Made by a program: the position numbers and the translations under genes. Source: an uncultured Elusimicrobia bacterium (GTDB lineage Bacteria > Elusimicrobiota > Elusimicrobia > 2-01-FULL-59-12). Taken from it: a stretch of DNA of 64,000 nt. The DNA is taken from assembly GCA_964604825.1 (NCBI GenBank), contig CAZSAL010000009.1:2479-66478 (forward strand), read 5' to 3'. Shown here piece by piece: positions 1 through 64,000 of the stretch; positions within the stretch are counted from its first letter, which is position 1; every line of letters begins with the position of its first letter. A model generated the notes under the pieces. The model searched no databases. It had not been told where the DNA came from and saw only the letters and a list, made by a program, of their open reading frames with translations.

Positions 1-1435
1 CGTCTACTTCCTGGAGGACGAAGTTGGCCGGATCCAAAGAGTCCTGCAATGCCCGCAGATCAGAACCAACCTCGGAAGAAGCTCCCCTGATCTGCCGAAC
101 AGCTGCTCGGATGGCGCTTAATTCATCCTCAGAGGGAGGTTCTCTCAGTATTTTCCTACTCTTGAGGTGTCCAGGTCGTTTGAAATGGATTTCGATTTCG
201 GCCCCGCCAACGTCGGGTTCCCCGACGAATACCGCCGCTTCAACAACGAATTCCATGGGACTTTCAAAACCCAGGCCCGGCGGCAATGTGTCGCCAAAGA
301 AAGCGGCACGAGCAAGGAGGAGAGCTTGCCGGATACCGGGGTTCGAATTTTCAAATCGCGCGAAATCTTTCCGGCCCTTGTCGTCTCGTCTGAAAGTCAC
401 GCTGATATTTTTCTTCGTCTCCAGGAGGTGAGCAATAGTCACTTCCCCTGCCAGATCTCCTCTAGTGGTTGCCAAATTGTATGCCGAAATTCTCACCGCC
501 AGAACGTCCTGGCTTCCGGGCACCGGTGCCGCCAGCGTAATAACGAAGTGATCTTGACCACTAGCATTCACATCGACCTTAGCATCGAATACAACGTCCT
601 TGAGATGGGCACAAACCGCTACAACGGGATCTTCGGTAGTTGACATTGGTTCGACGACAGTGGGCACAGACGGCGGGCTCGCAGGCGGTGGAGCAACGGC
701 ACTCCCCTCAGCACTTCTCTCCCCCGATTCACCGACGGCTGGTTCATCCAAGCGTTCTGCCCATTCATCCAACGTCGGGAACTGTGCAACTAAATCCGTA
801 AAAATCGGGTTTCCCTTCAGTGCCTCCCAAACACGTCGGAATTCCGCCTGCCCTGTCAGGTTGTTCGGAAAGACATATGGCTCCGTCCCTCCAAAGAAGA
901 ATGTGGCGAGATTGGGTTCGGTTGCTTGCCGAAACAAGGTTAGGCTAAAGCGCCCGACAGGAATACTTATCATGAATCCCCCAATATTCACACGGTGAAG
1001 GGGAATCACTATAACACCGGAACTAAAAACGGCTAATACATCGTCAATAGTCCTGCCACCTCCGCGGCCGGCGGCGGCTTGGAAATGGATCCCGTGGCGG
1101 GAAGGGCCTGGGCGCAACATACCGCCCGGGAATCGAAGCGCTCCCTCTCCGTCCCCCGCCGTTTGTACACCCTCTGCGGCACGACGGCTCCAACAGCTAT
1201 CGGGGATCCCAATATCTATCTTCCAGAGATTCCTGAACCATTGCGCTACAGGGGCCAGCGCTTCCCTATCGAAGACTGTCGTGGTTGCGATGACGAGGGG
1301 TGGTAACGCGTTGGGGAAATCGTTCCGTGGCGCGGACGCCGAGGCGTTTGCGGGAATCGAGAACGCCGGCTCGGCGATTATCGCCAAAGCGAGCATGGCC
1401 GCTAAAATGGACCTGCCGCGAGACACAAGTTTCAT
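1..1435 (-). CDS. Hypothetical secreted protein (partial, continues past window start)
   Basis: Manual translation of the minus strand from ATG at 1435-1433 (MKLVSRGRSILAAMLALAIIAEPAFS, signal-peptide-like) runs >470 codons to position 1 without a stop. No family recognised. The plus-strand ORFs in the track over this span look like spurious shadows. Confidence 0.45.
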   Translation of the reverse strand, partial: MKLVSRGRSILAAMLALAIIAEPAFSIPANASASAPRNDFPNALPPLVIATTTVFDREALAPVAQWFRNLWKIDIGIPDSCWSRRAAEGVQTAGDGEGALRFPGGMLRPGPSRHGIHFQAAAGRGGGRTIDDVLAVFSSGVIVIPLHRVNIGGFMISIPVGRFSLTLFRQATEPNLATFFFGGTEPYVFPNNLTGQAEFRRVWEALKGNPIFTDLVAQFPTLDEWAERLDEPAVGESGERSAEGSAVAPPPASPPSVPTVVEPMSTTEDPVVAVCAHLKDVVFDAKVDVNASGQDHFVITLAAPVPGSQDVLAVRISAYNLATTRGDLAGEVTIAHLLETKKNISVTFRRDDKGRKDFARFENSNPGIRQALLLARAAFFGDTLPPGLGFESPMEFVVEAAVFVGEPDVGGAEIEIHFKRPGHLKSRKILREPPSEDELSAIRAAVRQIRGASSEVGSDLRALQDSLDPANFVLQEVD

Positions 1436-1765
1436 GGACTTAGTCAATGAGAGTATTCTCCATTTTTTTGTCTGGGACACGTTCCTGGAACATGGCTATC
1501 GGCCGCTAAAACATTGGCGCAATGGCAATTCGCCTGTTGCGACGTTTTAACAGTTTACGGGAAACCACGGAATTCTTAAATATGTCCAAAGGCTAAAAAT
1601 GGAGGCCCTTTAGTCCTATGGGTAATTGGGCCTTGATCGCATAAAGCAAGAAAACTGAGAACTGAGAGACGGCGTGGACTATTTATACTTCACGGAACAG
1701 CCATAGGACTGCGTTGAAGGGATCTTTACCGGTTTGCCTGCGAGGGTTTCGTCAAGCGCGGCAGT

Positions 1766-3790
1766 TTATTTCTGAAAAGCAGATTGGAAAGCATCGAGTT
1801 CGGTTACGGTGTCGACAAGACGCAGGAACAGACTCTTGCCGCCCTGTTCGAGCAGAGCCTGATAGGAAGCCTCGGCAAAATAGTCCCGGACCAGATGCGG
1901 GCTGATGGAATGCAGGTATCCTTTGGCAAATCCGACGGCAGGCAGCCCGGCCAGAGGGCGGTCGGGTACGAAGGAAACGAGAAACGGCAGATAGCGCTTA
2001 GGCTGCGCAAGAACCTGCTGGTAGCTTATGTGCTGGTCGCCGGTTCCCTGCATCACCCATTCAACGCCGGCCGCGATCAGGGAATCCCGCAGCGATGAGA
2101 ATTTTTCTCCTTCCAGGTAAATGAAGGGAACAAGCTTCCGTTTGTTTTTATCCGCATATGCCTTCGCCTGCCTGACCACAAGCCTGAGCGTCTTATGATT
2201 CATCAGATTCGCGGGGAAATCGCTGAGGTTGGTTAGAAGCTCGCGGTGGGAAGCTTTTTCTTTGACGGCTTTTTCCGCCAGCCAGATGGAGCCCGGCTTT
2301 CCGGCCTCCTCTTTGTGGAGGCTCGATAAGCGCTCTTCCAGTAATTTTTTGCCAAGCTCAACAAAGGGCTGGCGCAGGAACAAATTTTCCTGGGCAATGC
2401 GCGCCGCCGGGTTGCCGAGATCGTTCAAGTCCGTTTTTCCCGCGGTTTGACCTGCTTTGGCCATGGCCCGCGCTATCAGGCGGGTTCCCACATGATTGGT
2501 AAACCCGTAGAAGAGGGTGAAAAGATCGGCATAGGCAAGCGCGGTCTCCTCGAGCGTACGGGCGCGGCGCTCCGTCAGAGAAGGCCGCACGGCATTAAAA
2601 TTTTTTGCATCAACGGCCGTATCCGTAAGGTTTATGACCAGCTTCTCCCGCCGGTTCCTGTAATAAAACGACTGGACCGGCCAGTCTTTTGCCCGGACCG
2701 CCACCAGATTGGCGAATCCCTCCTGCCAGATGCTCTCGTTAAAATTCTGCTCGCAGGATTTCCCGAACCAGAAAAGATGGTCCGGCACGAGCAGGGCGAT
2801 ATCCGTGCATCCCGAATCGAGCAGCTGATCGCCTATGCGGTTTGCCTCATGGCGGTTTTCGCGCACTTCGCGAATGCCGTCCCTGCGCCTTTGCCAGTAG
2901 AGTTCCGGGTCTATCCCGTATTGCGCCAGGAAAGTCATCATGTGCAGGTCCCCGGTCCACCTGCCGCCCACGTTGTCGAACATTTCTATCACCGCCGGCT
3001 GATGGACTTCCGTGTCCAGGCCGGAATTTTTCAGGAAAGCGGCAAGGCGGCTCTGGTCCGGGCGGTTTGTGGTTTCAAAAATAATCCGCTCCAGCAGCTT
3101 TTTGAAGATCGCCTTAACTTCGTCTGCCGGGCGATGGGTGCGTCCGGCTATGAGCTGAATCAGGCTGCCTCCCGGAACTATGAAAAGGTCTTTCCCGGGC
3201 CGTTCTGTTTCGCCTTCGAAATTGATTTCGTGAAGGATATCAAGGACCTGCCTGGCGAAGGTTTCGCCGTTTTCGCCCGACAGATGGGCCAGCATGGCGC
3301 TCAGGACCTGGACGAAGATAAGCATGGTCTCGTCCGTTGATCCGGATTTCGAGCTGGGAATGATTACTATTTCTTCCCAGGAAGCGCCAAGCTCTTCCAG
3401 CGTTTCAGCCAGTGATTTTTCGTAATCTTTTCCCAGCTCGTATTCGCCGGCGATTCTCACGCCCTGCGGATCAATCAGCGCGAATCCCCCGGCTATTCCC
3501 TGAAAGGGAGTATGCTGTCCTCCGATGCCGATTTTCATGATGTATTTCGGGCGGACGGATTCCAGTACCCGGCGGATTGCCAGGACATTGTCTCTAAAAA
3601 TCTTACGGCCTTCGGGCGTGTAGTAGCCCTGCGAGCCTTGGAAAGCGTGCGAGCCGTCTATCGCCGCCCCGGAAGGGACGCCGTAGCCCGGCTGTCGGAA
3701 GCCGCCTTTCAGATAATCGGCATTGCCGCCGTTTAAAGGGAGGCGGAGCAGTCCGGCTATATGCCGTCCCTGATCTTTTTCATTTGTCAT
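1766..3790 (-). CDS. Glucose-6-phosphate isomerase family protein (SIS domains) with C-terminal extension
   Basis: Motifs SKSGSTDETM (PGI SKSGxTxET) followed ~110 aa later by FDNVGGRWTG (PGI GGRYS-like), in the correct order. At 674 aa it is longer than a canonical bacterial PGI, and the extra C-terminal ~200 aa are unassigned. Confidence 0.55.
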   Translation of the reverse strand: MTNEKDQGRHIAGLLRLPLNGGNADYLKGGFRQPGYGVPSGAAIDGSHAFQGSQGYYTPEGRKIFRDNVLAIRRVLESVRPKYIMKIGIGGQHTPFQGIAGGFALIDPQGVRIAGEYELGKDYEKSLAETLEELGASWEEIVIIPSSKSGSTDETMLIFVQVLSAMLAHLSGENGETFARQVLDILHEINFEGETERPGKDLFIVPGGSLIQLIAGRTHRPADEVKAIFKKLLERIIFETTNRPDQSRLAAFLKNSGLDTEVHQPAVIEMFDNVGGRWTGDLHMMTFLAQYGIDPELYWQRRRDGIREVRENRHEANRIGDQLLDSGCTDIALLVPDHLFWFGKSCEQNFNESIWQEGFANLVAVRAKDWPVQSFYYRNRREKLVINLTDTAVDAKNFNAVRPSLTERRARTLEETALAYADLFTLFYGFTNHVGTRLIARAMAKAGQTAGKTDLNDLGNPAARIAQENLFLRQPFVELGKKLLEERLSSLHKEEAGKPGSIWLAEKAVKEKASHRELLTNLSDFPANLMNHKTLRLVVRQAKAYADKNKRKLVPFIYLEGEKFSSLRDSLIAAGVEWVMQGTGDQHISYQQVLAQPKRYLPFLVSFVPDRPLAGLPAVGFAKGYLHSISPHLVRDYFAEASYQALLEQGGKSLFLRLVDTVTELDAFQSAFQK

Positions 3791-3810
3791 GATTAGTCCT
3801 TAAATTGATT

Positions 3811-5100
3811 TTACCGAATTTGATCAAATGGCAGGTAGGGCTTTAATGCTTCGGGGGTAAGTACGGATCCATCAGCCTGCTGGTAATTCTCAAGCACTGC
3901 GGCGAAAGTCCGGCCGATCGCGACGCCCGACCCGTTCAGGGTATGGACAAACTCTTTTTTGCCGTCCGCGCGCCTGTATTTGATGTTCATCCGGCGCGCC
4001 TGAAAGTCGGTGAAAGTGGAGCAGGAGGAAATCTCCCGCCAGCGCCCATTCCCCTTGCCGTTTTCCGAAGGCTCGCCGGGATTCCAGACTTCAAGGTCAT
4101 AGGTTTTTGCCGAGGCAAACCCCAGATCGCCGGTGCAAAGCGCCATAACCCGGTAGGTAAGCCCCAGCTTTTGCAGTATTTTTTCCGCATCGGCAGTGAG
4201 CCGTTCGATCGTGGCAAGCGATTCCCCGGGCCGGACGAACTGGACCAGCTCGACTTTATTGAATTGATGGTTCCGGATCAGGCCTGCGGTGTCTTTGCCG
4301 TAGGACCCAGCCTCGCGGCGGAAGCATGCGGTATAGCAGACGTACTTTTTCGGCAGTTCTTTTTCATCCAGCACGTCGTCGCGATGCAGATTGGTCACAG
4401 GCACTTCGGCGGTGGGAATCAGGTAAAGAGAATCGCGTTCCACGTGGAAGAGCTCTTCTTCGAATCTGGGCAGCTGGCCTGTTCCCTGCATGGTTTGCGG
4501 CGTCACAAGGTAAGGCGTCATCACTTCCGTGTAGTCGTTTTCCTTTGTGTGAACGTCGAGCATGAATTGAATCAGGGCCCGCTCCAGGGCGGCGCCTTTG
4601 CCGCGCAGCACCGGGAAGCGCGCGCCGGAAAGTTTGGCTCCGGCTTTGAAATCCAGTATGCCCAGCGCCTCGCCCAGTTCGTAATGCGGCCTGGGCTTAA
4701 AAGTAAATTCAGGGATTTTCCCGGTTTGGCGGACCACCTTGTTATCTTCCGCGCCGGCGCCTACCGGCACGGAGGCATCAGGGACATTGTTGATTCGGAG
4801 CAGGAAATCCTGCAGCTTGGGTTCGACTTCGGCCAGCCTGGCCTCGAGCGCTTTGATCGTCGCTTTGCCGGACTCCATCTGTTTGAGTAAATCCGAGGCG
4901 TCGTCCTTTTTCGCTTTACGGCGGCCGATTTCGTCTGCCGCTTTATTGCGTTCCGCCTGGAGTTTCTCCAGTTCCATCAGGAGCCGTCGGCGTTCGGCAT
5001 CCATCTCAAAGAGCGGGGAAAGATCGAGTTTCGAATGCCGGTTGGCCAGCATCTGCCGCAGTTCTTCCGGGTGTTCCCGGATCCATTTGATATCCAGCAT
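3811..5100 (-). CDS. serS: Seryl-tRNA synthetase
   Basis: N-terminus MLDIKWIREHPEEL, long coiled-coil arm, class-II core with REISSCSTFTDFQARR. The track start at 5118 is a TTG; ATG at 5100 gives the canonical N-terminus. A TATAAT sits 7 nt upstream of that ATG, so the transcript may be leaderless. Confidence 0.9.
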   Translation of the reverse strand: MLDIKWIREHPEELRQMLANRHSKLDLSPLFEMDAERRRLLMELEKLQAERNKAADEIGRRKAKKDDASDLLKQMESGKATIKALEARLAEVEPKLQDFLLRINNVPDASVPVGAGAEDNKVVRQTGKIPEFTFKPRPHYELGEALGILDFKAGAKLSGARFPVLRGKGAALERALIQFMLDVHTKENDYTEVMTPYLVTPQTMQGTGQLPRFEEELFHVERDSLYLIPTAEVPVTNLHRDDVLDEKELPKKYVCYTACFRREAGSYGKDTAGLIRNHQFNKVELVQFVRPGESLATIERLTADAEKILQKLGLTYRVMALCTGDLGFASAKTYDLEVWNPGEPSENGKGNGRWREISSCSTFTDFQARRMNIKYRRADGKKEFVHTLNGSGVAIGRTFAAVLENYQQADGSVLTPEALKPYLPFDQIR

Positions 5101-5122
5101 AGACGGTATTATATACAAACTC

Positions 5123-5214
5123 CTTCCCCCCTTGAGGGGGAAGGTGGGGATGGGGGGGTATTGTACGACGAAGATGGACCCCCCACCTCAGTCCTCCCCC
5201 TCAAGGGGGGAGGG
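5123..5214. repeat. Hairpin/G-tract/C-tract/hairpin composite repeat, copy R1 (pdxH-serS spacer)
   Basis: CCTTCCCCC-cttga-GGGGGAAGG, then TGGGGATGGGGGGG, a ~20-nt spacer, CCCCCCACCTCAGT, then CCTCCCCC-tcaa-GGGGGGAGG. Confidence 0.5.
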
Positions 5215-5221
5215 AACTTAT

Positions 5222-5914
5222 TTACGGATAAAGCCGGGTGATGTCCCAGCGGTTTTGAATACGGGTATAAAGGAATCGGTCGTGAAGGCGGTTGGGGCGA
5301 AGCTGCCAGAACTCCATGCGCTCCGGCCTGACCCGGAAGCCGGTCCAGAATTCCGGCCGCGGCACGTTTTTTCCTTCAAAGCGCCGGCGAAACTCCTCAA
5401 CGCGCCCGTCAAGAATGGAACGGTCCGCCAGGGGGCTCGACTGCATGGAGGCCCAGGCGCCCAACTGGCTGAGGCGCGGCCGCGTGCGGAAATAAGCGTC
5501 CGCTTCGGCGTCAGTCACCTGGCTTGCGCTCCCCTGAATGCGTATCTGCCGCCAGAGTTTTTCCCAGTAAAACGTCAGGCATACCTGCGGCCGCGCTTTG
5601 AGCGCATTCCCTTTTATGGAATTGATGTTGGTGTAGAAAATGAAGCCTTCCTGGCTGAACCCCTTGAGCAGGACCATGCGCGCGTCAGGAAAGCCCTGAT
5701 CGTCGATCGTGGACAGGCACATGGTTTCCGGCTGCCGCATGCCGCCGGACTTTTTGGCTTTTTTATACCAGTCCGCAAACTGTTCAATGGGGTCATCTTT
5801 CATGTCTTCCCGCGCCAGCGGCTCCATAAAATAACCGGCGCAGATCAAGGCCCTGTAGCCGATCTTGTAGACAAGGCTGGTCCAATGCCCGGGTTTAGGA
5901 GGAGGAAGATCCAT
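5222..5914 (-). CDS. pdxH: Pyridoxamine 5'-phosphate oxidase
   Basis: FYTNINSIKG, WTGFRVRPERMEFWQ...RLHDRF.Y C-terminal signature typical of PdxH; ~215 aa. Confidence 0.85.
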   Translation of the reverse strand: MDLPPPKPGHWTSLVYKIGYRALICAGYFMEPLAREDMKDDPIEQFADWYKKAKKSGGMRQPETMCLSTIDDQGFPDARMVLLKGFSQEGFIFYTNINSIKGNALKARPQVCLTFYWEKLWRQIRIQGSASQVTDAEADAYFRTRPRLSQLGAWASMQSSPLADRSILDGRVEEFRRRFEGKNVPRPEFWTGFRVRPERMEFWQLRPNRLHDRFLYTRIQNRWDITRLYP

Positions 5915-6005
5915 GGAGTCTTATTATAGGGCAAAAGGAAAAGGGAAAAACGATGAAGCGCTTTATAACAAGGTGATTTCCTTGTTTTGCCCTTTGCCTT
6001 TTACC
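5914..6005. repeat. Purine-arm/pyrimidine-arm imperfect palindrome (signal-peptide cassette family), copy 1, intergenic pdxH/batE
   Basis: GGCAAAAGGAAAAGGGAAAAACGA...CCTTGTTTTGCCCTTTGCCTTTTACCC; the arms are reverse complements (GGCAAAAGG / CCTTTTGCC). Confidence 0.5.
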
Positions 6006-6018
6006 CGTTGCCCTGCAG

Positions 6019-6876
6019 TTAAATGGTTTCGACAGATGAGTCCGGAATCCAGCCCTTTAGCCCTTCGCTGGGAACGCCGATTTCCAGCCAGCCGCTGACT
6101 GGTTCCTGCTCGTCCAGAAGCAGAACCCGGCGTCCTTCCGGAATATTAAAGTTTGCGGGGGAAGACAAATTCGGACCGCTGCGCACTTCCGCCGCAGGTA
6201 CGATGATCACCGCTTCTTTCTGCTGCAAGGCTTCGATGCGCAGGCCGCACCAGGTCCCGGACAGGGCCAGCGCTGCGAACAGGGCAAAGGCCGCTTCTGC
6301 CGGGATTGTACGGCGTCCCAGAAAGAACAGGCCGCAGGTCGACACGAGTACTATCAGTAACGCGGAAACCAGAAGCGTTAGAAGATCCAGCGGAACTGCG
6401 TAATAGATTCGCCAGCAGAGAGAAGCCAGCGCGCCGCCGGGAAGAAGCGGATCCCCGGCTTTTGTCAGCGCCAGGTTCAGATTGAACACGACGTCAGAAT
6501 TCCCTGGATTCAAGCGGAAAGCCCTGTCGTATGCCGCAACCGCTTTACCCAGGCTCCCCGCTTTGTAGCAGGCATTACCAAGGTTGTATTGGACTACCCA
6601 GTTCTGCAGGCCTCCGGTAGCGGCTGATTCATACGCGCCCGCAGCCTGTAGATACTGCCCCTCGGCATAGGCTTTGTTCCCCTGATCAAAAGAATCCTGA
6701 GGAGAAGCAAAAGACAGGGAAAAGGGAAAAAGTAAAAGGTAAAAAAGAAGGAAGGATACCTTAATGATGTCATCCCCGAATTGTGTTATCGGGGATCCCT
6801 GAATCAAGGAATCCTTGTTAGATGGATTCCCGCTTACTACTTGCGGGAATGACGGAAAGCGGCTCACTCTTCCCAT
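6019..6876 (-). CDS. batE: BatE-like TPR + SH3-type domain protein (aerotolerance operon); N-terminal region interrupted in-frame by a repeat element
   Basis: TPR-like region (YAEGQYLQAAGAYESA..., NLGNACYKAGSLGKAVAAYDRAFRLNPGN), TM segment, C-terminal SH3b-like (EVRSGPNLSSPANFNIPEGRRVLLLDEQEPVSGWLEIGV). ATG at 6876 overlaps the batD stop in the motif ATGGGAAGAGTGA (translational coupling). Codons ~12-39 are encoded by the GTCAT repeat copy at 6768-6853. Confidence 0.65.
   Translation of the reverse strand: MGRVSRFPSFPQVVSGNPSNKDSLIQGSPITQFGDDIIKVSFLLFYLLLFPFSLSFASPQDSFDQGNKAYAEGQYLQAAGAYESAATGGLQNWVVQYNLGNACYKAGSLGKAVAAYDRAFRLNPGNSDVVFNLNLALTKAGDPLLPGGALASLCWRIYYAVPLDLLTLLVSALLIVLVSTCGLFFLGRRTIPAEAAFALFAALALSGTWCGLRIEALQQKEAVIIVPAAEVRSGPNLSSPANFNIPEGRRVLLLDEQEPVSGWLEIGVPSEGLKGWIPDSSVETI
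6768..6853. mobile_element. GTCAT/ATGAC structured repeat, copy A (MITE-like; in-frame inside batE 5' coding region)
   Basis: GTCATCCCCGA-attgtgtta-TCGGGGATCC...GGATTCCCGC-ttactactt-GCGGGAATGAC: terminal inverted repeats plus two internal stem-loops. Shares its architecture with copies B-E. Confidence 0.6.
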
Positions 6877-8705
6877 TTAATTTCCTTTTCCAGCGTGTCG
6901 ATCAATGTGCGAATGTCCTTTTGCGCCTTTGCAATATCTTCGGGACTTACCTGCGCAGGGGCAAACTGGAACAGGTCCAGGGTATTCCAGAGTTCTTCAA
7001 CTTTTTGTTTATCCGTATCGTGTAATTTTCTTTCGCTCATCAACTGAACCGAGTCTTTCAAAGCCAGTCCCGTATCGTTTAAACCCAGTTTGGCGGCGAG
7101 ATAACCGCGCAGAGCGTCGCCCATTTCGCGGGCCGCTTCTTTTACCTGCGACCGGGAAGCGAACGCTTCTGCGGCCTGCAGCCGCTTCAAGGCGCGGCCC
7201 CGCGCCGCGCGGAAACGCACCAGGCGCGGATTCGAAAAAAACAGCCTGCGGTAAAGCTGGAGAAGGCCTGCTCCCAGCATGAACAAAAAGGCAAGAGCAT
7301 TTAGAATATACAGCCAGGCGCTGCGATAAAGGGGAATTCTTTTCGGACGCAGTCCTGAGGAAGTTTTGATGTAGCGGATATCCTGGCCAAGCACGCGAAT
7401 GCCAGGAGCTTCCGGCGCGGAAAATCCCGGGCCCGGAGTCTGCGGACCGGCAGGCCCCGGTTTGACGGAGACGGAAAGAGGCTGGGAATGCAGCGTCCGG
7501 TAAGAGCCAGCTTCCGGATCGAAATATGAATATGAAACCGGCGGCACGGTGAGATCGCCGGAAGTCGTGGGGATCAGGACGATCTTGAACACTTTCGATC
7601 CCTGAACCAGGTAGTCTTTTTTATCGATATTGACCGCGGCGTTGGAAGCGAAAGTGCGGAAATTGTTGAAGGCCGGCCAGACAACGTCCGGCAAGGATTT
7701 TATATTACCCTTTCCCGCGATCGAAACGGACAGTTCCACGGGCTGGCCGACCGTAGTGGACCGCTTGTCCAGGCCGGCTGACAGCGCGTATTGGCCTACC
7801 GCTCCGCTGAAGCCCGCCGGCTTCGGTTCCGGCAGAGGCTTTACCTGAATCGTGATCGGATTGGTATTCAGCATTTTTTCCTGGCCGCCCCCGAAGAAGT
7901 TCGCAAACAAGTCTCCGCTGAAAGGATCGGACGCGAGATTCTGAATCTGCACGCGCAGCCCGGCGGGACCGATTTTCGCCCTGCCCGGAGTCGTGGGAAA
8001 CAAAGCCGTGCGGAGTTCGGTGACGTTAAACTGGGTTCCGCGGGCGCTTGCCGTATAGTTTTTCTGAGGAGGCAGATCTTCCGTCCAGAAACCGGAGGTA
8101 TCCGGCGGCTGGTACTGAGGGTTGCTCAGAAGCGGAACGCGGTTGTACACGCGGAAAGAAAGCGTGACGGGCTCGCCTACGTAGGCAGTGGATTTATCCA
8201 CCGTAGTGGTGACGAAAATGCCCGGAGCTCCGGAACCGCCGGGGGAAGCGCGCGCCGGAGCGGGCGCTGCGGACGCCTGGGCTTTCACGACTTCCAGGGA
8301 CATGGGCTGCGTTGCGGCGCTCTGGCCTCCGGCCTGGACCTGGATCGGAGGTATGGTAAAGCGGCCAACCTGTTTAGGCGAGAGCATGTAGTTGTAGGTC
8401 ACATTCGCGCTGGTCTGGCCGTTGACCCAGCTGAAGCTTTGCGATGTCCCGGCGTTATAGATCTGGAAATCCGGAAGCCCGGGGAGCTGCGGCGCAGGCA
8501 GATTGGAGGAATTTCCCGAAATGGTCACGCTTAAGCGCGCCTGCTCATTTAACGCCACCTGCTGCCGGTCGAGGCTGGCCGTGATTTGCACCTCCGCAAA
8601 ACAACAGGTTAAAGGTAAAAGTGAAAAGGGCAAAACGAGGTATAACCTTTTAAAAAGGCCTGCCAAACTTTTACCCTTTACCCTTTGCCCTTTTACCTGC
8701 CTCAT
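6864..8705 (-). CDS. batD: BatD-like protein
   Basis: 613 aa, N-terminal signal peptide (KGKSLAGLFKRLYLVLPFSLLPLTCCFA), long beta-rich ectodomain, C-terminal TM (AWLYILNALAFLFMLGAGLL) plus cytoplasmic tail. The architecture and operon position are typical of BatD. Confidence 0.7.
   Translation of the reverse strand: MRQVKGQRVKGKSLAGLFKRLYLVLPFSLLPLTCCFAEVQITASLDRQQVALNEQARLSVTISGNSSNLPAPQLPGLPDFQIYNAGTSQSFSWVNGQTSANVTYNYMLSPKQVGRFTIPPIQVQAGGQSAATQPMSLEVVKAQASAAPAPARASPGGSGAPGIFVTTTVDKSTAYVGEPVTLSFRVYNRVPLLSNPQYQPPDTSGFWTEDLPPQKNYTASARGTQFNVTELRTALFPTTPGRAKIGPAGLRVQIQNLASDPFSGDLFANFFGGGQEKMLNTNPITIQVKPLPEPKPAGFSGAVGQYALSAGLDKRSTTVGQPVELSVSIAGKGNIKSLPDVVWPAFNNFRTFASNAAVNIDKKDYLVQGSKVFKIVLIPTTSGDLTVPPVSYSYFDPEAGSYRTLHSQPLSVSVKPGPAGPQTPGPGFSAPEAPGIRVLGQDIRYIKTSSGLRPKRIPLYRSAWLYILNALAFLFMLGAGLLQLYRRLFFSNPRLVRFRAARGRALKRLQAAEAFASRSQVKEAAREMGDALRGYLAAKLGLNDTGLALKDSVQLMSERKLHDTDKQKVEELWNTLDLFQFAPAQVSPEDIAKAQKDIRTLIDTLEKEIKWEE
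8622..8705. repeat. Same palindrome family, copy 2, encoding the BatD signal peptide
   Basis: AAAGGTAAAAGTGAAAAGGGCAAAACGAGG-tataaCCTTTTAAAAAGGC-...CTTTTACCCTTTACCCTTTGCCCTTTTACC. Confidence 0.5.
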
Positions 8706-8708
8706 TGA

Positions 8709-9365
8709 TTACCAGTCTTCATCCGGATGCGGTACTCCGCCTTGCGGTTGTTTCTGTCTCGGTTTTTTCTGTTCGCCCGCGGCGATCGCCGCCAATAACC
8801 GCTGGGCATCCTCTTTGCTCATCTGAGGCTTCTGCTGATTTTGTTTGGCCTGCTGATTTTTGCTCCCGCCGGATTTGGGATTCTTGCATTTCGGCGGATT
8901 CTTCTGAAATCTCATCGCCATACCCAGATTATACTTGGCGTCCTCGTCCGCGGGATTGGCGCGCAGGCTTTCCTTATACGACTCAATGGCTTCCGCCCAC
9001 TTCTGCTCGCGGATAAAGGAATTGCCCTTGTTATACAAAGCCGCGGCACGCAGCGGCTTGAAGGCGGATTGCGCGGCCTGGTCAAACTCGGATTCGGCGC
9101 GGCTGAACTGCCCCATCTGGTACGCCGCGTCGCCTGCGTTGAAGTGGAGAATGCTGGAATTAGGCGCGTCGATCAGCGCGTCATCGTACTTTTTCAGCGC
9201 CCGCTCATAATTCCCGTTCCAGAAATCGCGGTTGGCATATTTAAGCGAAGCCGCACATACTGAAGAAGGCAAAAGGCAAAGGGCAAAGGGCAAAACGAGG
9301 AAGTGCCTTTTAAAAAGGCAAACCTTGTTTTTCCCTTTAACCTTTTCCCTTTTCCCTGTCGTCAT
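8709..9365 (-). CDS. batC: BatC-like TPR protein
   Basis: Signal peptide then TPR repeats (FNAGDAAYQMGQFSRAESEFDQAAQ..., ALYNKGNSFIREQKWAEAIESYKESLRANP). The track start at 9431 overlaps batB; ATG at 9365 (MTTGKREKVKGK...) overlaps the batB stop and is preferred. Confidence 0.7.
   Translation of the reverse strand: MTTGKREKVKGKNKVCLFKRHFLVLPFALCLLPSSVCAASLKYANRDFWNGNYERALKKYDDALIDAPNSSILHFNAGDAAYQMGQFSRAESEFDQAAQSAFKPLRAAALYNKGNSFIREQKWAEAIESYKESLRANPADEDAKYNLGMAMRFQKNPPKCKNPKSGGSKNQQAKQNQQKPQMSKEDAQRLLAAIAAGEQKKPRQKQPQGGVPHPDEDW
9268..9360. repeat. Same palindrome family, copy 3, encoding the BatC signal peptide
   Basis: GGCAAAAGGCAAAGGGCAAAGGGCAAAACGAGG-aagtgCCTTTTAAAAAGGC-aaaCCTTGTTTTTCCCTTTAACCTTTTCCCTTTTCCC; shares a ~30-nt core (GGGCAAAACGAGG...CCTTTTAAAAAGGC) with copy 2. 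Confidence 0.5.
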
Positions 9366-10366
9366 TCTCGTTTCCCTTCCGGGATTGCCAGGCTTATCAG
9401 TAAACAGAATAGAGCAATTCCCAGCGGCCACTGGTACCGGTTTTCCAGACGGTTGAAGAGGCGGGACTTTTGATCTCCGCGCTTTAAATTATCAAGAGCC
9501 TTGCCGATCTGATCGGCCTCGTCTCCCGAAAGATTGGCGCGGTAATACTGCCCGCCGGTTTCCTGAGCAATGCGGGAAAGAGTTGTTTCGTCCATCCGGC
9601 TTAATACGACCTGCCCGTTCTTGTCGCGTTTATAGCCGCTGCGGTGGCCCTGTTCATCGAATATCGGGATAGGATCTCCCTGTGGGCTTCCCACGCCGAT
9701 GGTGAATATTTTCATGCCCAGCTTTGCCGCTTCTTTTGCCGCCCCTATGGGATCGCTTTTGTGGTCCTCCCCATCCGTAAGGAGAATCAGCACGCGCGCC
9801 CCGCCTTCACCCGCCTTCAGGCCTTTGGCCGCGGTGCGTATGGCATCGCCAATGACCGTTCCCGGGATCGGCACGGCGCCCACGTCAATGGCGTCCAGCG
9901 CTTCCTGAGCGGCGGTGTTATCTATGGTAAGAGGGCATTCCACATATGCCTGGCCCGCAAAGGCGATAATGCCCAGGCGGTCGCCCGCCAGCCGGTCGAT
10001 CAGCTGTCCTAAAATCAGTTTGGCATTCGCCATCCGGTTGGGCTTGAGATCCTCGGCCTGCATGGACAGGGAACAATCCACTGCGATAAAAACGTCCAGG
10101 CCCTTTTGTTTGAATTCGACAAGGCGCGCCCCGATTAAAGGTCCGGCCAGAGCGATAGTCGCACTTAAGAGCCCCACGATCTGAAGGAAAGCGGACCAAT
10201 GCCTGCGGCGCGAGAGACCGGCCGGGAACAGCCGTCTGACGGTGGCCTCCTGACCCATAACGCCGACGCCTTGCCTGCGCCAGCGATAGGTCCAGAAAAT
10301 AATGACAGTCAATAACGCAGGTACTACGAAGAAAGCAAACATCGATGGATATGCGACGTAGTTCAT
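9362..10366 (-). CDS. batB: BatB-like von Willebrand factor A domain protein
   Basis: Two N-terminal TM helices then a vWA domain (DVFIAVDCSLSM...LGIIAFAGQAYVECPLT...ILLTDGEDH). Confidence 0.75.
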   Translation of the reverse strand: MNYVAYPSMFAFFVVPALLTVIIFWTYRWRRQGVGVMGQEATVRRLFPAGLSRRRHWSAFLQIVGLLSATIALAGPLIGARLVEFKQKGLDVFIAVDCSLSMQAEDLKPNRMANAKLILGQLIDRLAGDRLGIIAFAGQAYVECPLTIDNTAAQEALDAIDVGAVPIPGTVIGDAIRTAAKGLKAGEGGARVLILLTDGEDHKSDPIGAAKEAAKLGMKIFTIGVGSPQGDPIPIFDEQGHRSGYKRDKNGQVVLSRMDETTLSRIAQETGGQYYRANLSGDEADQIGKALDNLKRGDQKSRLFNRLENRYQWPLGIALFCLLISLAIPEGKRE

Positions 10367-10371
10367 ATGTT

Positions 10372-10456
10372 GTCGCCCCGGAAATTCGTTATCCGGGGCC
10401 CATACATAAAGGTCTTTTTTGATGGATCCCGGCTTACGGCCTGCCGGGAAGACGAC
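10372..10456. mobile_element. GTCAT-family structured repeat, copy B (GTCG variant; between batA and batB)
   Basis: GTCGCCCCGG-aaattcgttat-CCGGGGCCCAT...GGATCCCGGC-ttacggcct-GCCGGGAAGACGAC; near-identical to the reverse complement of copy C. Confidence 0.55.
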
Positions 10457-10475
10457 TTTAGGAGCGCCTCTTTCC

Positions 10476-11468
10476 TCACGGGAAAGTCCTCCAAACCGTC
10501 CGCTCCAGAAGAAAGCCGCCGCTCAGGCAGAGCATAGCTATCACCAGCCACCCCAGATAATTGTCCTCAAAGGTAACCGCCGAGGGCCCGATGATGTCGG
10601 TTTTTTCCAGCTTATCGATCTGAGAATAAATCTCTTCAAATTCTTTGGCGCTTGTGGCGCGGAAATAGTCGCCGCCTGTAGAGTGGGCAATGTCCTGCAA
10701 GGCGGCTTCGTCGAGGTCTTCATTAATAGGAAGCATATGGGTATTCCCAAAGTTATCCTGGACAGGGATGATCGACTGCCCGCGTTTCCCCACGCCGATG
10801 GCATAGATCTTGATGCCGAGCGCGGCCGCGGCTTTGGCCGCTGTGAGCGGGTCAATCTCCCCGGAATTATTGCGGCCGTCCGTAACTAGAATTATGACTT
10901 TGCTTTTGGCTCCGCTTTTCTTCAAGTGATTGCATGCCGTGGCAATGGCTGTACCTATGGCGGTGTTTTCGGTCGTGGTAACGCCCACCTCAATCTGGTC
11001 GAGGAAATCGACCAAAGCTCCATAATCCAGCGTCAGGGGGCATTCCAGTATTGCCACTCCGGCGAAGGCGACCAGACCGATGCGGTCGTAATGCCTGTGT
11101 GTTATGAAGATTTTCGCCGCTTTTTTCGCCTCAGCCATGCGGTCAAGGGGATCGAAATCAAGGGCCCGCATGCTGCCCGAAGTGTCCAGACAGATCATGA
11201 TGTCAATGCCGCGCGCCCGCGCTTCTTCTCCTTTAAGAACAGACTGCGGGCGGGCCAGCGCAACGATCGCCAGTGCGAGGCCGGCGTAGATAAGCGCGGG
11301 AACAGTTTTCCGGTAGCGGACGCGCCATGATGAAGGAAGAGAAGCCGTCATGGAAACGTCGGGATAGGGCAGCGTGGCGCGCGCCGCAGAATGATCCCGT
11401 TCCCGCCACCATATTAAAATGGCCAAGGGAATTAGTAACAGCAGAAAAATAAGGTCCGAGAAATGCAT
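10476..11468 (-). CDS. batA: BatA-like von Willebrand factor A domain protein
   Basis: N-terminal TM helices then vWA (IDIMICLDTSGSMRALDF...IGLVAFAGVAILECPLT...IILVTDGRNNSG), plus a C-terminal TM. Confidence 0.75.
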   Translation of the reverse strand: MHFSDLIFLLLLIPLAILIWWRERDHSAARATLPYPDVSMTASLPSSWRVRYRKTVPALIYAGLALAIVALARPQSVLKGEEARARGIDIMICLDTSGSMRALDFDPLDRMAEAKKAAKIFITHRHYDRIGLVAFAGVAILECPLTLDYGALVDFLDQIEVGVTTTENTAIGTAIATACNHLKKSGAKSKVIILVTDGRNNSGEIDPLTAAKAAAALGIKIYAIGVGKRGQSIIPVQDNFGNTHMLPINEDLDEAALQDIAHSTGGDYFRATSAKEFEEIYSQIDKLEKTDIIGPSAVTFEDNYLGWLVIAMLCLSGGFLLERTVWRTFP

Positions 11469-11498
11469 AAGTTAAAAGATCCTAATCAAGATAAAACA

Positions 11499-11585
11499 GT
11501 CGTCGTCCCGAAGGTCGTAAGCCGGGACCCATCAAAAAAGGCCTTCATAAATGGGCCCCGGACAACGGATTTCCGGGGCGACGAC
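11499..11585. mobile_element. GTCAT-family structured repeat, copy C (inverted orientation; between DUF4381 gene and batA)
   Basis: GTCGTCGTCCCGAAGGTCGTAAGCCGGGACCCATCAAAAAAGGCCTTCATAAATGGGCCCCGGACAACGGATTTCCGGGGCGACGAC. Confidence 0.55.
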
Positions 11586-11589
11586 TTAA

Positions 11590-12483
11590 TCATTGCTCCA
11601 ATCCTCGCAATGATTTCCTCGTTTTCTCCACTATCTGTACCGCGCTGGCGTGATCCTTCAGCGCTTCCGCCGCGTCCGGCCGGAGCTTGGCGAATTTCAC
11701 CAGGTCGCAGCTTTCCAGCAGATCTTTAATCTGAAGGATAACGGGCGATTCAAGCTTTCCCTGCTTGCGCAGGTCCCGCAGCAGTTCGCTGGTGGTGCGT
11801 TCGAGAGCAGGACAATGGAACCCGTTCTCAATGTAGCTGCGGAGCGCGTCGCTCAGTCCGATATAAAATTCTTTCAGCCGGCCGTTTTCCACCCAGCCTG
11901 TTGCCAGAAGCTCCTGCAGCCTGCGCAGAGCGACAGTATCTGCTGGCTCCGGTGGCGGAGGAGGCGGACCATGCAGCTTTGCCTGGCGTTTTTTCCAGAA
12001 CCAGACGCCTGCCGCTGAAGCGATCGCAGCCAGAAGCACCCACCACCAGATTGACCAGGCAACAGGGCCGAGCACGCCCTTGATGCCGCGGATGTCTCCT
12101 TTGTCCTTTGGACCGGGTGGGACCTCCTGGATCGTGACCGTCATCGAAGAAACCGTCACATGCCTGCTGCGCCCTTTTAAATCACTGAGGGAAAATTCCA
12201 CGCCGCTCAATGTCTGCTGGCCGGTAGTGAAATTCTGCAACTCGGTTTTAAGCTGCATGGCATTGGTTCCCGGAACCGCAGTGACCGTGCTTGAATACAC
12301 TTCGAAAGTGCCCCAGTTTTTGGGTGTTGGGGGGAATAAGACCAGTTGATCGCCGGGAGGGGTAACCTTTACGGTCAAAGAGAACAGATCTCCAAGCCTG
12401 GCCTGGCTCGGCTGAAGCTGGGCATTAACTGTCGCTGTGGCGACGGTGGTTGAGTGACTTTGTTTAACGGAATCTTTTGACAC
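11590..12483 (-). CDS. DUF4381-like membrane protein of the Bat/MoxR operon
   Basis: Central TM (WSIWWWVLLAAIASAAGVWFW), a proline tract, and a C-terminal helical region. It sits between DUF58 and batA, as in described aerotolerance operons. Confidence 0.55.
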   Translation of the reverse strand: MSKDSVKQSHSTTVATATVNAQLQPSQARLGDLFSLTVKVTPPGDQLVLFPPTPKNWGTFEVYSSTVTAVPGTNAMQLKTELQNFTTGQQTLSGVEFSLSDLKGRSRHVTVSSMTVTIQEVPPGPKDKGDIRGIKGVLGPVAWSIWWWVLLAAIASAAGVWFWKKRQAKLHGPPPPPPEPADTVALRRLQELLATGWVENGRLKEFYIGLSDALRSYIENGFHCPALERTTSELLRDLRKQGKLESPVILQIKDLLESCDLVKFAKLRPDAAEALKDHASAVQIVEKTRKSLRGLEQ

Positions 12484-13339
12484 GGGATTGGAAGAACTGA
12501 ACCAGCGGTTGAACGAAGGACCGGTCGGTTCTCAGCACGATATGATCGATTCCATGGCGCTGCAGCATTTTCTTCAAATACTGCCGTCGCGCCAGAGAAT
12601 TTTCCTGAAATTGTTTGCGGACGGCCACGTCCCGCGTATCCACCCACATGCGTGTTCCAGTTTCGGCATCGCTTAATTCGAGCAAACCCACCTTCGGCAG
12701 CGTCTCTTCGCGGGGATCAAGCAGCTGCAGAGCTATGAGATCGTGCCGTTTATTGGTTATAGCGAGAAGCCGTTCGTCCACCGCGTAAAAATCAGACAGC
12801 AGAAACGCCACGGCTTTGCGCTTGACCACGCGGTTAAGGTAACGCAGGGCTTCGTTGATGTCCGTTTGAATGCGCCGGGGAGCAAATTCCAGAACATCGC
12901 GGATCACCCTCAGGGTGTGCGTCCGTCCTTTCCGGGGGCGGATGAATTTTTCCACGCGATCGGAAAAAAGACATAGCCCGACTTTGTCGTTATTTCGGAT
13001 GGCGGAAAAAGCGAGCACCGCGGCGACTTCCGCTGCCTGATCGGATTTCCATTTGAGGGCCGTGCCAAACCGCAGCGAGGCGCTGCCGTCAACCAGCAGC
13101 ATCACGGTCATTTCCCGTTCGGCAACGAACTTCTTCACGTAAGGATGACCGGTACGCGCGGTCACATTCCAGTCAATGGCGCGGACATCGTCGCCGGGGA
13201 CGTATTCGCGCACTTCGGCAAATTCCATGCCCAGGCCGCGGAAAACGCTGCCGTACTGCCCGGAGAAAATTTCATTCACCAGGCGCCGGGTCTTGATTTC
13301 AAGACGATGAACTTGCGAAATGAGATCGCGGGTAATCAT
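12464..13339 (-). CDS. DUF58 family protein (MoxR partner, vWA-like)
   Basis: SGQYGSVFRGLGMEFAEVREYVPGDDVRAIDWNVTARTGHPYVKKF is the characteristic DUF58 block; it overlaps the downstream gene by 20 nt. Confidence 0.8.
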   Translation of the reverse strand: MITRDLISQVHRLEIKTRRLVNEIFSGQYGSVFRGLGMEFAEVREYVPGDDVRAIDWNVTARTGHPYVKKFVAEREMTVMLLVDGSASLRFGTALKWKSDQAAEVAAVLAFSAIRNNDKVGLCLFSDRVEKFIRPRKGRTHTLRVIRDVLEFAPRRIQTDINEALRYLNRVVKRKAVAFLLSDFYAVDERLLAITNKRHDLIALQLLDPREETLPKVGLLELSDAETGTRMWVDTRDVAVRKQFQENSLARRQYLKKMLQRHGIDHIVLRTDRSFVQPLVQFFQSRVKRFR

Positions 13340-13458
13340 GAGCGATTGTGTTGACGTCTTTCGGTTTTCAGTTCTCGGATTCTGGCCTTTTTGAAATTGG
13401 ATTCAAAATCCTAAATCAGAGAGGCCGAGAAGCAAGAATTGAAAGACAGGTTTCATGG

Positions 13459-14448
13459 TTAAGGGACTTCCACTGCCGCGAATAATTTCTGCACGATATC
13501 TTCGGAAGTCGTATTTTCCGCGTCCGCCTCATAAGTAAGAAGGATGCGATGCCGCAGAATGTCCGGCCCGATGGTTTTAACGTCTTCCGGAGTGACGTAT
13601 CCCCGGCCCTGCAGGAACGCATAGGCTTTGACGGCCTGCGTAAGGCAGATTGTTGCGCGAGGGGAAGCTCCGTAGGCGACCAGGCTCTTAATTCCGTCTA
13701 ATTTATACCGGTCCGGGAAGCGCGAGGCAAAGACCAGATCCAGAATATAGTTCTTGATCTTCTCGTCGACATAGATTTCATTCACGATGGCGCGCGCGGA
13801 CAGGATCTCGTCCGGATGCACGACCGGCTTGATCTCAATGGGATGCCCTGTGGTCATCCGGTCGAGGATAAGCCGCTCTTCTTCCCGCGAGGGGTATGTG
13901 ATTTTAAGTTTCAGCATGAAGCGGTCCACCTGCGCTTCGGGAAGGGGATAAGTTCCCTCCTGCTCTATCGGATTCTGCGTGGCCAGCACCAGAAACGGCG
14001 CGGGAAGTTGGAAGCTTTCTTCGCCGATCGTGACCTGATGCTCCTGCATTGCCTCCAGAAGCGCGCTCTGCACCTTGGAAGGCGCCCGGTTGATTTCATC
14101 GGCCAGCAGCAGGTTGGTGAATATCGGACCTTTCTTCACAAAAAAGTGGCTGTCTTTGGGATTGTAAACCGTCGTGCCGATCAGGTCCGCAGGCAGCAGA
14201 TCAGGAGTAAATTGAATGCGCTGGAACTGGGTGTCGATAGACTTTGCCATAGTGCGCACTGCCAGAGTCTTAGCAAGCCCGGGGACTCCTTCGAGAAGCA
14301 CATGGCCGTCCGCCAGGAGCCCGACCAGGAGCCGTTCCACCAGATATTCCTGGCCAACGATCACTTTTCCTATCTCCTGTTTGAGCGCCTGGATAAAAAC
14401 GCTCACCTTGCTTACTTTTTCATGAATTACGCGGATGCTTTGGTCCAT
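13459..14448 (-). CDS. moxR: MoxR-family AAA+ ATPase
   Basis: IVGQEYLVERLLVGLLADGHVLLEGVPGLAKT (Walker A), LLADEINRAPSKVQSALLEAMQE (Walker B/sensor); ~329 aa. Confidence 0.85.
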   Translation of the reverse strand: MDQSIRVIHEKVSKVSVFIQALKQEIGKVIVGQEYLVERLLVGLLADGHVLLEGVPGLAKTLAVRTMAKSIDTQFQRIQFTPDLLPADLIGTTVYNPKDSHFFVKKGPIFTNLLLADEINRAPSKVQSALLEAMQEHQVTIGEESFQLPAPFLVLATQNPIEQEGTYPLPEAQVDRFMLKLKITYPSREEERLILDRMTTGHPIEIKPVVHPDEILSARAIVNEIYVDEKIKNYILDLVFASRFPDRYKLDGIKSLVAYGASPRATICLTQAVKAYAFLQGRGYVTPEDVKTIGPDILRHRILLTYEADAENTTSEDIVQKLFAAVEVP

Positions 14449-14559
14449 ACGAAATTCCTCCCATGATAATAAAAGCTGTTCCCATCTTTATAATCCATCC
14501 TGAATTTTTTTGTCAAGACGCGGCATCCTAAAAGCTTTCTCAGGATTCTAATAGGTAAG

Positions 14560-15204
14560 GTGAAAAAGGGATGGCTTATCCTTGTGCTTCTGTGCTTTGC
14601 CTGCGGCGCCGAGGCTGCTTCGTCCGCGACCTGGTTCGGCAGCGATCGCTTTTCCCTTATGCTGGGAGCAACGCTCCTGCACAGTGGATCTGACACGGAA
14701 TTTCTCCCGGCTTTGGCCCTGCGCTACAGGCTCGACCTGCCGTGGCTTTCCGCTATAGAAATAGGAGGGGCCACTCCGACCAATGTCTCAAGCAATCTGT
14801 CGCAGGACTCCAGGAACGTTTTTTCCGGGACCGTTCAGTCGCAGGTAGATTCGGTCAGGGAAGGCCATATTGCCGGCATCTGGGAATTCTGGAAGAAAGA
14901 CTGGATGATACCGGAGTTCGCCCTAGGCCTGTCCGTGGCAAATTTCGAGAACCAGGCAACGGAGAATCCGCCCTTTGATCCGTATCCCTTTCAGGAGGGG
15001 CATACAACAATATCTCAGCTAACCCAGCTCGGCGTAAGGTTCCCATGCCCGCACGGAAAAGAGTTGGGCCTGGAAAATCTTTCTCTGCACGCGGACGCCG
15101 GCTATGTCCACTACTCAAACCATCTGAATCCTCCGGACGGACAAGATTTCAATCTCGGAGTGTCCGGACTCACCTTCCGCATGATGCTTGAGCTTCAGTT
15201 TTAG
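14560..15204 (+). CDS. Small outer-membrane beta-barrel-like protein (hypothetical)
   Basis: GTG start; signal peptide MKKGWLILVLLCFACGAEAAS; alternating amphipathic pattern; C-terminal ...RMMLELQF (terminal Phe as in OMPs). Confidence 0.4.
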   Translation: MKKGWLILVLLCFACGAEAASSATWFGSDRFSLMLGATLLHSGSDTEFLPALALRYRLDLPWLSAIEIGGATPTNVSSNLSQDSRNVFSGTVQSQVDSVREGHIAGIWEFWKKDWMIPEFALGLSVANFENQATENPPFDPYPFQEGHTTISQLTQLGVRFPCPHGKELGLENLSLHADAGYVHYSNHLNPPDGQDFNLGVSGLTFRMMLELQF

Positions 15205-15270
15205 GCCCACCCGGAGAATCGAAGCAAGTAGCCTGAAGGGAAACCCGTTTTTATATAATGCATCCACTAC

Positions 15271-15320
15271 CATCCCTCCAGTGGTGTTAATGGAGGATGG
15301 CCTAGCTCCTAAAAAAGGAT
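15271..15320 (+). promoter_or_regulatory. 5'-leader structure upstream of the inositol-1-phosphate synthase gene with alternative SD-sequestering pairings
   Basis: CATCCCTCCA-gtggtgttaa-TGGAGGATGG hairpin (15271-15300). The same CCATCC tract is also complementary to the presumptive RBS AAGGATGG at 15313-15320. A TATAAT lies at 15254-15259. Confidence 0.3.
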
Positions 15321-15329
15321 GGTCGCAAG

Positions 15330-16676
15330 GTGAAAAAATCCAACGCTTCTGTCATGTCTCAAAGTTCTGAGTCGGTAAAAATCGCCCCGGCAAAAGGGAA
15401 ACTGGGAATTCTAATGCCCGGACTGGGCGCAGTAGCCAGTACATTTATCGCCGGAGTTATGGCTTCCCGCAAAGGCCTCGGCAAGCCCATCGGGTCGCTC
15501 ACCCAGATGGGCACCATACGCCTGGGCAAACGCACGGAACACCGCATCCCTATGATCAAGGATTTTGTGCCGCTTGCCGAACTGAAGGATCTCGTTTTCG
15601 GCGGCTGGGATATTTTCCCGGACAATATGTTTCGCGCCGCCACAAAAGCCGGAGTGCTTACCGCCGAACACCTCGCTCCCCTGCGCGCCGAGCTGGAAAA
15701 AATCAAACCGATGCCCGCGGTTTTTGATACTGCCTATGTCTCACGCATTTCCGGACCGAACGTTAAAAAGGGCAAATCCAAAATGGATCTGGCCCAGCAA
15801 CTCATGGCAGACATTGCCCAATTCAAGAAGACAAACCGCCTGGACCGGCTGGTGATGATCTGGTGCGCTTCTACGGAAAAATACCAGAAGGCGGCGGCGG
15901 TTCATAAAAATCTTGCGGTCTTTGAGAAAGGCCTCAGGGAAAATTCCCCGGACATTTCCCCCAGCCAGATTTACGCCTACGCCGCGCTGCAGTCCGGCGT
16001 TCCGGTTGCAAACGGCGCGCCCAACCTGATGGTGGATATCGGCGCCATCCGCGAACTGGCGGCGAAAAAGAGCCTCCCGGTTTGCGGCAAAGACTTCAAA
16101 ACCGGCCAGACCTTCATCAAGACCGTGCTGGCGCCCGCCTTCAAAGCGCGCCTGCTGGGACTGGACGGCTGGTTCTCTGCCAATATCCTCGGGAACCGGG
16201 ACGGCGAAGTGCTCGACGACCCGGAAGCTTTCAAGACCAAGGAAGAGTCAAAGCTCTCCGTTCTGGAATACATCCTTCAGCCCGATCTGTATCCCGATCT
16301 TTACGGCCACTATGACCATAAAGTACGGATAAATTACTACCCGCCCCGCGGCGACAACAAAGAAGGATGGGACAACATCGACATCTTCGGCTGGCTGAAT
16401 TATCCGATGCAGATCAAGGTGAATTTCCTCTGCCGGGATTCCATTCTGGCCGCGCCGATCGTCCTTGACCTGGCTATTTTTGTTGATCTGGCGCATCGCG
16501 CGGGGATGCAGGGCATTCAGGAATGGCTTTCCTTCTATTTCAAAAGCCCGATGGCTGCGCCGGGGCTTTACCCAGAGCATGACCTGTTTATCCAGCTGAT
16601 GAAGCTCAAAAACACCCTGCGCTATCTGCGCGGCGAAGAGCTCATCACGCACTTGGGCATCGAGTACTACGACTAG
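15330..16676 (+). CDS. ino1: myo-Inositol-1-phosphate synthase
   Basis: GILMPGLGAVASTFIAG (NAD-binding), NGAPN, KTGQT, and ~440 aa length typical of bacterial/archaeal MIPS. Start could be GTG 15330 or ATG 15354. Confidence 0.85.
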   Translation: MKKSNASVMSQSSESVKIAPAKGKLGILMPGLGAVASTFIAGVMASRKGLGKPIGSLTQMGTIRLGKRTEHRIPMIKDFVPLAELKDLVFGGWDIFPDNMFRAATKAGVLTAEHLAPLRAELEKIKPMPAVFDTAYVSRISGPNVKKGKSKMDLAQQLMADIAQFKKTNRLDRLVMIWCASTEKYQKAAAVHKNLAVFEKGLRENSPDISPSQIYAYAALQSGVPVANGAPNLMVDIGAIRELAAKKSLPVCGKDFKTGQTFIKTVLAPAFKARLLGLDGWFSANILGNRDGEVLDDPEAFKTKEESKLSVLEYILQPDLYPDLYGHYDHKVRINYYPPRGDNKEGWDNIDIFGWLNYPMQIKVNFLCRDSILAAPIVLDLAIFVDLAHRAGMQGIQEWLSFYFKSPMAAPGLYPEHDLFIQLMKLKNTLRYLRGEELITHLGIEYYD

Positions 16677-16700
16677 CAGTAAAAAACTTAAAAAAAGGGC

Positions 16701-18197
16701 ATGAAGCGGAAGAGCTTCTTTCTGCTGACGGCGTTCTGTCTGACCGCGGGGAATTGCGTCTGGACGGATGAAACCCCTTTCTTTAACCAGCCTGTTAAAA
16801 TCTCTACGTATACCGTAAATGTTCCAGCAGGCGCGGCAGCTCCACGCCGGCGGCGTCATCTTCCCACCGGGGCCGATATTCAGCGCAGCTACAAAAAATA
16901 CGGAAAACCGAATCCGCGCGTTGAGGAACCGTCAGCTCAGCCGATGCCTTCGCAGGCTCCGGAGATGCCGACTTTTCGCCAGGCGCCGCCTCCTGCCCCG
17001 GCGCCTCCAGCGCCGCAGACTGCCACCGAGCGTTTCTTCGCCGGGGCAGCCAGGATCATGACCTATACCAAAAATAACAATCTGTTTGTCTGGCTTCCGG
17101 CAATCGCCACTGATCCCAATGCCGGTCCGACGTACGGCGTCCTGCCAGTTACAGTGATTTCCAATCCGGTGACCAACCATATCCGCCACCTGCTGGCTCC
17201 TTCCTATACGTATAACTCTATTTTCGGCCAGACGGCCACCATGCGTTATTTCTATTACCCTACAGACGAAAGCCAGCTTTACACCATCGGCAGCTTTTCG
17301 CAGCATACCAACCGCGAAATCAAAGTCCGCTACGAGAACACCGCTGCCTGGGATGGAATGGGTTACGTTTACGCCGAAGGCGCGCACGACGTAGATGCTT
17401 CCGACAGATTTTATGGTTTGGGACCGGGAACTCATTCTCAGGATGAAACCGGCTATACGGCCGGGGATACCTATGCACGGGGGGATATCGGCCTGAACTT
17501 TTTCAAATACTGGCGCGCTTCGACCGGGATTCGTTTTCGCACTATGGACGTAGACCACACCATTGTTCCGGGCGTCAACGATCTCGCGAATGCTTTTCCG
17601 ACGCTGGCCGGTCTGGGCACAAAAAACACCGTGGCTTACGAATGCAGGCTTTTTATGGACTCGCGTGACTACCCGATTACTCCTTCCAGGGGAAGTTCTG
17701 GCGAGGTCTGGTTTGAGAAAACTTTCCAGACGCTCGGCAGCGATTCCATATTCATCCGCTACGGCGCGGAGGCGAAACATTTCTTTATATGGGAAAATCA
17801 TCCTGACCAGGTCACCGTTATACACGGCCTGTATGAGTGGGTGAACGGCCCGTACATTCCTTTCTATGAATTGACTTCTGTCGGCGGCCGGGACACCCTG
17901 CGGGGTTTTGGCGAAGGGCGGTTTACGGACCGCGGGCGGATGGTCTTTAATGTGGAGCAGCGCATGCGCATCGCTTCCCTGACCATGATGGGCATCAAAA
18001 CCAATTTCGAGATAGCGCCGTTTATTGACGGCGGCGAAGTTTTCCCAACTCTTCCGCAGGCGGAAATCAGGAATTTTCATCCTGTCTATGGAACGGCCTT
18101 TCGCGCTGCGGTCAAACCCAATGTCGTAGGGTCTGTCGATGTCGGCGTCGGCAATGAAGGGCCCGCCGTGTTCGTCGGCATAAATTATCCTTTCTAA
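16701..18197 (+). CDS. Omp85/D15-like outer-membrane beta-barrel protein
   Basis: Signal peptide MKRKSFFLLTAFCLTAGNCVW, a Pro/Ala-rich linker, TSVGGRDTLRGFGEGRF (Omp85-type motif), C-terminal ...VGINYPF. The 428-aa antisense ORF 16932..18218 was rejected. Confidence 0.5.
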   Translation: MKRKSFFLLTAFCLTAGNCVWTDETPFFNQPVKISTYTVNVPAGAAAPRRRRHLPTGADIQRSYKKYGKPNPRVEEPSAQPMPSQAPEMPTFRQAPPPAPAPPAPQTATERFFAGAARIMTYTKNNNLFVWLPAIATDPNAGPTYGVLPVTVISNPVTNHIRHLLAPSYTYNSIFGQTATMRYFYYPTDESQLYTIGSFSQHTNREIKVRYENTAAWDGMGYVYAEGAHDVDASDRFYGLGPGTHSQDETGYTAGDTYARGDIGLNFFKYWRASTGIRFRTMDVDHTIVPGVNDLANAFPTLAGLGTKNTVAYECRLFMDSRDYPITPSRGSSGEVWFEKTFQTLGSDSIFIRYGAEAKHFFIWENHPDQVTVIHGLYEWVNGPYIPFYELTSVGGRDTLRGFGEGRFTDRGRMVFNVEQRMRIASLTMMGIKTNFEIAPFIDGGEVFPTLPQAEIRNFHPVYGTAFRAAVKPNVVGSVDVGVGNEGPAVFVGINYPF

Positions 18198-18616
18198 CGA
18201 TCGTCCACCTCGAAACAATTCGCTTCTCGTCGGGAATTATCCCAACCGGACATTTTCCCTTGAAATATTTCTAAACGTGTAGGAACCTTACCAGTGAGAA
18301 GACGTTCTGGAAATGGACATGCAGCGAGCGGGAGGTTGAATGCTGGGAGTAGGAACGCTGGTAAGCCGGGTGGGAAGCGCGCAGGCAGCGGAAAGAATCC
18401 TGCGCGATCATTTCGTGTCAAAACGGGGCCGGAGCCTGCACGACAACCGCTATGCGAGCATGGAATTCCTCCTGAAATGGTCGCCGCTCTTCCGACGGCA
18501 CGCCGGACCCGCCTCGCCAATTTAACCCGCCAGTTTACCGTCTGAGAAACCAGCGCCGTCGGAATCCGCGCCCTGCCTTTCGCCGGAGGTTTTATTCCTC
18601 GTCGGGAAAAATATTG

Positions 18617-18645
18617 TTGACAGTCGGATACCGTCGATATAGAAT
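18617..18645 (+). promoter_or_regulatory. Consensus sigma70-type promoter for the small tandem-repeat protein gene
   Basis: TTGACA (18617-18622), 17-nt spacer, TAGAAT (18640-18645); the RBS GAGGGGG lies ~8 nt before ATG 18695. Confidence 0.6.
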
Positions 18646-18694
18646 ACAGCCGTTTTAATAAAACTATTCTTTACCGACGAGGGGGTGATTCAAC

Positions 18695-18916
18695 ATGGCA
18701 GAGAAAGTGGCTAAGGCTGGTGTTAAACGGCAGGATGGGTATCTCTATTTCATCGATAAACAGGGAGATGTCTCTCGCGCCAAAATGGCACGCGGCGGAA
18801 AGAAGGGCGGCAAGCCTGAAAAAGTCGCAAAGGTTGGAGTCAAGAAGCAGGCGGGCTACCTGTATTTCCTCGACAAAGGTGGCGATGTATCCCGCGCCAA
18901 GATGAAACGCCGTTAG
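18695..18916 (+). CDS. Small basic tandem-repeat protein (2 x ~33 aa: VAKxGVKxQxGYLYFxDKxGDVSRAKM)
   Basis: 73 aa, Lys/Arg-rich, two nearly identical internal repeats. It is preceded by a consensus promoter (TTGACA-17-TAGAAT) and the RBS GAGGGGG. Confidence 0.5.
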   Translation: MAEKVAKAGVKRQDGYLYFIDKQGDVSRAKMARGGKKGGKPEKVAKVGVKKQAGYLYFLDKGGDVSRAKMKRR

Positions 18917-19116
18917 TCCCTCGGCTGCGCTCGGGAGACTGAGCAACGTCGAAGGAAATGGTCGTACTTTTTCAACAGAACCCCTTTCCCCAGGCTAGTC
19001 CTGAGGAAAGGGGTTTCTGCTTGTGGATCCAGCCCGCCTCAGGGTCGCTCATCATAAGTCAAATCCATTTTGATGGAGCGCAGCGGATCGAACCATGTGC
19101 TAAAATTCAATCCAAT

Positions 19117-19812
19117 ATGGAAACTTTTGCGAAGGAAACAGACGGTTTTTTCGCCCGCCATTTCGACCGGAAAATTTCCGGCGCAATCAGCCGCAGGTTG
19201 ATCCAGACCCCCGTCACCCCCAACCAGATAACCGTTGGCGTCACCCTCATCGGCATTTTCAGCGGCGTGCTTATGGCTCAGAAAGGAGCGACCTGCAAAA
19301 TCGCCGGGGCGCTTGTTTTTCTGCTGACCTCAATACTCGACGGGTGCGACGGCGAAGTGGCCCGCGCAAAAAAAATGACCTCCCGGCTGGGAGGATGGCT
19401 CGATCTCTGGGGTGACAATGTTATCCATATCGCCGTTTTCTATGGCCTGGGCTTGGGGCTTGCCAAAGATCTGGGAAACCCCGTCTACGTCGCATTGGGA
19501 CAGATTGCCGCAGTCGGGACTTTGATCGCGGCTTCTCTTGCCAGTTACCAGACTTACATGGCCGGTCGGAGTTCGTTCACTTCGGTATCCGGAGATGCGA
19601 GCCGGTTCTCTCAAAATAAGTGGACTGGAAAGCTTACCCGATTGAGCGACGTCCTGGCCCGGCGCGATTTCATCTATGGCGTTGTGGTTCTTGCCTTAGT
19701 TAACCGGCTGCAATGGTTCCTGTGGGCCTGCAGCATTGGAGTGGTGATGTATGCCTTTGTGCTATTGGTTTTATTCTTTCTTACATTGCCCGCAAAAAGG
19801 AGAGCGGAGTGA
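19117..19812 (+). CDS. CDP-alcohol phosphatidyltransferase family protein
   Basis: DGCDGEVARAKKMTSRLGGWLDLWGD matches D-G-x2-A-R-x8-G-x3-D-x3-D; multiple TM helices. ATG at 19117 (METFAKE...) is preferred over the upstream track start. The stop overlaps the next gene's GTG (GTGA). Confidence 0.75.
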   Translation: METFAKETDGFFARHFDRKISGAISRRLIQTPVTPNQITVGVTLIGIFSGVLMAQKGATCKIAGALVFLLTSILDGCDGEVARAKKMTSRLGGWLDLWGDNVIHIAVFYGLGLGLAKDLGNPVYVALGQIAAVGTLIAASLASYQTYMAGRSSFTSVSGDASRFSQNKWTGKLTRLSDVLARRDFIYGVVVLALVNRLQWFLWACSIGVVMYAFVLLVLFFLTLPAKRRAE

Positions 19813-20756
19813 AAATCTTCCGAATCATTGCGCTTTTGATCGGCCTCTCCGCAGTCGGATTCTTTGTTCATCAGGTGGGCGTATCGCAGGTGGCTTCGAC
19901 TTTAGGGCTTCTGCGCTGGAGTTATTTCATTGTACTGGCATACCCGCTTGTCTGGATGCTGTTGAATACCATGGGCTGGCAGGTGACGTGTCCCAGCGGG
20001 GTTTCTTTTCTGCGGCTGGTTCAAATCCGTATGGCGGGGGAATGCTTTAACTCGCTGCTTCCCTCCGGTTATGTCGGCGGCGAGCCGTTGAAAGTTAAAC
20101 TGCTGGCGGAAAAAACCGGGCTCAGAGAAGCGACGGCTTCGGCTCTTGTGGCAAAATCCGCTCAGAGCATCGGTATGGTGCTGTATCTGGGTTTAGGATT
20201 GACCTATGCCCGGCCGGAAGGCAGCACCCGAGACTGGGCGTCGCTGACTGCGCTTACAGCGCTGGGTCTGGGCATTGGTATCTTTACATGGCTCCTGGCT
20301 AACCGTTCTTTCAGCCGCCTGGGACGTGTGCTGCATCGCCTTACCGGGCATCCCTGGCTCCATAAGCAGGAGGGGCGTCTTTTGATGCTGGATGAGTCTC
20401 TGGGACATTTTTTCCGTCATGATACAGGCAGGTTTTTCGAAAGCGTTGTTTTTCATACCGGAGGCTGGCTGGCAGGAGCCCTGGAGTTATGGATAATCTT
20501 CCATTTGCTCGGTCACCCCTTCGGCTGGAAGGACGCCTGGTTTATGGGCGCCATGGCGCAGCTGGGAGCTACGGTGGGATTCGTTGCTCCTGCCGGGGTC
20601 GGTTTTTTCGAAGGGGGGCATTACCTCGCAGCTATAGCTTTAGGCCTGCCGCCGTCTCTGGGAGTCAGCGTCAGCCTTATCCGCCGGGTGCGCGAAATTT
20701 TCTGGGATATCGTCGGCGTAAGTCTCTTCTGGAAATTAACCCGCCGTCAGCAGTAA
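19809..20756 (+). CDS. Flippase-like / MprF-type transmembrane domain protein (UPF0104-like)
   Basis: ~315-aa polytopic membrane protein (KIFRIIALLIGLSAVGFFV..., GECFNSLLPSGYVGGEPLKVKLL) resembling the lysyl-PG synthase/flippase-like TM family. Translationally coupled to the CDP-alcohol phosphatidyltransferase upstream. Confidence 0.55.
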   Translation: MKIFRIIALLIGLSAVGFFVHQVGVSQVASTLGLLRWSYFIVLAYPLVWMLLNTMGWQVTCPSGVSFLRLVQIRMAGECFNSLLPSGYVGGEPLKVKLLAEKTGLREATASALVAKSAQSIGMVLYLGLGLTYARPEGSTRDWASLTALTALGLGIGIFTWLLANRSFSRLGRVLHRLTGHPWLHKQEGRLLMLDESLGHFFRHDTGRFFESVVFHTGGWLAGALELWIIFHLLGHPFGWKDAWFMGAMAQLGATVGFVAPAGVGFFEGGHYLAAIALGLPPSLGVSVSLIRRVREIFWDIVGVSLFWKLTRRQQ

Positions 20757-20772
20757 ACCTTTCCTTGAAATT

Positions 20773-22284
20773 CTATTCCGAAAAGGCTTCGCTGCGGAAA
20801 ACCCGCAGTTCTACGGAAGGATCTTTCCAGCAGCCGGGAGGCAGTCCGGCCTTTTGCGAGCAAAGCGTATCCAAAAAAGATGTTTTATCCGGCAGACTTT
20901 CCCACACCTCAGGCAGGAAAAGTCCGGAATGGCGTCCATTACGCACGATCACGCCGTCGCGTCCCGGCACGATCTCTCCGGCATCTTTTATGCGCTGAGG
21001 CGGCGAAAGTATGGATATTTCGACGCGTATATCCTTAAGTTCGGCCTGTTCCAGCGGCTGGAAACGCGTGTCCTCAAAAGCGGCCGACCTAGCGAAATGA
21101 CGGACCGCTTCCCAGAGACTGAACTGCGGTTCTACAGTCCCCACACAGCCGCGCAATTCGCCGTGCCTGCGCAGCGTAACAAAGACCGCGGCGGGAAGGT
21201 TAAGGTCATAGTTTTTGTTCAGCGGCTCAAAGGAAAAACGTTTTTGCGCGAGTCCGTCGGCTATTGAAGTGCGCGCCGCATCAAGAAGCCGCTGCTGCGC
21301 CTTCTTATCCAGAAGGTCCGGGTTTTTGGGACGGCCTGCATGAACGAAAGCGACGGCAGCATAGCCTACGGAACGATCCGCCGTATCGGGAACCAGCTCC
21401 CCCGAATTGGCATAACGCAGGATCTGCGCCTGATTTGCGCCAAGGGCTTTAGCGGCGTAAAGACCCGTCCATATGGCGGTTTCACCGCAGGCGACCGTGA
21501 ACAGTTCCGGTTCCCCCCGGCTCATCAGTGTTTGCCCTGTCAGCTTCAGATATTCGGGATCAAGGCGCTCGAGCGCTTTGAGAAAAGTCTGGTCCACCGG
21601 CCTGGCTACATTGCTGCGCGGGTAATGCGAGAGGTCGGAGGAAATGACCAGGAGAGTTTTTCTTCCCCGCACGGCTTCCGCAATTGCAAGGCCCGCTTTG
21701 CGGGCAATCTCCAGATCTTCGGTGTTCATAACAACAGGCAGAATGCGGAATCTTTTAAGCCGCCGCTGCAGGAAAGGGAGCTGAACTTCAAGGGAATGTT
21801 CCGCGGCATGGGGTGCGGCTTCTTCCGCGAACACCGGAGAAGCAGCGAGCAGTTTCCCGGCAAGCTCTTCATCAACCGGCACGGAACCAAGCGGCGTCCG
21901 GAAAGATCCGCGCGCGACCAGGGCTGCGCCCTTGACCGCGACATGATGCGAGGGCCCGATCAGTATGACGGAAGGCCATTCGTCTTTCAGCGTCTTAAAG
22001 GCTTCCGCCGCTATTGGTCCGGAGTATTGATAGCCGGCATGCGGTACAAGGATTGCTGAAAGTTCCCCGTCAAGGCCATGCCTGCCGGCGCCGGCAAGAA
22101 GATGGTCCACCATATTCCTTAGCTCTCCCGGATTAGCGGGATAAAACTGCCCCGCTGCAGCCGGGGGTCTTTCATTTTCCGGTTGTGCGGCTGCAGGACG
22201 GCAAAACAGGGAACAGCCAAAAAAAAGCGAGCCAAATGCGGCCTTTTTATCCGGTACAAGGAGAATTTTCGGCATGCCGGACAA
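20773..22284 (-). CDS. Fused Memo-like (AmmeMemoRadiSam protein B) / AMMECR1 (protein A) protein
   Basis: N-terminal half has the Memo/extradiol-dioxygenase-like fold features (ILVPHAGYQYSGPIAAEAF, IGPSHH). The C-terminal half has the AMMECR1 signature AVFVTLRRHGELRGCVGTVEP. No radical-SAM partner lies adjacent. Confidence 0.7.
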   Translation of the reverse strand: MSGMPKILLVPDKKAAFGSLFFGCSLFCRPAAAQPENERPPAAAGQFYPANPGELRNMVDHLLAGAGRHGLDGELSAILVPHAGYQYSGPIAAEAFKTLKDEWPSVILIGPSHHVAVKGAALVARGSFRTPLGSVPVDEELAGKLLAASPVFAEEAAPHAAEHSLEVQLPFLQRRLKRFRILPVVMNTEDLEIARKAGLAIAEAVRGRKTLLVISSDLSHYPRSNVARPVDQTFLKALERLDPEYLKLTGQTLMSRGEPELFTVACGETAIWTGLYAAKALGANQAQILRYANSGELVPDTADRSVGYAAVAFVHAGRPKNPDLLDKKAQQRLLDAARTSIADGLAQKRFSFEPLNKNYDLNLPAAVFVTLRRHGELRGCVGTVEPQFSLWEAVRHFARSAAFEDTRFQPLEQAELKDIRVEISILSPPQRIKDAGEIVPGRDGVIVRNGRHSGLFLPEVWESLPDKTSFLDTLCSQKAGLPPGCWKDPSVELRVFRSEAFSE

Positions 22285-22323
22285 GTTTAGCTCGCAAAGA
22301 GTTCTAATGCAACGGTGCGGTGG

Positions 22324-23373
22324 TCAGCGGGGGAGGGCGGGTTTTAATTCAGGGGGAGCAACAGGTACAGTCTTGCCGTTTAATGCGGCGGAAGCATAAG
22401 AAGCCTGCATCAGCGCCGCGCACCAGCCCGCTTCCCTAAAGTTTTTCCCGGTGGGATGGTCCAGTTCTTCGCGAAAGGCAGGCAGGAGAGCCTCGAACCA
22501 GTCAGCATGATGGGAACCGGCGGAAAGCGCGGCATCAAAATGGAATTCCTCGGTCATTCCGCCCGCCGCCAGGATAATCCGTACATCATCAATGATAAGC
22601 ACGCCTTTTTCACCATGAATGATTGCGGCATTGCGCCGGTTCGGCGCGCGCCAGGTGAGTTTTAGAAAAGCTTCGGCATCCCCGAATGAAATAACGCCTC
22701 GGGCAGCTTCTTCCAGATCGCCCGCGCCTGTCTGCATGCTCATGGATACGGCAGAAGGCTCCACGCCCATGAGGTTAAAAAGAAGGTAAAAAGCGTGCCA
22801 GCCATGATCAACAAGGATTCCTCCGCCGGCTACCGCTTTGTTCGTGCGCCAGTCTTCAGCCGGCTGCCTTCCGTTTGAGGAACCTTCCGAAGCGCCTTTG
22901 CAGTGGGAATTCCTCAGGACGTAGAGTTCCGTATGCCAGATCCGGCCCAGGCGTCCTTTGCGGATGAGTTCAAACGCTTTCTGAAAGATCTGCGCGTGTT
23001 TCCAGTTGTGGACCGTGAAGAGCGTTTTCGCATGCCGGGAAACCAGGCTGGAAAGGATTTCGTAATCGGCGGCACTCAAAGTAAGAGGTTTTTCGCAGAG
23101 GACATCCCAGCCGTTTGCCAGCGCCGTACCTGCGAATTCTACATGCGACGCGGGCGGCGTACAGATATCAACGAAATCCAGCCGTTCTCCGGCCAGGGCC
23201 TCGATAGAGGGAAAAACTTTCAGGTCCTTCTTAAAGGCCAGTGCGGCTTTGCGGCGGGCTTCGGCGGGATCGACGACGGCGACAATTTCAAAATCCGCAG
23301 ATTTCGCGTAACCCGGCCAATGGCCGTTGGCCGCCACATTGCCGAATCCTATAATGGCTCCGCGTCTAGGCAT
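22324..23373 (-). CDS. Gfo/Idh/MocA family NAD(P)-dependent oxidoreductase
   Basis: MPRRGAIIGFGNVAANGHWPGY (Rossmann), EKPLTLSAADYEIL, and ~350 aa from the internal Met. This family includes inositol 2-dehydrogenase. Confidence 0.75.
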   Translation of the reverse strand: MPRRGAIIGFGNVAANGHWPGYAKSADFEIVAVVDPAEARRKAALAFKKDLKVFPSIEALAGERLDFVDICTPPASHVEFAGTALANGWDVLCEKPLTLSAADYEILSSLVSRHAKTLFTVHNWKHAQIFQKAFELIRKGRLGRIWHTELYVLRNSHCKGASEGSSNGRQPAEDWRTNKAVAGGGILVDHGWHAFYLLFNLMGVEPSAVSMSMQTGAGDLEEAARGVISFGDAEAFLKLTWRAPNRRNAAIIHGEKGVLIIDDVRIILAAGGMTEEFHFDAALSAGSHHADWFEALLPAFREELDHPTGKNFREAGWCAALMQASYASAALNGKTVPVAPPELKPALPR

Positions 23374-24682
23374 GAATTTCGCCGGCGACGGCGCCGAGCG
23401 CTTCGTCGATGATTGCCGCGCCTTCGAGCGCTTCCGCTTCGGAAAGCGTGAGCGGAGGATGGATGCGGACGCGTGGAGCATATCCCATCATGATCAGCCC
23501 GCGCTTCAGGCACTCGGCAAAGAAGCGCTCGCAGAGCGGCTTGCCGAGGGACTCTTTTGTCGCCTGGTTTTTTACAAGTTCAAAACCGATCAGAAGTCCC
23601 CGGCCGCGCACTTCTCCGACAAACGGGTATTTGCTCAGGCGGCGCGCCAGTTCATTACGCAGGACAGCGCCCACCTTCGCGCTGTTTTCCACAAGATTGT
23701 CTTCCTTGATCGTCTGGAGGGTGACCATCGCAGCGGCGCTGGCAAAAGGGTTGCCGCCATAGCTGGAAGAAGAAGCGCTGGGCAGGGACCATGGTTTCGC
23801 CGAAACGATTTCGTCCGTGGAAACCACCCCGCTGACGGGAAATCCCGAACCCATGCCTTTGCCGATGGTCATAATATCGGGTTCGACATCGTCATGCTGA
23901 AAGCCGAACCATAGCCCCGTCCGGCCGAAGCCGCAGATCATCTCGTCGGAAATGTAGAGCGCTCCGTTTTCATGCGCGATGTCGCGCAGGGCGCGGAGAA
24001 ATCCGGCAGGGGGAATGATATTGCCTGCCGTACCCTGGATCGGCTCGGCTATAATCGCGGCAAGCTTGCCTCTGGCATTTTTCTGGATAACTTCTTTCAC
24101 CTGGTCAATTGCATGCTGGAGACATTTTTCCGTAGAACCGTTGAAGCGGTAAGTGTAGGGATAGGTGGCTATGTGCATTCCCGGCGCCAGCGGGCCGACA
24201 TGAATTTTCCAGTCCACGTCGGATAGCGGCAGGACGCCTCCGGTTTTTCCATGGAAGCCGCCGGTAAAGCCGATCACATCCGTGTGTTTGGTATAGGAAC
24301 GGGCCAGGCGTATCGCGGCCTCAACCGCTTCTGCGCCACCGGAGAAAAGCTGCGTGCGGCCCAATTTTCCCGGAGCCAGTTCATTGATAAGCTTCATGAA
24401 TTTCAGGCGGGCTTCGCTGGTAAAACTGCCCACTGTGACTTTTTCCAGCTGCGCGCGCATCGCTGCGATATATTTCGGGTGCGAATAACCCAGGCTGCAG
24501 ACCGAGACGCCCACGTTGAAGTCCAGATAACGGTTGCCGTCCACGTCGTAAAGATAAGAGCCCTGGCCATGATCGATTGTGAGCTTGGAAAGCAGCGCGA
24601 TGGACTGAATTCCCGGGGCAATCAAATGCTGTTCTTCTTCGAAAAGAGCGGCTGATTTCGGCCCGGGCCAATTATTCACCCC
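23366..24682 (-). CDS. Class III (omega-type) PLP-dependent aminotransferase
   Basis: GFTGGFHGKTGG, DEMICGFGRTG, and a Lys-containing TIGKGMGSG block. A likely GTG start near 24682 is preceded by GGGAGAGGG. The track ORF extends upstream through a repeat element. Confidence 0.8.
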   Translation of the reverse strand, partial: GVNNWPGPKSAALFEEEQHLIAPGIQSIALLSKLTIDHGQGSYLYDVDGNRYLDFNVGVSVCSLGYSHPKYIAAMRAQLEKVTVGSFTSEARLKFMKLINELAPGKLGRTQLFSGGAEAVEAAIRLARSYTKHTDVIGFTGGFHGKTGGVLPLSDVDWKIHVGPLAPGMHIATYPYTYRFNGSTEKCLQHAIDQVKEVIQKNARGKLAAIIAEPIQGTAGNIIPPAGFLRALRDIAHENGALYISDEMICGFGRTGLWFGFQHDDVEPDIMTIGKGMGSGFPVSGVVSTDEIVSAKPWSLPSASSSSYGGNPFASAAAMVTLQTIKEDNLVENSAKVGAVLRNELARRLSKYPFVGEVRGRGLLIGFELVKNQATKESLGKPLCERFFAECLKRGLIMMGYAPRVRIHPPLTLSEAEALEGAAIIDEALGAVAGEIHA

Positions 24683-24772
24683 TCTCCCCTTGTGGGAGAG
24701 GGTGGGGGTGAGGGGAGGTGTTGATCTCATGATAGTCCCCCTATCCTAGCCTTCCCCCGCAAGGGGGGAAGG
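24679..24772. repeat. Hairpin/G-tract/C-tract/hairpin composite repeat, copy R2 (ATP-grasp / aminotransferase junction)
   Basis: CCCTCTCCC-cttgt-GGGAGAGGG, then TGGGGGTGAGGGGAGG, a spacer, TCCCCCTATCCTAG, then CCTTCCCCC-gcaa-GGGGGGAAGG. Same order and arm sequences as R1. Confidence 0.5.
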
Positions 24773-25615
24773 AATTTTAAACAGGCAGTTGTTTTCGTAG
24801 GCATAGTATGTTTCCTTTAGGTAACGAGCTATAGCGCTGGCCGCCGCGCCGCGGCACGGAGCGAAAGAGGGCCAGTCGTTGAGGTCAATCAGAGTAATTT
24901 TGCCATCGGACGAAATGATGGCGTCGCCGCCGTAAATGGCGATATCAAGCGCCGCCGCAGCCTGTTCCGCTATGCGCTGCAGTTCCTGTTCGACAAAAGG
25001 GTAGCCTTCGCATTCTTTGGGATAGTAAGGCCAGAACAGACCGTCTCCGCGGACGGCATAAAATTTGACCTCATCTCCTGCGCAGTGCGCCTGGAGCACG
25101 GCCTTCTTCAATCCCCGGGAGGAAAACTGTTTAAGCGCGGCAGGCAGCAGCGGAGCTTTTTCTATGCGCAGCACGTCTCCCGCCTGCGTGGCATGCACGT
25201 CGTCGCGCTTAAGCCATGCGCCGTCATTCTCAAAAAAAGGCTCCAGCAGTTTAAGATCTTCAGATCCATCGGTCTTCACTTCCACGCTTTTGGGAAAGGC
25301 AAGATGGTTTTCAAGCATCAGCCGGCAAAGGAAGTCGCGGTAGGTGGCGCGCGAAGCGGCGGGATCGTTGCAGATCAGCGCGCCGGAACTTTGCCATTCC
25401 GTAAGCTCCGCTATCGCATCAGGTCCCTGGCACATGGAAAAAATCAGGGAGGCGTCCTTCCAGCAGTTCCGGGCTTCATCAATTGTCGTAAGCTTCAGGG
25501 GAATGTTTTCCCTTTCCAGGGCCATGCCTACCAGCCGCAGTATTTTGGCGTCATTCGAATTGTGGCGGCCGGGCGAATAAGCAGGTTCGCGATAAATGCC
25601 GAGGAAGGGCTTCAT
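24746..25615 (-). CDS. ATP-grasp-like protein (tentative)
   Basis: The C-terminal block DIAIYGGDAIISSDGKITLIDLNDWPSFA resembles the ATP-grasp Mg/ATP-binding region. The assignment is weak. The last 8 codons are encoded by a hairpin repeat. Confidence 0.35.
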   Translation of the reverse strand: MKPFLGIYREPAYSPGRHNSNDAKILRLVGMALERENIPLKLTTIDEARNCWKDASLIFSMCQGPDAIAELTEWQSSGALICNDPAASRATYRDFLCRLMLENHLAFPKSVEVKTDGSEDLKLLEPFFENDGAWLKRDDVHATQAGDVLRIEKAPLLPAALKQFSSRGLKKAVLQAHCAGDEVKFYAVRGDGLFWPYYPKECEGYPFVEQELQRIAEQAAAALDIAIYGGDAIISSDGKITLIDLNDWPSFAPCRGAAASAIARYLKETYYAYENNCLFKIPSPLAGEG

Positions 25616-26364
25616 CGAGGTAACCGCCTTTCCGCGGAAACGATGTCTTCCGGCCGGTCAATATCCATAACCGGAGGCAAAGGCACGCCGTAAATGCGGT
25701 AGCCGCATTTCAGCAGATGGCCGAGAAACTGGCGGAGAGCGGTGTAATTGTTTTTCAGGGCAGCCTCTTTTTCCTTCAAAATTTCCGGTTGAACGAAATA
25801 AAACCCGGAAGTTACATAACTGCTTTGAAATCCACCGTCATTCATGGCAACGATTTCGAAAGCCTCCGGGCGGTCTTCAATCCTGTCCGGCATGAAGCCG
25901 GAATCAGTTTCCCCGCGCAGAGCAACGCGCAGGGGTTTTTCGTCCTCAATAAAATCGGTCAAGCCCAGGACTACATGCGCATTCGCAAAAAGCCGGGATT
26001 TCCTGGCAAATTCGCTGTAAATCTCCGGGGGACAAACTGAATCAACCGTAGTGATCAGACAGGCGTCCGCATTCTTCCGCGCCAGCCGCTCAAGCACTAT
26101 CAAAAAACTGTGCATTGATGAGGGAGTAGTCCGGATGATCCAGTCCGCCTGAACCGGCCTTCCCTGCCCCGAAACATATGCGGGGACTTCGCCCGCCTGT
26201 TCATTAACTATGCAGGTGAAACTTTGCGCGCCTGCGGCCTGGAGGCCGTCCAGCGCGTAGTCAATAAGCGCTTTTCCGGCAACCTGCGTCAGAGCCTTTG
26301 GTTGCTTTTTCCCGAGCCGCTCACCCCATCCTGCAGCTATGATGCCGGCATTCAAGGCTGTCAC
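25612..26364 (-). CDS. Nucleotidyltransferase (NTP-transferase / MobA-like fold)
   Basis: N-terminal GIIAAGWGERLG (G-x-G-x-R-L-type motif of sugar/alcohol-phosphate nucleotidyltransferases); ~250 aa. It overlaps its neighbours by 4 nt on each side (operon). Confidence 0.6.
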   Translation of the reverse strand: MTALNAGIIAAGWGERLGKKQPKALTQVAGKALIDYALDGLQAAGAQSFTCIVNEQAGEVPAYVSGQGRPVQADWIIRTTPSSMHSFLIVLERLARKNADACLITTVDSVCPPEIYSEFARKSRLFANAHVVLGLTDFIEDEKPLRVALRGETDSGFMPDRIEDRPEAFEIVAMNDGGFQSSYVTSGFYFVQPEILKEKEAALKNNYTALRQFLGHLLKCGYRIYGVPLPPVMDIDRPEDIVSAERRLPR

Positions 26365-27062
26365 AACCCCTCATGGACGTGCGCAAGTCTGACAGGTAAA
26401 TCTTCCAGGCTGTGCAGAATAAGATCGACTTTTGAAGGATCAGGACAGGTTCGCACTTCCGGGCCGCGCAGCCAGCAGGTTTTCATGCCCAGGGCTTTTG
26501 CCGGCAGGATATCGCGTTCAAAAGAATCCCCCACGAATGCAATTTCCCGGGGTGAGGAAACGGCAAGTTCTTCCATTGCCTTCTGAAAAATCGCCGGATC
26601 AGGTTTTTTGAGTCCTATGACAGCGGAATCCAAAATTACTTTAAGAAAAGGCGTGTAGCCAAATTCCCTGCATAACACCGCTATATTCCCATAAAAATTT
26701 GAAATGATTCCCAGCTTGTATCCGGCAGCTGACAATTTCTCCAGAATTTTGCGGTTCCTGCGCAGTATTCGTTCCGCCGGGCGTGAAAATGCGGTTACGG
26801 CTTCATCCTTTTGCGCAGGATTATTTAATTTAAGTTTTTCAAACTGCCAGTGTACATGTCGCTCCATCATGTCGCGCAGGCCGGATTCACGGATGCCTGA
26901 GTCGACTTCAGCCTGAGCATCGGCATAGTAAAAAGCCTCTTTAAGCCTGGGTTGAGCGATATTAACGCCCAGATGTTGGTAGATGCTGTAGAACCGATCC
27001 AGCCAATGAAGGCCATCGGCATCAAGCGTTCCACCAAAATCAAATAGAATTGATGAAATCAT
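26361..27062 (-). CDS. HAD-superfamily hydrolase/phosphatase
   Basis: MISSILFDFGGTLD (HAD motif I variant), later SNF..., and the C-terminal GDSFERDILPAKALGM (motif IV). The internal Met at 27062 is preferred over the track start at 27200. Confidence 0.6.
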   Translation of the reverse strand: MISSILFDFGGTLDADGLHWLDRFYSIYQHLGVNIAQPRLKEAFYYADAQAEVDSGIRESGLRDMMERHVHWQFEKLKLNNPAQKDEAVTAFSRPAERILRRNRKILEKLSAAGYKLGIISNFYGNIAVLCREFGYTPFLKVILDSAVIGLKKPDPAIFQKAMEELAVSSPREIAFVGDSFERDILPAKALGMKTCWLRGPEVRTCPDPSKVDLILHSLEDLPVRLAHVHEGL

Positions 27063-27142
27063 AATTCGAGTTGATTTTTCAATTATTTTTAATGGGTACG
27101 GAGTTAGATTGGCACAAAAATTGTAGATTTTTCCGCATATTG

Positions 27143-27171
27143 TTGTCAAGGCACAGATGAAATGATAAAAT
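27143..27171 (+). promoter_or_regulatory. Promoter candidate for the MBL-hydrolase/hemL operon
   Basis: TTGTCA-17 nt-TAAAAT in the 100-bp AT-rich divergent spacer between the HAD operon and the MBL gene. Confidence 0.4.
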
Positions 27172-27191
27172 TCCGCAAACAAAGAGGTTTT

Positions 27192-28049
27192 ATGCGTCAT
27201 TTCAATTCGATTTGTCCCCTAGGCGGCGCAGTTTTTTCTTTCCTTTCGTTAATATGCGGATTAGCATTTCCGCTGTGTCTCCATGCAGATGTTTTTCAAA
27301 CAAATACCGGTCAGGAAGGCGCACCTCCTATAACCCAGCCTATACAGCCTCTTAAGGATTCGGGATTCTCGCCTGATGTTCACATCACCTGGTTAGGTCA
27401 ATCCTGCTTTGCATTTCACAGCTTTAAAGGGAACAGCCTTCTGACGGATCCCTATAATCCTGATATCGGTTACCCTCCCCCGGTAATTGATACAAGAGTA
27501 GTAACAATAAGTAACGAACATCCAGACCATAATTATTTGCCGGCTGTTTCCGGTGCGCCCATTGTGATTCGTTCAGTAGGTGAAACCGCAACCGGCGGGT
27601 TGATTTTTCAGGGCATCCGTTCATGGCATGACAATGTTAAGGGGAAAAAGCTCGGCCCTAACCGGATTTTCAAATGGAACATGGGAGGACTCCGGTTTGT
27701 GCACCTGGGCGATCTTGGCCAGCATCGGTTGACGGCGGCCCAGTTAAAAGCGATAGGGATGGTGGATGTTCTGCTTATTCCCGTTGGGGGCGTAGCTACG
27801 ATCAATGGCACCCAGGCGTTGGAGATTGTAAAACAGCTTCAGCCCAAAATGGTCATACCCATGCATTACAAGACGGATGCGCTGAAAATCAAGCTCGATA
27901 CCATAGACAATTTTCTAAAAGGCCCTTATACGGTGGTGAATACCGGCAAATCCGATTTGCTCTTGAACAGTTCAAGCCTGCCGGCGAAACCAACGATTTT
28001 TGTCATGGATTATGTCCACAAAAACCCAACAGCAGGGGGAACTCATTGA
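27192..28049 (+). CDS. MBL-fold metallo-hydrolase (secreted)
   Basis: Signal peptide MRHFNSICPLGGAVFSFLSLICGLAFPLCLHA, ITWLGQSCF...TDPY, HPDHN. RBS AGAGG lies 7 nt upstream of ATG 27192. Promoter candidate TTGTCA-17-TAAAAT at 27143-27171. Confidence 0.6.
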   Translation: MRHFNSICPLGGAVFSFLSLICGLAFPLCLHADVFQTNTGQEGAPPITQPIQPLKDSGFSPDVHITWLGQSCFAFHSFKGNSLLTDPYNPDIGYPPPVIDTRVVTISNEHPDHNYLPAVSGAPIVIRSVGETATGGLIFQGIRSWHDNVKGKKLGPNRIFKWNMGGLRFVHLGDLGQHRLTAAQLKAIGMVDVLLIPVGGVATINGTQALEIVKQLQPKMVIPMHYKTDALKIKLDTIDNFLKGPYTVVNTGKSDLLLNSSSLPAKPTIFVMDYVHKNPTAGGTH

Positions 28050-29338
28050 AAGCACATAAATCAGAAGCGCTTTTTAAAAAGTCGCAGGAAGTGCTGGTGG
28101 GCGGGGTTAACTCTCCGGTAAGGTCTTTCAAGGCCGTAGGCGGGACGCCACGGTTTATTATCCGGGGCAAAGGGCCGTTTATCTGGGATGCCGACGGTAA
28201 ACGCTATGTGGATTTTTGTTCTTCATGGGGGGCAGGCATCCTCGGGCACGCCGCTCCGGCCGTAGTATCTGCGGTAACCCGCGCCGCGCGGCTGGGGCTC
28301 AGTTTCGGCGCGCCTACGGAACGTGAACTGGAACTGGCCGAGATCATCTCAAAAGCGCTGCCTTCGATGCAGCGGATGCGCTTTGTTTCCTCGGGCACGG
28401 AAGCGGTCATGTCGGCGGTGCGCCTGGCTCGCGCCGCCACGCAGCGTGAAATCCTGGTGAAATTTTCCGGCGGATATCATGGACATGCCGACTCGGTGCT
28501 GATCAAGGCCGGCTCGGGCACGCTGAGCCTTGCCGCTCCGGATTCCGCAGGAGTGCCTTCCGTTCTTGCGCAGCGCACGCGTGTTCTGCCGTATAACGAT
28601 CTGGACGCGCTGAAGGATCTTTTCCGCCGCGAGGGACAATCGATAGCAGCAGTCATTGTGGAGCCTGTGGCTGCGAATATGGGTGTAGTGCTGCCCCGCC
28701 AGGGGTTTCTCGAAGAGATAAGGACTCTGACTGCACAGCACAGCGCGGTTCTGATTTTTGACGAGGTGATCACGGGATTCCGGGTTGCTTATGGTGGCGC
28801 GCAGGCCCTTTATTCGGTAGCGCCCGATCTGACATGCCTGGGCAAAGTTGTGGGCGGGGGTTTGCCTCTGGCGGTTTACGGCGGCAGGCGCGATCTGATG
28901 GAATGGGTAGCGCCGCTGGGTCCGGTGTACCAGGCGGGAACCCTGGCCGGAAATCCGCTTGCCGTGTCCGCAGGGATCGCTACGCTTAAGCAGCTTAAGG
29001 AAAAATCTCCCTACAAGATTCTCGAAAAGCTGGCCGCCGATTTCGTGGCTGACATCGAAGATGTGGCGCGGCAGGTTGGATGTAACATGCGCATAAACCG
29101 TGCGGGCTCGATGTGGACGCCATTTTTTACCAACGCCCCGGTAGTAGACCTGACAAGCGTCCAAAGGTCCAACGGCCCCTTATATGCATCCTTTTTCCAG
29201 CAGATGTTGCTTCGAGGCGTTTATTTGCCGCCGTCGCCTTATGAGGCCTCCTTCATTTCCACGGCGCACACAAAGGGACTGCTCAATAGAACCGTTGAGA
29301 TCATTGAGAAAGTACTGAAAACGATTCCTGTCTCCTGA
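28048..29338 (+). CDS. hemL: Glutamate-1-semialdehyde 2,1-aminomutase
   Basis: SEALFKKSQEVLVGGVNSPVRSF, GHAAPAVVSAV, and the conserved Lys region. A likely TTG start near 28048 gives the typical N-terminus. Confidence 0.85.
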
Positions 29339-29340
29339 AC

Positions 29341-30567
29341 ATGGTATCCATAGCCCCATTTAAAGCCATCCGCTACAACAGCAAAAAGTTTTCCAATCTG
29401 TCTCCGCTGGTTTGCCCTCCGTATGACGTGATTTCCGTTCCAGAGTATCGTCAGCTGCTGGAAAGCCATCCGGCAAATATCGTCCGCGTGGAACTGCCGC
29501 TTGCGCAAGGACGGGAAGACAAGTACGCAGTATCGGCGGGTTATTGGCGGAAATGGCTGAACCGGCGGATACTTGTTGAGGACAAGACGCCGGCATACTA
29601 CGGCTATGAGCAGCGCTTCTCCACAGGGGGGCAGATCCATGTCCGGCGAGGTTTTTTTGCCGCAATGAAACTGGAAAAACCCGGGAAAGGTCACGTCCGG
29701 CCGCACGAGCGCACCTTCCCCAAACACAAGGAAGACCGCCTGTATTTAATGCGCGCCACCCATGCCAACATCAGCCCCATTTTCGGGATTTTCTTTGACC
29801 GGCAGGGCCAGGCGCAGGAGCTTATCAGCCGCCGGATGGAGGCAAAACCGCTGGTCATCAGCCGCGATGACAAAGGCGTAACCCACCGGCTCTGGCGGTG
29901 GGAAGATCGAGAGGCGATAAAAATATTATCCGGCGTCTTGAAAGCGGAAGATGTTTTGATCGCCGACGGGCACCATCGATACGAGACCGCCTGGAATTAC
30001 GCTCAGGAGTGCGCATCAAGAAACAGATCAGCCTCGGCAGCGCGCGCCTGGAAATTCGTAATGCTTTTTCTCTGCCCGCTTTCAGATCCGGGCCTGGTCA
30101 TTCAGCCTACGCACCGCGCGGTAAGATGGAATGCGTCGTTTGAAGAATGGAAAAAGCGCATTGAAAGCTGCTGCACACTGCGCGTCGCGCCAAGGTTGGA
30201 CGGATTATATTCCCGGCTGCGGGATCCTAAAGAAAACGGATCAATGGCATTTGTCCTGGAGGGTGGGAAAATGTTCTGGCTGAAACCGAAGCCTGACGGG
30301 AATAACGGTATGCCGGTTGTTTATCTGCACGAGAAGATTCTAAGGGACATTCCCCAGGAGCGAATCAGCTTTGGCCAGGATGCCCGACAGATGGTGGAAA
30401 GCATTCAGCGGGGAGAGGCGAACGCCGTGTTCCTTCTGCCTCCGCCGGACAAGGATGCTTTCGCAAGAATCTGCAAGGCAGGCAGGCTTCTGCCGCAGAA
30501 ATCAACGTATTTCTATCCGAAACTCGGCACCGGATTTGTCATGCGTTCGCTCGACGGGGAGATCTGA
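29341..30567 (+). CDS. DUF1015 family protein
   Basis: N-terminus MVSIAPFKAIRYN and ADGHHRYETAW are typical of DUF1015. Starts 2 nt after the hemL stop; its stop overlaps the next start (TGATG). Confidence 0.7.
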   Translation: MVSIAPFKAIRYNSKKFSNLSPLVCPPYDVISVPEYRQLLESHPANIVRVELPLAQGREDKYAVSAGYWRKWLNRRILVEDKTPAYYGYEQRFSTGGQIHVRRGFFAAMKLEKPGKGHVRPHERTFPKHKEDRLYLMRATHANISPIFGIFFDRQGQAQELISRRMEAKPLVISRDDKGVTHRLWRWEDREAIKILSGVLKAEDVLIADGHHRYETAWNYAQECASRNRSASAARAWKFVMLFLCPLSDPGLVIQPTHRAVRWNASFEEWKKRIESCCTLRVAPRLDGLYSRLRDPKENGSMAFVLEGGKMFWLKPKPDGNNGMPVVYLHEKILRDIPQERISFGQDARQMVESIQRGEANAVFLLPPPDKDAFARICKAGRLLPQKSTYFYPKLGTGFVMRSLDGEI

Positions 30568-32123
30568 TGTATCCGTCGTTAAGCCAGTTCACCCGCTGGG
30601 CGTCTCGGTACAGGGCCGTTCCGCTGTGGGTAGAACCCCATCTGCCGGCGAATTCTCTTGTTGAATGGGTGCGCGAGCTCAATACCGGGAAATCCAATTT
30701 CTTTTTCCTGCACAGTTCCGGTTCTGGCACCCAGGCCCGATATTCTTATTTTGCCCTGGAGGAGCCGCATTTTATTGTCCGAGCCTCCGGGGGCACCCTT
30801 GTCATCGAACACCTTTCCGAAGCCGCAGGCACAGCGGTTTCGGCAAAAGTCGGCAACCCCTTTGACCGTTTTCATGAATGGTTGGGCCATTGCTCCGGTC
30901 CGCGCGTAGACGGCCTGCCTCCTTTTTGGGGAGGGGCGGTCGGCTATTTCGGACATGAAAGCGCACGCTATTTTGATCCCCGGCTGAAGCGCCTGTTCAG
31001 CCGCAGACAGCCTGCGGGCGCTTCCGACGATCCTGCAACATGGGATTACCCGGATTTCGAATTCGGCATATATGATCTGATCGGCGCGGTTGACCACGCG
31101 AGGCAGAAGCTATGGCTGATTCATACCGTTTTTCTCCCGGAGCGCAAACAACTTTCGCCGGCGCAGCTGGAAAGAATTTACCGGAATGCCCAAGACAGGC
31201 TTTTGCGTCAGGCCGTGCGGGTTCAGCGCGCAGTCCGTGAAGACCGTCCCTGGAAGGTCTTTACGGCGCCGATCCCGCGTTCAAATCGGTCGGAGCATGC
31301 TTACCAGTCGGCGGTCCGCCGAGCTAAAACGCATATGGCTGCGGGGGAAATTTACCAGATCAATTTGAGTCAGAGTTTTTCCGCAGACTGGAACGGCGAT
31401 CCCTGGTCGCTTTACAGACAGCTCTCTGCGGCAAATCCTTCGCCTTACGGGGCGCTCTGGCGTTCTGGAACGCGCTGGATCGCAAGCGCTTCGCCAGAGC
31501 TTCTTCTGCGCCAGGAAGATAACCGTCTGGAGGCCCGGCCCATGGCCGGTACCCATCCCCGCGGCTCTAATCCGGATTCTGCGCGGCGGATGTGCGCTGC
31601 TCTGCTGAACGACTGCAGAAAAAGGGCGGGGCACATCATGCTGGTAGATGCCGCGCGCGGCGATCTCAGCCGGGTTTGCGCGCCGTCAAGTTTGAATATT
31701 GCCGAATTGGCCGCGGTAGAGGCGCATTCCCGTGATTTCTATCTTGTTTCTGATATCCGGGGTACGCTGTTCCCGGGCAAAACCTGGAGAGACTCGGTGA
31801 AGGCCGTGTTTCCTGCAGGTACGGTCACAGGATGCCCCAAGATCCGGTCCATAGAAATTATCCGCAAACTGGAATCTCTACCGCGCGGCCCTTATGGCGG
31901 TTCGCTCGGATGGATAGGATTCAACGGTGATTTGACGCTGAACGTCCTGACCCGCACCTTTTTCATGGACAGGCAGCATCTGCGTTTTCCTGTCGGGGCG
32001 GGCATAGTGGCAGACTCAATTCTTAACCGGGAATATGAAGAGACCTGGCATAAGGCGGAAGCCATGATGGATGCGCTGGATAAACATGTGCCGCTTTATC
32101 TTTTTCCCATGGAGGATTTATGA
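30567..32123 (+). CDS. Chorismate-binding enzyme (anthranilate/aminodeoxychorismate synthase component I or isochorismate synthase family)
   Basis: C-terminal half has PRGPYGGSLGWIGFNGDL, GAGIVADS and IELIRK-like motifs of the TrpE/PabB/MenF fold. No glutamine amidotransferase partner is adjacent. Confidence 0.75.
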   Translation: MYPSLSQFTRWASRYRAVPLWVEPHLPANSLVEWVRELNTGKSNFFFLHSSGSGTQARYSYFALEEPHFIVRASGGTLVIEHLSEAAGTAVSAKVGNPFDRFHEWLGHCSGPRVDGLPPFWGGAVGYFGHESARYFDPRLKRLFSRRQPAGASDDPATWDYPDFEFGIYDLIGAVDHARQKLWLIHTVFLPERKQLSPAQLERIYRNAQDRLLRQAVRVQRAVREDRPWKVFTAPIPRSNRSEHAYQSAVRRAKTHMAAGEIYQINLSQSFSADWNGDPWSLYRQLSAANPSPYGALWRSGTRWIASASPELLLRQEDNRLEARPMAGTHPRGSNPDSARRMCAALLNDCRKRAGHIMLVDAARGDLSRVCAPSSLNIAELAAVEAHSRDFYLVSDIRGTLFPGKTWRDSVKAVFPAGTVTGCPKIRSIEIIRKLESLPRGPYGGSLGWIGFNGDLTLNVLTRTFFMDRQHLRFPVGAGIVADSILNREYEETWHKAEAMMDALDKHVPLYLFPMEDL

Positions 32124-33454
32124 GGAAGCAATCGTTGACCATAATTCTTTTTCTTTCCATCCTGGCCGGATACGGGATCTGCGCCGTGCCCGCCCAGACA
32201 CATTCGCAGGCCATCCCGGCTGGGCTGACCAGTCAGGAACTTCCGGTGTATAAGCTGGTTATGCAGCTCAACGAAGTCTCGGAAGTTCAGGTCAATGAGC
32301 GCACTGAGCCGGCCTATTCAATTCTGCGTGCGATCAATGATGCCGACGGCCCTGCGTATACCCAACTGCGCCGAATTATTGGCCGCTCTACCGTACGGGC
32401 GGCGCTGAACCCCACTGCGAAGGCGGTCTTCGCCGGATTATTATCGGACAAAAGCGATTCATTTTCCCTGGCGGGTAATCTCTGGCTCGCAGCCTTAAGA
32501 AGCGCAAACCCGGATTACAAGCTTAAAGCCCGGCAAAAACTGGTCGAATTTATCCAGCCTGCGCATATCCCCGTGCTTATCAGCATTCTGAAAATTCCCG
32601 GCCCCAACGTCCAGGCTTACGAAATTCTGCAGGAAGTTACAGGACAGTCCTTTGATCCCAGGGAAAAAACATGGAAGGATTGGTGGACGCGGAAGCACGG
32701 TAAAGTGGATCTCACGGGACATATGCTTAAGGTAGTCAGTACCCAGCTGTCTCAGACGGTTATACGTCCGGCAGATCTGGGAAGCTTCTGGTACGTTCCG
32801 GAACAAATCAAGAATGCGTCGCTGCCTTATGCCAAACGGTCCTCTTCCGAGCAGCTTGTTGTCACGCATTGGAATGAGTGGGCCGGTAATGACGTCCGAC
32901 GTTTTGTGGATGACTGGATGAGAGCCAAACCCCTTTTCGACAAAATCGTTCATCAGCCAGATCCCAGGGTAAACAATTACCTCCAGAACCTGATATCTGA
33001 TCCCAGCTTCAGCGATTATGCGAGCGTGATACTCGCCTGGCGCGGCAGTAAATCTTCGCTCAGCGCCATACAGCACGCATTTCCCCGGCATCCCACGCCT
33101 TCGCTGGCGCTTGCGCGCGGATCATTGGGAGATAGAGATGCCCTCAGGGATCTCATACAGATGACGCGGAATAACCCTAACCCTTCCTCTTTCGGCATAA
33201 TGGACCAAAACGCCCGCTCTTACGTCAGCTGGCTGCGGTTGATCGGAATTGTGCCTGCGGAGCAGGCGCTGGAACTGCTGACCCACCATAATTTCGGTTT
33301 TGAATCCGCTGCCACGCGCAGGGAGAAGAAGAAAGCGATCAAACAGGCTGAAAAATGGCTGAAGGATAACGAAGGGGAACTTCTTTTCAATTCCAAGGGC
33401 GGCTTTTTCTACCTTCCTGTAAAAAATAGCTATAATTCCCGTCATGGCGGCTGA
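32120..33454 (+). CDS. Hypothetical secreted protein
   Basis: Signal peptide [25 protein letters not shown]; no recognised domain. Start overlaps the previous stop (ATGA) and its end overlaps hisG. Confidence 0.45.
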
Positions 33455-34346
33455 CGAAAAAATTATTACATCGAACGGTAAACTCAGACTGGGCCTGCCC
33501 AAAGGCAGCCTCCAGGAATCGACCATCGAGATTTTCCGGCGTGCCGGCATCCGGATTTACGCCTCGGACCGCTCCTATTTTCCCACTTCGGATGATGATG
33601 AACTGGAAATCATGCTGGTCCGCTCCCAGGAAATGGCCCGTTATGTTGCAGACGGCGTATTCGACGCGGGGTTGACCGGCTATGACTGGATCATGGAGTC
33701 CGGCGCAAGGGTGCATCAGATTTGCGAGTTGCTTTACGCGAAAACCGGATTCCGCCCGGTCCGCTGGGTGCTTGCCGTTCCGAATGATTCGCCGATTCAA
33801 TCCGTAAAAGACCTGCAGGGCAAACGCATCGCCACCGAACTTGTAGGAGTGGTGAAGAAGTATCTGGCCAGGCACAAGGTCAACGCCGAAGTGGAATTTT
33901 CCTGGGGCGCGACCGAAGCCAAGGCGGGATTTCTTGTGGATGCCATTGTTGAGCTTACTGAGACTGGCAGTTCCCTGCGCGCCAACAAGCTGCGCATCGT
34001 CAAGGAACTGCTTACCTCAAGCACACGGTTTATTGCCAACAGGAAATCCTGGAAAGACCCCCGGAAGCGCGAGAAAATGGAAAATCTGGCCATGCTGCTT
34101 CAGGGCGCGCTCGCCGCAGAGGGCATGGTTGGCTTAAAGATGAACGTGAAGCAGAAAAATATCGACGGTTTGATGCAAATTTTACCCGCCATGAAAAACC
34201 CGACCATTTCCTCGCTAAGCGAAGAAGGCTGGTCAGCCCTGGAAGTGATCATCGAAGAAAAAACTGTCAAGAAACTCATCCCGCAGCTCAAGCGCGCCGG
34301 CGCCACGGGCATCATCGAATACCCCTTAAACAAAGTCATTCCGTAG
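33444..34346 (+). CDS. hisG: ATP phosphoribosyltransferase (long form)
   Basis: [14 protein letters not shown]-terminal signature, ~300 aa with a C-terminal regulatory domain. Confidence 0.85.
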
Positions 34347-34359
34347 ATCTGAAAATCTT

Positions 34360-37300
34360 TTATTGGACGTTAAAGTATTTAGCCTGAGGGTGGTGGACCA
34401 CAATCGCTGATGTGGATTGTTCTGGAACTAGCTGGTATTCTTCGGTAAGGCTGACGCCGATTCTGGAGGGATCAAGCAGTTCAAAAATCAGTTTTTGATC
34501 GGCAAGGTTCGGGCAGGCGGGATAGCCGAATGAGTAGCGGCTGCCGCGGTATTTCTGCTGAAACCATTCCCTGATTTGCGGAGCGTCTTCATTTTCAATA
34601 TGGAGTTCCTCCCGTATGCGCCGGTGCCAGTATTCCGCAAGCGCCTCGGCTGTTTCCACGCTCAGCCCGTGCAGATAAAGATAATCCCTGTAGGCGTTTT
34701 CCTTGAAGAGCTTGTGTGCTTCATCTGAGGCCTTGGTGCCGACTGTCACAAGGAATGTCCCAAAAATATCGATTTTTCCCGATGATTTTGAAAAATAAAA
34801 ATCGGAAATACATCTTCTGGGAGCCGAGGACTGCCTGGGGAATTTAAACCTCACCCATTCTGTCTTTTGATCTTCCTTGTAAACGATCAGGTCGTTTCCG
34901 TCAGATTGGCAGGGGAAATAGCCGTAAACCACCTGCGGCACGAGCAGCTGTTCCTTGAGGCAGTAATCTTTCCATTTCTGAAAAAGCGGCTGGACCGTTT
35001 CCTTCAGAGTCTTGTTGTATCTCTCCAGCGGTGTCTGGCCGCGAATGAATCCCCAGCGTACTTTAAGCAGAGCAGTCTCGTTAATGAAGGAAAATACATC
35101 TTTCAATGGAATCCCGCGCGCTACCCTGCTTCCCCAGAAAGGAGGTTTGGGGATGGAGATGTCGCGGCGGACAGTCTTCCCCTCACCCACGCCCTCTCCC
35201 GCCCCGCCACTACGGCTTAGTGGGTCTGCCAACGACTCAGTGGCGGAAAGGGGAAAAGGAGTTTTTGAAGTGTGACCGGAGCCACCCCGGACTTCGTAGA
35301 TCGTGGCCTTTTTCTCGATAGATGGATCAGTCAGTTCTTCCATTATGCGCAGGCCTTCGAACGCGTCATGGCCGTAAAATACGTAACCTTTGTATAAATC
35401 GCGCAGTTCCTGCTCGACAAAACGCCGGGTCAGCGCAGCTCCGCCTAGGAGAACCGGCGTTTTAACTCCGCGCCGGTTCATCTCTTCCAGATTTTCCTTC
35501 ATGACTGCGGTCGATTTCACAAGCAGGCCGGACATGCCGATGACGTCGGCTTTGTGCTCCTCGGCGGCCTTCAGGATATCTTCGATCGGCATCTTGATGC
35601 CAAGATTAATGACCTTGTAGCCGTTGTTCGTCATAATAATGTCCACAAGGTTTTTGCCGATATCATGCACATCGCCTTTGACTGTAGCCAGGACAATCCG
35701 TCCTCTGTGCCGACCTGCATCGGCTTTTGGCAGGAAAGGTTCGAGGCAGAGGACTGCGGCTTTCATGGTTTCCGCAGACTGCAGAACAAACGGCAGCTGC
35801 ATCTGACCGGAACCAAAGAGGTCTCCGACCACGCGCATGCCGTCAAGAAGGATGGTATTGATAATATCCAGAGGATCGTGCGTCTTAAGCGCCTCGGTAA
35901 GCAGAAGGTCGAGGCCCTGTTTGTTGCCGTCGACGATCCGGCTCTTGAGCCGCTCTTCTATAGTCTTCGGTTCTTCCTTTTTGGCGACGGTTATCTCTGA
36001 TGCTTCAGCATAGTGCGCCATGAGTTCAGTAAGCGGATCAAACGTTTTGGACGTCTTTCCGGCAGGTCGTAAGCCGGGATCCATGGATCCCCCGCTGACA
36101 CCCGCGGGGGATGACGAAAAAGTCCGCTCATCGAATATCAACTGCCGTGCCAGCTCCCGGCCCTTCTCATCGATCTTGTAGAGCGGCAAAATTTTCCGGG
36201 CATTGATGATGGCCGCGTCCAGTCCGGCTTCGATGGCGTAATGCATAAAAACGGAATTCAGCGCCTGCCGCACCTGCGGCGCCAGGCCGAAAGATATGTT
36301 TGATACGCCCAAAACCGTAGAAACGCCGGGCAGCTCTTTTTTGATCAGCCGGATCGCTTCGATTGTTTCCATGCCTGCTTTACGGAATTCCTCATCCCCT
36401 GATCCAAGAGTGAAGGTCAGAGCGTCAAAGAAGAGATCCTCCGGTCGGAGCCCGAATTTATTTACCGCCAGATCATGAATGCGCCTGGCAATGGCCAGCT
36501 TCCTGTCCCGCGTTTTGGCCATGCCTTTTTCATCAATGGTCAAAGCCACAAGCGCCGCCCCATAGGTTTTGGCCAGCGGGCAGATCCTGCGCATCCGTTC
36601 TTCGCCGTCTTCCAAATTAATGGAATTAATGACGCAACGGCCGCCCGCATGCTTCAGGGCGGCTTCGATCACCGGCGCCTCGGTGGAGTCGATCATGAAC
36701 GGCGTACGGACCTGAAGCACCATGCGGCTCATGCATGCGTTCATGTCCTGTGCTTCGTCGCGTCCGACATAGGCGGTGCAGAGATCAAGGATATGGGCGC
36801 CCTCATTGGATTCTTCTTTAGCCATGCCGGTGAGAGCGTCATAGTCATTTTTGGCCAGAAGGTCGCGGAATTTTTTCGAGCCATTTGCGTTAATCCGCTC
36901 GCCGATAATTAGAGGTTTTGGTTCCTGCCTGAAAGGGACCTGGATATAAAGACTGGAACAGGCGGGAATTTTTTCAACGGTGCGGGCAACAGGCGCCTGA
37001 TTCTCCAGGGTCTTCACTACAGCTGCCAGATGCGCGGGCGTTGTGCCGCAGCATCCACCGACGATATTGACTCCGAAGCGCGTCACGAAGTCTTTGAGGT
37101 GGCCTGCCAGCTGATCCGGAGTCAGTTTATAAACGGCCCTGCCTCCGACATTTTCCGGAAGGCCGGCGTTAGGCAGTACCGAAATATACCTGGGCCACTG
37201 CTGCGAAAGGGTGCGCACATGTTCGGACATCTCCTGCGGGCCTGTGGCGCAGTTCATGCCCAGGGAAAAAATCGGATACGGTTCCAGAGCTGTGATCACC

Positions 37301-37922
37301 GCCGCGATTTCCGTGCCCAACAGTAGCGTTCCCGTGGTTTCCACCGTGACCTGGACCATAACAGGGATGTCTTTTTTAGCGGCAGACAGGGCGTCGAGCG
37401 ATCCGGTAATTGCGGCTTTGATCTGAAGAAGGTCCTGGCAGGTTTCTATCAGCAGGAAGTCCGCGCCTCCTTCAATCAATCCCGCGGCCTGTTCAATGTA
37501 ATTGCGGCGCAGGATGTCGAAAGTCGTGTGGCCAAGAGACGGCAGTTTGGTTCCCGGCCCCATGGATCCCGCGACAAAACGCGGGTTGTCTTTGGTGGAA
37601 AATTGCCGCGCGACTTTGCGCGCCAGGCGCGCGGCTTTTACATTGAATTCATGGACGCGTTCTTCCAGCCCGTACTCGGCGAAAACGATCCGGTTGGCGC
37701 CAAAGGAGTTGGTTTCCACTGCCTGGCAGCCGGCCTGCAAAAAAGAGGCATGCAGATCCTCAATCCATTCCGGATGGGTTTCCAGAAGGATTTCCGTGCA
37801 GCCTTCCTTCCCGGCGTAATCGTCGATCGTGGGGTTGCGCAACTGGAGGTTTGTTCCCATGGCCCCATCAAAGACAAGGATGCGCTCATGCAGCAGGTTT
37901 TCAATTTCTACTCGACTCATAG
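34360..37922 (-). CDS. metH: Cobalamin-dependent methionine synthase
   Basis: Hcy-binding (ERILVFDGAMGT), pterin-binding, B12-binding (GDVHDIGKNLV) and AdoMet-activation domains in order; ~1186 aa. ATG at 37922 (MSRVEIEN...) is preferred. The track ATG at 37956 lies inside a GTCAT repeat. Confidence 0.9.
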
Positions 37923-37951
37923 GAAGAATTATAAGTGTTATCGTTCTTTGT

Positions 37952-38032
37952 GTCATTCCCGAGATTCATAATCGGGAATCCATCATAGAGGCCTTTATGA
38001 AGGGATCCCCGCTTACTGCGTGCGGGGATGAC
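37952..38032. mobile_element. GTCAT-family structured repeat, copy D (between pcm and metH)
   Basis: GTCATTCCCGAGATTCATAATCGGGAATCCATCATAGAGGCCTTTATGAAGGGATCCCCGCTTACTGCGTGCGGGGATGAC. Confidence 0.6.
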
Positions 38033-38034
38033 GG

Positions 38035-38679
38035 CTATTCTTTACCGAATCCGTACTCTCCAAGGAGGGGAACAAACTGGCAGCGGCAGATAACGGAACG
38101 CATCAGGCCTTTTTCGCGCTTTTCAATTAAAACCAGTTCCTGGTGATCGCGGCTGCCAATAGGCAGAAGCAGCTTTCCGTCAGGTGAAAGCTGATCAAGA
38201 TAAGGCGCGGGAATATCCGGCGCAGCAGCCGTGACTGTGATGTCGTCAAACGGCTCCTTCCCGGGAAGGCCGCCAGAACCGTCACGTTCGTATACAGTGG
38301 CATTTTTCAGGCCGAGACAATTGAGCCTTTGGCGCGCGCTTTCCGCTAATTCCGGCACAATTTCAATGGTGTCAACCTTTCGTGCCAGCAGGGCTAGAAG
38401 AACAGTCTGATAGGCGGAACCTGTTCCAATTTCAAGCACATGCTCATGGCCGTCTAATTTCAGAGCCTGAAGCATGATGCCGACCATATAAGGCTGGGAA
38501 ATGCTCTGTCCACCGGGGATAGGCAGTGCACGATCCTCATAAGCATGCCTGCGAACATCCTCCGGCACATAATTCTCGCGCGGCACGGTGGACATCACCT
38601 CAAGCACGCGCGGGTCATTAATACCCCGCTTAATCAGCTGGGATTCGACCATTTCGTTTCGAAGATCGGAGTAATTCAA
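38035..38679 (-). CDS. pcm: Protein-L-isoaspartate O-methyltransferase
   Basis: VLEIGTGSAYQTVLLA (SAM motif I), SQPYMVGIMLQAL, ~214 aa. Confidence 0.85.
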   Translation of the reverse strand: MNYSDLRNEMVESQLIKRGINDPRVLEVMSTVPRENYVPEDVRRHAYEDRALPIPGGQSISQPYMVGIMLQALKLDGHEHVLEIGTGSAYQTVLLALLARKVDTIEIVPELAESARQRLNCLGLKNATVYERDGSGGLPGKEPFDDITVTAAAPDIPAPYLDQLSPDGKLLLPIGSRDHQELVLIEKREKGLMRSVICRCQFVPLLGEYGFGKE

Positions 38680-38780
38680 AGTTTCCTCTAATCCGTCGCC
38701 CCGGCGATTCGTAGGCCGGGGTCTATCAGCAAGAACTCCTTTTTATGGGTCCCGGCCTGAGACCTGCCGGGACGACGTCT

Positions 38781-39362
38781 TTATGAAAAGTAATTGGGTT
38801 CAGTGCCCGCTTTCCATTTGATGTTGCAGCCCATGCTCGGTTTCTGATCTTTGCTGACCGCTTTTCCTGCAAGCACTGCATCGATTGCGGCTCGAAGGTC
38901 TTTGCCTGTAAGCGGCTTATCATTTCCCGGGCGGCTGTCATCCAGCTGGCCGCGGTAAACAAGCTTTCTTTCCGGCCCAAAAAGAAAGAAATCGGGCGTG
39001 CAGGCAGCAGTGTAGGCTTTTGCCGTTTGCTGGCTTTCGTCGTAACAAAAGGGGAAAGTGAAACCAAGCTCTTTTGCCATTGCTTTCAGGTTTTCAGGCG
39101 AATCATCCGGATAATTTTCCACATCGTTGGAACTGACAGCCACGATGCCTATGTCTTTTCCGGAATAATCTCCTGCCAACCTCTTGAGCTCGGGCTTAAT
39201 GTGCTGAACATAGGGGCAGTGCCGGCAGATAAACATCACCAACAGAGCCTTTTTCCCTTTAAAGTCGGCAGGGGTTATCGTTTTTCCGGACAGCACGTCG
39301 GGAAGTTGGAAGTCAGGCGCTGCGGTCCCGAGCGGCAGCATGGTTGAAGCTGTTAGAGACAT
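38781..39362 (-). CDS. Thioredoxin-fold thiol-disulfide oxidoreductase (TlpA/AhpC-TSA-like)
   Basis: CRHCP (CxxC) within a thioredoxin-like fold; ~190 aa. Confidence 0.6.
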   Translation of the reverse strand: MSLTASTMLPLGTAAPDFQLPDVLSGKTITPADFKGKKALLVMFICRHCPYVQHIKPELKRLAGDYSGKDIGIVAVSSNDVENYPDDSPENLKAMAKELGFTFPFCYDESQQTAKAYTAACTPDFFLFGPERKLVYRGQLDDSRPGNDKPLTGKDLRAAIDAVLAGKAVSKDQKPSMGCNIKWKAGTEPNYFS

Positions 39363-39384
39363 AAGATCCTCCTTTACTCATATT

Positions 39385-39464
39385 GTCATTCCCGAATTTT
39401 GTTATCGGGAATCCATCGATAAAGGCCTTTTTTAGGGATCCCCGATTAAGACCTCGGGGATGAC
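39385..39464. mobile_element. GTCAT-family structured repeat, copy E (divergent region between trx-like gene and gltX)
   Basis: GTCATTCCCGAATTTTGTTATCGGGAATCCATCGATAAAGGCCTTTTTTAGGGATCCCCGATTAAGACCTCGGGGATGAC. Confidence 0.6.
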
Positions 39465-39542
39465 ACCCATTGTGTATAGGAAAATTTTACCACTTAGACA
39501 CAAATCGGATTTGGTGATGTTCAAATAAGTAAAATAAATATC

Positions 39543-41045
39543 ATGTCTAACCCAATCAGGGTCCGTTTTGCACCATCACCGACCGGCTACCTGCATATAG
39601 GAGGAGCCCGCACTGCGCTCTTTAACTGGCTTTTTGCGCGGCACAACTCCGGAACCTTTATTCTGCGCATCGAGGACACCGATGAAGTACGTTCCACGGA
39701 AGAATCGGTCAGCGGCATTCTGGAATCCATGCGCTGGCTCGGCCTGGACTGGGATGAAGGGCCGGTTTACGACAAAACTCAGGGCATTCCTTCTCAGGTT
39801 AAGGGCGATAAAGGTCCGTACTTTCAAATGCAGCGCCTGGAGTTTTACCAGAAATTCTGTCAGCAGTTGATCGACGCAGGACACGCCTACCCCTGTTACT
39901 GTACGCCGGAGGAAGTGGAAAAAATGCGCCAGATGGCGCTATTATCGAAACGTCCTCCAAAATATGACGGGACGTGCCGCAATCTGACCACTGAAGAACG
40001 TGCCCGTAAAGAAGCTGAGGGCCGCAAAAAGTCCATACGCTTCAAGACTCCCCACGAAGGCATAACCTCTTTTTCCGATCTTGTACGCGGTTCAATGCAG
40101 TTTGAGAATAATCTGCTGGAAGATTTTGTCATCCAAAAGACCTCCGGCGTGCCTACATACAATTTTGCCTGCGTCGTTGACGATCACCTGATGGAAATCA
40201 GCCATGTTATTCGCGGAGACGATCATCTTTCCAATACGCCGCGCCAGGTTTTGATTTATCGGGCGCTGGGATGGGAACTGCCGCAGTTCGGACATCTGGC
40301 CATGATCCTTGGATCGGATGGTTCGCGCCTGTCAAAGCGCCACGGAGCCACCGCCGTACTCGAATATAAAGAGGCGGGCTACCTCCCGGAAGTGCTGTCG
40401 AATTATCTGGCATTGCTCGGCTGGGGAACGGAAAACAGCCAGCAGATCTTTTCGCCACAGGAGATGATTGACAAATTTTCTCTGGAGCGCTGCGGCAAAA
40501 GCCCGGCAACGTTCGACCCCAAAAAATTGCACTGGATGAACGGCGAATATGTCCGGAAGAAATCAGTGCCGGAACTTGCCGATCTGGCCTGGCCCTTTCT
40601 GTTCGCAGGAGGTGTCGCCAAACTGCACCCTTCTCCCGAAGAACGCGCAGCCGTTGAAAAGGCGATTGCTCTCGAGCACGAAAAAATAAAATTATTGACG
40701 GATGCGCCCAGATTGATCGATTTTCTGATCTGGGATGAATACGAATTCAAGGCAGAGGCGGTCGAGAAGGTTTTAAAGCAGCCCAATGTTGCGGAGATCC
40801 TTGAAGATCTGGCTAAACGTCTGGAGGCGCTGGAGCCTTTCGATGTCGCAGGCATCGAGGCTGTAGCTAGGGCATGCGCTAAAGACCGCGGGCTCAAGGC
40901 CGGAGGCACGTTCCATCCGCTGCGCGTAGCAGTTTCGGGCCGGACGGAAGGGCCCAGTCTTTTTCACATGGTTGAATTCCTGGGAAAGAAGCGGACAATC
41001 GAACGAATAAAGAGGGCCAGAACGTTACTGTCGTCCAAGGTTTAA
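39543..41045 (+). CDS. gltX: Glutamyl-tRNA synthetase
   Basis: RVRFAPSPTGYLHIGGARTALFNW (HIGH), KLSKRHG (KMSKS variant); 500 aa. Confidence 0.9.
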   Translation: MSNPIRVRFAPSPTGYLHIGGARTALFNWLFARHNSGTFILRIEDTDEVRSTEESVSGILESMRWLGLDWDEGPVYDKTQGIPSQVKGDKGPYFQMQRLEFYQKFCQQLIDAGHAYPCYCTPEEVEKMRQMALLSKRPPKYDGTCRNLTTEERARKEAEGRKKSIRFKTPHEGITSFSDLVRGSMQFENNLLEDFVIQKTSGVPTYNFACVVDDHLMEISHVIRGDDHLSNTPRQVLIYRALGWELPQFGHLAMILGSDGSRLSKRHGATAVLEYKEAGYLPEVLSNYLALLGWGTENSQQIFSPQEMIDKFSLERCGKSPATFDPKKLHWMNGEYVRKKSVPELADLAWPFLFAGGVAKLHPSPEERAAVEKAIALEHEKIKLLTDAPRLIDFLIWDEYEFKAEAVEKVLKQPNVAEILEDLAKRLEALEPFDVAGIEAVARACAKDRGLKAGGTFHPLRVAVSGRTEGPSLFHMVEFLGKKRTIERIKRARTLLSSKV

Positions 41046-41059
41046 AAAGGAGTCATTTT

Positions 41060-41431
41060 ATGGTAGAGGAACAGATTAAAGAAAGCGATGCTGATTTTCG
41101 ATTTTTGTCACTTACCATCTCTTTGGTAACTGCAGCCTGGTCACAGATGGGCAAGATCCCGCATCCTGTTTCAAAAAAGATAGAGAAAGACCTGCCGCAG
41201 GCTCAGGTATCTATTGAGTTTCTCCGCATGCTGCAGGAAAAGACAAAAGGGAATTTAAAACCTAAAGAAAAAGAACTGCTGGAAAACTCCATTACCGATC
41301 TGGAGCTCAATTACGCTGATGAGACTGCCAGGACGCCTGCAAAGCCGGAAGAGGCTAAGAAAGGCCCCGAAATCATCACGCCTTCAGGATCCGGCAAAGG
41401 GTCCGGCCCAGATATTATCAAACCTTCCTAG
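41060..41431 (+). CDS. DUF1844-like protein
   Basis: FLSLTISLVTAAWSQMGKIP...IEFLRMLQEKTKGNL resembles the DUF1844 family. Confidence 0.5.
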   Translation: MVEEQIKESDADFRFLSLTISLVTAAWSQMGKIPHPVSKKIEKDLPQAQVSIEFLRMLQEKTKGNLKPKEKELLENSITDLELNYADETARTPAKPEEAKKGPEIITPSGSGKGSGPDIIKPS

Positions 41432-41484
41432 GACTCCGACCCCTGTAGAAGTGTGGTAAAATCCTCAGGATTCCTGTGGTCAGC

Positions 41485-41557
41485 TCCGGGATCATCTAAC
41501 GGTAGGATGAGAGACTCTGAATCTCTTCGTCTAGGTTCGAATCCTAGTCCCGGAGCC
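41485..41557 (+). tRNA. tRNA-Gln (anticodon CUG)
   Basis: Manually folded cloverleaf: acceptor TCCGGGA/TCCCGGA (U1-A72, typical of bacterial tRNA-Gln), D stem ATCT/GGAT, anticodon stem AGAGA/TCTCT with loop CTCTGAA (anticodon CTG), T arm CTAGG-TTCGAAT-CCTAG, discriminator G, then an encoded CC. Confidence 0.8.
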
Positions 41558-41589
41558 GACCGCATACTGTACAATGCTGAGAGCTTGTC

Positions 41590-42270
41590 ATGAACCGCAT
41601 TCTAATCATCGAAGACGAAAAAGACATTGTCCGGCTGGTGAAATATAACCTGGAAAAACAGGGTTTTGAAGTTTTATCCGCATCTGACGGCGCATCCGGC
41701 CTGGAACTTGCGCGTAAAGAAAAACCCGACCTTATAATCCTCGATTTGATGCTGCCCAAAATTGACGGGCTGGAAATATGCCGGACACTGCGCCAGGATT
41801 CCCGGGTACCGATCATTATGCTCACTGCCAAAAAAGAGGAAGTTGACCGTGTGTTGGGGCTGGAACTCGGTGCCGATGACTACATGACCAAGCCATTCAG
41901 CATGCGTGAATTGCTGGTTCGTATAAAAAATATTCTCCGCAGGGCGCGGGCGGAGGAATCCTCCGTAGAGGCCTTCCAGTGCGGCGATTTGAAGATCGAC
42001 CTGTCGAGATACACGGTGAATTTGAAAGGCAAGCCGGTCTCTCTCAGCTCTAAGGAATTCGAGTTCCTGAAAATATTGATTCAGGCGCACGGCAAGGCGT
42101 TGACCCGTGATCAGCTTCTGGAGCGGGTCTGGGGGTACGATCGCTCCATGGATATTGATACGCGGACGGTGGATCAGCATATCGCGCGCCTCCGGGATAA
42201 ACTGGGCTCAGAAGCCAGGCGTGTTATCACAGTGAAAAATGTCGGGTATCGATTTGCTGTGGAAAAGTAG
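41590..42270 (+). CDS. phoB: OmpR/PhoB-family response regulator
   Basis: Receiver domain (IIEDEKDIV...DLIILDLMLP...MLTAK) plus a winged-helix output (LSSKEFEFLKIL...RTVDQHIARLRDKL). Lies in a pit/phoR context. Confidence 0.8.
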   Translation: MNRILIIEDEKDIVRLVKYNLEKQGFEVLSASDGASGLELARKEKPDLIILDLMLPKIDGLEICRTLRQDSRVPIIMLTAKKEEVDRVLGLELGADDYMTKPFSMRELLVRIKNILRRARAEESSVEAFQCGDLKIDLSRYTVNLKGKPVSLSSKEFEFLKILIQAHGKALTRDQLLERVWGYDRSMDIDTRTVDQHIARLRDKLGSEARRVITVKNVGYRFAVEK

Positions 42271-42306
42271 ATAGGTGTTCATAAAACACAAAAAGGGAGA
42301 TACGCA

Positions 42307-42933
42307 ATGGGTTTTAGCCTCATTCCAAAAGATGAGAAATTTTTTGATTTGTTAGAAGAAGCTTCCGATAACGTTATTCATTCCGCCTCCGTTTTTCGGG
42401 ACATGGTGGCCACCTGGCAGCAGAGTAATGAAAAAGCCAAAGAAATCCGCGAATTGGAACATGCAGGCGACCGTATGACCCACGAAATATTCAACAGACT
42501 CAACCGCACATTTATCACCCCGATTGATCGGGAAGATATTCATGCTTTGGCCAGCGAACTGGATGATGTCGTGGACATCATCCAGTCCACTACTGATCGG
42601 ATGTTGCTTTATCGCATCGATTCCACGTCGGCTTCTTTGGTTAACATGGCGAATGTCCTGCTGCAGTCGGCTGAAGTTATCGGGAAAGCGGTCAAGAGCC
42701 TCCGCGATCTTACGCACAGCCGCCGCACGCTGGATTTTTGCATCGAAGCGAACCGGCTGGAAAATGAGGGCGACGTATTTCTGAAGACCGCCATAGGAGA
42801 ACTTTTCGCCAACCAGAATAATGTGCTGGAAATCATTAAATGGAAGGAAATATACGAAGCCACTGAATTTGCCATCGATAAGTGCGAAGATATAGCCAAT
42901 ACTATCGAAGGCATTATCGTTAAAAACGCCTGA
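42307..42933 (+). CDS. DUF47 (PhoU-like) phosphate transport accessory protein
   Basis: ~208 aa; helical PhoU-like repeats; the canonical DUF47-PiT pairing with the next gene. Confidence 0.65.
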   Translation: MGFSLIPKDEKFFDLLEEASDNVIHSASVFRDMVATWQQSNEKAKEIRELEHAGDRMTHEIFNRLNRTFITPIDREDIHALASELDDVVDIIQSTTDRMLLYRIDSTSASLVNMANVLLQSAEVIGKAVKSLRDLTHSRRTLDFCIEANRLENEGDVFLKTAIGELFANQNNVLEIIKWKEIYEATEFAIDKCEDIANTIEGIIVKNA

Positions 42934-42935
42934 TC

Positions 42936-43943
42936 ATGCTGGCCCACCTGGTTGCCGCACCTCATTACGTTCTCCTGATCATCGTTATTGCTTTGTGCTT
43001 TGATTTTATTAATGGGTTTCACGATTCCGCGAATTCCATCGCAACCGTAGTATCGACGCGCGTTTTAACCCCCCGATTAGCCGTGGCATGGGCCGCTTTT
43101 TTCAATTTTGTCGCAGCTTTCGGTTTTGGTGTGAAAGTGGCGAAAACGATCGGCAAAGGCGTAATCCATCCCGGTGTTGTGGATTCGCATGTGATTTTTG
43201 CCGCTCTTATCGGGGCGATAATTTGGGACCTGATAACCTGGTATTATGGCCTGCCCACCAGTTCTTCTCATGCTCTGATTGGCGGTTTTGCTGGGGCGGC
43301 CATAATTAAAGCGGGGTGGTCCTCGCTTATCGCCGAAGGGTTCATAAAAATCGCAGCCTTCATTGTGATCTCTCCGGTTATGGGACTGGTTTTCGGCTTT
43401 CTTCTGATGGTGCTGGTGCTGAATTTGGCAAAAGATTTTACTCCGGACCGCGTGGACAGATTCTTTCGAAAAGGTCAATTGTTTTCCGCCGCTCTCTACA
43501 GCCTGGGGCACGGCACGAATGATGCCCAAAAAACAATGGGATTAATATACATATTGTTGATATCCAGCCGCCTTATCCCTGAATCAGCCGGTGTGCCGAT
43601 ATGGGTGATATTGAGTTGCCATGCCGCCATAGCTCTGGGAACGTTTTTTGGCGGTTGGCGGATAGTAAAAACTATGGGTCAAAAAATCGCCAAGCTCAAA
43701 CCGGTTGGTGGATTCTGCGCTGAGACCGGAGGCGCAATTATGCTTTTAGGTACTGCGGCGGCCGGTATTCCGGTCAGTACTACTCATACGATTACGGGAG
43801 CGATCATGGGGGTTGGATCCACCCGACGCTTGTCAGCGGTGCGCTGGGGTGTTGCTACGCGTATTGTCTGGGCTTGGGTTCTGACAATCCCTGCGGCTGC
43901 CATGACGGCTGCGGCCAGTTATAAGTTAATAATGTTATTTTAG
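42936..43943 (+). CDS. pitA: Inorganic phosphate transporter, PiT family
   Basis: NGFHDSANSIATVVSTRVL and a second GTNDAQKTMG repeat (the two PiT signature repeats); polytopic. Confidence 0.8.
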   Translation: MLAHLVAAPHYVLLIIVIALCFDFINGFHDSANSIATVVSTRVLTPRLAVAWAAFFNFVAAFGFGVKVAKTIGKGVIHPGVVDSHVIFAALIGAIIWDLITWYYGLPTSSSHALIGGFAGAAIIKAGWSSLIAEGFIKIAAFIVISPVMGLVFGFLLMVLVLNLAKDFTPDRVDRFFRKGQLFSAALYSLGHGTNDAQKTMGLIYILLISSRLIPESAGVPIWVILSCHAAIALGTFFGGWRIVKTMGQKIAKLKPVGGFCAETGGAIMLLGTAAAGIPVSTTHTITGAIMGVGSTRRLSAVRWGVATRIVWAWVLTIPAAAMTAAASYKLIMLF

Positions 43944-43965
43944 CGGTCTCGGAGTCCGGGGAAAT

Positions 43966-45738
43966 ATGCATTTTACCTTCGCCAAAAAACTTACCTTAAG
44001 TTATCTGTTTGTCGTCCTTGTAACACTTGTCTTGACAGGACTGTTGTTCACCCGTCGTCTCCGGTCCGATTTTATTTCACACCTGGAACAATCGCTCGTC
44101 TCACAGGCAATTCTCACCCGCGCCGACACGATGCCCGCCTTTGAACAAAAGGTCGGGGCATATCAGTCCATAGTTCAGGCTCTGGCCAGGGAAACAGGAT
44201 CTCGGATTACTTTGATTCGCGCGGATGGAACCGTCATATCGGATTCCGAACAGGATCCCGGCGAATTAGCCGGTATGGAAAATCATCTGATGAGACCGGA
44301 AGTTCAGGCTGCCCTGAATACGGGCAGTGGTAAAGCGATACGCTACAGCAAAACCCTCCAAGAAGACATGCTTTATGTGGCTGTGCCGGCAGTATCCTCG
44401 GGAAAGCTTAATGGAGTTGTGCGAACCGCGTTGCCTCTGACTGAAGTAAACCGGCGGATTTCAACCTTTCAGAAAGATCTGCTTCGTGCAGGAGCAGCAG
44501 CCATGATCTTCGCACTGGCTATCGCGGTGCTGTCTGTTCGGCGCGTCAGCAGACCGCTTGAAAAATTGACTGATCTGGCGCAAAGGATTGGGAGAGGGGA
44601 ATATCCAGCCGAACAGTCTGTCGAAACGCCTGACGAATTTGGTCAACTGGCCAAAACGCTGGTTGAAATGTCTAAACGTATTCAGGAAAAGGTTCAGGAG
44701 CTGAATCTTGAACGCACCCAACTGGCGGCGATACTTTCGGCCCTTGTTGAAAGCGTGATCGCTGTTGACCACGAAGGAAAAATTCTCTTTTTGAACCCGG
44801 CTGCCGAGAGTCTGTTCCGCGTAAGTGCTTTGCAGGTTAAAGGCCGTCCAATGCTGGAAGCGCTCCGGCACAGTGTGTTGAGTGACGTTATCGCTAAAAC
44901 GCTGACCGGCAAAAAAGTTGTTGCTGAGGAAATAACGGTCCATTCTCCGGAAGAACATATCCTTGCCGTTCAGGCTCTGCCCGTGGCTTATGGCGAAGGG
45001 CGGACAGGGATACTGGTCGCGCTCAACGACATTACGGATCTGCGGAAGCTTGAACGCGTACGGCAGGAATTCGTTGCCAATGTTACGCATGAGCTCAAAA
45101 CGCCGCTGACGTCAATCAAAGGATTTACGGAGACGCTTCTGGATGGCGCGCTGGAAGACCCTTCTCATAACCGGGAGTTTTTAACGACAATCCAGGAACA
45201 TGCGACCCGCCTTGGGTTTCTGATTGATGACCTGCTGGATCTGGCGGCAATCGAGGCGAAAAGAATGGAGTACCGGTTCGAATCGGTCTCGGTGCCTGAT
45301 GTCGTAGAGCGCATCTTAAAAGGGCTTGCACCCATGGCAAAAGGAGGAAAAATCCAGATTCAAAACGATCTTTCTCCTTCTTTGCCAAAAGTACGAGCTG
45401 ACCGCGATAAACTGGCGCAGGTTTTTATCAACCTGATTGATAATGCCATTAAATTTAACAAACCTAATGGCTTGATCAAGATTTCCGCTGAAGCAAAGGG
45501 GAAAAACCTGGTTATTTCCGTGCGTGATTCGGGAATTGGAATTCCACAAACGGACCTGCCTCGCATCTTTGAGCGATTTTATCGGGTCGATAAGGCCCGT
45601 TCCCGAGAAATGGGGGGCACTGGCCTCGGCCTTTCCATTGTGAAACACTTGGTTGAGGCCCATCATGGGACGGTGAGCGTCCAAAGTATCGTTGATCAAG
45701 GTTCCAATTTTACTGTAAGCCTGCCTTTGGCGCTCTAG
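43966..45738 (+). CDS. phoR: Sensor histidine kinase (PhoR-like; TM, HAMP, PAS, HisKA, HATPase)
   Basis: ANVTHELKTPLTSIKGF (H-box), NLIDNAIKF (N), DSGIGIP (G1), GGTGLGLSIV (G2); an N-terminal TM/periplasmic loop and a PAS domain. Confidence 0.8.
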   Translation: MHFTFAKKLTLSYLFVVLVTLVLTGLLFTRRLRSDFISHLEQSLVSQAILTRADTMPAFEQKVGAYQSIVQALARETGSRITLIRADGTVISDSEQDPGELAGMENHLMRPEVQAALNTGSGKAIRYSKTLQEDMLYVAVPAVSSGKLNGVVRTALPLTEVNRRISTFQKDLLRAGAAAMIFALAIAVLSVRRVSRPLEKLTDLAQRIGRGEYPAEQSVETPDEFGQLAKTLVEMSKRIQEKVQELNLERTQLAAILSALVESVIAVDHEGKILFLNPAAESLFRVSALQVKGRPMLEALRHSVLSDVIAKTLTGKKVVAEEITVHSPEEHILAVQALPVAYGEGRTGILVALNDITDLRKLERVRQEFVANVTHELKTPLTSIKGFTETLLDGALEDPSHNREFLTTIQEHATRLGFLIDDLLDLAAIEAKRMEYRFESVSVPDVVERILKGLAPMAKGGKIQIQNDLSPSLPKVRADRDKLAQVFINLIDNAIKFNKPNGLIKISAEAKGKNLVISVRDSGIGIPQTDLPRIFERFYRVDKARSREMGGTGLGLSIVKHLVEAHHGTVSVQSIVDQGSNFTVSLPLAL

Positions 45739-45848
45739 CCAACAACAGATCCTTTACCTACGTGTAGCCGCCTGGAAACCTAAACTCAATCCCAAATCGA
45801 TTCAACAGTACGCCCCTCTTTTAATAGAGGATATTTTTGTCACACAAA

Positions 45849-45892
45849 TGTTACGTGGTTGTTACGGCAACGTTACAAACAACATTTATAAT
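45849..45892 (+). promoter_or_regulatory. Three 7-mer direct repeats at 11-bp periodicity (TGTTACG-tggt-TGTTACG-gcaa-CGTTACA) followed by TATAAT: OmpR/PhoB-type response-regulator site plus -10
   Basis: Repeats at 45849-55, 45860-66, 45871-77; TATAAT at 45887-92; an inverted copy CGTAACA at 45902-08. Sits between phoR and the 682-aa ORF. Confidence 0.5.
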
Positions 45893-45948
45893 TCTCCAAT
45901 ACGTAACATTGCGCGTCGTTATAAAAAGGGAGAAAGAAAAACCAACAC

Positions 45949-47997
45949 TTGGTTCTTTCACCTCTTTTTCAACGGTTTGTAACGCAGAATATAGTCCTTC
46001 TTTTTCTCTGCAATCCTCTGTTTGATGGTTGTTTAAATTTGGATCCATTTCAGGGACTTTCTCCTGCGCAATTCTGGCTCAGAAACCATTATCCCTCGCT
46101 CCTTACCGCAAAAGCGCTGCAGCAGCATTACGACGATCTTTTGAAAGGTTACGAAGTTCCTCAGACCGGTCTTTTCTTGAGCTTTCCTGAAACGTCAGAT
46201 CAACGTCTTGTCCAGCAGGCCTCTACTTATGATCAGGGTGTTATGGGAATTCTGCTGCTTAAACTGCACGACTTTAAGCGCGTCGCGGCCATCCTGCGGT
46301 TTTATCAGCATGCGTGGCAGGAGGCCAAAGAACGCAGCGGCCCGCGAAAAAACGTATTTGGTTTTGCCAACTTCTACAATGCCTACTACGGTGTTGAAGG
46401 AGTAGAAAAGACCATGCATGTCGGGCCGAACGTCTGGATCGGTCTTCTCGCGTCGCGCTATTATCGCCGGACCGGCGAGATCTGGGCGCGCGACCTGGCG
46501 CTTGAAATAGCGCGTTGGGAAATCCGGAGCGTTCCCCATACAGACGGCGCGGTAGCCATGGGTGAAATTCCCTGGAACGGCGCTCCCTGGTCTAATATTT
46601 ATTCGACAGAAAATAATATCAGTACCTACGCGTTCCTCTCCGATTTGCTCAAGGGGGAATCCCTTCCACCGGCAGACATGGAGTTAATCCGCAAAGAACG
46701 CAAAGCGATCGGCCGCTGGCTTTTGACCAAAGCCTATCATACGGACCAGAACGCTGTGATCCGCGGGTTCAATCCCGGCGGTGTTGACGATATTCCCGCA
46801 GTGGATTCCTATACCTGGTACATCGACGCCCTGCGGCCGGGGACATTCGAAAAAATGGGAATTCCTCTGCGCCGTCTGATGAAGCGCCTGCACGAAGAAT
46901 TCTTGGTGAAGGTAGGTCGTTTAAAAGGCATTGATTGCGTTGATCAGCGGACGGCAAAAGCCACTTATGAAGATGCGCTGCATGAACGTATCATGGATCC
47001 GAATTGGCATCGCCCCGAAGGAGACGATCACCGTCTGATCTGGTACGAAGGAACAGGACAGTTTATTGTAGCGCTGCAGGACATGGCGGTTCATGCCGTG
47101 AACCAGGCTTTTGAACTCCCGGAAGGTCCGCAGCGCGACCGGGTTCTTGGTGTGGCCGAAGGCTGGCTGCAGGAGGCAAAAGAATACGCCGATGCCATGG
47201 ATGCCGCCGCTTTCCGCACGGAAGCCTCCGGTGTCAGCTATCCACTCGCTACAAGGGGAAGATTTTATCTGTTCGGCTGGCCCGCTCCGCAGCCGGCAAG
47301 AGATCATCCTGCTAATGCCGTGGCGCCTTTGGCCTGGCGGATTTTTGCCGGGATGGGCTATGAACCCTTATCTGATACGGATCTTAAACCTTCAGGGAAG
47401 TGGTACGTAAAAAAAGCGTCGTATCATTATGAAACGGTCCGCGATCCTGGAACGGAAATCCTTTATGGCGCCAGCGAGGAAATGTCTATCAGGGCCTGGC
47501 AGCTGTTCGAGTCCGGGCTATACGACAAGGCCTGGAGGCAATCGCGGGCGACGATCCACCTGTGGGAAGAAGACGCCGGAAGGCTGGAAGCGCGCAAAGA
47601 GAAGGCAGTGGGCGGCTTTCTTTTCTATGACGGCACGGTAGCATCTTTTCAGCGCATTCACGATTACTGGGCGCTCAATGACGTGGCCGCCAGCTATTTT
47701 GTCTGCGCGGAGATCTGCGATCGCGAGGGGCGCTATCAGGAAGCAAAAATCATCTTTTCTCACATCTTAAAGGATTTTACGCTGGCCCAAATTTGGGATA
47801 AACGGGGCTGGTTCTGGACGCCTGCTGAGACCATCGCCGAGGATTTCATCGCACCGTTTCCTGAACGTTACTCTGAGCTTATGGCTGATGTCCCGGAAAC
47901 GTTCAGGATCAATCCCCGATTTATTCCCGGATGGAATTCAACTCCTCAAGCAATGGCAGCCAAGACTCCGCAGTGGTATTACGACGCAATCCAATGA
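45949..47997 (+). CDS. Hypothetical protein (682 aa), candidate Pho-regulated
   Basis: Long ORF with no recognised motif. Preceded by an 11-bp-periodic direct-repeat site plus TATAAT. Start uncertain (TTG 45949). Confidence 0.45.
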   Translation: MVLSPLFQRFVTQNIVLLFLCNPLFDGCLNLDPFQGLSPAQFWLRNHYPSLLTAKALQQHYDDLLKGYEVPQTGLFLSFPETSDQRLVQQASTYDQGVMGILLLKLHDFKRVAAILRFYQHAWQEAKERSGPRKNVFGFANFYNAYYGVEGVEKTMHVGPNVWIGLLASRYYRRTGEIWARDLALEIARWEIRSVPHTDGAVAMGEIPWNGAPWSNIYSTENNISTYAFLSDLLKGESLPPADMELIRKERKAIGRWLLTKAYHTDQNAVIRGFNPGGVDDIPAVDSYTWYIDALRPGTFEKMGIPLRRLMKRLHEEFLVKVGRLKGIDCVDQRTAKATYEDALHERIMDPNWHRPEGDDHRLIWYEGTGQFIVALQDMAVHAVNQAFELPEGPQRDRVLGVAEGWLQEAKEYADAMDAAAFRTEASGVSYPLATRGRFYLFGWPAPQPARDHPANAVAPLAWRIFAGMGYEPLSDTDLKPSGKWYVKKASYHYETVRDPGTEILYGASEEMSIRAWQLFESGLYDKAWRQSRATIHLWEEDAGRLEARKEKAVGGFLFYDGTVASFQRIHDYWALNDVAASYFVCAEICDREGRYQEAKIIFSHILKDFTLAQIWDKRGWFWTPAETIAEDFIAPFPERYSELMADVPETFRINPRFIPGWNSTPQAMAAKTPQWYYDAIQ

Positions 47998-48121
47998 TCC
48001 CTCATAATGTGACAACTGCATGACAAAAAGTCCCGAAATTTCATGGGACCTTTTGCCCTCGATTTTTAGCCCTTCGCTCTATCGATAAATTCCCTGCATC
48101 CAGCTACAATCTTCTCGTCGA

Positions 48122-51100
48122 ATGCCGCAGATGTTTTCTGCTGCTGCAGCGATAACAAAAAGGGAAATAGCCGTTCAATTTGGAGGCATGCTCTTCGTGC
48201 AGCCTTTTCCCTTTTTGCGTTTTTCCTTCATGACCCTCAAGCGGATCATCGGCATTGCGCTTTGCTGCGCCGTTTCCCTCGGAGACCCAGTCTGGGCTTC
48301 AGGAATCCATGTATCCATGAATCGGAGCACCAGAGCGCTGGAGCACCGGAGCGATGTCTTTTCCCCGGTTCCCCGGTTCATCGGTTCTCCGGTTCGGTCA
48401 TTCGAAGAGCAGACGGTAGTTCCCAGGCTTTCATGTGCGTATCGCGCGGGCGCCTCCACGCTGTCGGGTTTCCGTATACTGCGTGCCATGCTTTCGAACC
48501 AGGCCTCAGAGACCCCCCTGTCTCTCCATGAGGCTCTGCGTCATGCCCGGCGTTTTGTGGGCATCGATTTTGTCCAGGGTTTCCATAAGCCGGCCAATCC
48601 ATTCGCTTTATGGTCATACGTCAATTTGATGGGAAGCAATTTTGAAGAACTTTTCGAGAATTTCAGGAATCTGGATTATGACGCTCCAGGTTACCGGGAA
48701 ACAGCTGCGGCCTTGCGCCTTAATCAGGACCTTTCCCGATATAGCGAGCTTCTCGAACTTTACGCCGATTTAAAAGAGAAAAATCCGGAAGATCCCAGAT
48801 TGGCAGATCTTCGCGGCATCCTGCGGCATAAACAATACAACGGGATCCTGGCGAAAGAAGGTGACCGTAAACCCGGGCGCAGAGGCGGTATCCCGATCAA
48901 TCGACGTACATGGGACGGTCGGGGTGACGAAACATGCGGTCTGATCATCGATGAAATCCTCCGGCTGCACAAGGAAGCTCCAGATAAAACGATTATTATC
49001 GACGATTGGGCCGTTTCGGATGGCATTACTTCCATGGGACTTGCCCGCCGGATCGAAGAAAATGACCTGTCGAGTTTTGTTTCCATACGGGCGTATGACA
49101 AGTCGTTATCCTTCTGGATTTCCGACAAAATGCTCGATGGCTACCGGCTGATTTTTGACGCCAGCGGGCATTTAATCCAGGCTGTGCCCGTAAATCCAGG
49201 CCGGCTTTGGGTGCGCTGGACTCTGGCGGATTATTTCTCCAAGTGGGTCCGGGACAAGCTGGAACGATGGATGTCCACCCGGGGGAACACTCTTGTCGGC
49301 AGGGAACGATTTCCCGTCCGGAATATACCTATTGAAACGCTTGAGAAACGTTTCATGCAGGCAAAAGCACAGGAAGACGGTTCTCTGGTGCGTATCTCAC
49401 TGTTGGACCCCGAGGTAGAAGCCTACAGTCGGGCGCATCCTCGTCTGCTGCAGTTTTTTGAAGCCGATATTAGACAGCCGCCTTTCCGTGGTAACCCGGA
49501 TGAACAGGCTTCAGTGATCCGCGTCATGGGGCTCATGATGCGGAATAAGGAATATTTCAGCGATTCCACAATTAAACGGACGCTGGCTAACCTTGCAGGT
49601 AACTCTTTCCCCGAGCAGGAAGGCATGATGCTTAACGGTGTGGTCGGTTCCATTAAGAAGCCGGAACAGTTATTCCTTGATGTTTATCGCTTCAACGGGG
49701 AGTCTCTGAATTTGGAAGATTCCAGAGGGTACAAAACTGACCGTGGCTGGGAACAGATTTATTTATCCGAATTCCCTCATGAACTGCCTCGCGACGGCGG
49801 AGTTTCCGGTAGCGCCTCGGGCGCTTCGGTTGGCAATAACAGACAAAAACGCAGATCAGGCGCCTCTATGTTCACATCCCTGGCAGGGCACAGGCAGGTT
49901 ATTTTGATAGCTGGGGTTCTGTTGTTGCTGCTGGTTATGGTGTCTTTCCCTTTAGCCGCTCATTCCTTGGCGGCAACCGCGCTCCATCCGGCCGTGCACC
50001 ATATTGCGCCTGTTGCGCAGCAGGGTGTTGACCACGTAATGCATGGCGCGCAAATGTTTTCCGTCCCGGGAATTAACGGCCTGCCGACGGTTACCGATTA
50101 CGATAAAATCAACCCCGGATATATAAATCATCTGGTTCAGAATTTAGTGAACGGAACGGACGGTTTTTCCCTGCATCGCGATTTACTAACCCAGACGCTG
50201 CATCATCAGCCTGACAATCAGGAACTCGTAGATTACGTCAGGCATCTTCATATGCTGAGGGTTGATGTCAGTCATGCAGGCCCGCAGCCGATACATGACC
50301 TGGCCCAGAAAGTTCTCATTATGGATCACCAGATCTATCAGCCCGGTCAGGCGATCCCGAATTTTTCCGGAAAAGAAATTGAAGCAATGACAGAGGTCAT
50401 TAAAACGGCCAACCCGCATGGCATTATGGGGAATCAGGTCTGGATCCCGGAATTTTTCAAACCTCATCTGGATGTGGTAACTGATCCTAAAATGGTGGAT
50501 TGGCATTCGTTCAGCTGCCTGCCGCTGCATCCTGTCTCGCCCGGCCATCAAGGTTTTCCCTTCTCTTCGCATTTTCCGAATCTACATCAAGCGCCGGCAG
50601 CTCCAGCGCATTTAGTCGCGCCTGCTCCGGCTACCACAGTTCCGCCCGCTCAAACTCCACCGGTGGCGCCAGCTCCGGTTCATCCGGTTGCACCCGCTCC
50701 TGCTCCCGGCGTGCAACCTGCTGCCCCTCCGGCTCTGCCATCGCCACAGGCATCTACGCATCCTCCTATAGTGCCGTACGCGGCAAAAGATTTGGATTCT
50801 TATGTTCCCTATCCGCTGCAGTTGATTCTCAAAGAAATAATGGAAGGTGGTTTCGGCCTGGCAGCGTTGATTGTATCGTTGAGATGGATCTTACGGGTAC
50901 CGCGCATAACGCCCGTGCCGCCTCCCGGCTCTCCGGAGGAAGGCTTGATGAAGCAGGATAGAAGGATGCTCCGGATTTATGGAGTTCTGGAAGACATGGG
51001 GCAGGATAACCGAAAAGCCCTTAATCTTGAAGATATATACATAAAATTAAATCCCTCCCATACCAGTGAGTTGAGCCGGAAAGAAAAAAGACATCTGAAC

Positions 51101-54100
51101 AGGATGATAGGCAGAATTCAAAAGAGGATAAAAGCGAAACAAAACAATCAACCGAACGCGTCTGCGCCTTTGCCGGTTTTCCTTTCTCTGTCCTTTTATG
51201 GGGTTTCGTATTCCGCATGGCTTGCGGTACCTGTTTGTATTGCGGGAGGGCTGTGGCTATGGAATGACCGGAAAGAGAAACGATATGGTCAGGCGATAGA
51301 CGCTTATTTAGGAAAACCTGGCAAACCTGAAGAAATAGAGACAGCGATTTCCAAAGGTTCGCTTATTGATCCGCTTCCTGTACGGGAAGTTGATGCCCAA
51401 GTCAGCAATTTGATTAACCGGACGGCATTGATCGCGGGGGGATCGGCAGTCCTGATTTGTTTGGCATTTCTGCTGGCGCCTGCGTGGGCTGGCGTAGAAC
51501 ATCAGCTTCAGCAATCAGTACCGAACTTCCTGTCAATATTTGTAGGCGGTGGAACAGGCTATCTGTTGTTCCACAAAAATTTACGGGACCCCAGCAAAAA
51601 TAGACCTTATATCTACTCAGAATTGACCAATCGTAAATATGACGATAGATATAAACTCGCAATTGGCGGGTCGTTTGTCATGTTTGTGTTGGGGTCGTCG
51701 ATTCATTTTGCCTATTTATGGCTGGAGTTGTTGGGGGCTTTTGTTATTGGTTTTGGCTACATATGGTACCACTATTGGACAGGCATCCCGGCGGAAGAAA
51801 TGAAGCGTCCGAAAAATACGGAACTGGAGGAGTGGGAACAACTGCTGACCGAAGGGCTTACGAGAAACGACGACCCCGTAATTTTCAGCGCCCACACTCT
51901 GGATAATCTTTTCAACCGGCTGATCCCAATTCTTGCCGTTAAAGCTTTCGAACCAACGATCATTGGGAACCCCGGTAGGATAACCGTATTCAACAGATTT
52001 CATGAAGAACTAATGTATCTCGCCGAGGATACGCTTCATAAACTTGATCAATTGCCAGCTCCCGGAACAGACCAGGAAAAGTCGCGCCTGCAGTTGACGC
52101 GCCTGCGAACTGTGCAGATCCTGAAATATGCGGTTGCCTCCCGTATGGTGGGGGATCACGCATTTGCCGCCGCCAATCTGGCTGGTTATAAATTTGTCCG
52201 CCGTTTTGGCCGTATTGGGGGGGCAAAAGGAATCTATCTTTCGGACCTGGTGCAAGGTGTTGCTCTCGCATGGCTGAGAATCGAACAGGGAAGAAAAATT
52301 ACGAAATCCAAGCTTGCAGTATCAGTTTTTAAAATGGGCAAAGCGGGCAATGAAATGCTGCCGGGGCTGTTCCCGCGGATCCCGCAGTTCGGGGCTGCCT
52401 CACCTATCGAGTTAGAGCAGGAAGATATGGAGGATTATGAACTGTCTAAAGCTGCCGTAGAAGCGGTGGACAAGCTTATTGCCAACCTGCCTGATATGTA
52501 CTCGGGAGACCAGGTGCAAAAATCGCATCGTCAGATATATGGGCGTGCTGCAGGCTTGCTGGGCTTTGTCTTGCTTGTCATTTCCGTTTGCATGTCGCCT
52601 AACGGGTCTGCTTTTGCGCTGCTCCGGCTTTGGACTTCCATTATCACTTTCCCGATTGCCGTATATTGGATTACACACTGGCAGGCCGCGTTTGAAGCCC
52701 GAAGAGAATTTGTCACATCCAGGATAAATGAGTTGGAAAGTAAAAGCTATAAAGACTTACCCGCCCGTGCGTCTACTGAAGACGCCGCCCAAAAAATGTT
52801 TTTGGAGCAGATCCTTGCTTCCGCTACGCCGGACTCGGATCCTAATAGGCCCTTCTCTTTGGATTTGATTGTAATTGTGGTCAGAGATGAGGCCACCAGG
52901 AATGCGCTGGAAGCCAGGCTAAACGCTATGCAGGATCAATTAGGTTTGCCCGAAAGTCAACGACTGCCCGTATATTTTCTCACCAGTCAAACCACCATGG
53001 TGGCTGACATGCTTCAGGCTCATAGTTATTTGTTGAAAAAATGGGCAGACGTCCAGGAAGCAATACGCAATCAGCACGGCTACGAAATACCAGCCTTGAA
53101 AGACAGCCGTATAGGGGTCCTGATCGCTTCCGGATTGGCTGAACAGCCGTTTGATCCACTGATCAGGACAGGCATCGTATTGAGGACTGGAGATGCTAAA
53201 GCCTCTTTTGGATTTGATATGCCTTCGAATGAACAACTGATTTCCGGAGCTTTCAATGTGCTTAATCTTCTGTACCATGCGCAGGCGTTTAAGGATAAGG
53301 GCCAGCGCGCTTACCTGGTTGACAATGCACATAGTATTTATATCGCGCCGCGTTATGAAATTGATGATCAGAATCGCGCACCCGTGCGCTTGGGAATATA
53401 CACTGCCCACGTTAGCAAACAGGATATCGAAGACGCTAACAGCCGGGAGAGGAATAAGAAAGATTTATTGGGTATTGCAGGCATCGACATAGCAGTCCCG
53501 CGGTATGCGCACAGTGGAACCGGAAATGACGACAGCGAAGTTCTGCAGGGCCTTTACGCAGGGCCCAATGGGCTCAGGCGGGCACAGCAGGATATGAAAA
53601 GTGGACAATATGCAGACATTCAAGATGTCAGACAGTATCTGGGCGCGACCGGCCTGACAGTTATGGCGGCAGAGTCTGCCTTGGAACAAATATCTTTTGA
53701 AGGTCAAATGATGGACCCTTACGAAGTGTCATTGATTTTACTTGACCGTATTGCCGACAAGGCCATAGAACTCGCCAGATCGATGCCGGAGCAGGCGAGA
53801 ATGTTCACTTTCAAAATTCGAGCGCATCTTCTGGTTGCCCTGATTATGGCACGGGACAGGAGACGTCTTGATGGATTCGTCGGCCAGTCACTCAGAGAAT
53901 TGGAACAGCTCATGGCCACCCCGAACGCAGCGCTGCCTGATCAGCGAAACGATATAAGCGCGAATGTCCCCGATCCTCTTAAGGACGCGCAAGAAGCACT
54001 TCGCAAATATTTTGATTTTCTCTTCGAGTTAAGGGAGGCCGCCGGGAAACTGATCGATTTTGAAACCATTATTCCAAGCCATGATTATTTCAGGCTGCTC

Positions 54101-54208
54101 TATCCAGATGGGGGCACAATAGCACACGAAGATCTCGCAAGAATCAGTAAAGCGCCTGCTCTTAGCGGAAAAGTGACTTCGCCTGGTGCGCTCAAAGCGG
54201 CGGCCTGA
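48122..54208 (+). CDS. Giant (2028 aa) multi-pass membrane protein of unknown function
   Basis: Continuous 6.1-kb ORF. Probable signal peptide (MTLKRIIGIALCCAVSLGDPVWA); at least 6 strongly hydrophobic helices; a His-rich segment; a Pro/Ala-rich linker (APAAPAHLVAPAPATTVPPAQTPPVAPAPVHPVAPAPAPGVQPAAPP); ~500-aa soluble regions at the N-terminus and C-terminus with no recognisable catalytic motifs. Confidence 0.6.
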   Translation: MPQMFSAAAAITKREIAVQFGGMLFVQPFPFLRFSFMTLKRIIGIALCCAVSLGDPVWASGIHVSMNRSTRALEHRSDVFSPVPRFIGSPVRSFEEQTVVPRLSCAYRAGASTLSGFRILRAMLSNQASETPLSLHEALRHARRFVGIDFVQGFHKPANPFALWSYVNLMGSNFEELFENFRNLDYDAPGYRETAAALRLNQDLSRYSELLELYADLKEKNPEDPRLADLRGILRHKQYNGILAKEGDRKPGRRGGIPINRRTWDGRGDETCGLIIDEILRLHKEAPDKTIIIDDWAVSDGITSMGLARRIEENDLSSFVSIRAYDKSLSFWISDKMLDGYRLIFDASGHLIQAVPVNPGRLWVRWTLADYFSKWVRDKLERWMSTRGNTLVGRERFPVRNIPIETLEKRFMQAKAQEDGSLVRISLLDPEVEAYSRAHPRLLQFFEADIRQPPFRGNPDEQASVIRVMGLMMRNKEYFSDSTIKRTLANLAGNSFPEQEGMMLNGVVGSIKKPEQLFLDVYRFNGESLNLEDSRGYKTDRGWEQIYLSEFPHELPRDGGVSGSASGASVGNNRQKRRSGASMFTSLAGHRQVILIAGVLLLLLVMVSFPLAAHSLAATALHPAVHHIAPVAQQGVDHVMHGAQMFSVPGINGLPTVTDYDKINPGYINHLVQNLVNGTDGFSLHRDLLTQTLHHQPDNQELVDYVRHLHMLRVDVSHAGPQPIHDLAQKVLIMDHQIYQPGQAIPNFSGKEIEAMTEVIKTANPHGIMGNQVWIPEFFKPHLDVVTDPKMVDWHSFSCLPLHPVSPGHQGFPFSSHFPNLHQAPAAPAHLVAPAPATTVPPAQTPPVAPAPVHPVAPAPAPGVQPAAPPALPSPQASTHPPIVPYAAKDLDSYVPYPLQLILKEIMEGGFGLAALIVSLRWILRVPRITPVPPPGSPEEGLMKQDRRMLRIYGVLEDMGQDNRKALNLEDIYIKLNPSHTSELSRKEKRHLNRMIGRIQKRIKAKQNNQPNASAPLPVFLSLSFYGVSYSAWLAVPVCIAGGLWLWNDRKEKRYGQAIDAYLGKPGKPEEIETAISKGSLIDPLPVREVDAQVSNLINRTALIAGGSAVLICLAFLLAPAWAGVEHQLQQSVPNFLSIFVGGGTGYLLFHKNLRDPSKNRPYIYSELTNRKYDDRYKLAIGGSFVMFVLGSSIHFAYLWLELLGAFVIGFGYIWYHYWTGIPAEEMKRPKNTELEEWEQLLTEGLTRNDDPVIFSAHTLDNLFNRLIPILAVKAFEPTIIGNPGRITVFNRFHEELMYLAEDTLHKLDQLPAPGTDQEKSRLQLTRLRTVQILKYAVASRMVGDHAFAAANLAGYKFVRRFGRIGGAKGIYLSDLVQGVALAWLRIEQGRKITKSKLAVSVFKMGKAGNEMLPGLFPRIPQFGAASPIELEQEDMEDYELSKAAVEAVDKLIANLPDMYSGDQVQKSHRQIYGRAAGLLGFVLLVISVCMSPNGSAFALLRLWTSIITFPIAVYWITHWQAAFEARREFVTSRINELESKSYKDLPARASTEDAAQKMFLEQILASATPDSDPNRPFSLDLIVIVVRDEATRNALEARLNAMQDQLGLPESQRLPVYFLTSQTTMVADMLQAHSYLLKKWADVQEAIRNQHGYEIPALKDSRIGVLIASGLAEQPFDPLIRTGIVLRTGDAKASFGFDMPSNEQLISGAFNVLNLLYHAQAFKDKGQRAYLVDNAHSIYIAPRYEIDDQNRAPVRLGIYTAHVSKQDIEDANSRERNKKDLLGIAGIDIAVPRYAHSGTGNDDSEVLQGLYAGPNGLRRAQQDMKSGQYADIQDVRQYLGATGLTVMAAESALEQISFEGQMMDPYEVSLILLDRIADKAIELARSMPEQARMFTFKIRAHLLVALIMARDRRRLDGFVGQSLRELEQLMATPNAALPDQRNDISANVPDPLKDAQEALRKYFDFLFELREAAGKLIDFETIIPSHDYFRLLYPDGGTIAHEDLARISKAPALSGKVTSPGALKAAA

Positions 54209-54281
54209 GATATCTCCGTCACCCTGCTGTCATCCAGTTTTTACTCCGCCATGACTCCATTTCGCCGCCGTTCGTGCCACA

Positions 54282-55331
54282 ATGCAATCCATGCCTCCTG
54301 CTCTGCTGGAAGACGTAATCCATATCGAAGAACGGCGCCCTCTTTCGGAGGAGATTGTTTCTGTTCTAGAACAAGTTGTCTGGGGCACGGACGAAGCCCG
54401 TTACACCCTGAAAAACGTCCGGGAGATTCTACAGCACACTACCGGTTTCCAGTATTTTTTGGTCCGCAGGAATGGAAAAATTGTGGCCATGCGGGCAGAC
54501 CAGGTGAAGACTCTGCAGGTGAACGGAACATGGGAACCATGTCTCTATCACAGCATGGCGGCTGTTGTCCCTTCAGCGCTGGGGCGGGGTTTTGGAAGAA
54601 TCATGTACGGGAAAAGCTTGGATTACTATAAGCGCAAATTAAATGAAAAGGGGATTATTTATGCCTATGTTGAAACCGGCAATCTCAAATCGCTGCATCT
54701 GTCAGAATCCCTGGGATACCGGCGTCTTGGACAATTTCAGGTCATCGCCTTCAGCAGGTTCTTCCCGAAAAATTCTTCCGGGGTCACCCTTTTGCAGGAG
54801 CACGAGATTCCCTGGATTGACCATCTTTTAAAGGAACGCTACCATGGGCATCTTCTTCTCGAAAAAGATCCCGCCATCCGACTCGGTTCCTATTATGTAC
54901 TTAAGGACGAAGAAGGGATAGTGGCTGGAGTTCAGGCTGATTTTCAGCGCTGGCAGATCCATTCTCTGGGCGGGTTTGGCGGCTCAGTTGCGAGGGATCT
55001 CCTGCCGCATATTCCCTTGATGAGACGAATTTTCAATCCTGACGACTTCCGCTTCCTGAAGTGGGGCCATGTTTATGTGCGAAAAGGCCGGGAAAAAATC
55101 CTGTTTGAACTGATGGAAGCAGTACTGGCGCGCCAAGGGCTGCATACGGGTATCGGATATTTTGATCGCCGTAGTCCAGTAGACGGTCCTCTCCTGAAAA
55201 AACAAGGATGGGGGGTACTGCGCCACCTGGTTGAAACTTCAGTTCAAGTTCTCGGCTATTTCCAGGAGGGTCAATATAAACTGACAGATTTGCAAAAGAT
55301 CCCTCTCGTCATCTCGCCAAACGACCCCTGA
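54282..55331 (+). CDS. GNAT-like acyl-CoA N-acyltransferase family protein (tentative)
   Basis: RGFGRIMYGKSLDYYKRK...YAYVETGNLKSLHLSESLGY resembles GNAT motif A/B; 349 aa. Confidence 0.4.
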   Translation: MQSMPPALLEDVIHIEERRPLSEEIVSVLEQVVWGTDEARYTLKNVREILQHTTGFQYFLVRRNGKIVAMRADQVKTLQVNGTWEPCLYHSMAAVVPSALGRGFGRIMYGKSLDYYKRKLNEKGIIYAYVETGNLKSLHLSESLGYRRLGQFQVIAFSRFFPKNSSGVTLLQEHEIPWIDHLLKERYHGHLLLEKDPAIRLGSYYVLKDEEGIVAGVQADFQRWQIHSLGGFGGSVARDLLPHIPLMRRIFNPDDFRFLKWGHVYVRKGREKILFELMEAVLARQGLHTGIGYFDRRSPVDGPLLKKQGWGVLRHLVETSVQVLGYFQEGQYKLTDLQKIPLVISPNDP

Positions 55332-55358
55332 ACCTGAATCGGCGCAAGCGGTATCACA

Positions 55359-55796
55359 CTAACGCAATGAAAAAATGAAAAGGATTGCTGCGCAGAGAAG
55401 CATCCGCCAGTGGTCGGCAGGGAGTCCCCACAACCATTTAGTATGCCATGTGGCTTTATGGGGATTGTGATTTTTCCATCCGAAAGCGGGATTAGCCAGA
55501 AACCAGACCAAATCTTCCACCACCCAGAAAACAAAAATCCAGGAGATGGCCCGGAATTCAAGCCGGGCATTCCATGTCCATGACCAAACAAACGGCATGT
55601 GGAAAACCGCAATAATGAAGGAAAAAGCCCACAGATGGTAACCCGTCAGGGGGCGGTCCCCTAAGGCAATATTAAGGAGAGGATGTTTTATCCGCCAGGT
55701 CGGCAGGTTTGCGGCCCAGCCGCCGGTGCCTTCGATTTCAATTTCCAGTTTGGCCCAGATATAGGCGGCCACAAGAACAAAGACAAATTCCCGAAT
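55359..55796 (-). CDS. Small integral membrane protein (hypothetical), last gene of the PlcP-like operon
   Basis: Trp-rich hydrophobic 145-aa product from the internal Met (MIREFVFVLVAAYIW...). That start abuts the upstream GT28 gene stop. Confidence 0.35.
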   Translation of the reverse strand: MREFVFVLVAAYIWAKLEIEIEGTGGWAANLPTWRIKHPLLNIALGDRPLTGYHLWAFSFIIAVFHMPFVWSWTWNARLEFRAISWIFVFWVVEDLVWFLANPAFGWKNHNPHKATWHTKWLWGLPADHWRMLLCAAILFIFSLR

Positions 55797-56923
55797 CATG
55801 CAACCATTGAATGCGAGATTATATTTTCGGCTATCGCGAAGGCGGCTTTGGGCCGGGAACATCGGGTGATATTTTTCCCAAGTTCCTGCCGTAGCAGGGG
55901 TTCGCTCATGGTGAGCAGAACAATGGAAGGCAGATCCTCAAAAGCGGGAGCTCTCAGCGCAGCGTGCTGTGAAGCAAGGAAGCGCGCATTGCGTTCCTCC
56001 TGTCCCGGGATCGGAGAAATCAGAATCATCAGTTTTTTCTTGGCCAGACATTCAGAAACGGTCAGGCCGCCGGGTTTGGTGATAACTATGTCCGAGACGC
56101 TCAAGAGCTCATGCATGTTATCTACATAGCCGAGATTGTGCAGCGTCATCGCCGGCGGAGGCGTGATACGGTTCAGGCGTTCGCGCAGTTCCGCGTTGTT
56201 CCCTGAAATCGTAACCACCTGGAAAGCTCCGGGCAGAGTCAGAATCCGGTTGACCGCTTTTTCCAGAGACGCAAGCCCCAGACCGCCGGTAAGCATAACC
56301 AGAACAGGCCGGACGGGGTCGAGATGGAATTTCCTGTAGAGGGCCGCAAGATTTACCGCGTCCGTAAATGCCGGATGAACCGGAATACCGGTTACTGAAA
56401 TGCGTTCGTTTGGAATTCCCCTGGCCGCGAGCGCTTTGACCAGACCTTCATGCGCTACATAATACCGGGAGATGTTGCGGGAAATCCAGAAGGGGTGAAT
56501 GCTGTAATCCGTAATCACGCATTCGAGCGGGATGGATCGCAAAGCTTCATCCGGAGCAATCGCCATAAGCTGAGGGATAAGGAAATGAGTGGTAACTATC
56601 AAGTCGGGTTTAAAATTCCTGACGCAACCAAAAAAACGCGAAACGAATGATCTCTGAGCGCGGCAGAAAATGGGAGTGAGTTTTGACTCAGGCTGTCGGC
56701 GGTCCCAGAAGTGATAAAGGCGGCCCCACAGGGATGGCGCGCGGTTCACGGCAAAGCGATAGCCGTCCAGATATAAACGCCGGAATGCCGGCGCCGCATA
56801 ATCTGTTGCGTCGATATGAAGCGTTTCAATTTCCGGCGCAGTGCGGCGCAGCGCTTCACGGATGGCTTCTGCCGCGCGCACATGGCCGCAGCCTGTCCGG
56901 ACCGATGTGATGAGAATTTTCAC
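55796..56923 (-). CDS. Diacylglycerol glycosyltransferase (MGDG-synthase-like, GT28 family)
   Basis: N-terminal MKILITSVRTGCGHVRAAEAIREAL (MGDG_synth-like), C-terminal GT-B half (ITKPGGLTVSECLAKKKLMIL). Confidence 0.65.
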   Translation of the reverse strand: MKILITSVRTGCGHVRAAEAIREALRRTAPEIETLHIDATDYAAPAFRRLYLDGYRFAVNRAPSLWGRLYHFWDRRQPESKLTPIFCRAQRSFVSRFFGCVRNFKPDLIVTTHFLIPQLMAIAPDEALRSIPLECVITDYSIHPFWISRNISRYYVAHEGLVKALAARGIPNERISVTGIPVHPAFTDAVNLAALYRKFHLDPVRPVLVMLTGGLGLASLEKAVNRILTLPGAFQVVTISGNNAELRERLNRITPPPAMTLHNLGYVDNMHELLSVSDIVITKPGGLTVSECLAKKKLMILISPIPGQEERNARFLASQHAALRAPAFEDLPSIVLLTMSEPLLRQELGKNITRCSRPKAAFAIAENIISHSMVA

Positions 56924-56981
56924 CCCACCACCTCATTGGGTACGACAATACCCGCCGTCGGTGTGCAATGAGGTGGTGGGA

Positions 56982-57875
56982 TCATGAAACGCTCACCGCA
57001 ACCGGCGGGGCATTCTCTTGCCGGGATTTTTCCGGGGACATGATCTCAATCCAGGAAAGCATCTCCAGCCGGCCGTCGAAGTGCTCTACCAGGGCAGTGG
57101 CGCTTTCCACCCAGTCGCCGTCGTTGCAATAAAGAACGCCGTTACACTCGCGGATTTCCGCTTTATGAATGTGTCCGCAGACGATGCCGTCCAGCTTACG
57201 GTGCCGGCATTCCTGAACAACCGCTTCTTCGAATGAGGAAATAAAGTTAACCGCATTTTTGACCTTGTTTTTTAAGTACGCCGAGAAGGACCAGTAATGG
57301 TATCCCAGCTTCAAGCGGAAATGATTGAAAATCCGGTTGATGACCAGAGCCACTTCGTAAGCTTCATCGCCGATCCTTGCCAGCCAGCGCGCGAATTTGA
57401 CGACATTGTCGAATTGATCGCCATGCAGGACGAGAAGCTGTTTGCCGTCGGCAGTTCGGTGAATAATTTCTGAGGCAATGGTGATCCGGCCGAAGACCTG
57501 TTTTCCAAAAGCGCGCAGGAATTCATCATGATTGCCGGAGATCAGGTAAACGGAAGTGCCTTTGCGCGCTTTGCGCAGGATTTTTTGAATAACGTCGTTG
57601 TGCGACTGCGGCCAATACCAGCTTTTCTTAAGCTGCCAGCCGTCAATAATATCTCCTACCAGGTAGAGATAATCGCAGTCTGTTCTGCGCAAGAAATCGA
57701 GCAGAAAGCGTGTTTGTGAGTTGCGCGTTCCAAGGTGCAGGTCAGAAATCCAGACGGTTCTGTACTTCCTGACGCCGTCAATTAAATCTTCATTTAAAGG
57801 ATCAGATACTCCTCCGTGTGAACCTGAATCGGAAGAAAAATTTAAAAGGCTTCGAAAAAGTTCTGTGAAATCCAT
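56982..57875 (-). CDS. LpxH-family metallophosphoesterase, PlcP-like (putative phosphate-starvation phospholipase C)
   Basis: WISDLHLG, LVGDIIDGW, GNHDE, LHGDQFD, GHIHK are the calcineurin-like/LpxH metal ligands in order. Sits 59 nt upstream of a DAG glycosyltransferase and next to a Pho box. Confidence 0.6.
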   Translation of the reverse strand: MDFTELFRSLLNFSSDSGSHGGVSDPLNEDLIDGVRKYRTVWISDLHLGTRNSQTRFLLDFLRRTDCDYLYLVGDIIDGWQLKKSWYWPQSHNDVIQKILRKARKGTSVYLISGNHDEFLRAFGKQVFGRITIASEIIHRTADGKQLLVLHGDQFDNVVKFARWLARIGDEAYEVALVINRIFNHFRLKLGYHYWSFSAYLKNKVKNAVNFISSFEEAVVQECRHRKLDGIVCGHIHKAEIRECNGVLYCNDGDWVESATALVEHFDGRLEMLSWIEIMSPEKSRQENAPPVAVSVS

Positions 57876-57940
57876 TGATCAAGTTTAACAGGGGTGGGCT
57901 GAATAACCTATTGCAGGCCTGCAAATTCTATGTGAATTGT

Positions 57941-57983
57941 GTGTGACAGTTATGTCATTTATTCGTCATGTATCTTTTACAAA
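57941..57983. promoter_or_regulatory. Pho-box-like site (TGTCAT-ttat-TCGTCAT with an inverted TGTCAC upstream) in the divergent promoter region
   Basis: GTGTGACAG-ttaT-GTCAT-ttat-tcGTCAT: hexamers at 57953-58 and 57964-69 (11-bp spacing), with CTGTCAC on the other strand at 57943-49. A TACAAA -10 candidate lies 9 nt downstream for the + gene. Compare the E. coli Pho box CTGTCAT-N4-CTGTCAT. Confidence 0.5.
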
Positions 57984-58048
57984 TCTGATACAGAATTCAG
58001 GAAACGTATCAGGTAAGATTCAAATCACAAAAAGGGATAAAGGAAATC

Positions 58049-59338
58049 ATGGAAACGCTAAAAGTTGCAATCCCTTTTTCTGCCCAGACGGTCTGCGACC
58101 CAAATCCGCAAAACTATCACATTTACGACAAAGTACGAGCTTTCAACAAGCATTCCGATGAATTGCGCGCCGGGGGGCTCTATTTCTACATGCGCAAGCT
58201 CCAGTCGTCTTCGGAGGCCCACGTTGTGATCAACGGCCAGGACATGCTTATGTTTGGTTCCAATAATTATCTTGGGTTGACTACTCACCCGAAGGTTAAG
58301 GAAGCGGCGCGCAATGCTCTGGAAAAGTACGGGATAGGCGCCGGATCTGTCAGGCTCCTTGGCGGAACATTCAATCTGCACGAGGAACTTGAAGAGCGTT
58401 TGGCCAATTTTAAAGGGACAGAAGCGGCAGTCGCCTATAGTTCCGGGTATGTATCAAACGTAGCGACACTCTCAAGTTTTCTTTCGAAATCTTCAGATTT
58501 GGCCATTATTGACGAAAGAATTCACGCGAGTTTGGTTGACGGCTTGCGGTTTGCCCAAATCCCCTTTCGTGTATTCGGCCATAACGACATGCGTGATCTG
58601 GCCATTAAGCTGGAGGTCTCAAAAGGCAGGGGCAACCTCGCCATTATTGTTGACGGTGTTTACAGCATGGACGGCGATATCGCCAATCTGCCGGACGTCT
58701 ACCGCTTGGCGCGCAAGTATCAGGCGGTTGTCATCATCGATGAAGCGCATGCCACAGGGGTCCTTGGAGCCAGGGGCCGCGGGACGCCGGAACATTTCGG
58801 ACTTCACGGCAGGATTGATCTGGTCATGGGAACCCTCAGTAAAGCGCTGGGAGGTATTGGCGGTTTCGCCGCAGGACCAAAGATCCTGGTTGACTATTTG
58901 AAACATGTGGCCCGCGGCTTCGTTTTCAGCGCGGCGCTCCCTCCGGCAGTGTGCGCAGGACTGATCGCCTCCATCGACGTGATTGAAAATGAACCAGAAT
59001 GGCTTATTCGCCTGCGGGAAAATACAGGTTTATTAAGGAAAGGACTTCAGGAGCTGGGGTACAACACGGCTCACAGCGAAACGCCGATCATCCCCATTAT
59101 CCTAGGTGAAGACCTGACCGCCTATCAAATGACCCGCGCCCTTCATATGCTTGGGGTTTATGTCAGTCCGGTCACGTTCCCCGCAGTCAAAAGGGGTCAA
59201 TCCCGGATCCGGGTAAGCACTATGGCAACTCATACCACACAGGATATTTTAAAAGCCCTGGAAGCGTTTGATAAAGCCAGGAAAATAGTGCCAAATCTTC
59301 CGCTGCCCGAGAGCTTAACACAACACAACGCAGCTTAA
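58049..59338 (+). CDS. alpha-Oxoamine synthase family PLP enzyme (Kbl / serine palmitoyltransferase / BioF-like)
   Basis: FGSNNYLGL, DEAHATG, GTLSKALGG (PLP-Lys); ~400 aa. Confidence 0.75.
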   Translation: METLKVAIPFSAQTVCDPNPQNYHIYDKVRAFNKHSDELRAGGLYFYMRKLQSSSEAHVVINGQDMLMFGSNNYLGLTTHPKVKEAARNALEKYGIGAGSVRLLGGTFNLHEELEERLANFKGTEAAVAYSSGYVSNVATLSSFLSKSSDLAIIDERIHASLVDGLRFAQIPFRVFGHNDMRDLAIKLEVSKGRGNLAIIVDGVYSMDGDIANLPDVYRLARKYQAVVIIDEAHATGVLGARGRGTPEHFGLHGRIDLVMGTLSKALGGIGGFAAGPKILVDYLKHVARGFVFSAALPPAVCAGLIASIDVIENEPEWLIRLRENTGLLRKGLQELGYNTAHSETPIIPIILGEDLTAYQMTRALHMLGVYVSPVTFPAVKRGQSRIRVSTMATHTTQDILKALEAFDKARKIVPNLPLPESLTQHNAA

Positions 59339-59526
59339 TCGACAGACGAATGTTTTCGGGCGGTATCCCTTTCCCTTTTTGTGGATACCGCCCTCTTTTT
59401 TTGTGGGAGTTATCTTACATGCCGTCATCCATTTGTCATACAGACTTTACATCGTCACAATGGGCTTCCTGCCGGTTTGCCTTTACAATACCCGCAACAA
59501 TAGAAATCACAAGGGAGGTCACTGAC

Positions 59527-59697
59527 ATGGTGATCCAGATGAAAGAAGAGTTCCTTGCGGCGAGCATCCGCAAACAGGCCGAGACACTAAATAACCTGAT
59601 TCATGAAATGGAAACTGAAAAATTGGTTGGAGACGCTCTGGCCTGGAGAATCCGGGCGGTGGAATTACAACTGCGACGAATCCGCGAAGCCGCTTAA
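59527..59697 (+). CDS. Small helical hypothetical protein
   Basis: 56-aa coiled-coil-like product (MVIQMKEEFLAASIRKQAETLNNLIHEM...). Weak call. Confidence 0.25.
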   Translation: MVIQMKEEFLAASIRKQAETLNNLIHEMETEKLVGDALAWRIRAVELQLRRIREAA

Positions 59698-59934
59698 GGG
59701 GAAAGAGAATAGCTACCGAAGAATTTTATGAACCTACAAAAAGGAAAGTCTCAGGGAAGTCGCATAGGATCACGCTTTGGCGGGCGGCGCCCTTTTTCCC
59801 TTTTTGCGGGCGGCGCCCGCTTCTTTATACAGCATACTGTAACTCAAAAAAATAACAAGGTAGTTTCTTGACGGAAACGGAAACGGAATAAAACATCAAA
59901 TGAAACAACAAACCAACAAATGGAGGGCGTATAG

Positions 59935-61378
59935 AATGAACAGTCACAATAAAAAGGGAAAGGTGCGGGAAGTAATCGCCGTTCTCGCAGCTTTACTCGT
60001 TATCGGGGGGACTATTCCTTCCCATGTCATGGCAGATGAAACGGCGACCTTAACAGTTAAATCCATACCGAATGTCAGCATCCGGATGTATGGGTTTATG
60101 GAAAATGATGTGATTAATGATGCCAAACAGATCAGTTCATTGGAAGAATTGGACAATCCGCTGGTGCCTAAGGCAAGCACATGGGCGGGACAGAACGGCA
60201 GAACAATAGATAGCGTCCGGAACAGCCGCCTCGGGTTTGATGTAACGATGCCTGAGACTGACTTCGGGCTGAAATCGGAAGCCATTGTTGAACTCGATGC
60301 GTTGGGTGACAATGCCGAAACTCAGACTGCTGGAGCCAACACGGCTGTCGGCACCAGTCTCTCTGGCAGCACGCTCAAAACCTCGAACATCGGCACGCCT
60401 GGGTCTATGTCAGAAAGAGACCTGTTCAATAACCCAACAATCCGTATTCGTCATGCTTATGGCAATTTCACGGATGGACAGTGGAATTTTAAGGTTGGCC
60501 AGACATGGTCACTCCTGGGATGGCAGCCGCACTACTTCCCTGCGGAACCGAACGTTGCGCCTACGGTTGGCATGCTCTACCGCCGCTTCCCGCAGATCCG
60601 GGCGACAAATACCCAGAAGCTGGGAGATTCCTGGACTCTGGAAACCGCCTTGGATTTTGCCAAGCCTGCGGAAATGAATGGACAGTCTCCGGAATATCAT
60701 GCCGGTATCCGCCTGGCGTCTACAAAGACAACGGCCGGTGTCTGGGCCGGATCCGGAAGCAGCATGGAAGGGCTATCATTGGCAGCGTCGGGAGCTATAA
60801 TCCCGATCCGTACTGGAGATGGCAGTCCTACGGGCTCCGCCATAGCGCTGGATGCCTTTATTCCCATTATCCCTTCTTCGGATGGGAAGAATGCTTCCAA
60901 CACGCTGTCTCTTCTGGGCGAATACTGTAATGGAACTGGTATAGGCGGTCTGGAAATTGCCGGTTTAACGGGTGGCCTCAGCACCATAACCAGTGTTACG
61001 GCGGCAGCAGCACAGGCTAATGGTCTGACTCCGCAGACGGCTATCGATTCCGGTATGGCTGCCATCAGCGCTACCGGGGCTGTGGAACTGCTCCATGTGC
61101 AGACCTATCGCGCCAGCCTGCAGTACATTTTCCCGAGCCCCAAATGGTCCATTAACGGTGGTTTCGCGGATGAAAGTATTCTGAACCTAGCGGACTTTAC
61201 TGCCAGCACCAGTCTGTCACCGCGCGATCAGTATTTCTTCGGCAACATACTCTATCAACCGTTGAAATGGCTGAAATTTGGGTTGGAAGTTGCTCAGATC
61301 AAAACGACTTACACGGACGCAGCCAATACCTACGCCTATGATAATCGCTCGCAGTTCACCACATACGTGATGTTCTAA
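59935..61378 (+). CDS. Outer-membrane porin-like beta-barrel protein (immediately upstream of pstS)
   Basis: RBS GGAGGG 9 nt before ATG 59935; signal peptide ...VIAVLAALLVIGGTIPSHVMA; Gly/Ser/Thr-rich amphipathic strands; C-terminal ...TTYVMF. Confidence 0.5.
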
Positions 61379-61396
61379 GTCTTAACCGTCCATGGG

Positions 61397-61423
61397 CTCC
61401 GGTCCCCGATAAGGGGACCGGAG
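61397..61423 (+). promoter_or_regulatory. Perfect 11-bp-stem hairpin between porin and pstS (attenuator / mRNA-processing or stability element)
   Basis: CTCCGGTCCCC-gataa-GGGGACCGGAG. No U-tract follows, so it is unlikely to be a full terminator. Confidence 0.4.
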
Positions 61424-61451
61424 TTCCCAGGACAACTAAAAACACAAGGAG

Positions 61452-62483
61452 ATGACCATGTTTAAGAAATTTTCCGCTCTAAGTTTGGCCGCAAGCCTTC
61501 TCGCCGGTTCTTGCAATGTCTGGGCGGATGCGCTCCTGGTAAATGGCGCAGGCGCTACTTTCCCTTACCCAATTTACTCCAAATGGTTCGATGAATATCA
61601 CAAGATTCATCCGGACATCCAATTCAACTATCAGTCTATTGGCTCCGGCGGGGGAATTCGCCAGATCACAGCCAAAACGGTTGATTTCGGCGCTACGGAC
61701 GGGCCCATGTCTGACGAGCAGTTAAAAGCCGCTCCGGACATGATCATGCATTTCCCCACAGTGATGGGCGGTGTTGTTCCTGTTTACAATGTCGAAGGCG
61801 TAACTGCCTCCTTGAAGTTTTCACAGAAGGCGATTGCGGGCATTTTTCTGGGAACCATCACTTCATGGAACGACCGCGAGATTCAAAAGGCGAATCCGGA
61901 CGTAAAATTACCCGCAGCGCCGATCGTCGTTATCCATCGTTCCGATGGTTCAGGCACGTCCTTCTGCTGGACAGACTTCTTAAGTAAGATCAGCCCCGAT
62001 TGGCTGTCTAAGGTTGGCAAAGGGACATCGGTGAATTGGCCAGTCGGTCTGGGCGGCAAAGGGAATGAAGGGGTGGCCGGTCTGGTCCGGCAGACGCCGA
62101 ATTCCATTGGTTATGTTGAACTGATCTACGCCACGCAGAACAAAATCAGCTACGGAGCCCTGCAGAACAAGTCGGGGAAATATGTTCAGTGTTCTCTGGA
62201 ATCGGTTACGGCTGCGGCTGCGGGCGCTGCAGGCAACATGCCCGATGACTTCCGCGTTTCCATCACCAACTCGCAGGGAGCCGACGTCTATCCGGCATCG
62301 ACCTTCACCTGGCTGCTGGTGTATCAAAATCCGTCGGATAAAACAAAGGGTGAGGCGCTGGTGGGTTTCATGAAATGGATGCTTACAGATGGCCAGAAAT
62401 TTGCCACCAACCTGGGGTATGCTCCCCTGCCGGTCAGTGTTATTGAAAAAGAAGAAGCCGCTATTCAGAAAGTAAAAATCTGA
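61452..62483 (+). CDS. pstS: Phosphate ABC transporter substrate-binding protein
   Basis: Signal peptide, GAGATFPYPIYSKWFDEY, SIGSGGGI, TDGPMSDEQL are the typical PstS blocks. Confidence 0.85.
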   Translation: MTMFKKFSALSLAASLLAGSCNVWADALLVNGAGATFPYPIYSKWFDEYHKIHPDIQFNYQSIGSGGGIRQITAKTVDFGATDGPMSDEQLKAAPDMIMHFPTVMGGVVPVYNVEGVTASLKFSQKAIAGIFLGTITSWNDREIQKANPDVKLPAAPIVVIHRSDGSGTSFCWTDFLSKISPDWLSKVGKGTSVNWPVGLGGKGNEGVAGLVRQTPNSIGYVELIYATQNKISYGALQNKSGKYVQCSLESVTAAAAGAAGNMPDDFRVSITNSQGADVYPASTFTWLLVYQNPSDKTKGEALVGFMKWMLTDGQKFATNLGYAPLPVSVIEKEEAAIQKVKI

Positions 62484-62510
62484 ATAATTAATTCCAGGTT
62501 CTAATACCAG

Positions 62511-62541
62511 ACACCCACATCTGAAATTCAGATGTGGGTGT
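62511..62541. terminator. Bidirectional intrinsic terminator between convergent pstS and the small secreted-protein gene
   Basis: Perfect 15-bp inverted repeat ACACCCACATCTGAA-a-TTCAGATGTGGGTGT, flanked by A/T-rich runs on both sides (aataccag / tggtattt). Confidence 0.6.
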
Positions 62542-62556
62542 TGTGGTATTTCAGCG

Positions 62557-62913
62557 TCATGGCTCGTAACCCGATACTCCGGTTTTTTGGGAAGGCTCCC
62601 GTTGAATAGCGGGAGTTCCCATTAAACGATCCGGCGCTGCGGTCTTTACGGCATCCTGCAGCCGCAGCAGGGCGACTTCTTCCCTCTCCTTCACCGTGAA
62701 ATGAACTGAAGAATCGTCCGGTTTTACGGCCACATCCTTGATTTCCCCTATCTGGCTGAGCCTGCTTTCGATATCAGAAGCTGCCTTGGAATCGACAGCA
62801 GGCGTGATGGTTGCCATATATGTTCCGGGCGACAACATTTCAGTTGCCGCGTAGACGGATGCGGCAGTCAGAAAAACCACTGCCAGGAATCCTACGAAAG
62901 TCTTCATAACCAA
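62557..62913 (-). CDS. Small secreted hypothetical protein
   Basis: Signal peptide MKTFVGFLAVVFLTAASVYA; ~118 aa; convergent with pstS, across a perfect hairpin terminator. Confidence 0.4.
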   Translation of the reverse strand: MVMKTFVGFLAVVFLTAASVYAATEMLSPGTYMATITPAVDSKAASDIESRLSQIGEIKDVAVKPDDSSVHFTVKEREEVALLRLQDAVKTAAPDRLMGTPAIQREPSQKTGVSGYEP

Positions 62914-63029
62914 TGCCCCCTACTCTCCCTTTTTCCTATTAATTAGACAAAGCTGTAACCTGTAAAGATGCAACTTAAGGTTCTATTGATATGTCATATA
63001 GCGGCGAAAGGAAATCTCTCTGCCCCTGA

Positions 63030-64000
63030 ATGAGCCCCGTTAACTGGTCATTGCGCAAACCGATTACGGTTATTGTGCTCATGTGCGCCGCAGTCCTGTG
63101 CGCTGCCTTTGCCCTCCTGCGCATGCCGCGCGATATCTTCCCTGACCTGCAGATTCCCGTTATTTACGTTTCCCAGCCTTACGGCGGCATGAGCCCTGAG
63201 CAGATGGAAGGATTCATCACCTATTACTATGAGTACCATTTCCTTTACATCACAGGCATCGACTATATAGAGACAAAGTCCATCCAGGGCGCAGCCCTTA
63301 TCAAGCTCCAGTTCCATCCCGGAACCAACATGGCCGAGGCCATGGCAGAGACGGTTTCCGAAGTCAGCCGCGCCCGCGCCTTCATGCCTCCCGGAACCGT
63401 TACCCCCTTTGTGCTGCGTTTTGACGCGGGCAGTGTTCCCATAGGAGACCTGGTCTTTTCCAGCCCGTCGCGCGGCATTGGCGAGATTCAGGACCTGGCT
63501 TTAAACCGGGTGCGCCCGCTTTTTGCGACTCTCCCCGGAGTCTCGGCGCCGCCTCCCTTTGGAGCCAGTCAGCGCACGATCGTCGTCACGATTGATCCAA
63601 AAGCCCTGCGCGCCCGGAACCTCTCTCTCGAGGACGTGGTTAAGGCAATCAACGATTCCAACGTGATAACTCCTGCGGGGAACCTGATTATGTCCGGGCG
63701 GTATCCCATTGTCCCGATGAATTCTCCGGTTACCGATATTCAGCATCTGCGGGATGTTCCTCTTCGCCTGGGCACCTACCCGACGGTTTTCCTGCGCGAT
63801 GTGGGAAAGGTCGAAGATGCCACCGATATCCAGACGGGATACGCCCTGGTCAACGGCAGGAGAGCCATATATATCCCGGTAACCAAACGCGCCGACGCAT
63901 CCACGCTCGCTGTAGTGGCTTTAGTGCGCAAGAACCTGCGCCGTTTTCAGGATGTATTGCCTAAGGACGTCAAGGTGACCTATGAGTTTGACCAGTCCGT
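63030..64000 (+). CDS. RND-family efflux transporter (AcrB/CzcA-like), N-terminal part, truncated by window end
   Basis: Manual translation from ATG 63030: [60 protein letters not shown]... This is the typical RND TM1 plus periplasmic porter start, and it reads open to the end of the window. Confidence 0.8.

Follow-up and report, generated by a model that had tools for sequence, protein, structure and literature searches.

A predicted Pho-regulated PlcP-GT28 glycolipid module facing an alpha-oxoamine synthase gene in an uncultured Elusimicrobia bacterium

In a 64,000-nucleotide stretch of DNA from an uncultured Elusimicrobia bacterium (hereafter the window), a short spacer with Pho-box-like repeats separates genes for a metallophosphoesterase, a glycosyltransferase and a small membrane protein on one strand from an alpha-oxoamine synthase (AOS) gene on the other, which raises the question of whether a PhoB-type phosphate-starvation regulon has its lipid-remodelling arm here, as we propose, and whether both sides of the spacer belong to it. 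The four open reading frames of the original prediction were all found as described there, and the features of the region are listed in Table 1. The core of that prediction, a divergent module centred on Pho boxes in which a PlcP-like enzyme and a DAG glycosyltransferase would replace phospholipid by glycolipid, withstood every test applied. A Pho-regulated PlcP-GT28 glycolipid core is, in our judgement, probable; the proposal that AOS and a neighbouring GNAT protein also make a lipid is, taken alone, tentative, and we would sooner doubt it than rely on it.

Table 1. Positions of genes, Pho-box arrays and hairpins in the window.
Feature	Position	Strand	Details
OmpR/PhoB-type response regulator	41590..42270	+	Response_reg + Trans_reg_C; candidate binder of the repeats
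PhoR/PnpS-type sensor histidine kinase	43966..45738	+	PnpS NF046044, 434.1 bits (cut-off 400)
Pho-box array upstream of GNAT	54217..54244	+	CGTCAC-N5-TGTCAT-N5-TTTTAC
Tandem-GNAT acyltransferase	54282-55331	+	349 aa; Acetyltransf_1, 29.6 bits
Small membrane protein	55359..55799	-	146 aa; four long predicted helices
GT28 diacylglycerol glycosyltransferase, MGDG-synthase/UgtP-like	55796-56923	-	375 aa
plcP-GT28 intercistronic spacer	56924..56981	-	perfect 15-bp hairpin
PlcP-type metallophosphoesterase	56982-57875	-	297 aa; Metallophos, 48.8 bits
Divergent spacer	57876-58048		173 bp, between plcP and AOS
Pho-box array facing plcP	57921..57948	-	TGTCAC-N5-ATTCAC-N5-ATTTGC; read directly
Pho-box array facing AOS	57953..57980	+	TGTCAT(57953)-N5-CGTCAT(57964)-N5-TTTTAC(57975)
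Alpha-oxoamine synthase (AOS)	58049-59338	+	429 aa; Aminotran_1_2, 196 bits; Pho box upstream
Terminator-like hairpin	59358..59402	+	GGGCGGTATCC...GGATACCGCCC, then T-run; immediately past AOS stop; read directly
Pho-box array upstream of 56-aa ORF	59423..59450	+	CGTCAT-N5-TGTCAT-N5-CTTTAC
Conserved 56-aa ORF	59527..59697	+	between AOS and porin-like gene
Porin-like outer-membrane protein, predicted	59900..61378	+	492 aa; assigned by position only
PstS phosphate-binding protein	61452..62483	+	TIGR00975, 394.5 bits (cut-off 205)

The Pho-box repeats exceed chance expectation and recur in relatives. With the a priori E. coli pattern TGTCAT-N5-TGTCAT (at most one mismatch) the window gave three matches against 0.10 expected, a count reached by none of 100 shuffles; the three-repeat form also matched three times (0.05 expected), and YGTYAY-N5-YGTYAY, a pattern built post hoc after inspection of the data, gave seven exact matches against 0.15 expected. 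All seven are intergenic (45.8-59.5 kb) and fall within a 21-kb phosphate island that holds the PhoB/PhoR-like regulators, Pit and PstS. At 45838-45892 four tandem repeats are followed 10 nt further on by TATAAT, an arrangement as in E. coli Pho promoters. The motif at 48009-48025 is oriented away from the gene downstream of it, which our preferred explanation does not account for.

The divergent spacer had been described as carrying a single Pho box with half-sites spaced by 11 bp. Its size and the 11-bp repeats were borne out, but they form two back-to-back arrays of hexamers, and GTGTGACAG, read as the first half-site of one box, is instead the reverse complement of TGTCAC, with which the array facing plcP (57948->57921) opens. 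Between the end of this array and the plcP ATG lie 45 nt, with a candidate -10 (TAGGTT) about 10 nt past its last repeat, ATTTGC, which deviates from HTTTAC. In three related loci (L083, L084 and L085) TGTCAY-N5-N6-N5-HTTTAC ends 47-48 nt upstream of plcP, and when the four plcP upstream regions were aligned, the sole multi-base invariant runs were TGTCA, TTT.C and AT (in the -10). From the array facing AOS to the AOS ATG there are 68 nt; a further, weak repeat (TGTGAC, 57942-57947) shares bases with the first repeat of the array facing plcP. TGTCAT-N5-ATTTAC is found upstream of the AOS genes of L088 and L098. The related loci are all metagenomic and belong to a rather narrow lineage, so that the conservation of synteny is partly shared ancestry, and we infer a history of inversion or insertion for the region.

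On the plus side of the spacer, an enzyme of the Kbl/SPT/BioF family is present as predicted, with the residues H159, D231, H234 and K265, and its expression would be driven by the rightward array. It could be an ordinary Kbl (glycine C-acetyltransferase, the name given to it by JGI) or BioF, serving amino-acid catabolism or biotin synthesis, without any role in lipids, and an accidental neighbour of the lipid genes. Its NCBIfam scores all lie below the cut-offs (TIGR01825, 440 bits against 535; CFB-type SPT, 420 against 640; Kbl, 411 against 460; BioF, 389 against 426) and fall least short for Kbl and BioF, and its substrate loop GAGSVR is nearer to those of Kbl (ASVR) and Thermus BioF/Kbl (GAVR) than to that of the S. 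multivorum SPT (GCAGSR). Against this reading, no equivalog cut-off is reached, among solved structures an SPT comes first (that of S. multivorum, 344.6 bits, ahead of T. thermophilus BioF/Kbl at 333.9 and Kbl at 270-277), and the N-terminal acyl-wall segment GLYFYMR is nearer to GLYAYFR of SPT than to GLYKSER of Kbl. The genomic context also speaks against it: Pho boxes stand immediately upstream of AOS in the window, L088 and L098, the gene is coupled to the GNAT protein, and it keeps its position in pst loci, orthologues about 70% identical being found at three loci in the order giant ORF, AOS, small ORF, Porin_5 and pstSCAB-phoU (one orthologue is preceded by a Phosphodiest gene), and neither tdh nor bio genes turned up near AOS in the window or in these three loci. 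We therefore regard an accidental Kbl or BioF as unlikely, although it keeps a real share of the probability, and the link of AOS to the Pho system is stronger than first proposed, with orthologues inside pst loci that have Pho boxes of their own. Genes for an ACP, an acyl-ACP synthetase or a reductase were not found beside AOS in the window. The hairpin past the AOS stop was missed by the hairpin scan, probably since its loop exceeds 8 nt. Farther downstream, the 56-aa ORF has a homologue in L086 (52% identical) with an equivalent array upstream, and ORFs of 55-67 aa occupy its position in L087 and the P0123 locus; the 492-aa protein has no Pfam match, and relatives have a Porin_5 gene at its position.

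The 349-aa GNAT protein had been proposed, as speculation, to be an OlsB-type N-acyltransferase. Its place beside AOS is conserved (a homologue lies immediately upstream of AOS in L089, L090 and L098 and is fused within a giant ORF upstream of AOS in L086 and L087, five loci in all), which suggests that it is a functional partner of AOS; the OlsB likeness did not hold, and the predicted fold resembles N-myristoyltransferase (NMT). The model (pLDDT 94) retrieved only NMTs among its top 50 Foldseek matches in the PDB (E ~1e-13, TM 0.59-0.65), at 10-13% identity. The family comprises 552 cluster representatives, the best 150 of which are mostly ~350 aa long, and in L098 the array TGTCAT-N5-TGTCAT-N5-ATTTAC ends 45 nt upstream of the GNAT gene. 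NMTs use long-chain acyl-CoA and acylate protein N-termini. This activity, the fusion of the GNAT domain into the giant ORFs and the presence of CqsA-type enzymes in the AOS superfamily would fit a target other than membrane lipid, e.g., a CqsA-like alpha-amino/hydroxy-ketone signal or a protein to be N-acylated, such as the giant neighbour. However, CqsA models score far below those of SPT, Kbl and BioF (205 vs ~420 bits; 110 bits in the PDB), the pst context has no link to a signal or lipoprotein, and a fold likeness at such low identity does not determine which acceptor is used, so that we hold a non-lipid target to be distinctly improbable. Our suggestion is rather that AOS and the separately Pho-boxed GNAT would yield a second phosphorus-free lipid with an N-acylated amino-ketone or sphingoid-type backbone, i.e., an N-acyl-aminolipid or ceramide-like lipid.

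When phosphate is scarce, the promoters with 11-bp-phased YGTCAY...HTTTAC repeats would be switched on by the PhoB-like regulator and the PhoR-like kinase, whose genes lie 12-16 kb upstream. OmpR-family proteins generally bind direct repeats with ~10-11-bp phasing, and the response regulator stays below the PhoB cut-off (TIGR02154, 234.5 bits against 296), with about equal scores for RpaB (marginally higher, 236.4) and YycF models, so the repeats might be bound by another member of this family and the module might answer a different signal. There is only a slim chance of this: the half-site TGTCAY fits CTGTCAT, the Pho box in its classical form (PMC8528852), the kinase exceeds the PnpS cut-off (against PhoR TIGR02966 it scores 324 bits, cut-off 334), and the motif-bearing genes and their neighbours in several genomes belong to phosphate metabolism (PstS, pstSCAB-phoU, Phosphodiest and Pit). 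Besides Pit and PstS, the window encodes PhoU_div; pstCAB is absent beside pstS in the window, where an RND pump gene comes next.

From the leftward array, PhoB-type activation would express plcP, GT28 and the membrane-protein gene. The phosphoesterase, put forward as an LpxH-family enzyme of PlcP-like function, has the complete set of metal ligands (D45/H47, D75, N115-H116-D117, H151 and H235/H237), and the PlcP-like reading was strengthened: judged by sequence through proxy homologues, it is PlcP-type, its affinity lying with the products of plcP-agt operons rather than with LpxH. Homologues from alpha- and beta-proteobacteria share 55-66% identity with it, while characterised PlcPs share just 46-51% with one another (PMC8528852, PMC9239053). 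Of the 80 nearest proteobacterial loci fetched, 66 had a downstream ORF that could be scored, and 36 of these have an Agt-type GT4 gene immediately downstream, the consensus of which shows the motifs GRVAxEKN and FPSxTDTFG of Agt (PMC8231724). That the enzyme is an LpxH-type UDP-2,3-diacylglucosamine hydrolase of lipid A, with GT28 in an envelope glycan pathway, is highly improbable, even though its public names are all 'UDP-2,3-diacylglucosamine diphosphatase/LpxH' and its sole solved relative is LpxH, as the LpxH equivalog models give 56 bits (cut-off 134) and 50 bits (cut-off 190), E-values to PDB LpxH are just ~1e-7, GNHD replaces the GNRD of LpxH, the closest homologues are encoded in plcP-agt operons, the glycosyltransferase N-domain is of the DAG-specific MGDG_synth type and the upstream Pho box is conserved. 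PlcP is predicted to be an intracellular phospholipase C that would cut the phospho-head group from phospholipids at the cytoplasmic face and leave diacylglycerol.

The next gene encodes, as anticipated, an MGDG-synthase-like GT28 enzyme (MGDG_synth, 100.5 bits; Glyco_tran_28_C, 36.9 bits) with UgtP/MGD1 structural relatives (processive DAG beta-glucosyltransferase 9wde, E 6.5e-41; plant MGD1 4wyi, E 1.2e-27); its top NCBIfam match, diglucosyl-DAG synthase, stays below the cut-off (205.7 bits against 500). It would glycosylate the diacylglycerol with a hexose drawn from a UDP-sugar, and a beta-glycosyl-DAG is expected because GT28 is an inverting family; the swap of phospholipid for glycosyl-DAG would spare phosphorus. 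This type of phospholipase and PlcP lipid remodelling are already known; the partner genes are unusual. Known partners of PlcP are GT4 (Agt), GT21 (Pgt) or BtaAB, and since none of the 66 proteobacterial loci has a GT28 gene directly downstream, in contrast to Agt-type GT4, the PlcP-GT28 pairing is a variant. GT28 is one of three families of glycoglycerolipid synthases (PMC8231724). The gap between the two genes, given earlier as 59 nt, measures 58 nt, and the 3' arm of its hairpin contains the GT28 Shine-Dalgarno sequence and adjoins the GTG start (MFE -37.4 kcal/mol, z = -5.2; none of 200 shuffles folds equally well). No T-run follows, which rules out an intrinsic terminator.

The small membrane protein follows GT28 on the minus strand as expected, but does not simply abut it: the start is most likely at 55799, because public gene calls give this product and homologues are 143-161 aa long, so that its ATG and the GT28 stop codon share bases (ATGA), and it is translationally coupled to GT28. 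It has no Pfam family, and none of its 171 homologues is named; one of 185 aa has a precomputed PF13528 match and is presumably a fragment of a fusion to a glycosyltransferase C-terminus. Membership of DUF981 was rejected as a chance match (1 of 44 members). The AlphaFold model (pLDDT 95; helices 2-23, 53-73, 78-102 and 128-145, and a short one at 40-46) found no fold match in the PDB (best E 0.87). Invariant residues are E19, E23, G27, W28, H55, E95, D96, N103 and H119, and an enzymatic or lipid-handling role is favoured because the invariant Glu, Asp and His fall in predicted helices; the protein may be an obligate partner of this GT28 type. It is a conserved third component, of a family not previously described: its gene comes after GT28 in L083, L084, L085, L096 and L097, and the whole trio with plcP is kept in three related contigs, with a diacylglycerol kinase and a Phosphodiest gene additionally present at the L084 locus. 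In a Hydrogenedentota MAG, the pair of GT28 and membrane-protein genes adjoins pstSCAB.

The ORF list recovered the three minus-strand genes, the plus-strand gene of 429 aa and the divergent spacer of 173 bp at the places where the original prediction had put them. They are enclosed in a phosphate island of ~21 kb (41590-62483), in which the order of genes is PhoB-like regulator, PhoU_div, Pit (PHO4), PhoR/PnpS-like kinase, 682-aa ORF, 2028-aa ORF, tandem-GNAT acyltransferase (GNAT), plcP operon, alpha-oxoamine synthase (AOS), 56-aa ORF, porin-like ORF and PstS. No Pfam domains were found in the 682-aa and 2028-aa ORFs, and an Rfam scan of the window returned nothing but the tRNA. The PstS gene is an orphan, with no pstCAB after it (the gene of an RND pump begins near 63030).

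Table. Features in and next to the phosphate island (positions in the window)
Feature	Position	Strand	Basis or remark
Putative PlcP-type metallophosphoesterase (plcP), 297 aa	56982-57875	-	Metallophos (Pfam)
GT28 glycosyltransferase, 375 aa	55796-56923	-	MGDG_synth + Glyco_tran_28_C (Pfam)
Membrane protein (memb), most likely 146 aa	start 55799, end 55359	-	public gene call; homologue lengths 143-161 aa
AOS, 429 aa	58049-59338	+	class I/II aminotransferase, AOS group (Pfam, NCBIfam)
GNAT, 349 aa	54282-55331	+	GNAT domain (Pfam)
Divergent spacer, 173 bp	57876-58048		between plcP and AOS
OmpR/PhoB-type response regulator	41590-42270		below the cut-off of all models listed
tRNA-Gln (CTG)	41485-41557		directly upstream of the PhoB-like regulator gene
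PstS	61452-62483		394 bits vs. cut-off 205
682-aa ORF	45949-47997		no family assignment
2028-aa giant ORF	48122-54208		hydrophobic stretches, proline-rich segment, no Pfam domain

The phosphoesterase has a complete set of metal ligands (D45/H47, D75, N115-H116, H151 and H235/H237) and scores above the Metallophos gathering score, in agreement with its earlier description as an LpxH-family enzyme with all metal-ligand motifs. The public names are all LpxH. An identity as LpxH itself was rejected: the sequence reached 56.5 bits against a cut-off of 134 (NF003743) and 50.1 against 190 (TIGR01854), solved LpxH structures matched only at E ~1e-7, and its GNHD motif aligned to the GNRD of LpxH, in which Arg in the place of the canonical His is diagnostic. 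The two enzymes share the metallophosphoesterase subfamily fold, the metal-ligand motifs and a helical insertion where the lipid-binding cap sits, whereas they differ in this motif, in scores that stay far under the LpxH cut-offs and in genomic context.

The family is strongly conserved. Among the matches listed, alpha- and beta-proteobacterial homologues (Azospirillum, Magnetospirillum, Paraburkholderia) were 55-66% identical to the window enzyme; the characterised PlcPs (SMc00171, MED193_17359, PA3219 and PB7211_983) show a mutual identity of ~46-51% (PMC8528852, PMC9239053). As a proxy for comparison with characterised PlcP we took the operon setting (plcP-agt) in which the nearest homologues occur, and the directly downstream ORF was scored in 66 of the 80 proteobacterial homologue loci fetched among the matches listed. 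It belonged to GT4 in 36 of the 66 loci and was GT2-type in 2 (one of these also matching GT21); a GT28 directly downstream was found in none of the 66, and a detectable GT28 or memb homologue in none of the 80. The GT4 consensus of these loci (GRVAVEKN, FPSxTDTFG) corresponds to the published Agt/GTcp signatures (GRVAxEKN and FPSxTDTFG; PMC8231724). With GT4/Agt genes beside more than half of the homologues scored, the window phosphoesterase groups with the enzymes of bona fide plcP-agt operons. On its sequence and context, the enzyme is predicted to be PlcP-type and not LpxH, and the PlcP-like reading proposed originally agrees with the sub-threshold LpxH scores, the GNHD motif, the Agt-type operon context of the homologues and the Pho box.

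A gene whose product would consume DAG lies next to plcP, 58 nt downstream (and not 59 nt, as first counted), and this adjacency is kept in three related metagenome contigs (L083, L084 and L085). The product had been described as a GT28 MGDG-synthase-like DAG glycosyltransferase, and both of its domains exceeded the Pfam gathering scores (MGDG_synth 100.5 bits vs. 25; GT28_C 36.9 vs. 22). Its solved relatives in the PDB are a processive DAG beta-glucosyltransferase (9wde, E 6.5e-41) and plant MGD1 (4wyi, E 1.2e-27); the cut-off of the diglucosyl-DAG synthase (UgtP) equivalog was not reached (205.7 bits vs. 500). An identity as Agt (GT4) was dismissed, MGDG_synth and GT28_C being matched and not Glycos_transf_1. 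Because GT28 is an inverting family, a beta-glycosyl-DAG product would be expected. The two-domain architecture (MGDG_synth and GT28 C-terminal) is shared with UgtP/YpfP of Bacillus and Staphylococcus and with plant and green-bacterial MGD1, but in the window GT28 is tied to PlcP and a Pho box instead of to the synthesis of lipoteichoic acid or thylakoid lipids. The downstream partner gene in S. aureus encodes the MFS flippase LtaA, whereas an unrelated 146-aa protein takes this place in the window. In the spacer between plcP and GT28 (56924-56981, minus strand), 15 bp pair perfectly in a hairpin (-37.4 kcal/mol, z = -5.2) that masks the Shine-Dalgarno sequence of GT28, lies directly against the GTG start of this gene and lacks a T-run. 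The hairpin might regulate translation or the stability of the mRNA; in L083 and L084 a plcP/GT28 overlap of 4 nt stands in place of the hairpin spacer.

The small membrane protein said to abut GT28 is present, with its most likely ATG overlapping the GT28 stop codon. The order plcP, GT28 and a membrane protein of ~147 aa recurs in three contigs, the PlcPs of which are 62-70% identical to that of the window. In L084 (9485-11189) a diacylglycerol kinase gene comes after the trio and a type I phosphodiesterase gene lies on the opposite strand, neighbours that strengthen the tie to DAG and phosphate scavenging. The memb family comprised 171 members detected, none of which carries a functional name. 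One member of 185 aa has a precomputed PF13528 match, provisionally read as a C-terminal glycosyltransferase fusion fragment; DUF981, found in 1 of 44 family members under the gathering score, was rejected as a chance match. The AlphaFold model (pLDDT 95) consists of four long helices and one short helix, with no match to a solved fold (Foldseek against PDB, best E 0.87), and E19, E23, G27, W28, H55, E95, D96, N103 and H119 are invariant. Conserved acidic and His residues within the predicted helices would fit a role in catalysis or in the handling of lipids better than that of a passive anchor. A memb gene also follows a GT28-type gene in a Hydrogenedentota MAG, where plcP is absent and pstSCAB lies beside it; another follows a Glyco_trans_1_3/GT28_C gene, and one Phycisphaerae copy is solitary. 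Since memb follows GT28-type genes even without plcP, it is probably a partner of the glycosyltransferase, and we flag this conserved 146-aa membrane protein as a missing third component.

To judge from its genes, the locus is predicted to work like the PlcP-Agt systems (Sinorhizobium meliloti SMc00171; Phaeobacter MED193; SAR11 HTCC7211; P. aeruginosa PA3219-PA3218; Methylosinus OB3b), with which it shares an operon of a PlcP-type enzyme and a DAG glycosyltransferase, the Pho box and the predicted logic, in which phospholipid is turned into DAG and this into glycosyl-DAG when phosphate is scarce. It departs from them in three respects: the glycosyltransferase is an inverting, MGDG_synth/UgtP-like GT28, whereas theirs is a retaining GT4 Agt or a GT21 Pgt, or BtaAB is found; its gene is translationally coupled to that of an undescribed membrane protein; and the host, to go by the names of the closest homologues, is apparently an elusimicrobiote and not a proteobacterium. 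With a different glycosyltransferase family, the glycolipid would probably be beta-linked rather than alpha-linked. In the accessible literature, PlcP remodelling is described mainly from Proteobacteria (marine, soil and clinical), with few exceptions in combination with GT4 Agt, GT21 Pgt or betaine-lipid genes. Our literature search returned no paper that combines PlcP with UgtP, Elusimicrobia or Hydrogenedentes; the sole co-mentions of PlcP and GT28 concerned GT28 among the glycoglycerolipid-synthase families, of which it is one of three known (PMC8231724), and GT28 as MurG in a phylogenetic tree. The locus would extend PlcP remodelling, via another enzyme family, to a phylum that is poorly known and for the most part uncultured; the related loci come from metagenomes of a narrow lineage.

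The Pho boxes are real, and two of them lie in the spacer. The E. coli-derived pattern TGTCAT-N5-TGTCAT (at most one mismatch) occurred 3 times in the window against 0.10 expected, YGTYAY-N5-YGTYAY (a relaxed form devised after the first matches were known) 7 times against 0.15, and the three-repeat form with terminal HTTTAC 3 times against 0.05; all matches are intergenic and fall within 45.8-59.5 kb. The AOS-facing array (plus strand) reads TGTCAT(57953)-N5-CGTCAT-N5-TTTTAC(57980) and ends 68 nt before the AOS start codon, and the plcP-facing array (minus strand) reads TGTCAC(57948)-N5-ATTCAC-N5-ATTTGC(57921) and ends 45 nt before that of plcP. The single Pho box of the original prediction consists of genuine repeats, enriched over chance, but its first half-site belongs to the second array on the opposite strand. 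The plcP promoter of three relatives carries a box at a matching distance (in L083, L084 and L085, TGTCAY-N5-N6-N5-HTTTAC ends 47-48 nt before plcP), and in a four-way alignment of the plcP upstream regions the only multi-base invariant runs are TGTCA, TTT.C and the AT of a -10-like element, the remainder having diverged between the window and these relatives. TGTCAT-N5-ATTTAC precedes the AOS genes of two further related loci (L088 and L098), a three-repeat array precedes the GNAT gene of L098, and in L084 plcP and an AOS-containing operon are again separated by divergent boxes.

Of the two-component genes in the island, the kinase (PAS-HisKA) passed the PnpS equivalog (434 bits vs. 400), and the two top models for the response regulator were RpaB (236.4) and PhoB (234.5, cut-off 296); a cognate PhoB/PhoR pair was counted as present, with the kinase over the PnpS cut-off and the regulator under that of every model listed. 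We infer that PhoB would bind the Pho boxes. The -10 candidates in the spacer are weak (CAGAAT/TACAGA for AOS, TAGGTT for plcP) and a sigma-70 promoter scan found nothing there, as expected if the promoters are activator-dependent. The strongest Pho promoter of the window (45838-45892) has four 11-bp phased repeats, TGTCAC, TGTTAC, TGTTAC and CGTTAC (45838-45876), with TATAAT 10 nt after the last repeat, the arrangement classically seen in activator-dependent promoters.

With the Pho promoters of E. coli the window shares direct TGTCAY repeats at 11-bp phasing, 2-4 in tandem before phosphate genes. The E. coli-like spacing of ~8-10 nt between the repeats and a -10-like element, in a promoter that lacks a -35, is clear at 45838-45892 and would apply to the weak candidates in the spacer. 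In contrast to E. coli, the promoter-proximal repeat is consistently HTTTAC and not TGTCAY, the arrays stand back to back with a common palindromic centre, and one site is reversed. This layout, with opposed arrays around a common centre and a proximal HTTTAC, supplies a clear-cut model of the Pho box in the lineage. The reversed site is a near-perfect Pho box (TGTCAT-N5-TGTCAC, 48009-48025, minus strand) between the 682-aa and giant ORFs, directed away from the latter; it might serve as an antisense promoter, or else as a repressive or roadblock site. The 45838-45892 promoter is situated upstream of the 682-aa ORF, which encodes an unknown protein. A perfect 14-bp palindrome (TTGCAGGCCTGCAA, 57911-57924) runs from the final repeat of the plcP-facing array into the sequence ahead of the candidate -10; it could be the site of a second regulator or due to chance.

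On the other side of the spacer, the Kbl/SPT/BioF-family enzyme is indeed placed in the AOS group by Pfam and NCBIfam, with the catalytic residues H159, D231, H234 and K265. The main rival explanation of this arm is a housekeeping enzyme of the Kbl/BioF type. None of the equivalog cut-offs was reached, neither those of Kbl (411.5 bits vs. 460 and 330 vs. 493), BioF (388.6 vs. 426) and TIGR01825 (440 vs. 535) nor those of SPT (CFB-type 419.6 vs. 640, beta-proteobacterial 317.9 vs. 500, alpha-proteobacterial 264.4 vs. 670). The best solved relatives are the SPT of Sphingobacterium multivorum (344.6 bits), Thermus BioF/Kbl (333.9) and Kbl enzymes (270-277). Residue signals are mixed: the substrate loop GAGSVR is Kbl/Thermus-like, and the N-terminal acyl-wall segment GLYFYMR resembles GLYAYFR of SPT (PMC10196870). 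Context is more informative than this comparison of residues. Neither the surroundings in the window nor the related loci contained tdh or bio genes. A metagenome search with AOS yielded 7 loci. In three loci, orthologues of ~70% identity stand in the order giant ORF, AOS, 55-67-aa ORF, Porin_5 and pstSCAB-phoU; one orthologue lies behind a Phosphodiest gene with a Pho box of its own.

A GNAT homologue (37-39% identity) lies directly upstream of AOS in the related loci L089, L090 and L098, and in L086 and L087 it is embedded in a giant ORF just upstream of AOS. In the window the plcP operon is inverted between GNAT and AOS, and it seems that the back-to-back Pho boxes arose through an insertion or rearrangement. 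The GNAT family contains 552 cluster representatives (the best 150 listed are mostly ~350 aa), and sequence searches returned only generic GNAT cores and no specific NCBIfam or PDB family. All of the top 50 Foldseek matches of the model (pLDDT 94) were NMT, over the full length (E ~1e-13, TM 0.59-0.65), which suggests that it is one of the tandem GNATs with long-chain acyl-CoA as substrate. The OlsB-type N-acyltransferase once guessed for this gene found no backing: all Pfam matches were the generic Acetyltransf_1 or Acetyltransf_9, and no OlsB model of NCBIfam was matched in 51 members. ORFs of 1437-3717 aa occupy the giant-ORF position in relatives (L086 1-7905, L087 1-7923). The giant ORF of the window showed no similarity to those of L086 and L087 (tblastn, E<=1e-3; one sub-threshold match was to L090, E 6.8e-4), of which only the GNAT segment matches the window, namely its separate GNAT gene. 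The 682-aa and porin-like ORFs showed no similarity to any related locus.

An AOS with an N-acyltransferase, with or without a reductase, follows the logic of bacterial ceramide synthesis (PMC11087976). Since AOS and the NMT-like GNAT match this logic, we propose that the two Pho-boxed genes, of which GNAT is sometimes fused into giant membrane proteins, might make a phosphorus-free lipid under phosphate starvation; that it is a Pho-induced N-acyl amino-ketone or sphingoid lipid is a possibility to which we give somewhat less than an even chance. The pairing of AOS with an N-acyltransferase-type protein recalls Spt-bCerS-CerR of Caulobacter and Bacteroidota, and in one relative an SDR gene also lies between the giant ORF and AOS, whereas the window AOS stays below all SPT equivalog cut-offs and has no ACP or acyl-ACP synthetase gene beside it. 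Caulobacter makes glycosphingolipids under phosphate starvation. No embedding of this kind in pst operons was described in the literature searched. The combined proposal, that GT28-based PlcP remodelling requires the undescribed memb and that AOS and GNAT form an unrecognised pathway in the pst/Pho locus, of separate origin from Spt-bCerS-CerR, which makes a ceramide-like lipid or an N-acyl-aminolipid, free of phosphorus, when phosphate is short, appears rather unlikely to hold in full. AOS and NMT-like GNAT genes in pst operons with their own Pho boxes would offer a concrete clue to another class of lipids that spare phosphorus, and metagenome genes called 'glycine C-acetyltransferase' or 'LpxH' should be treated with caution, as they may be phosphorus-stress lipid genes.

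After the AOS terminator come the 56-aa ORF and its own three-repeat Pho box (together 59423-59697); the product is mostly helical-looking and not ACP-like, with a homologue in L086 (11424-11741, 52% identity) and similar-sized ORFs in L087 and in the related P0123 locus. Four more distant AOS homologues (P0189, P0200, P0202 and P0227; 51-60% identity) carry a PilZ domain (PF07238), presumably N-terminal since it comes first in their Pfam strings, a hint that c-di-GMP may regulate the clade outside this organism.
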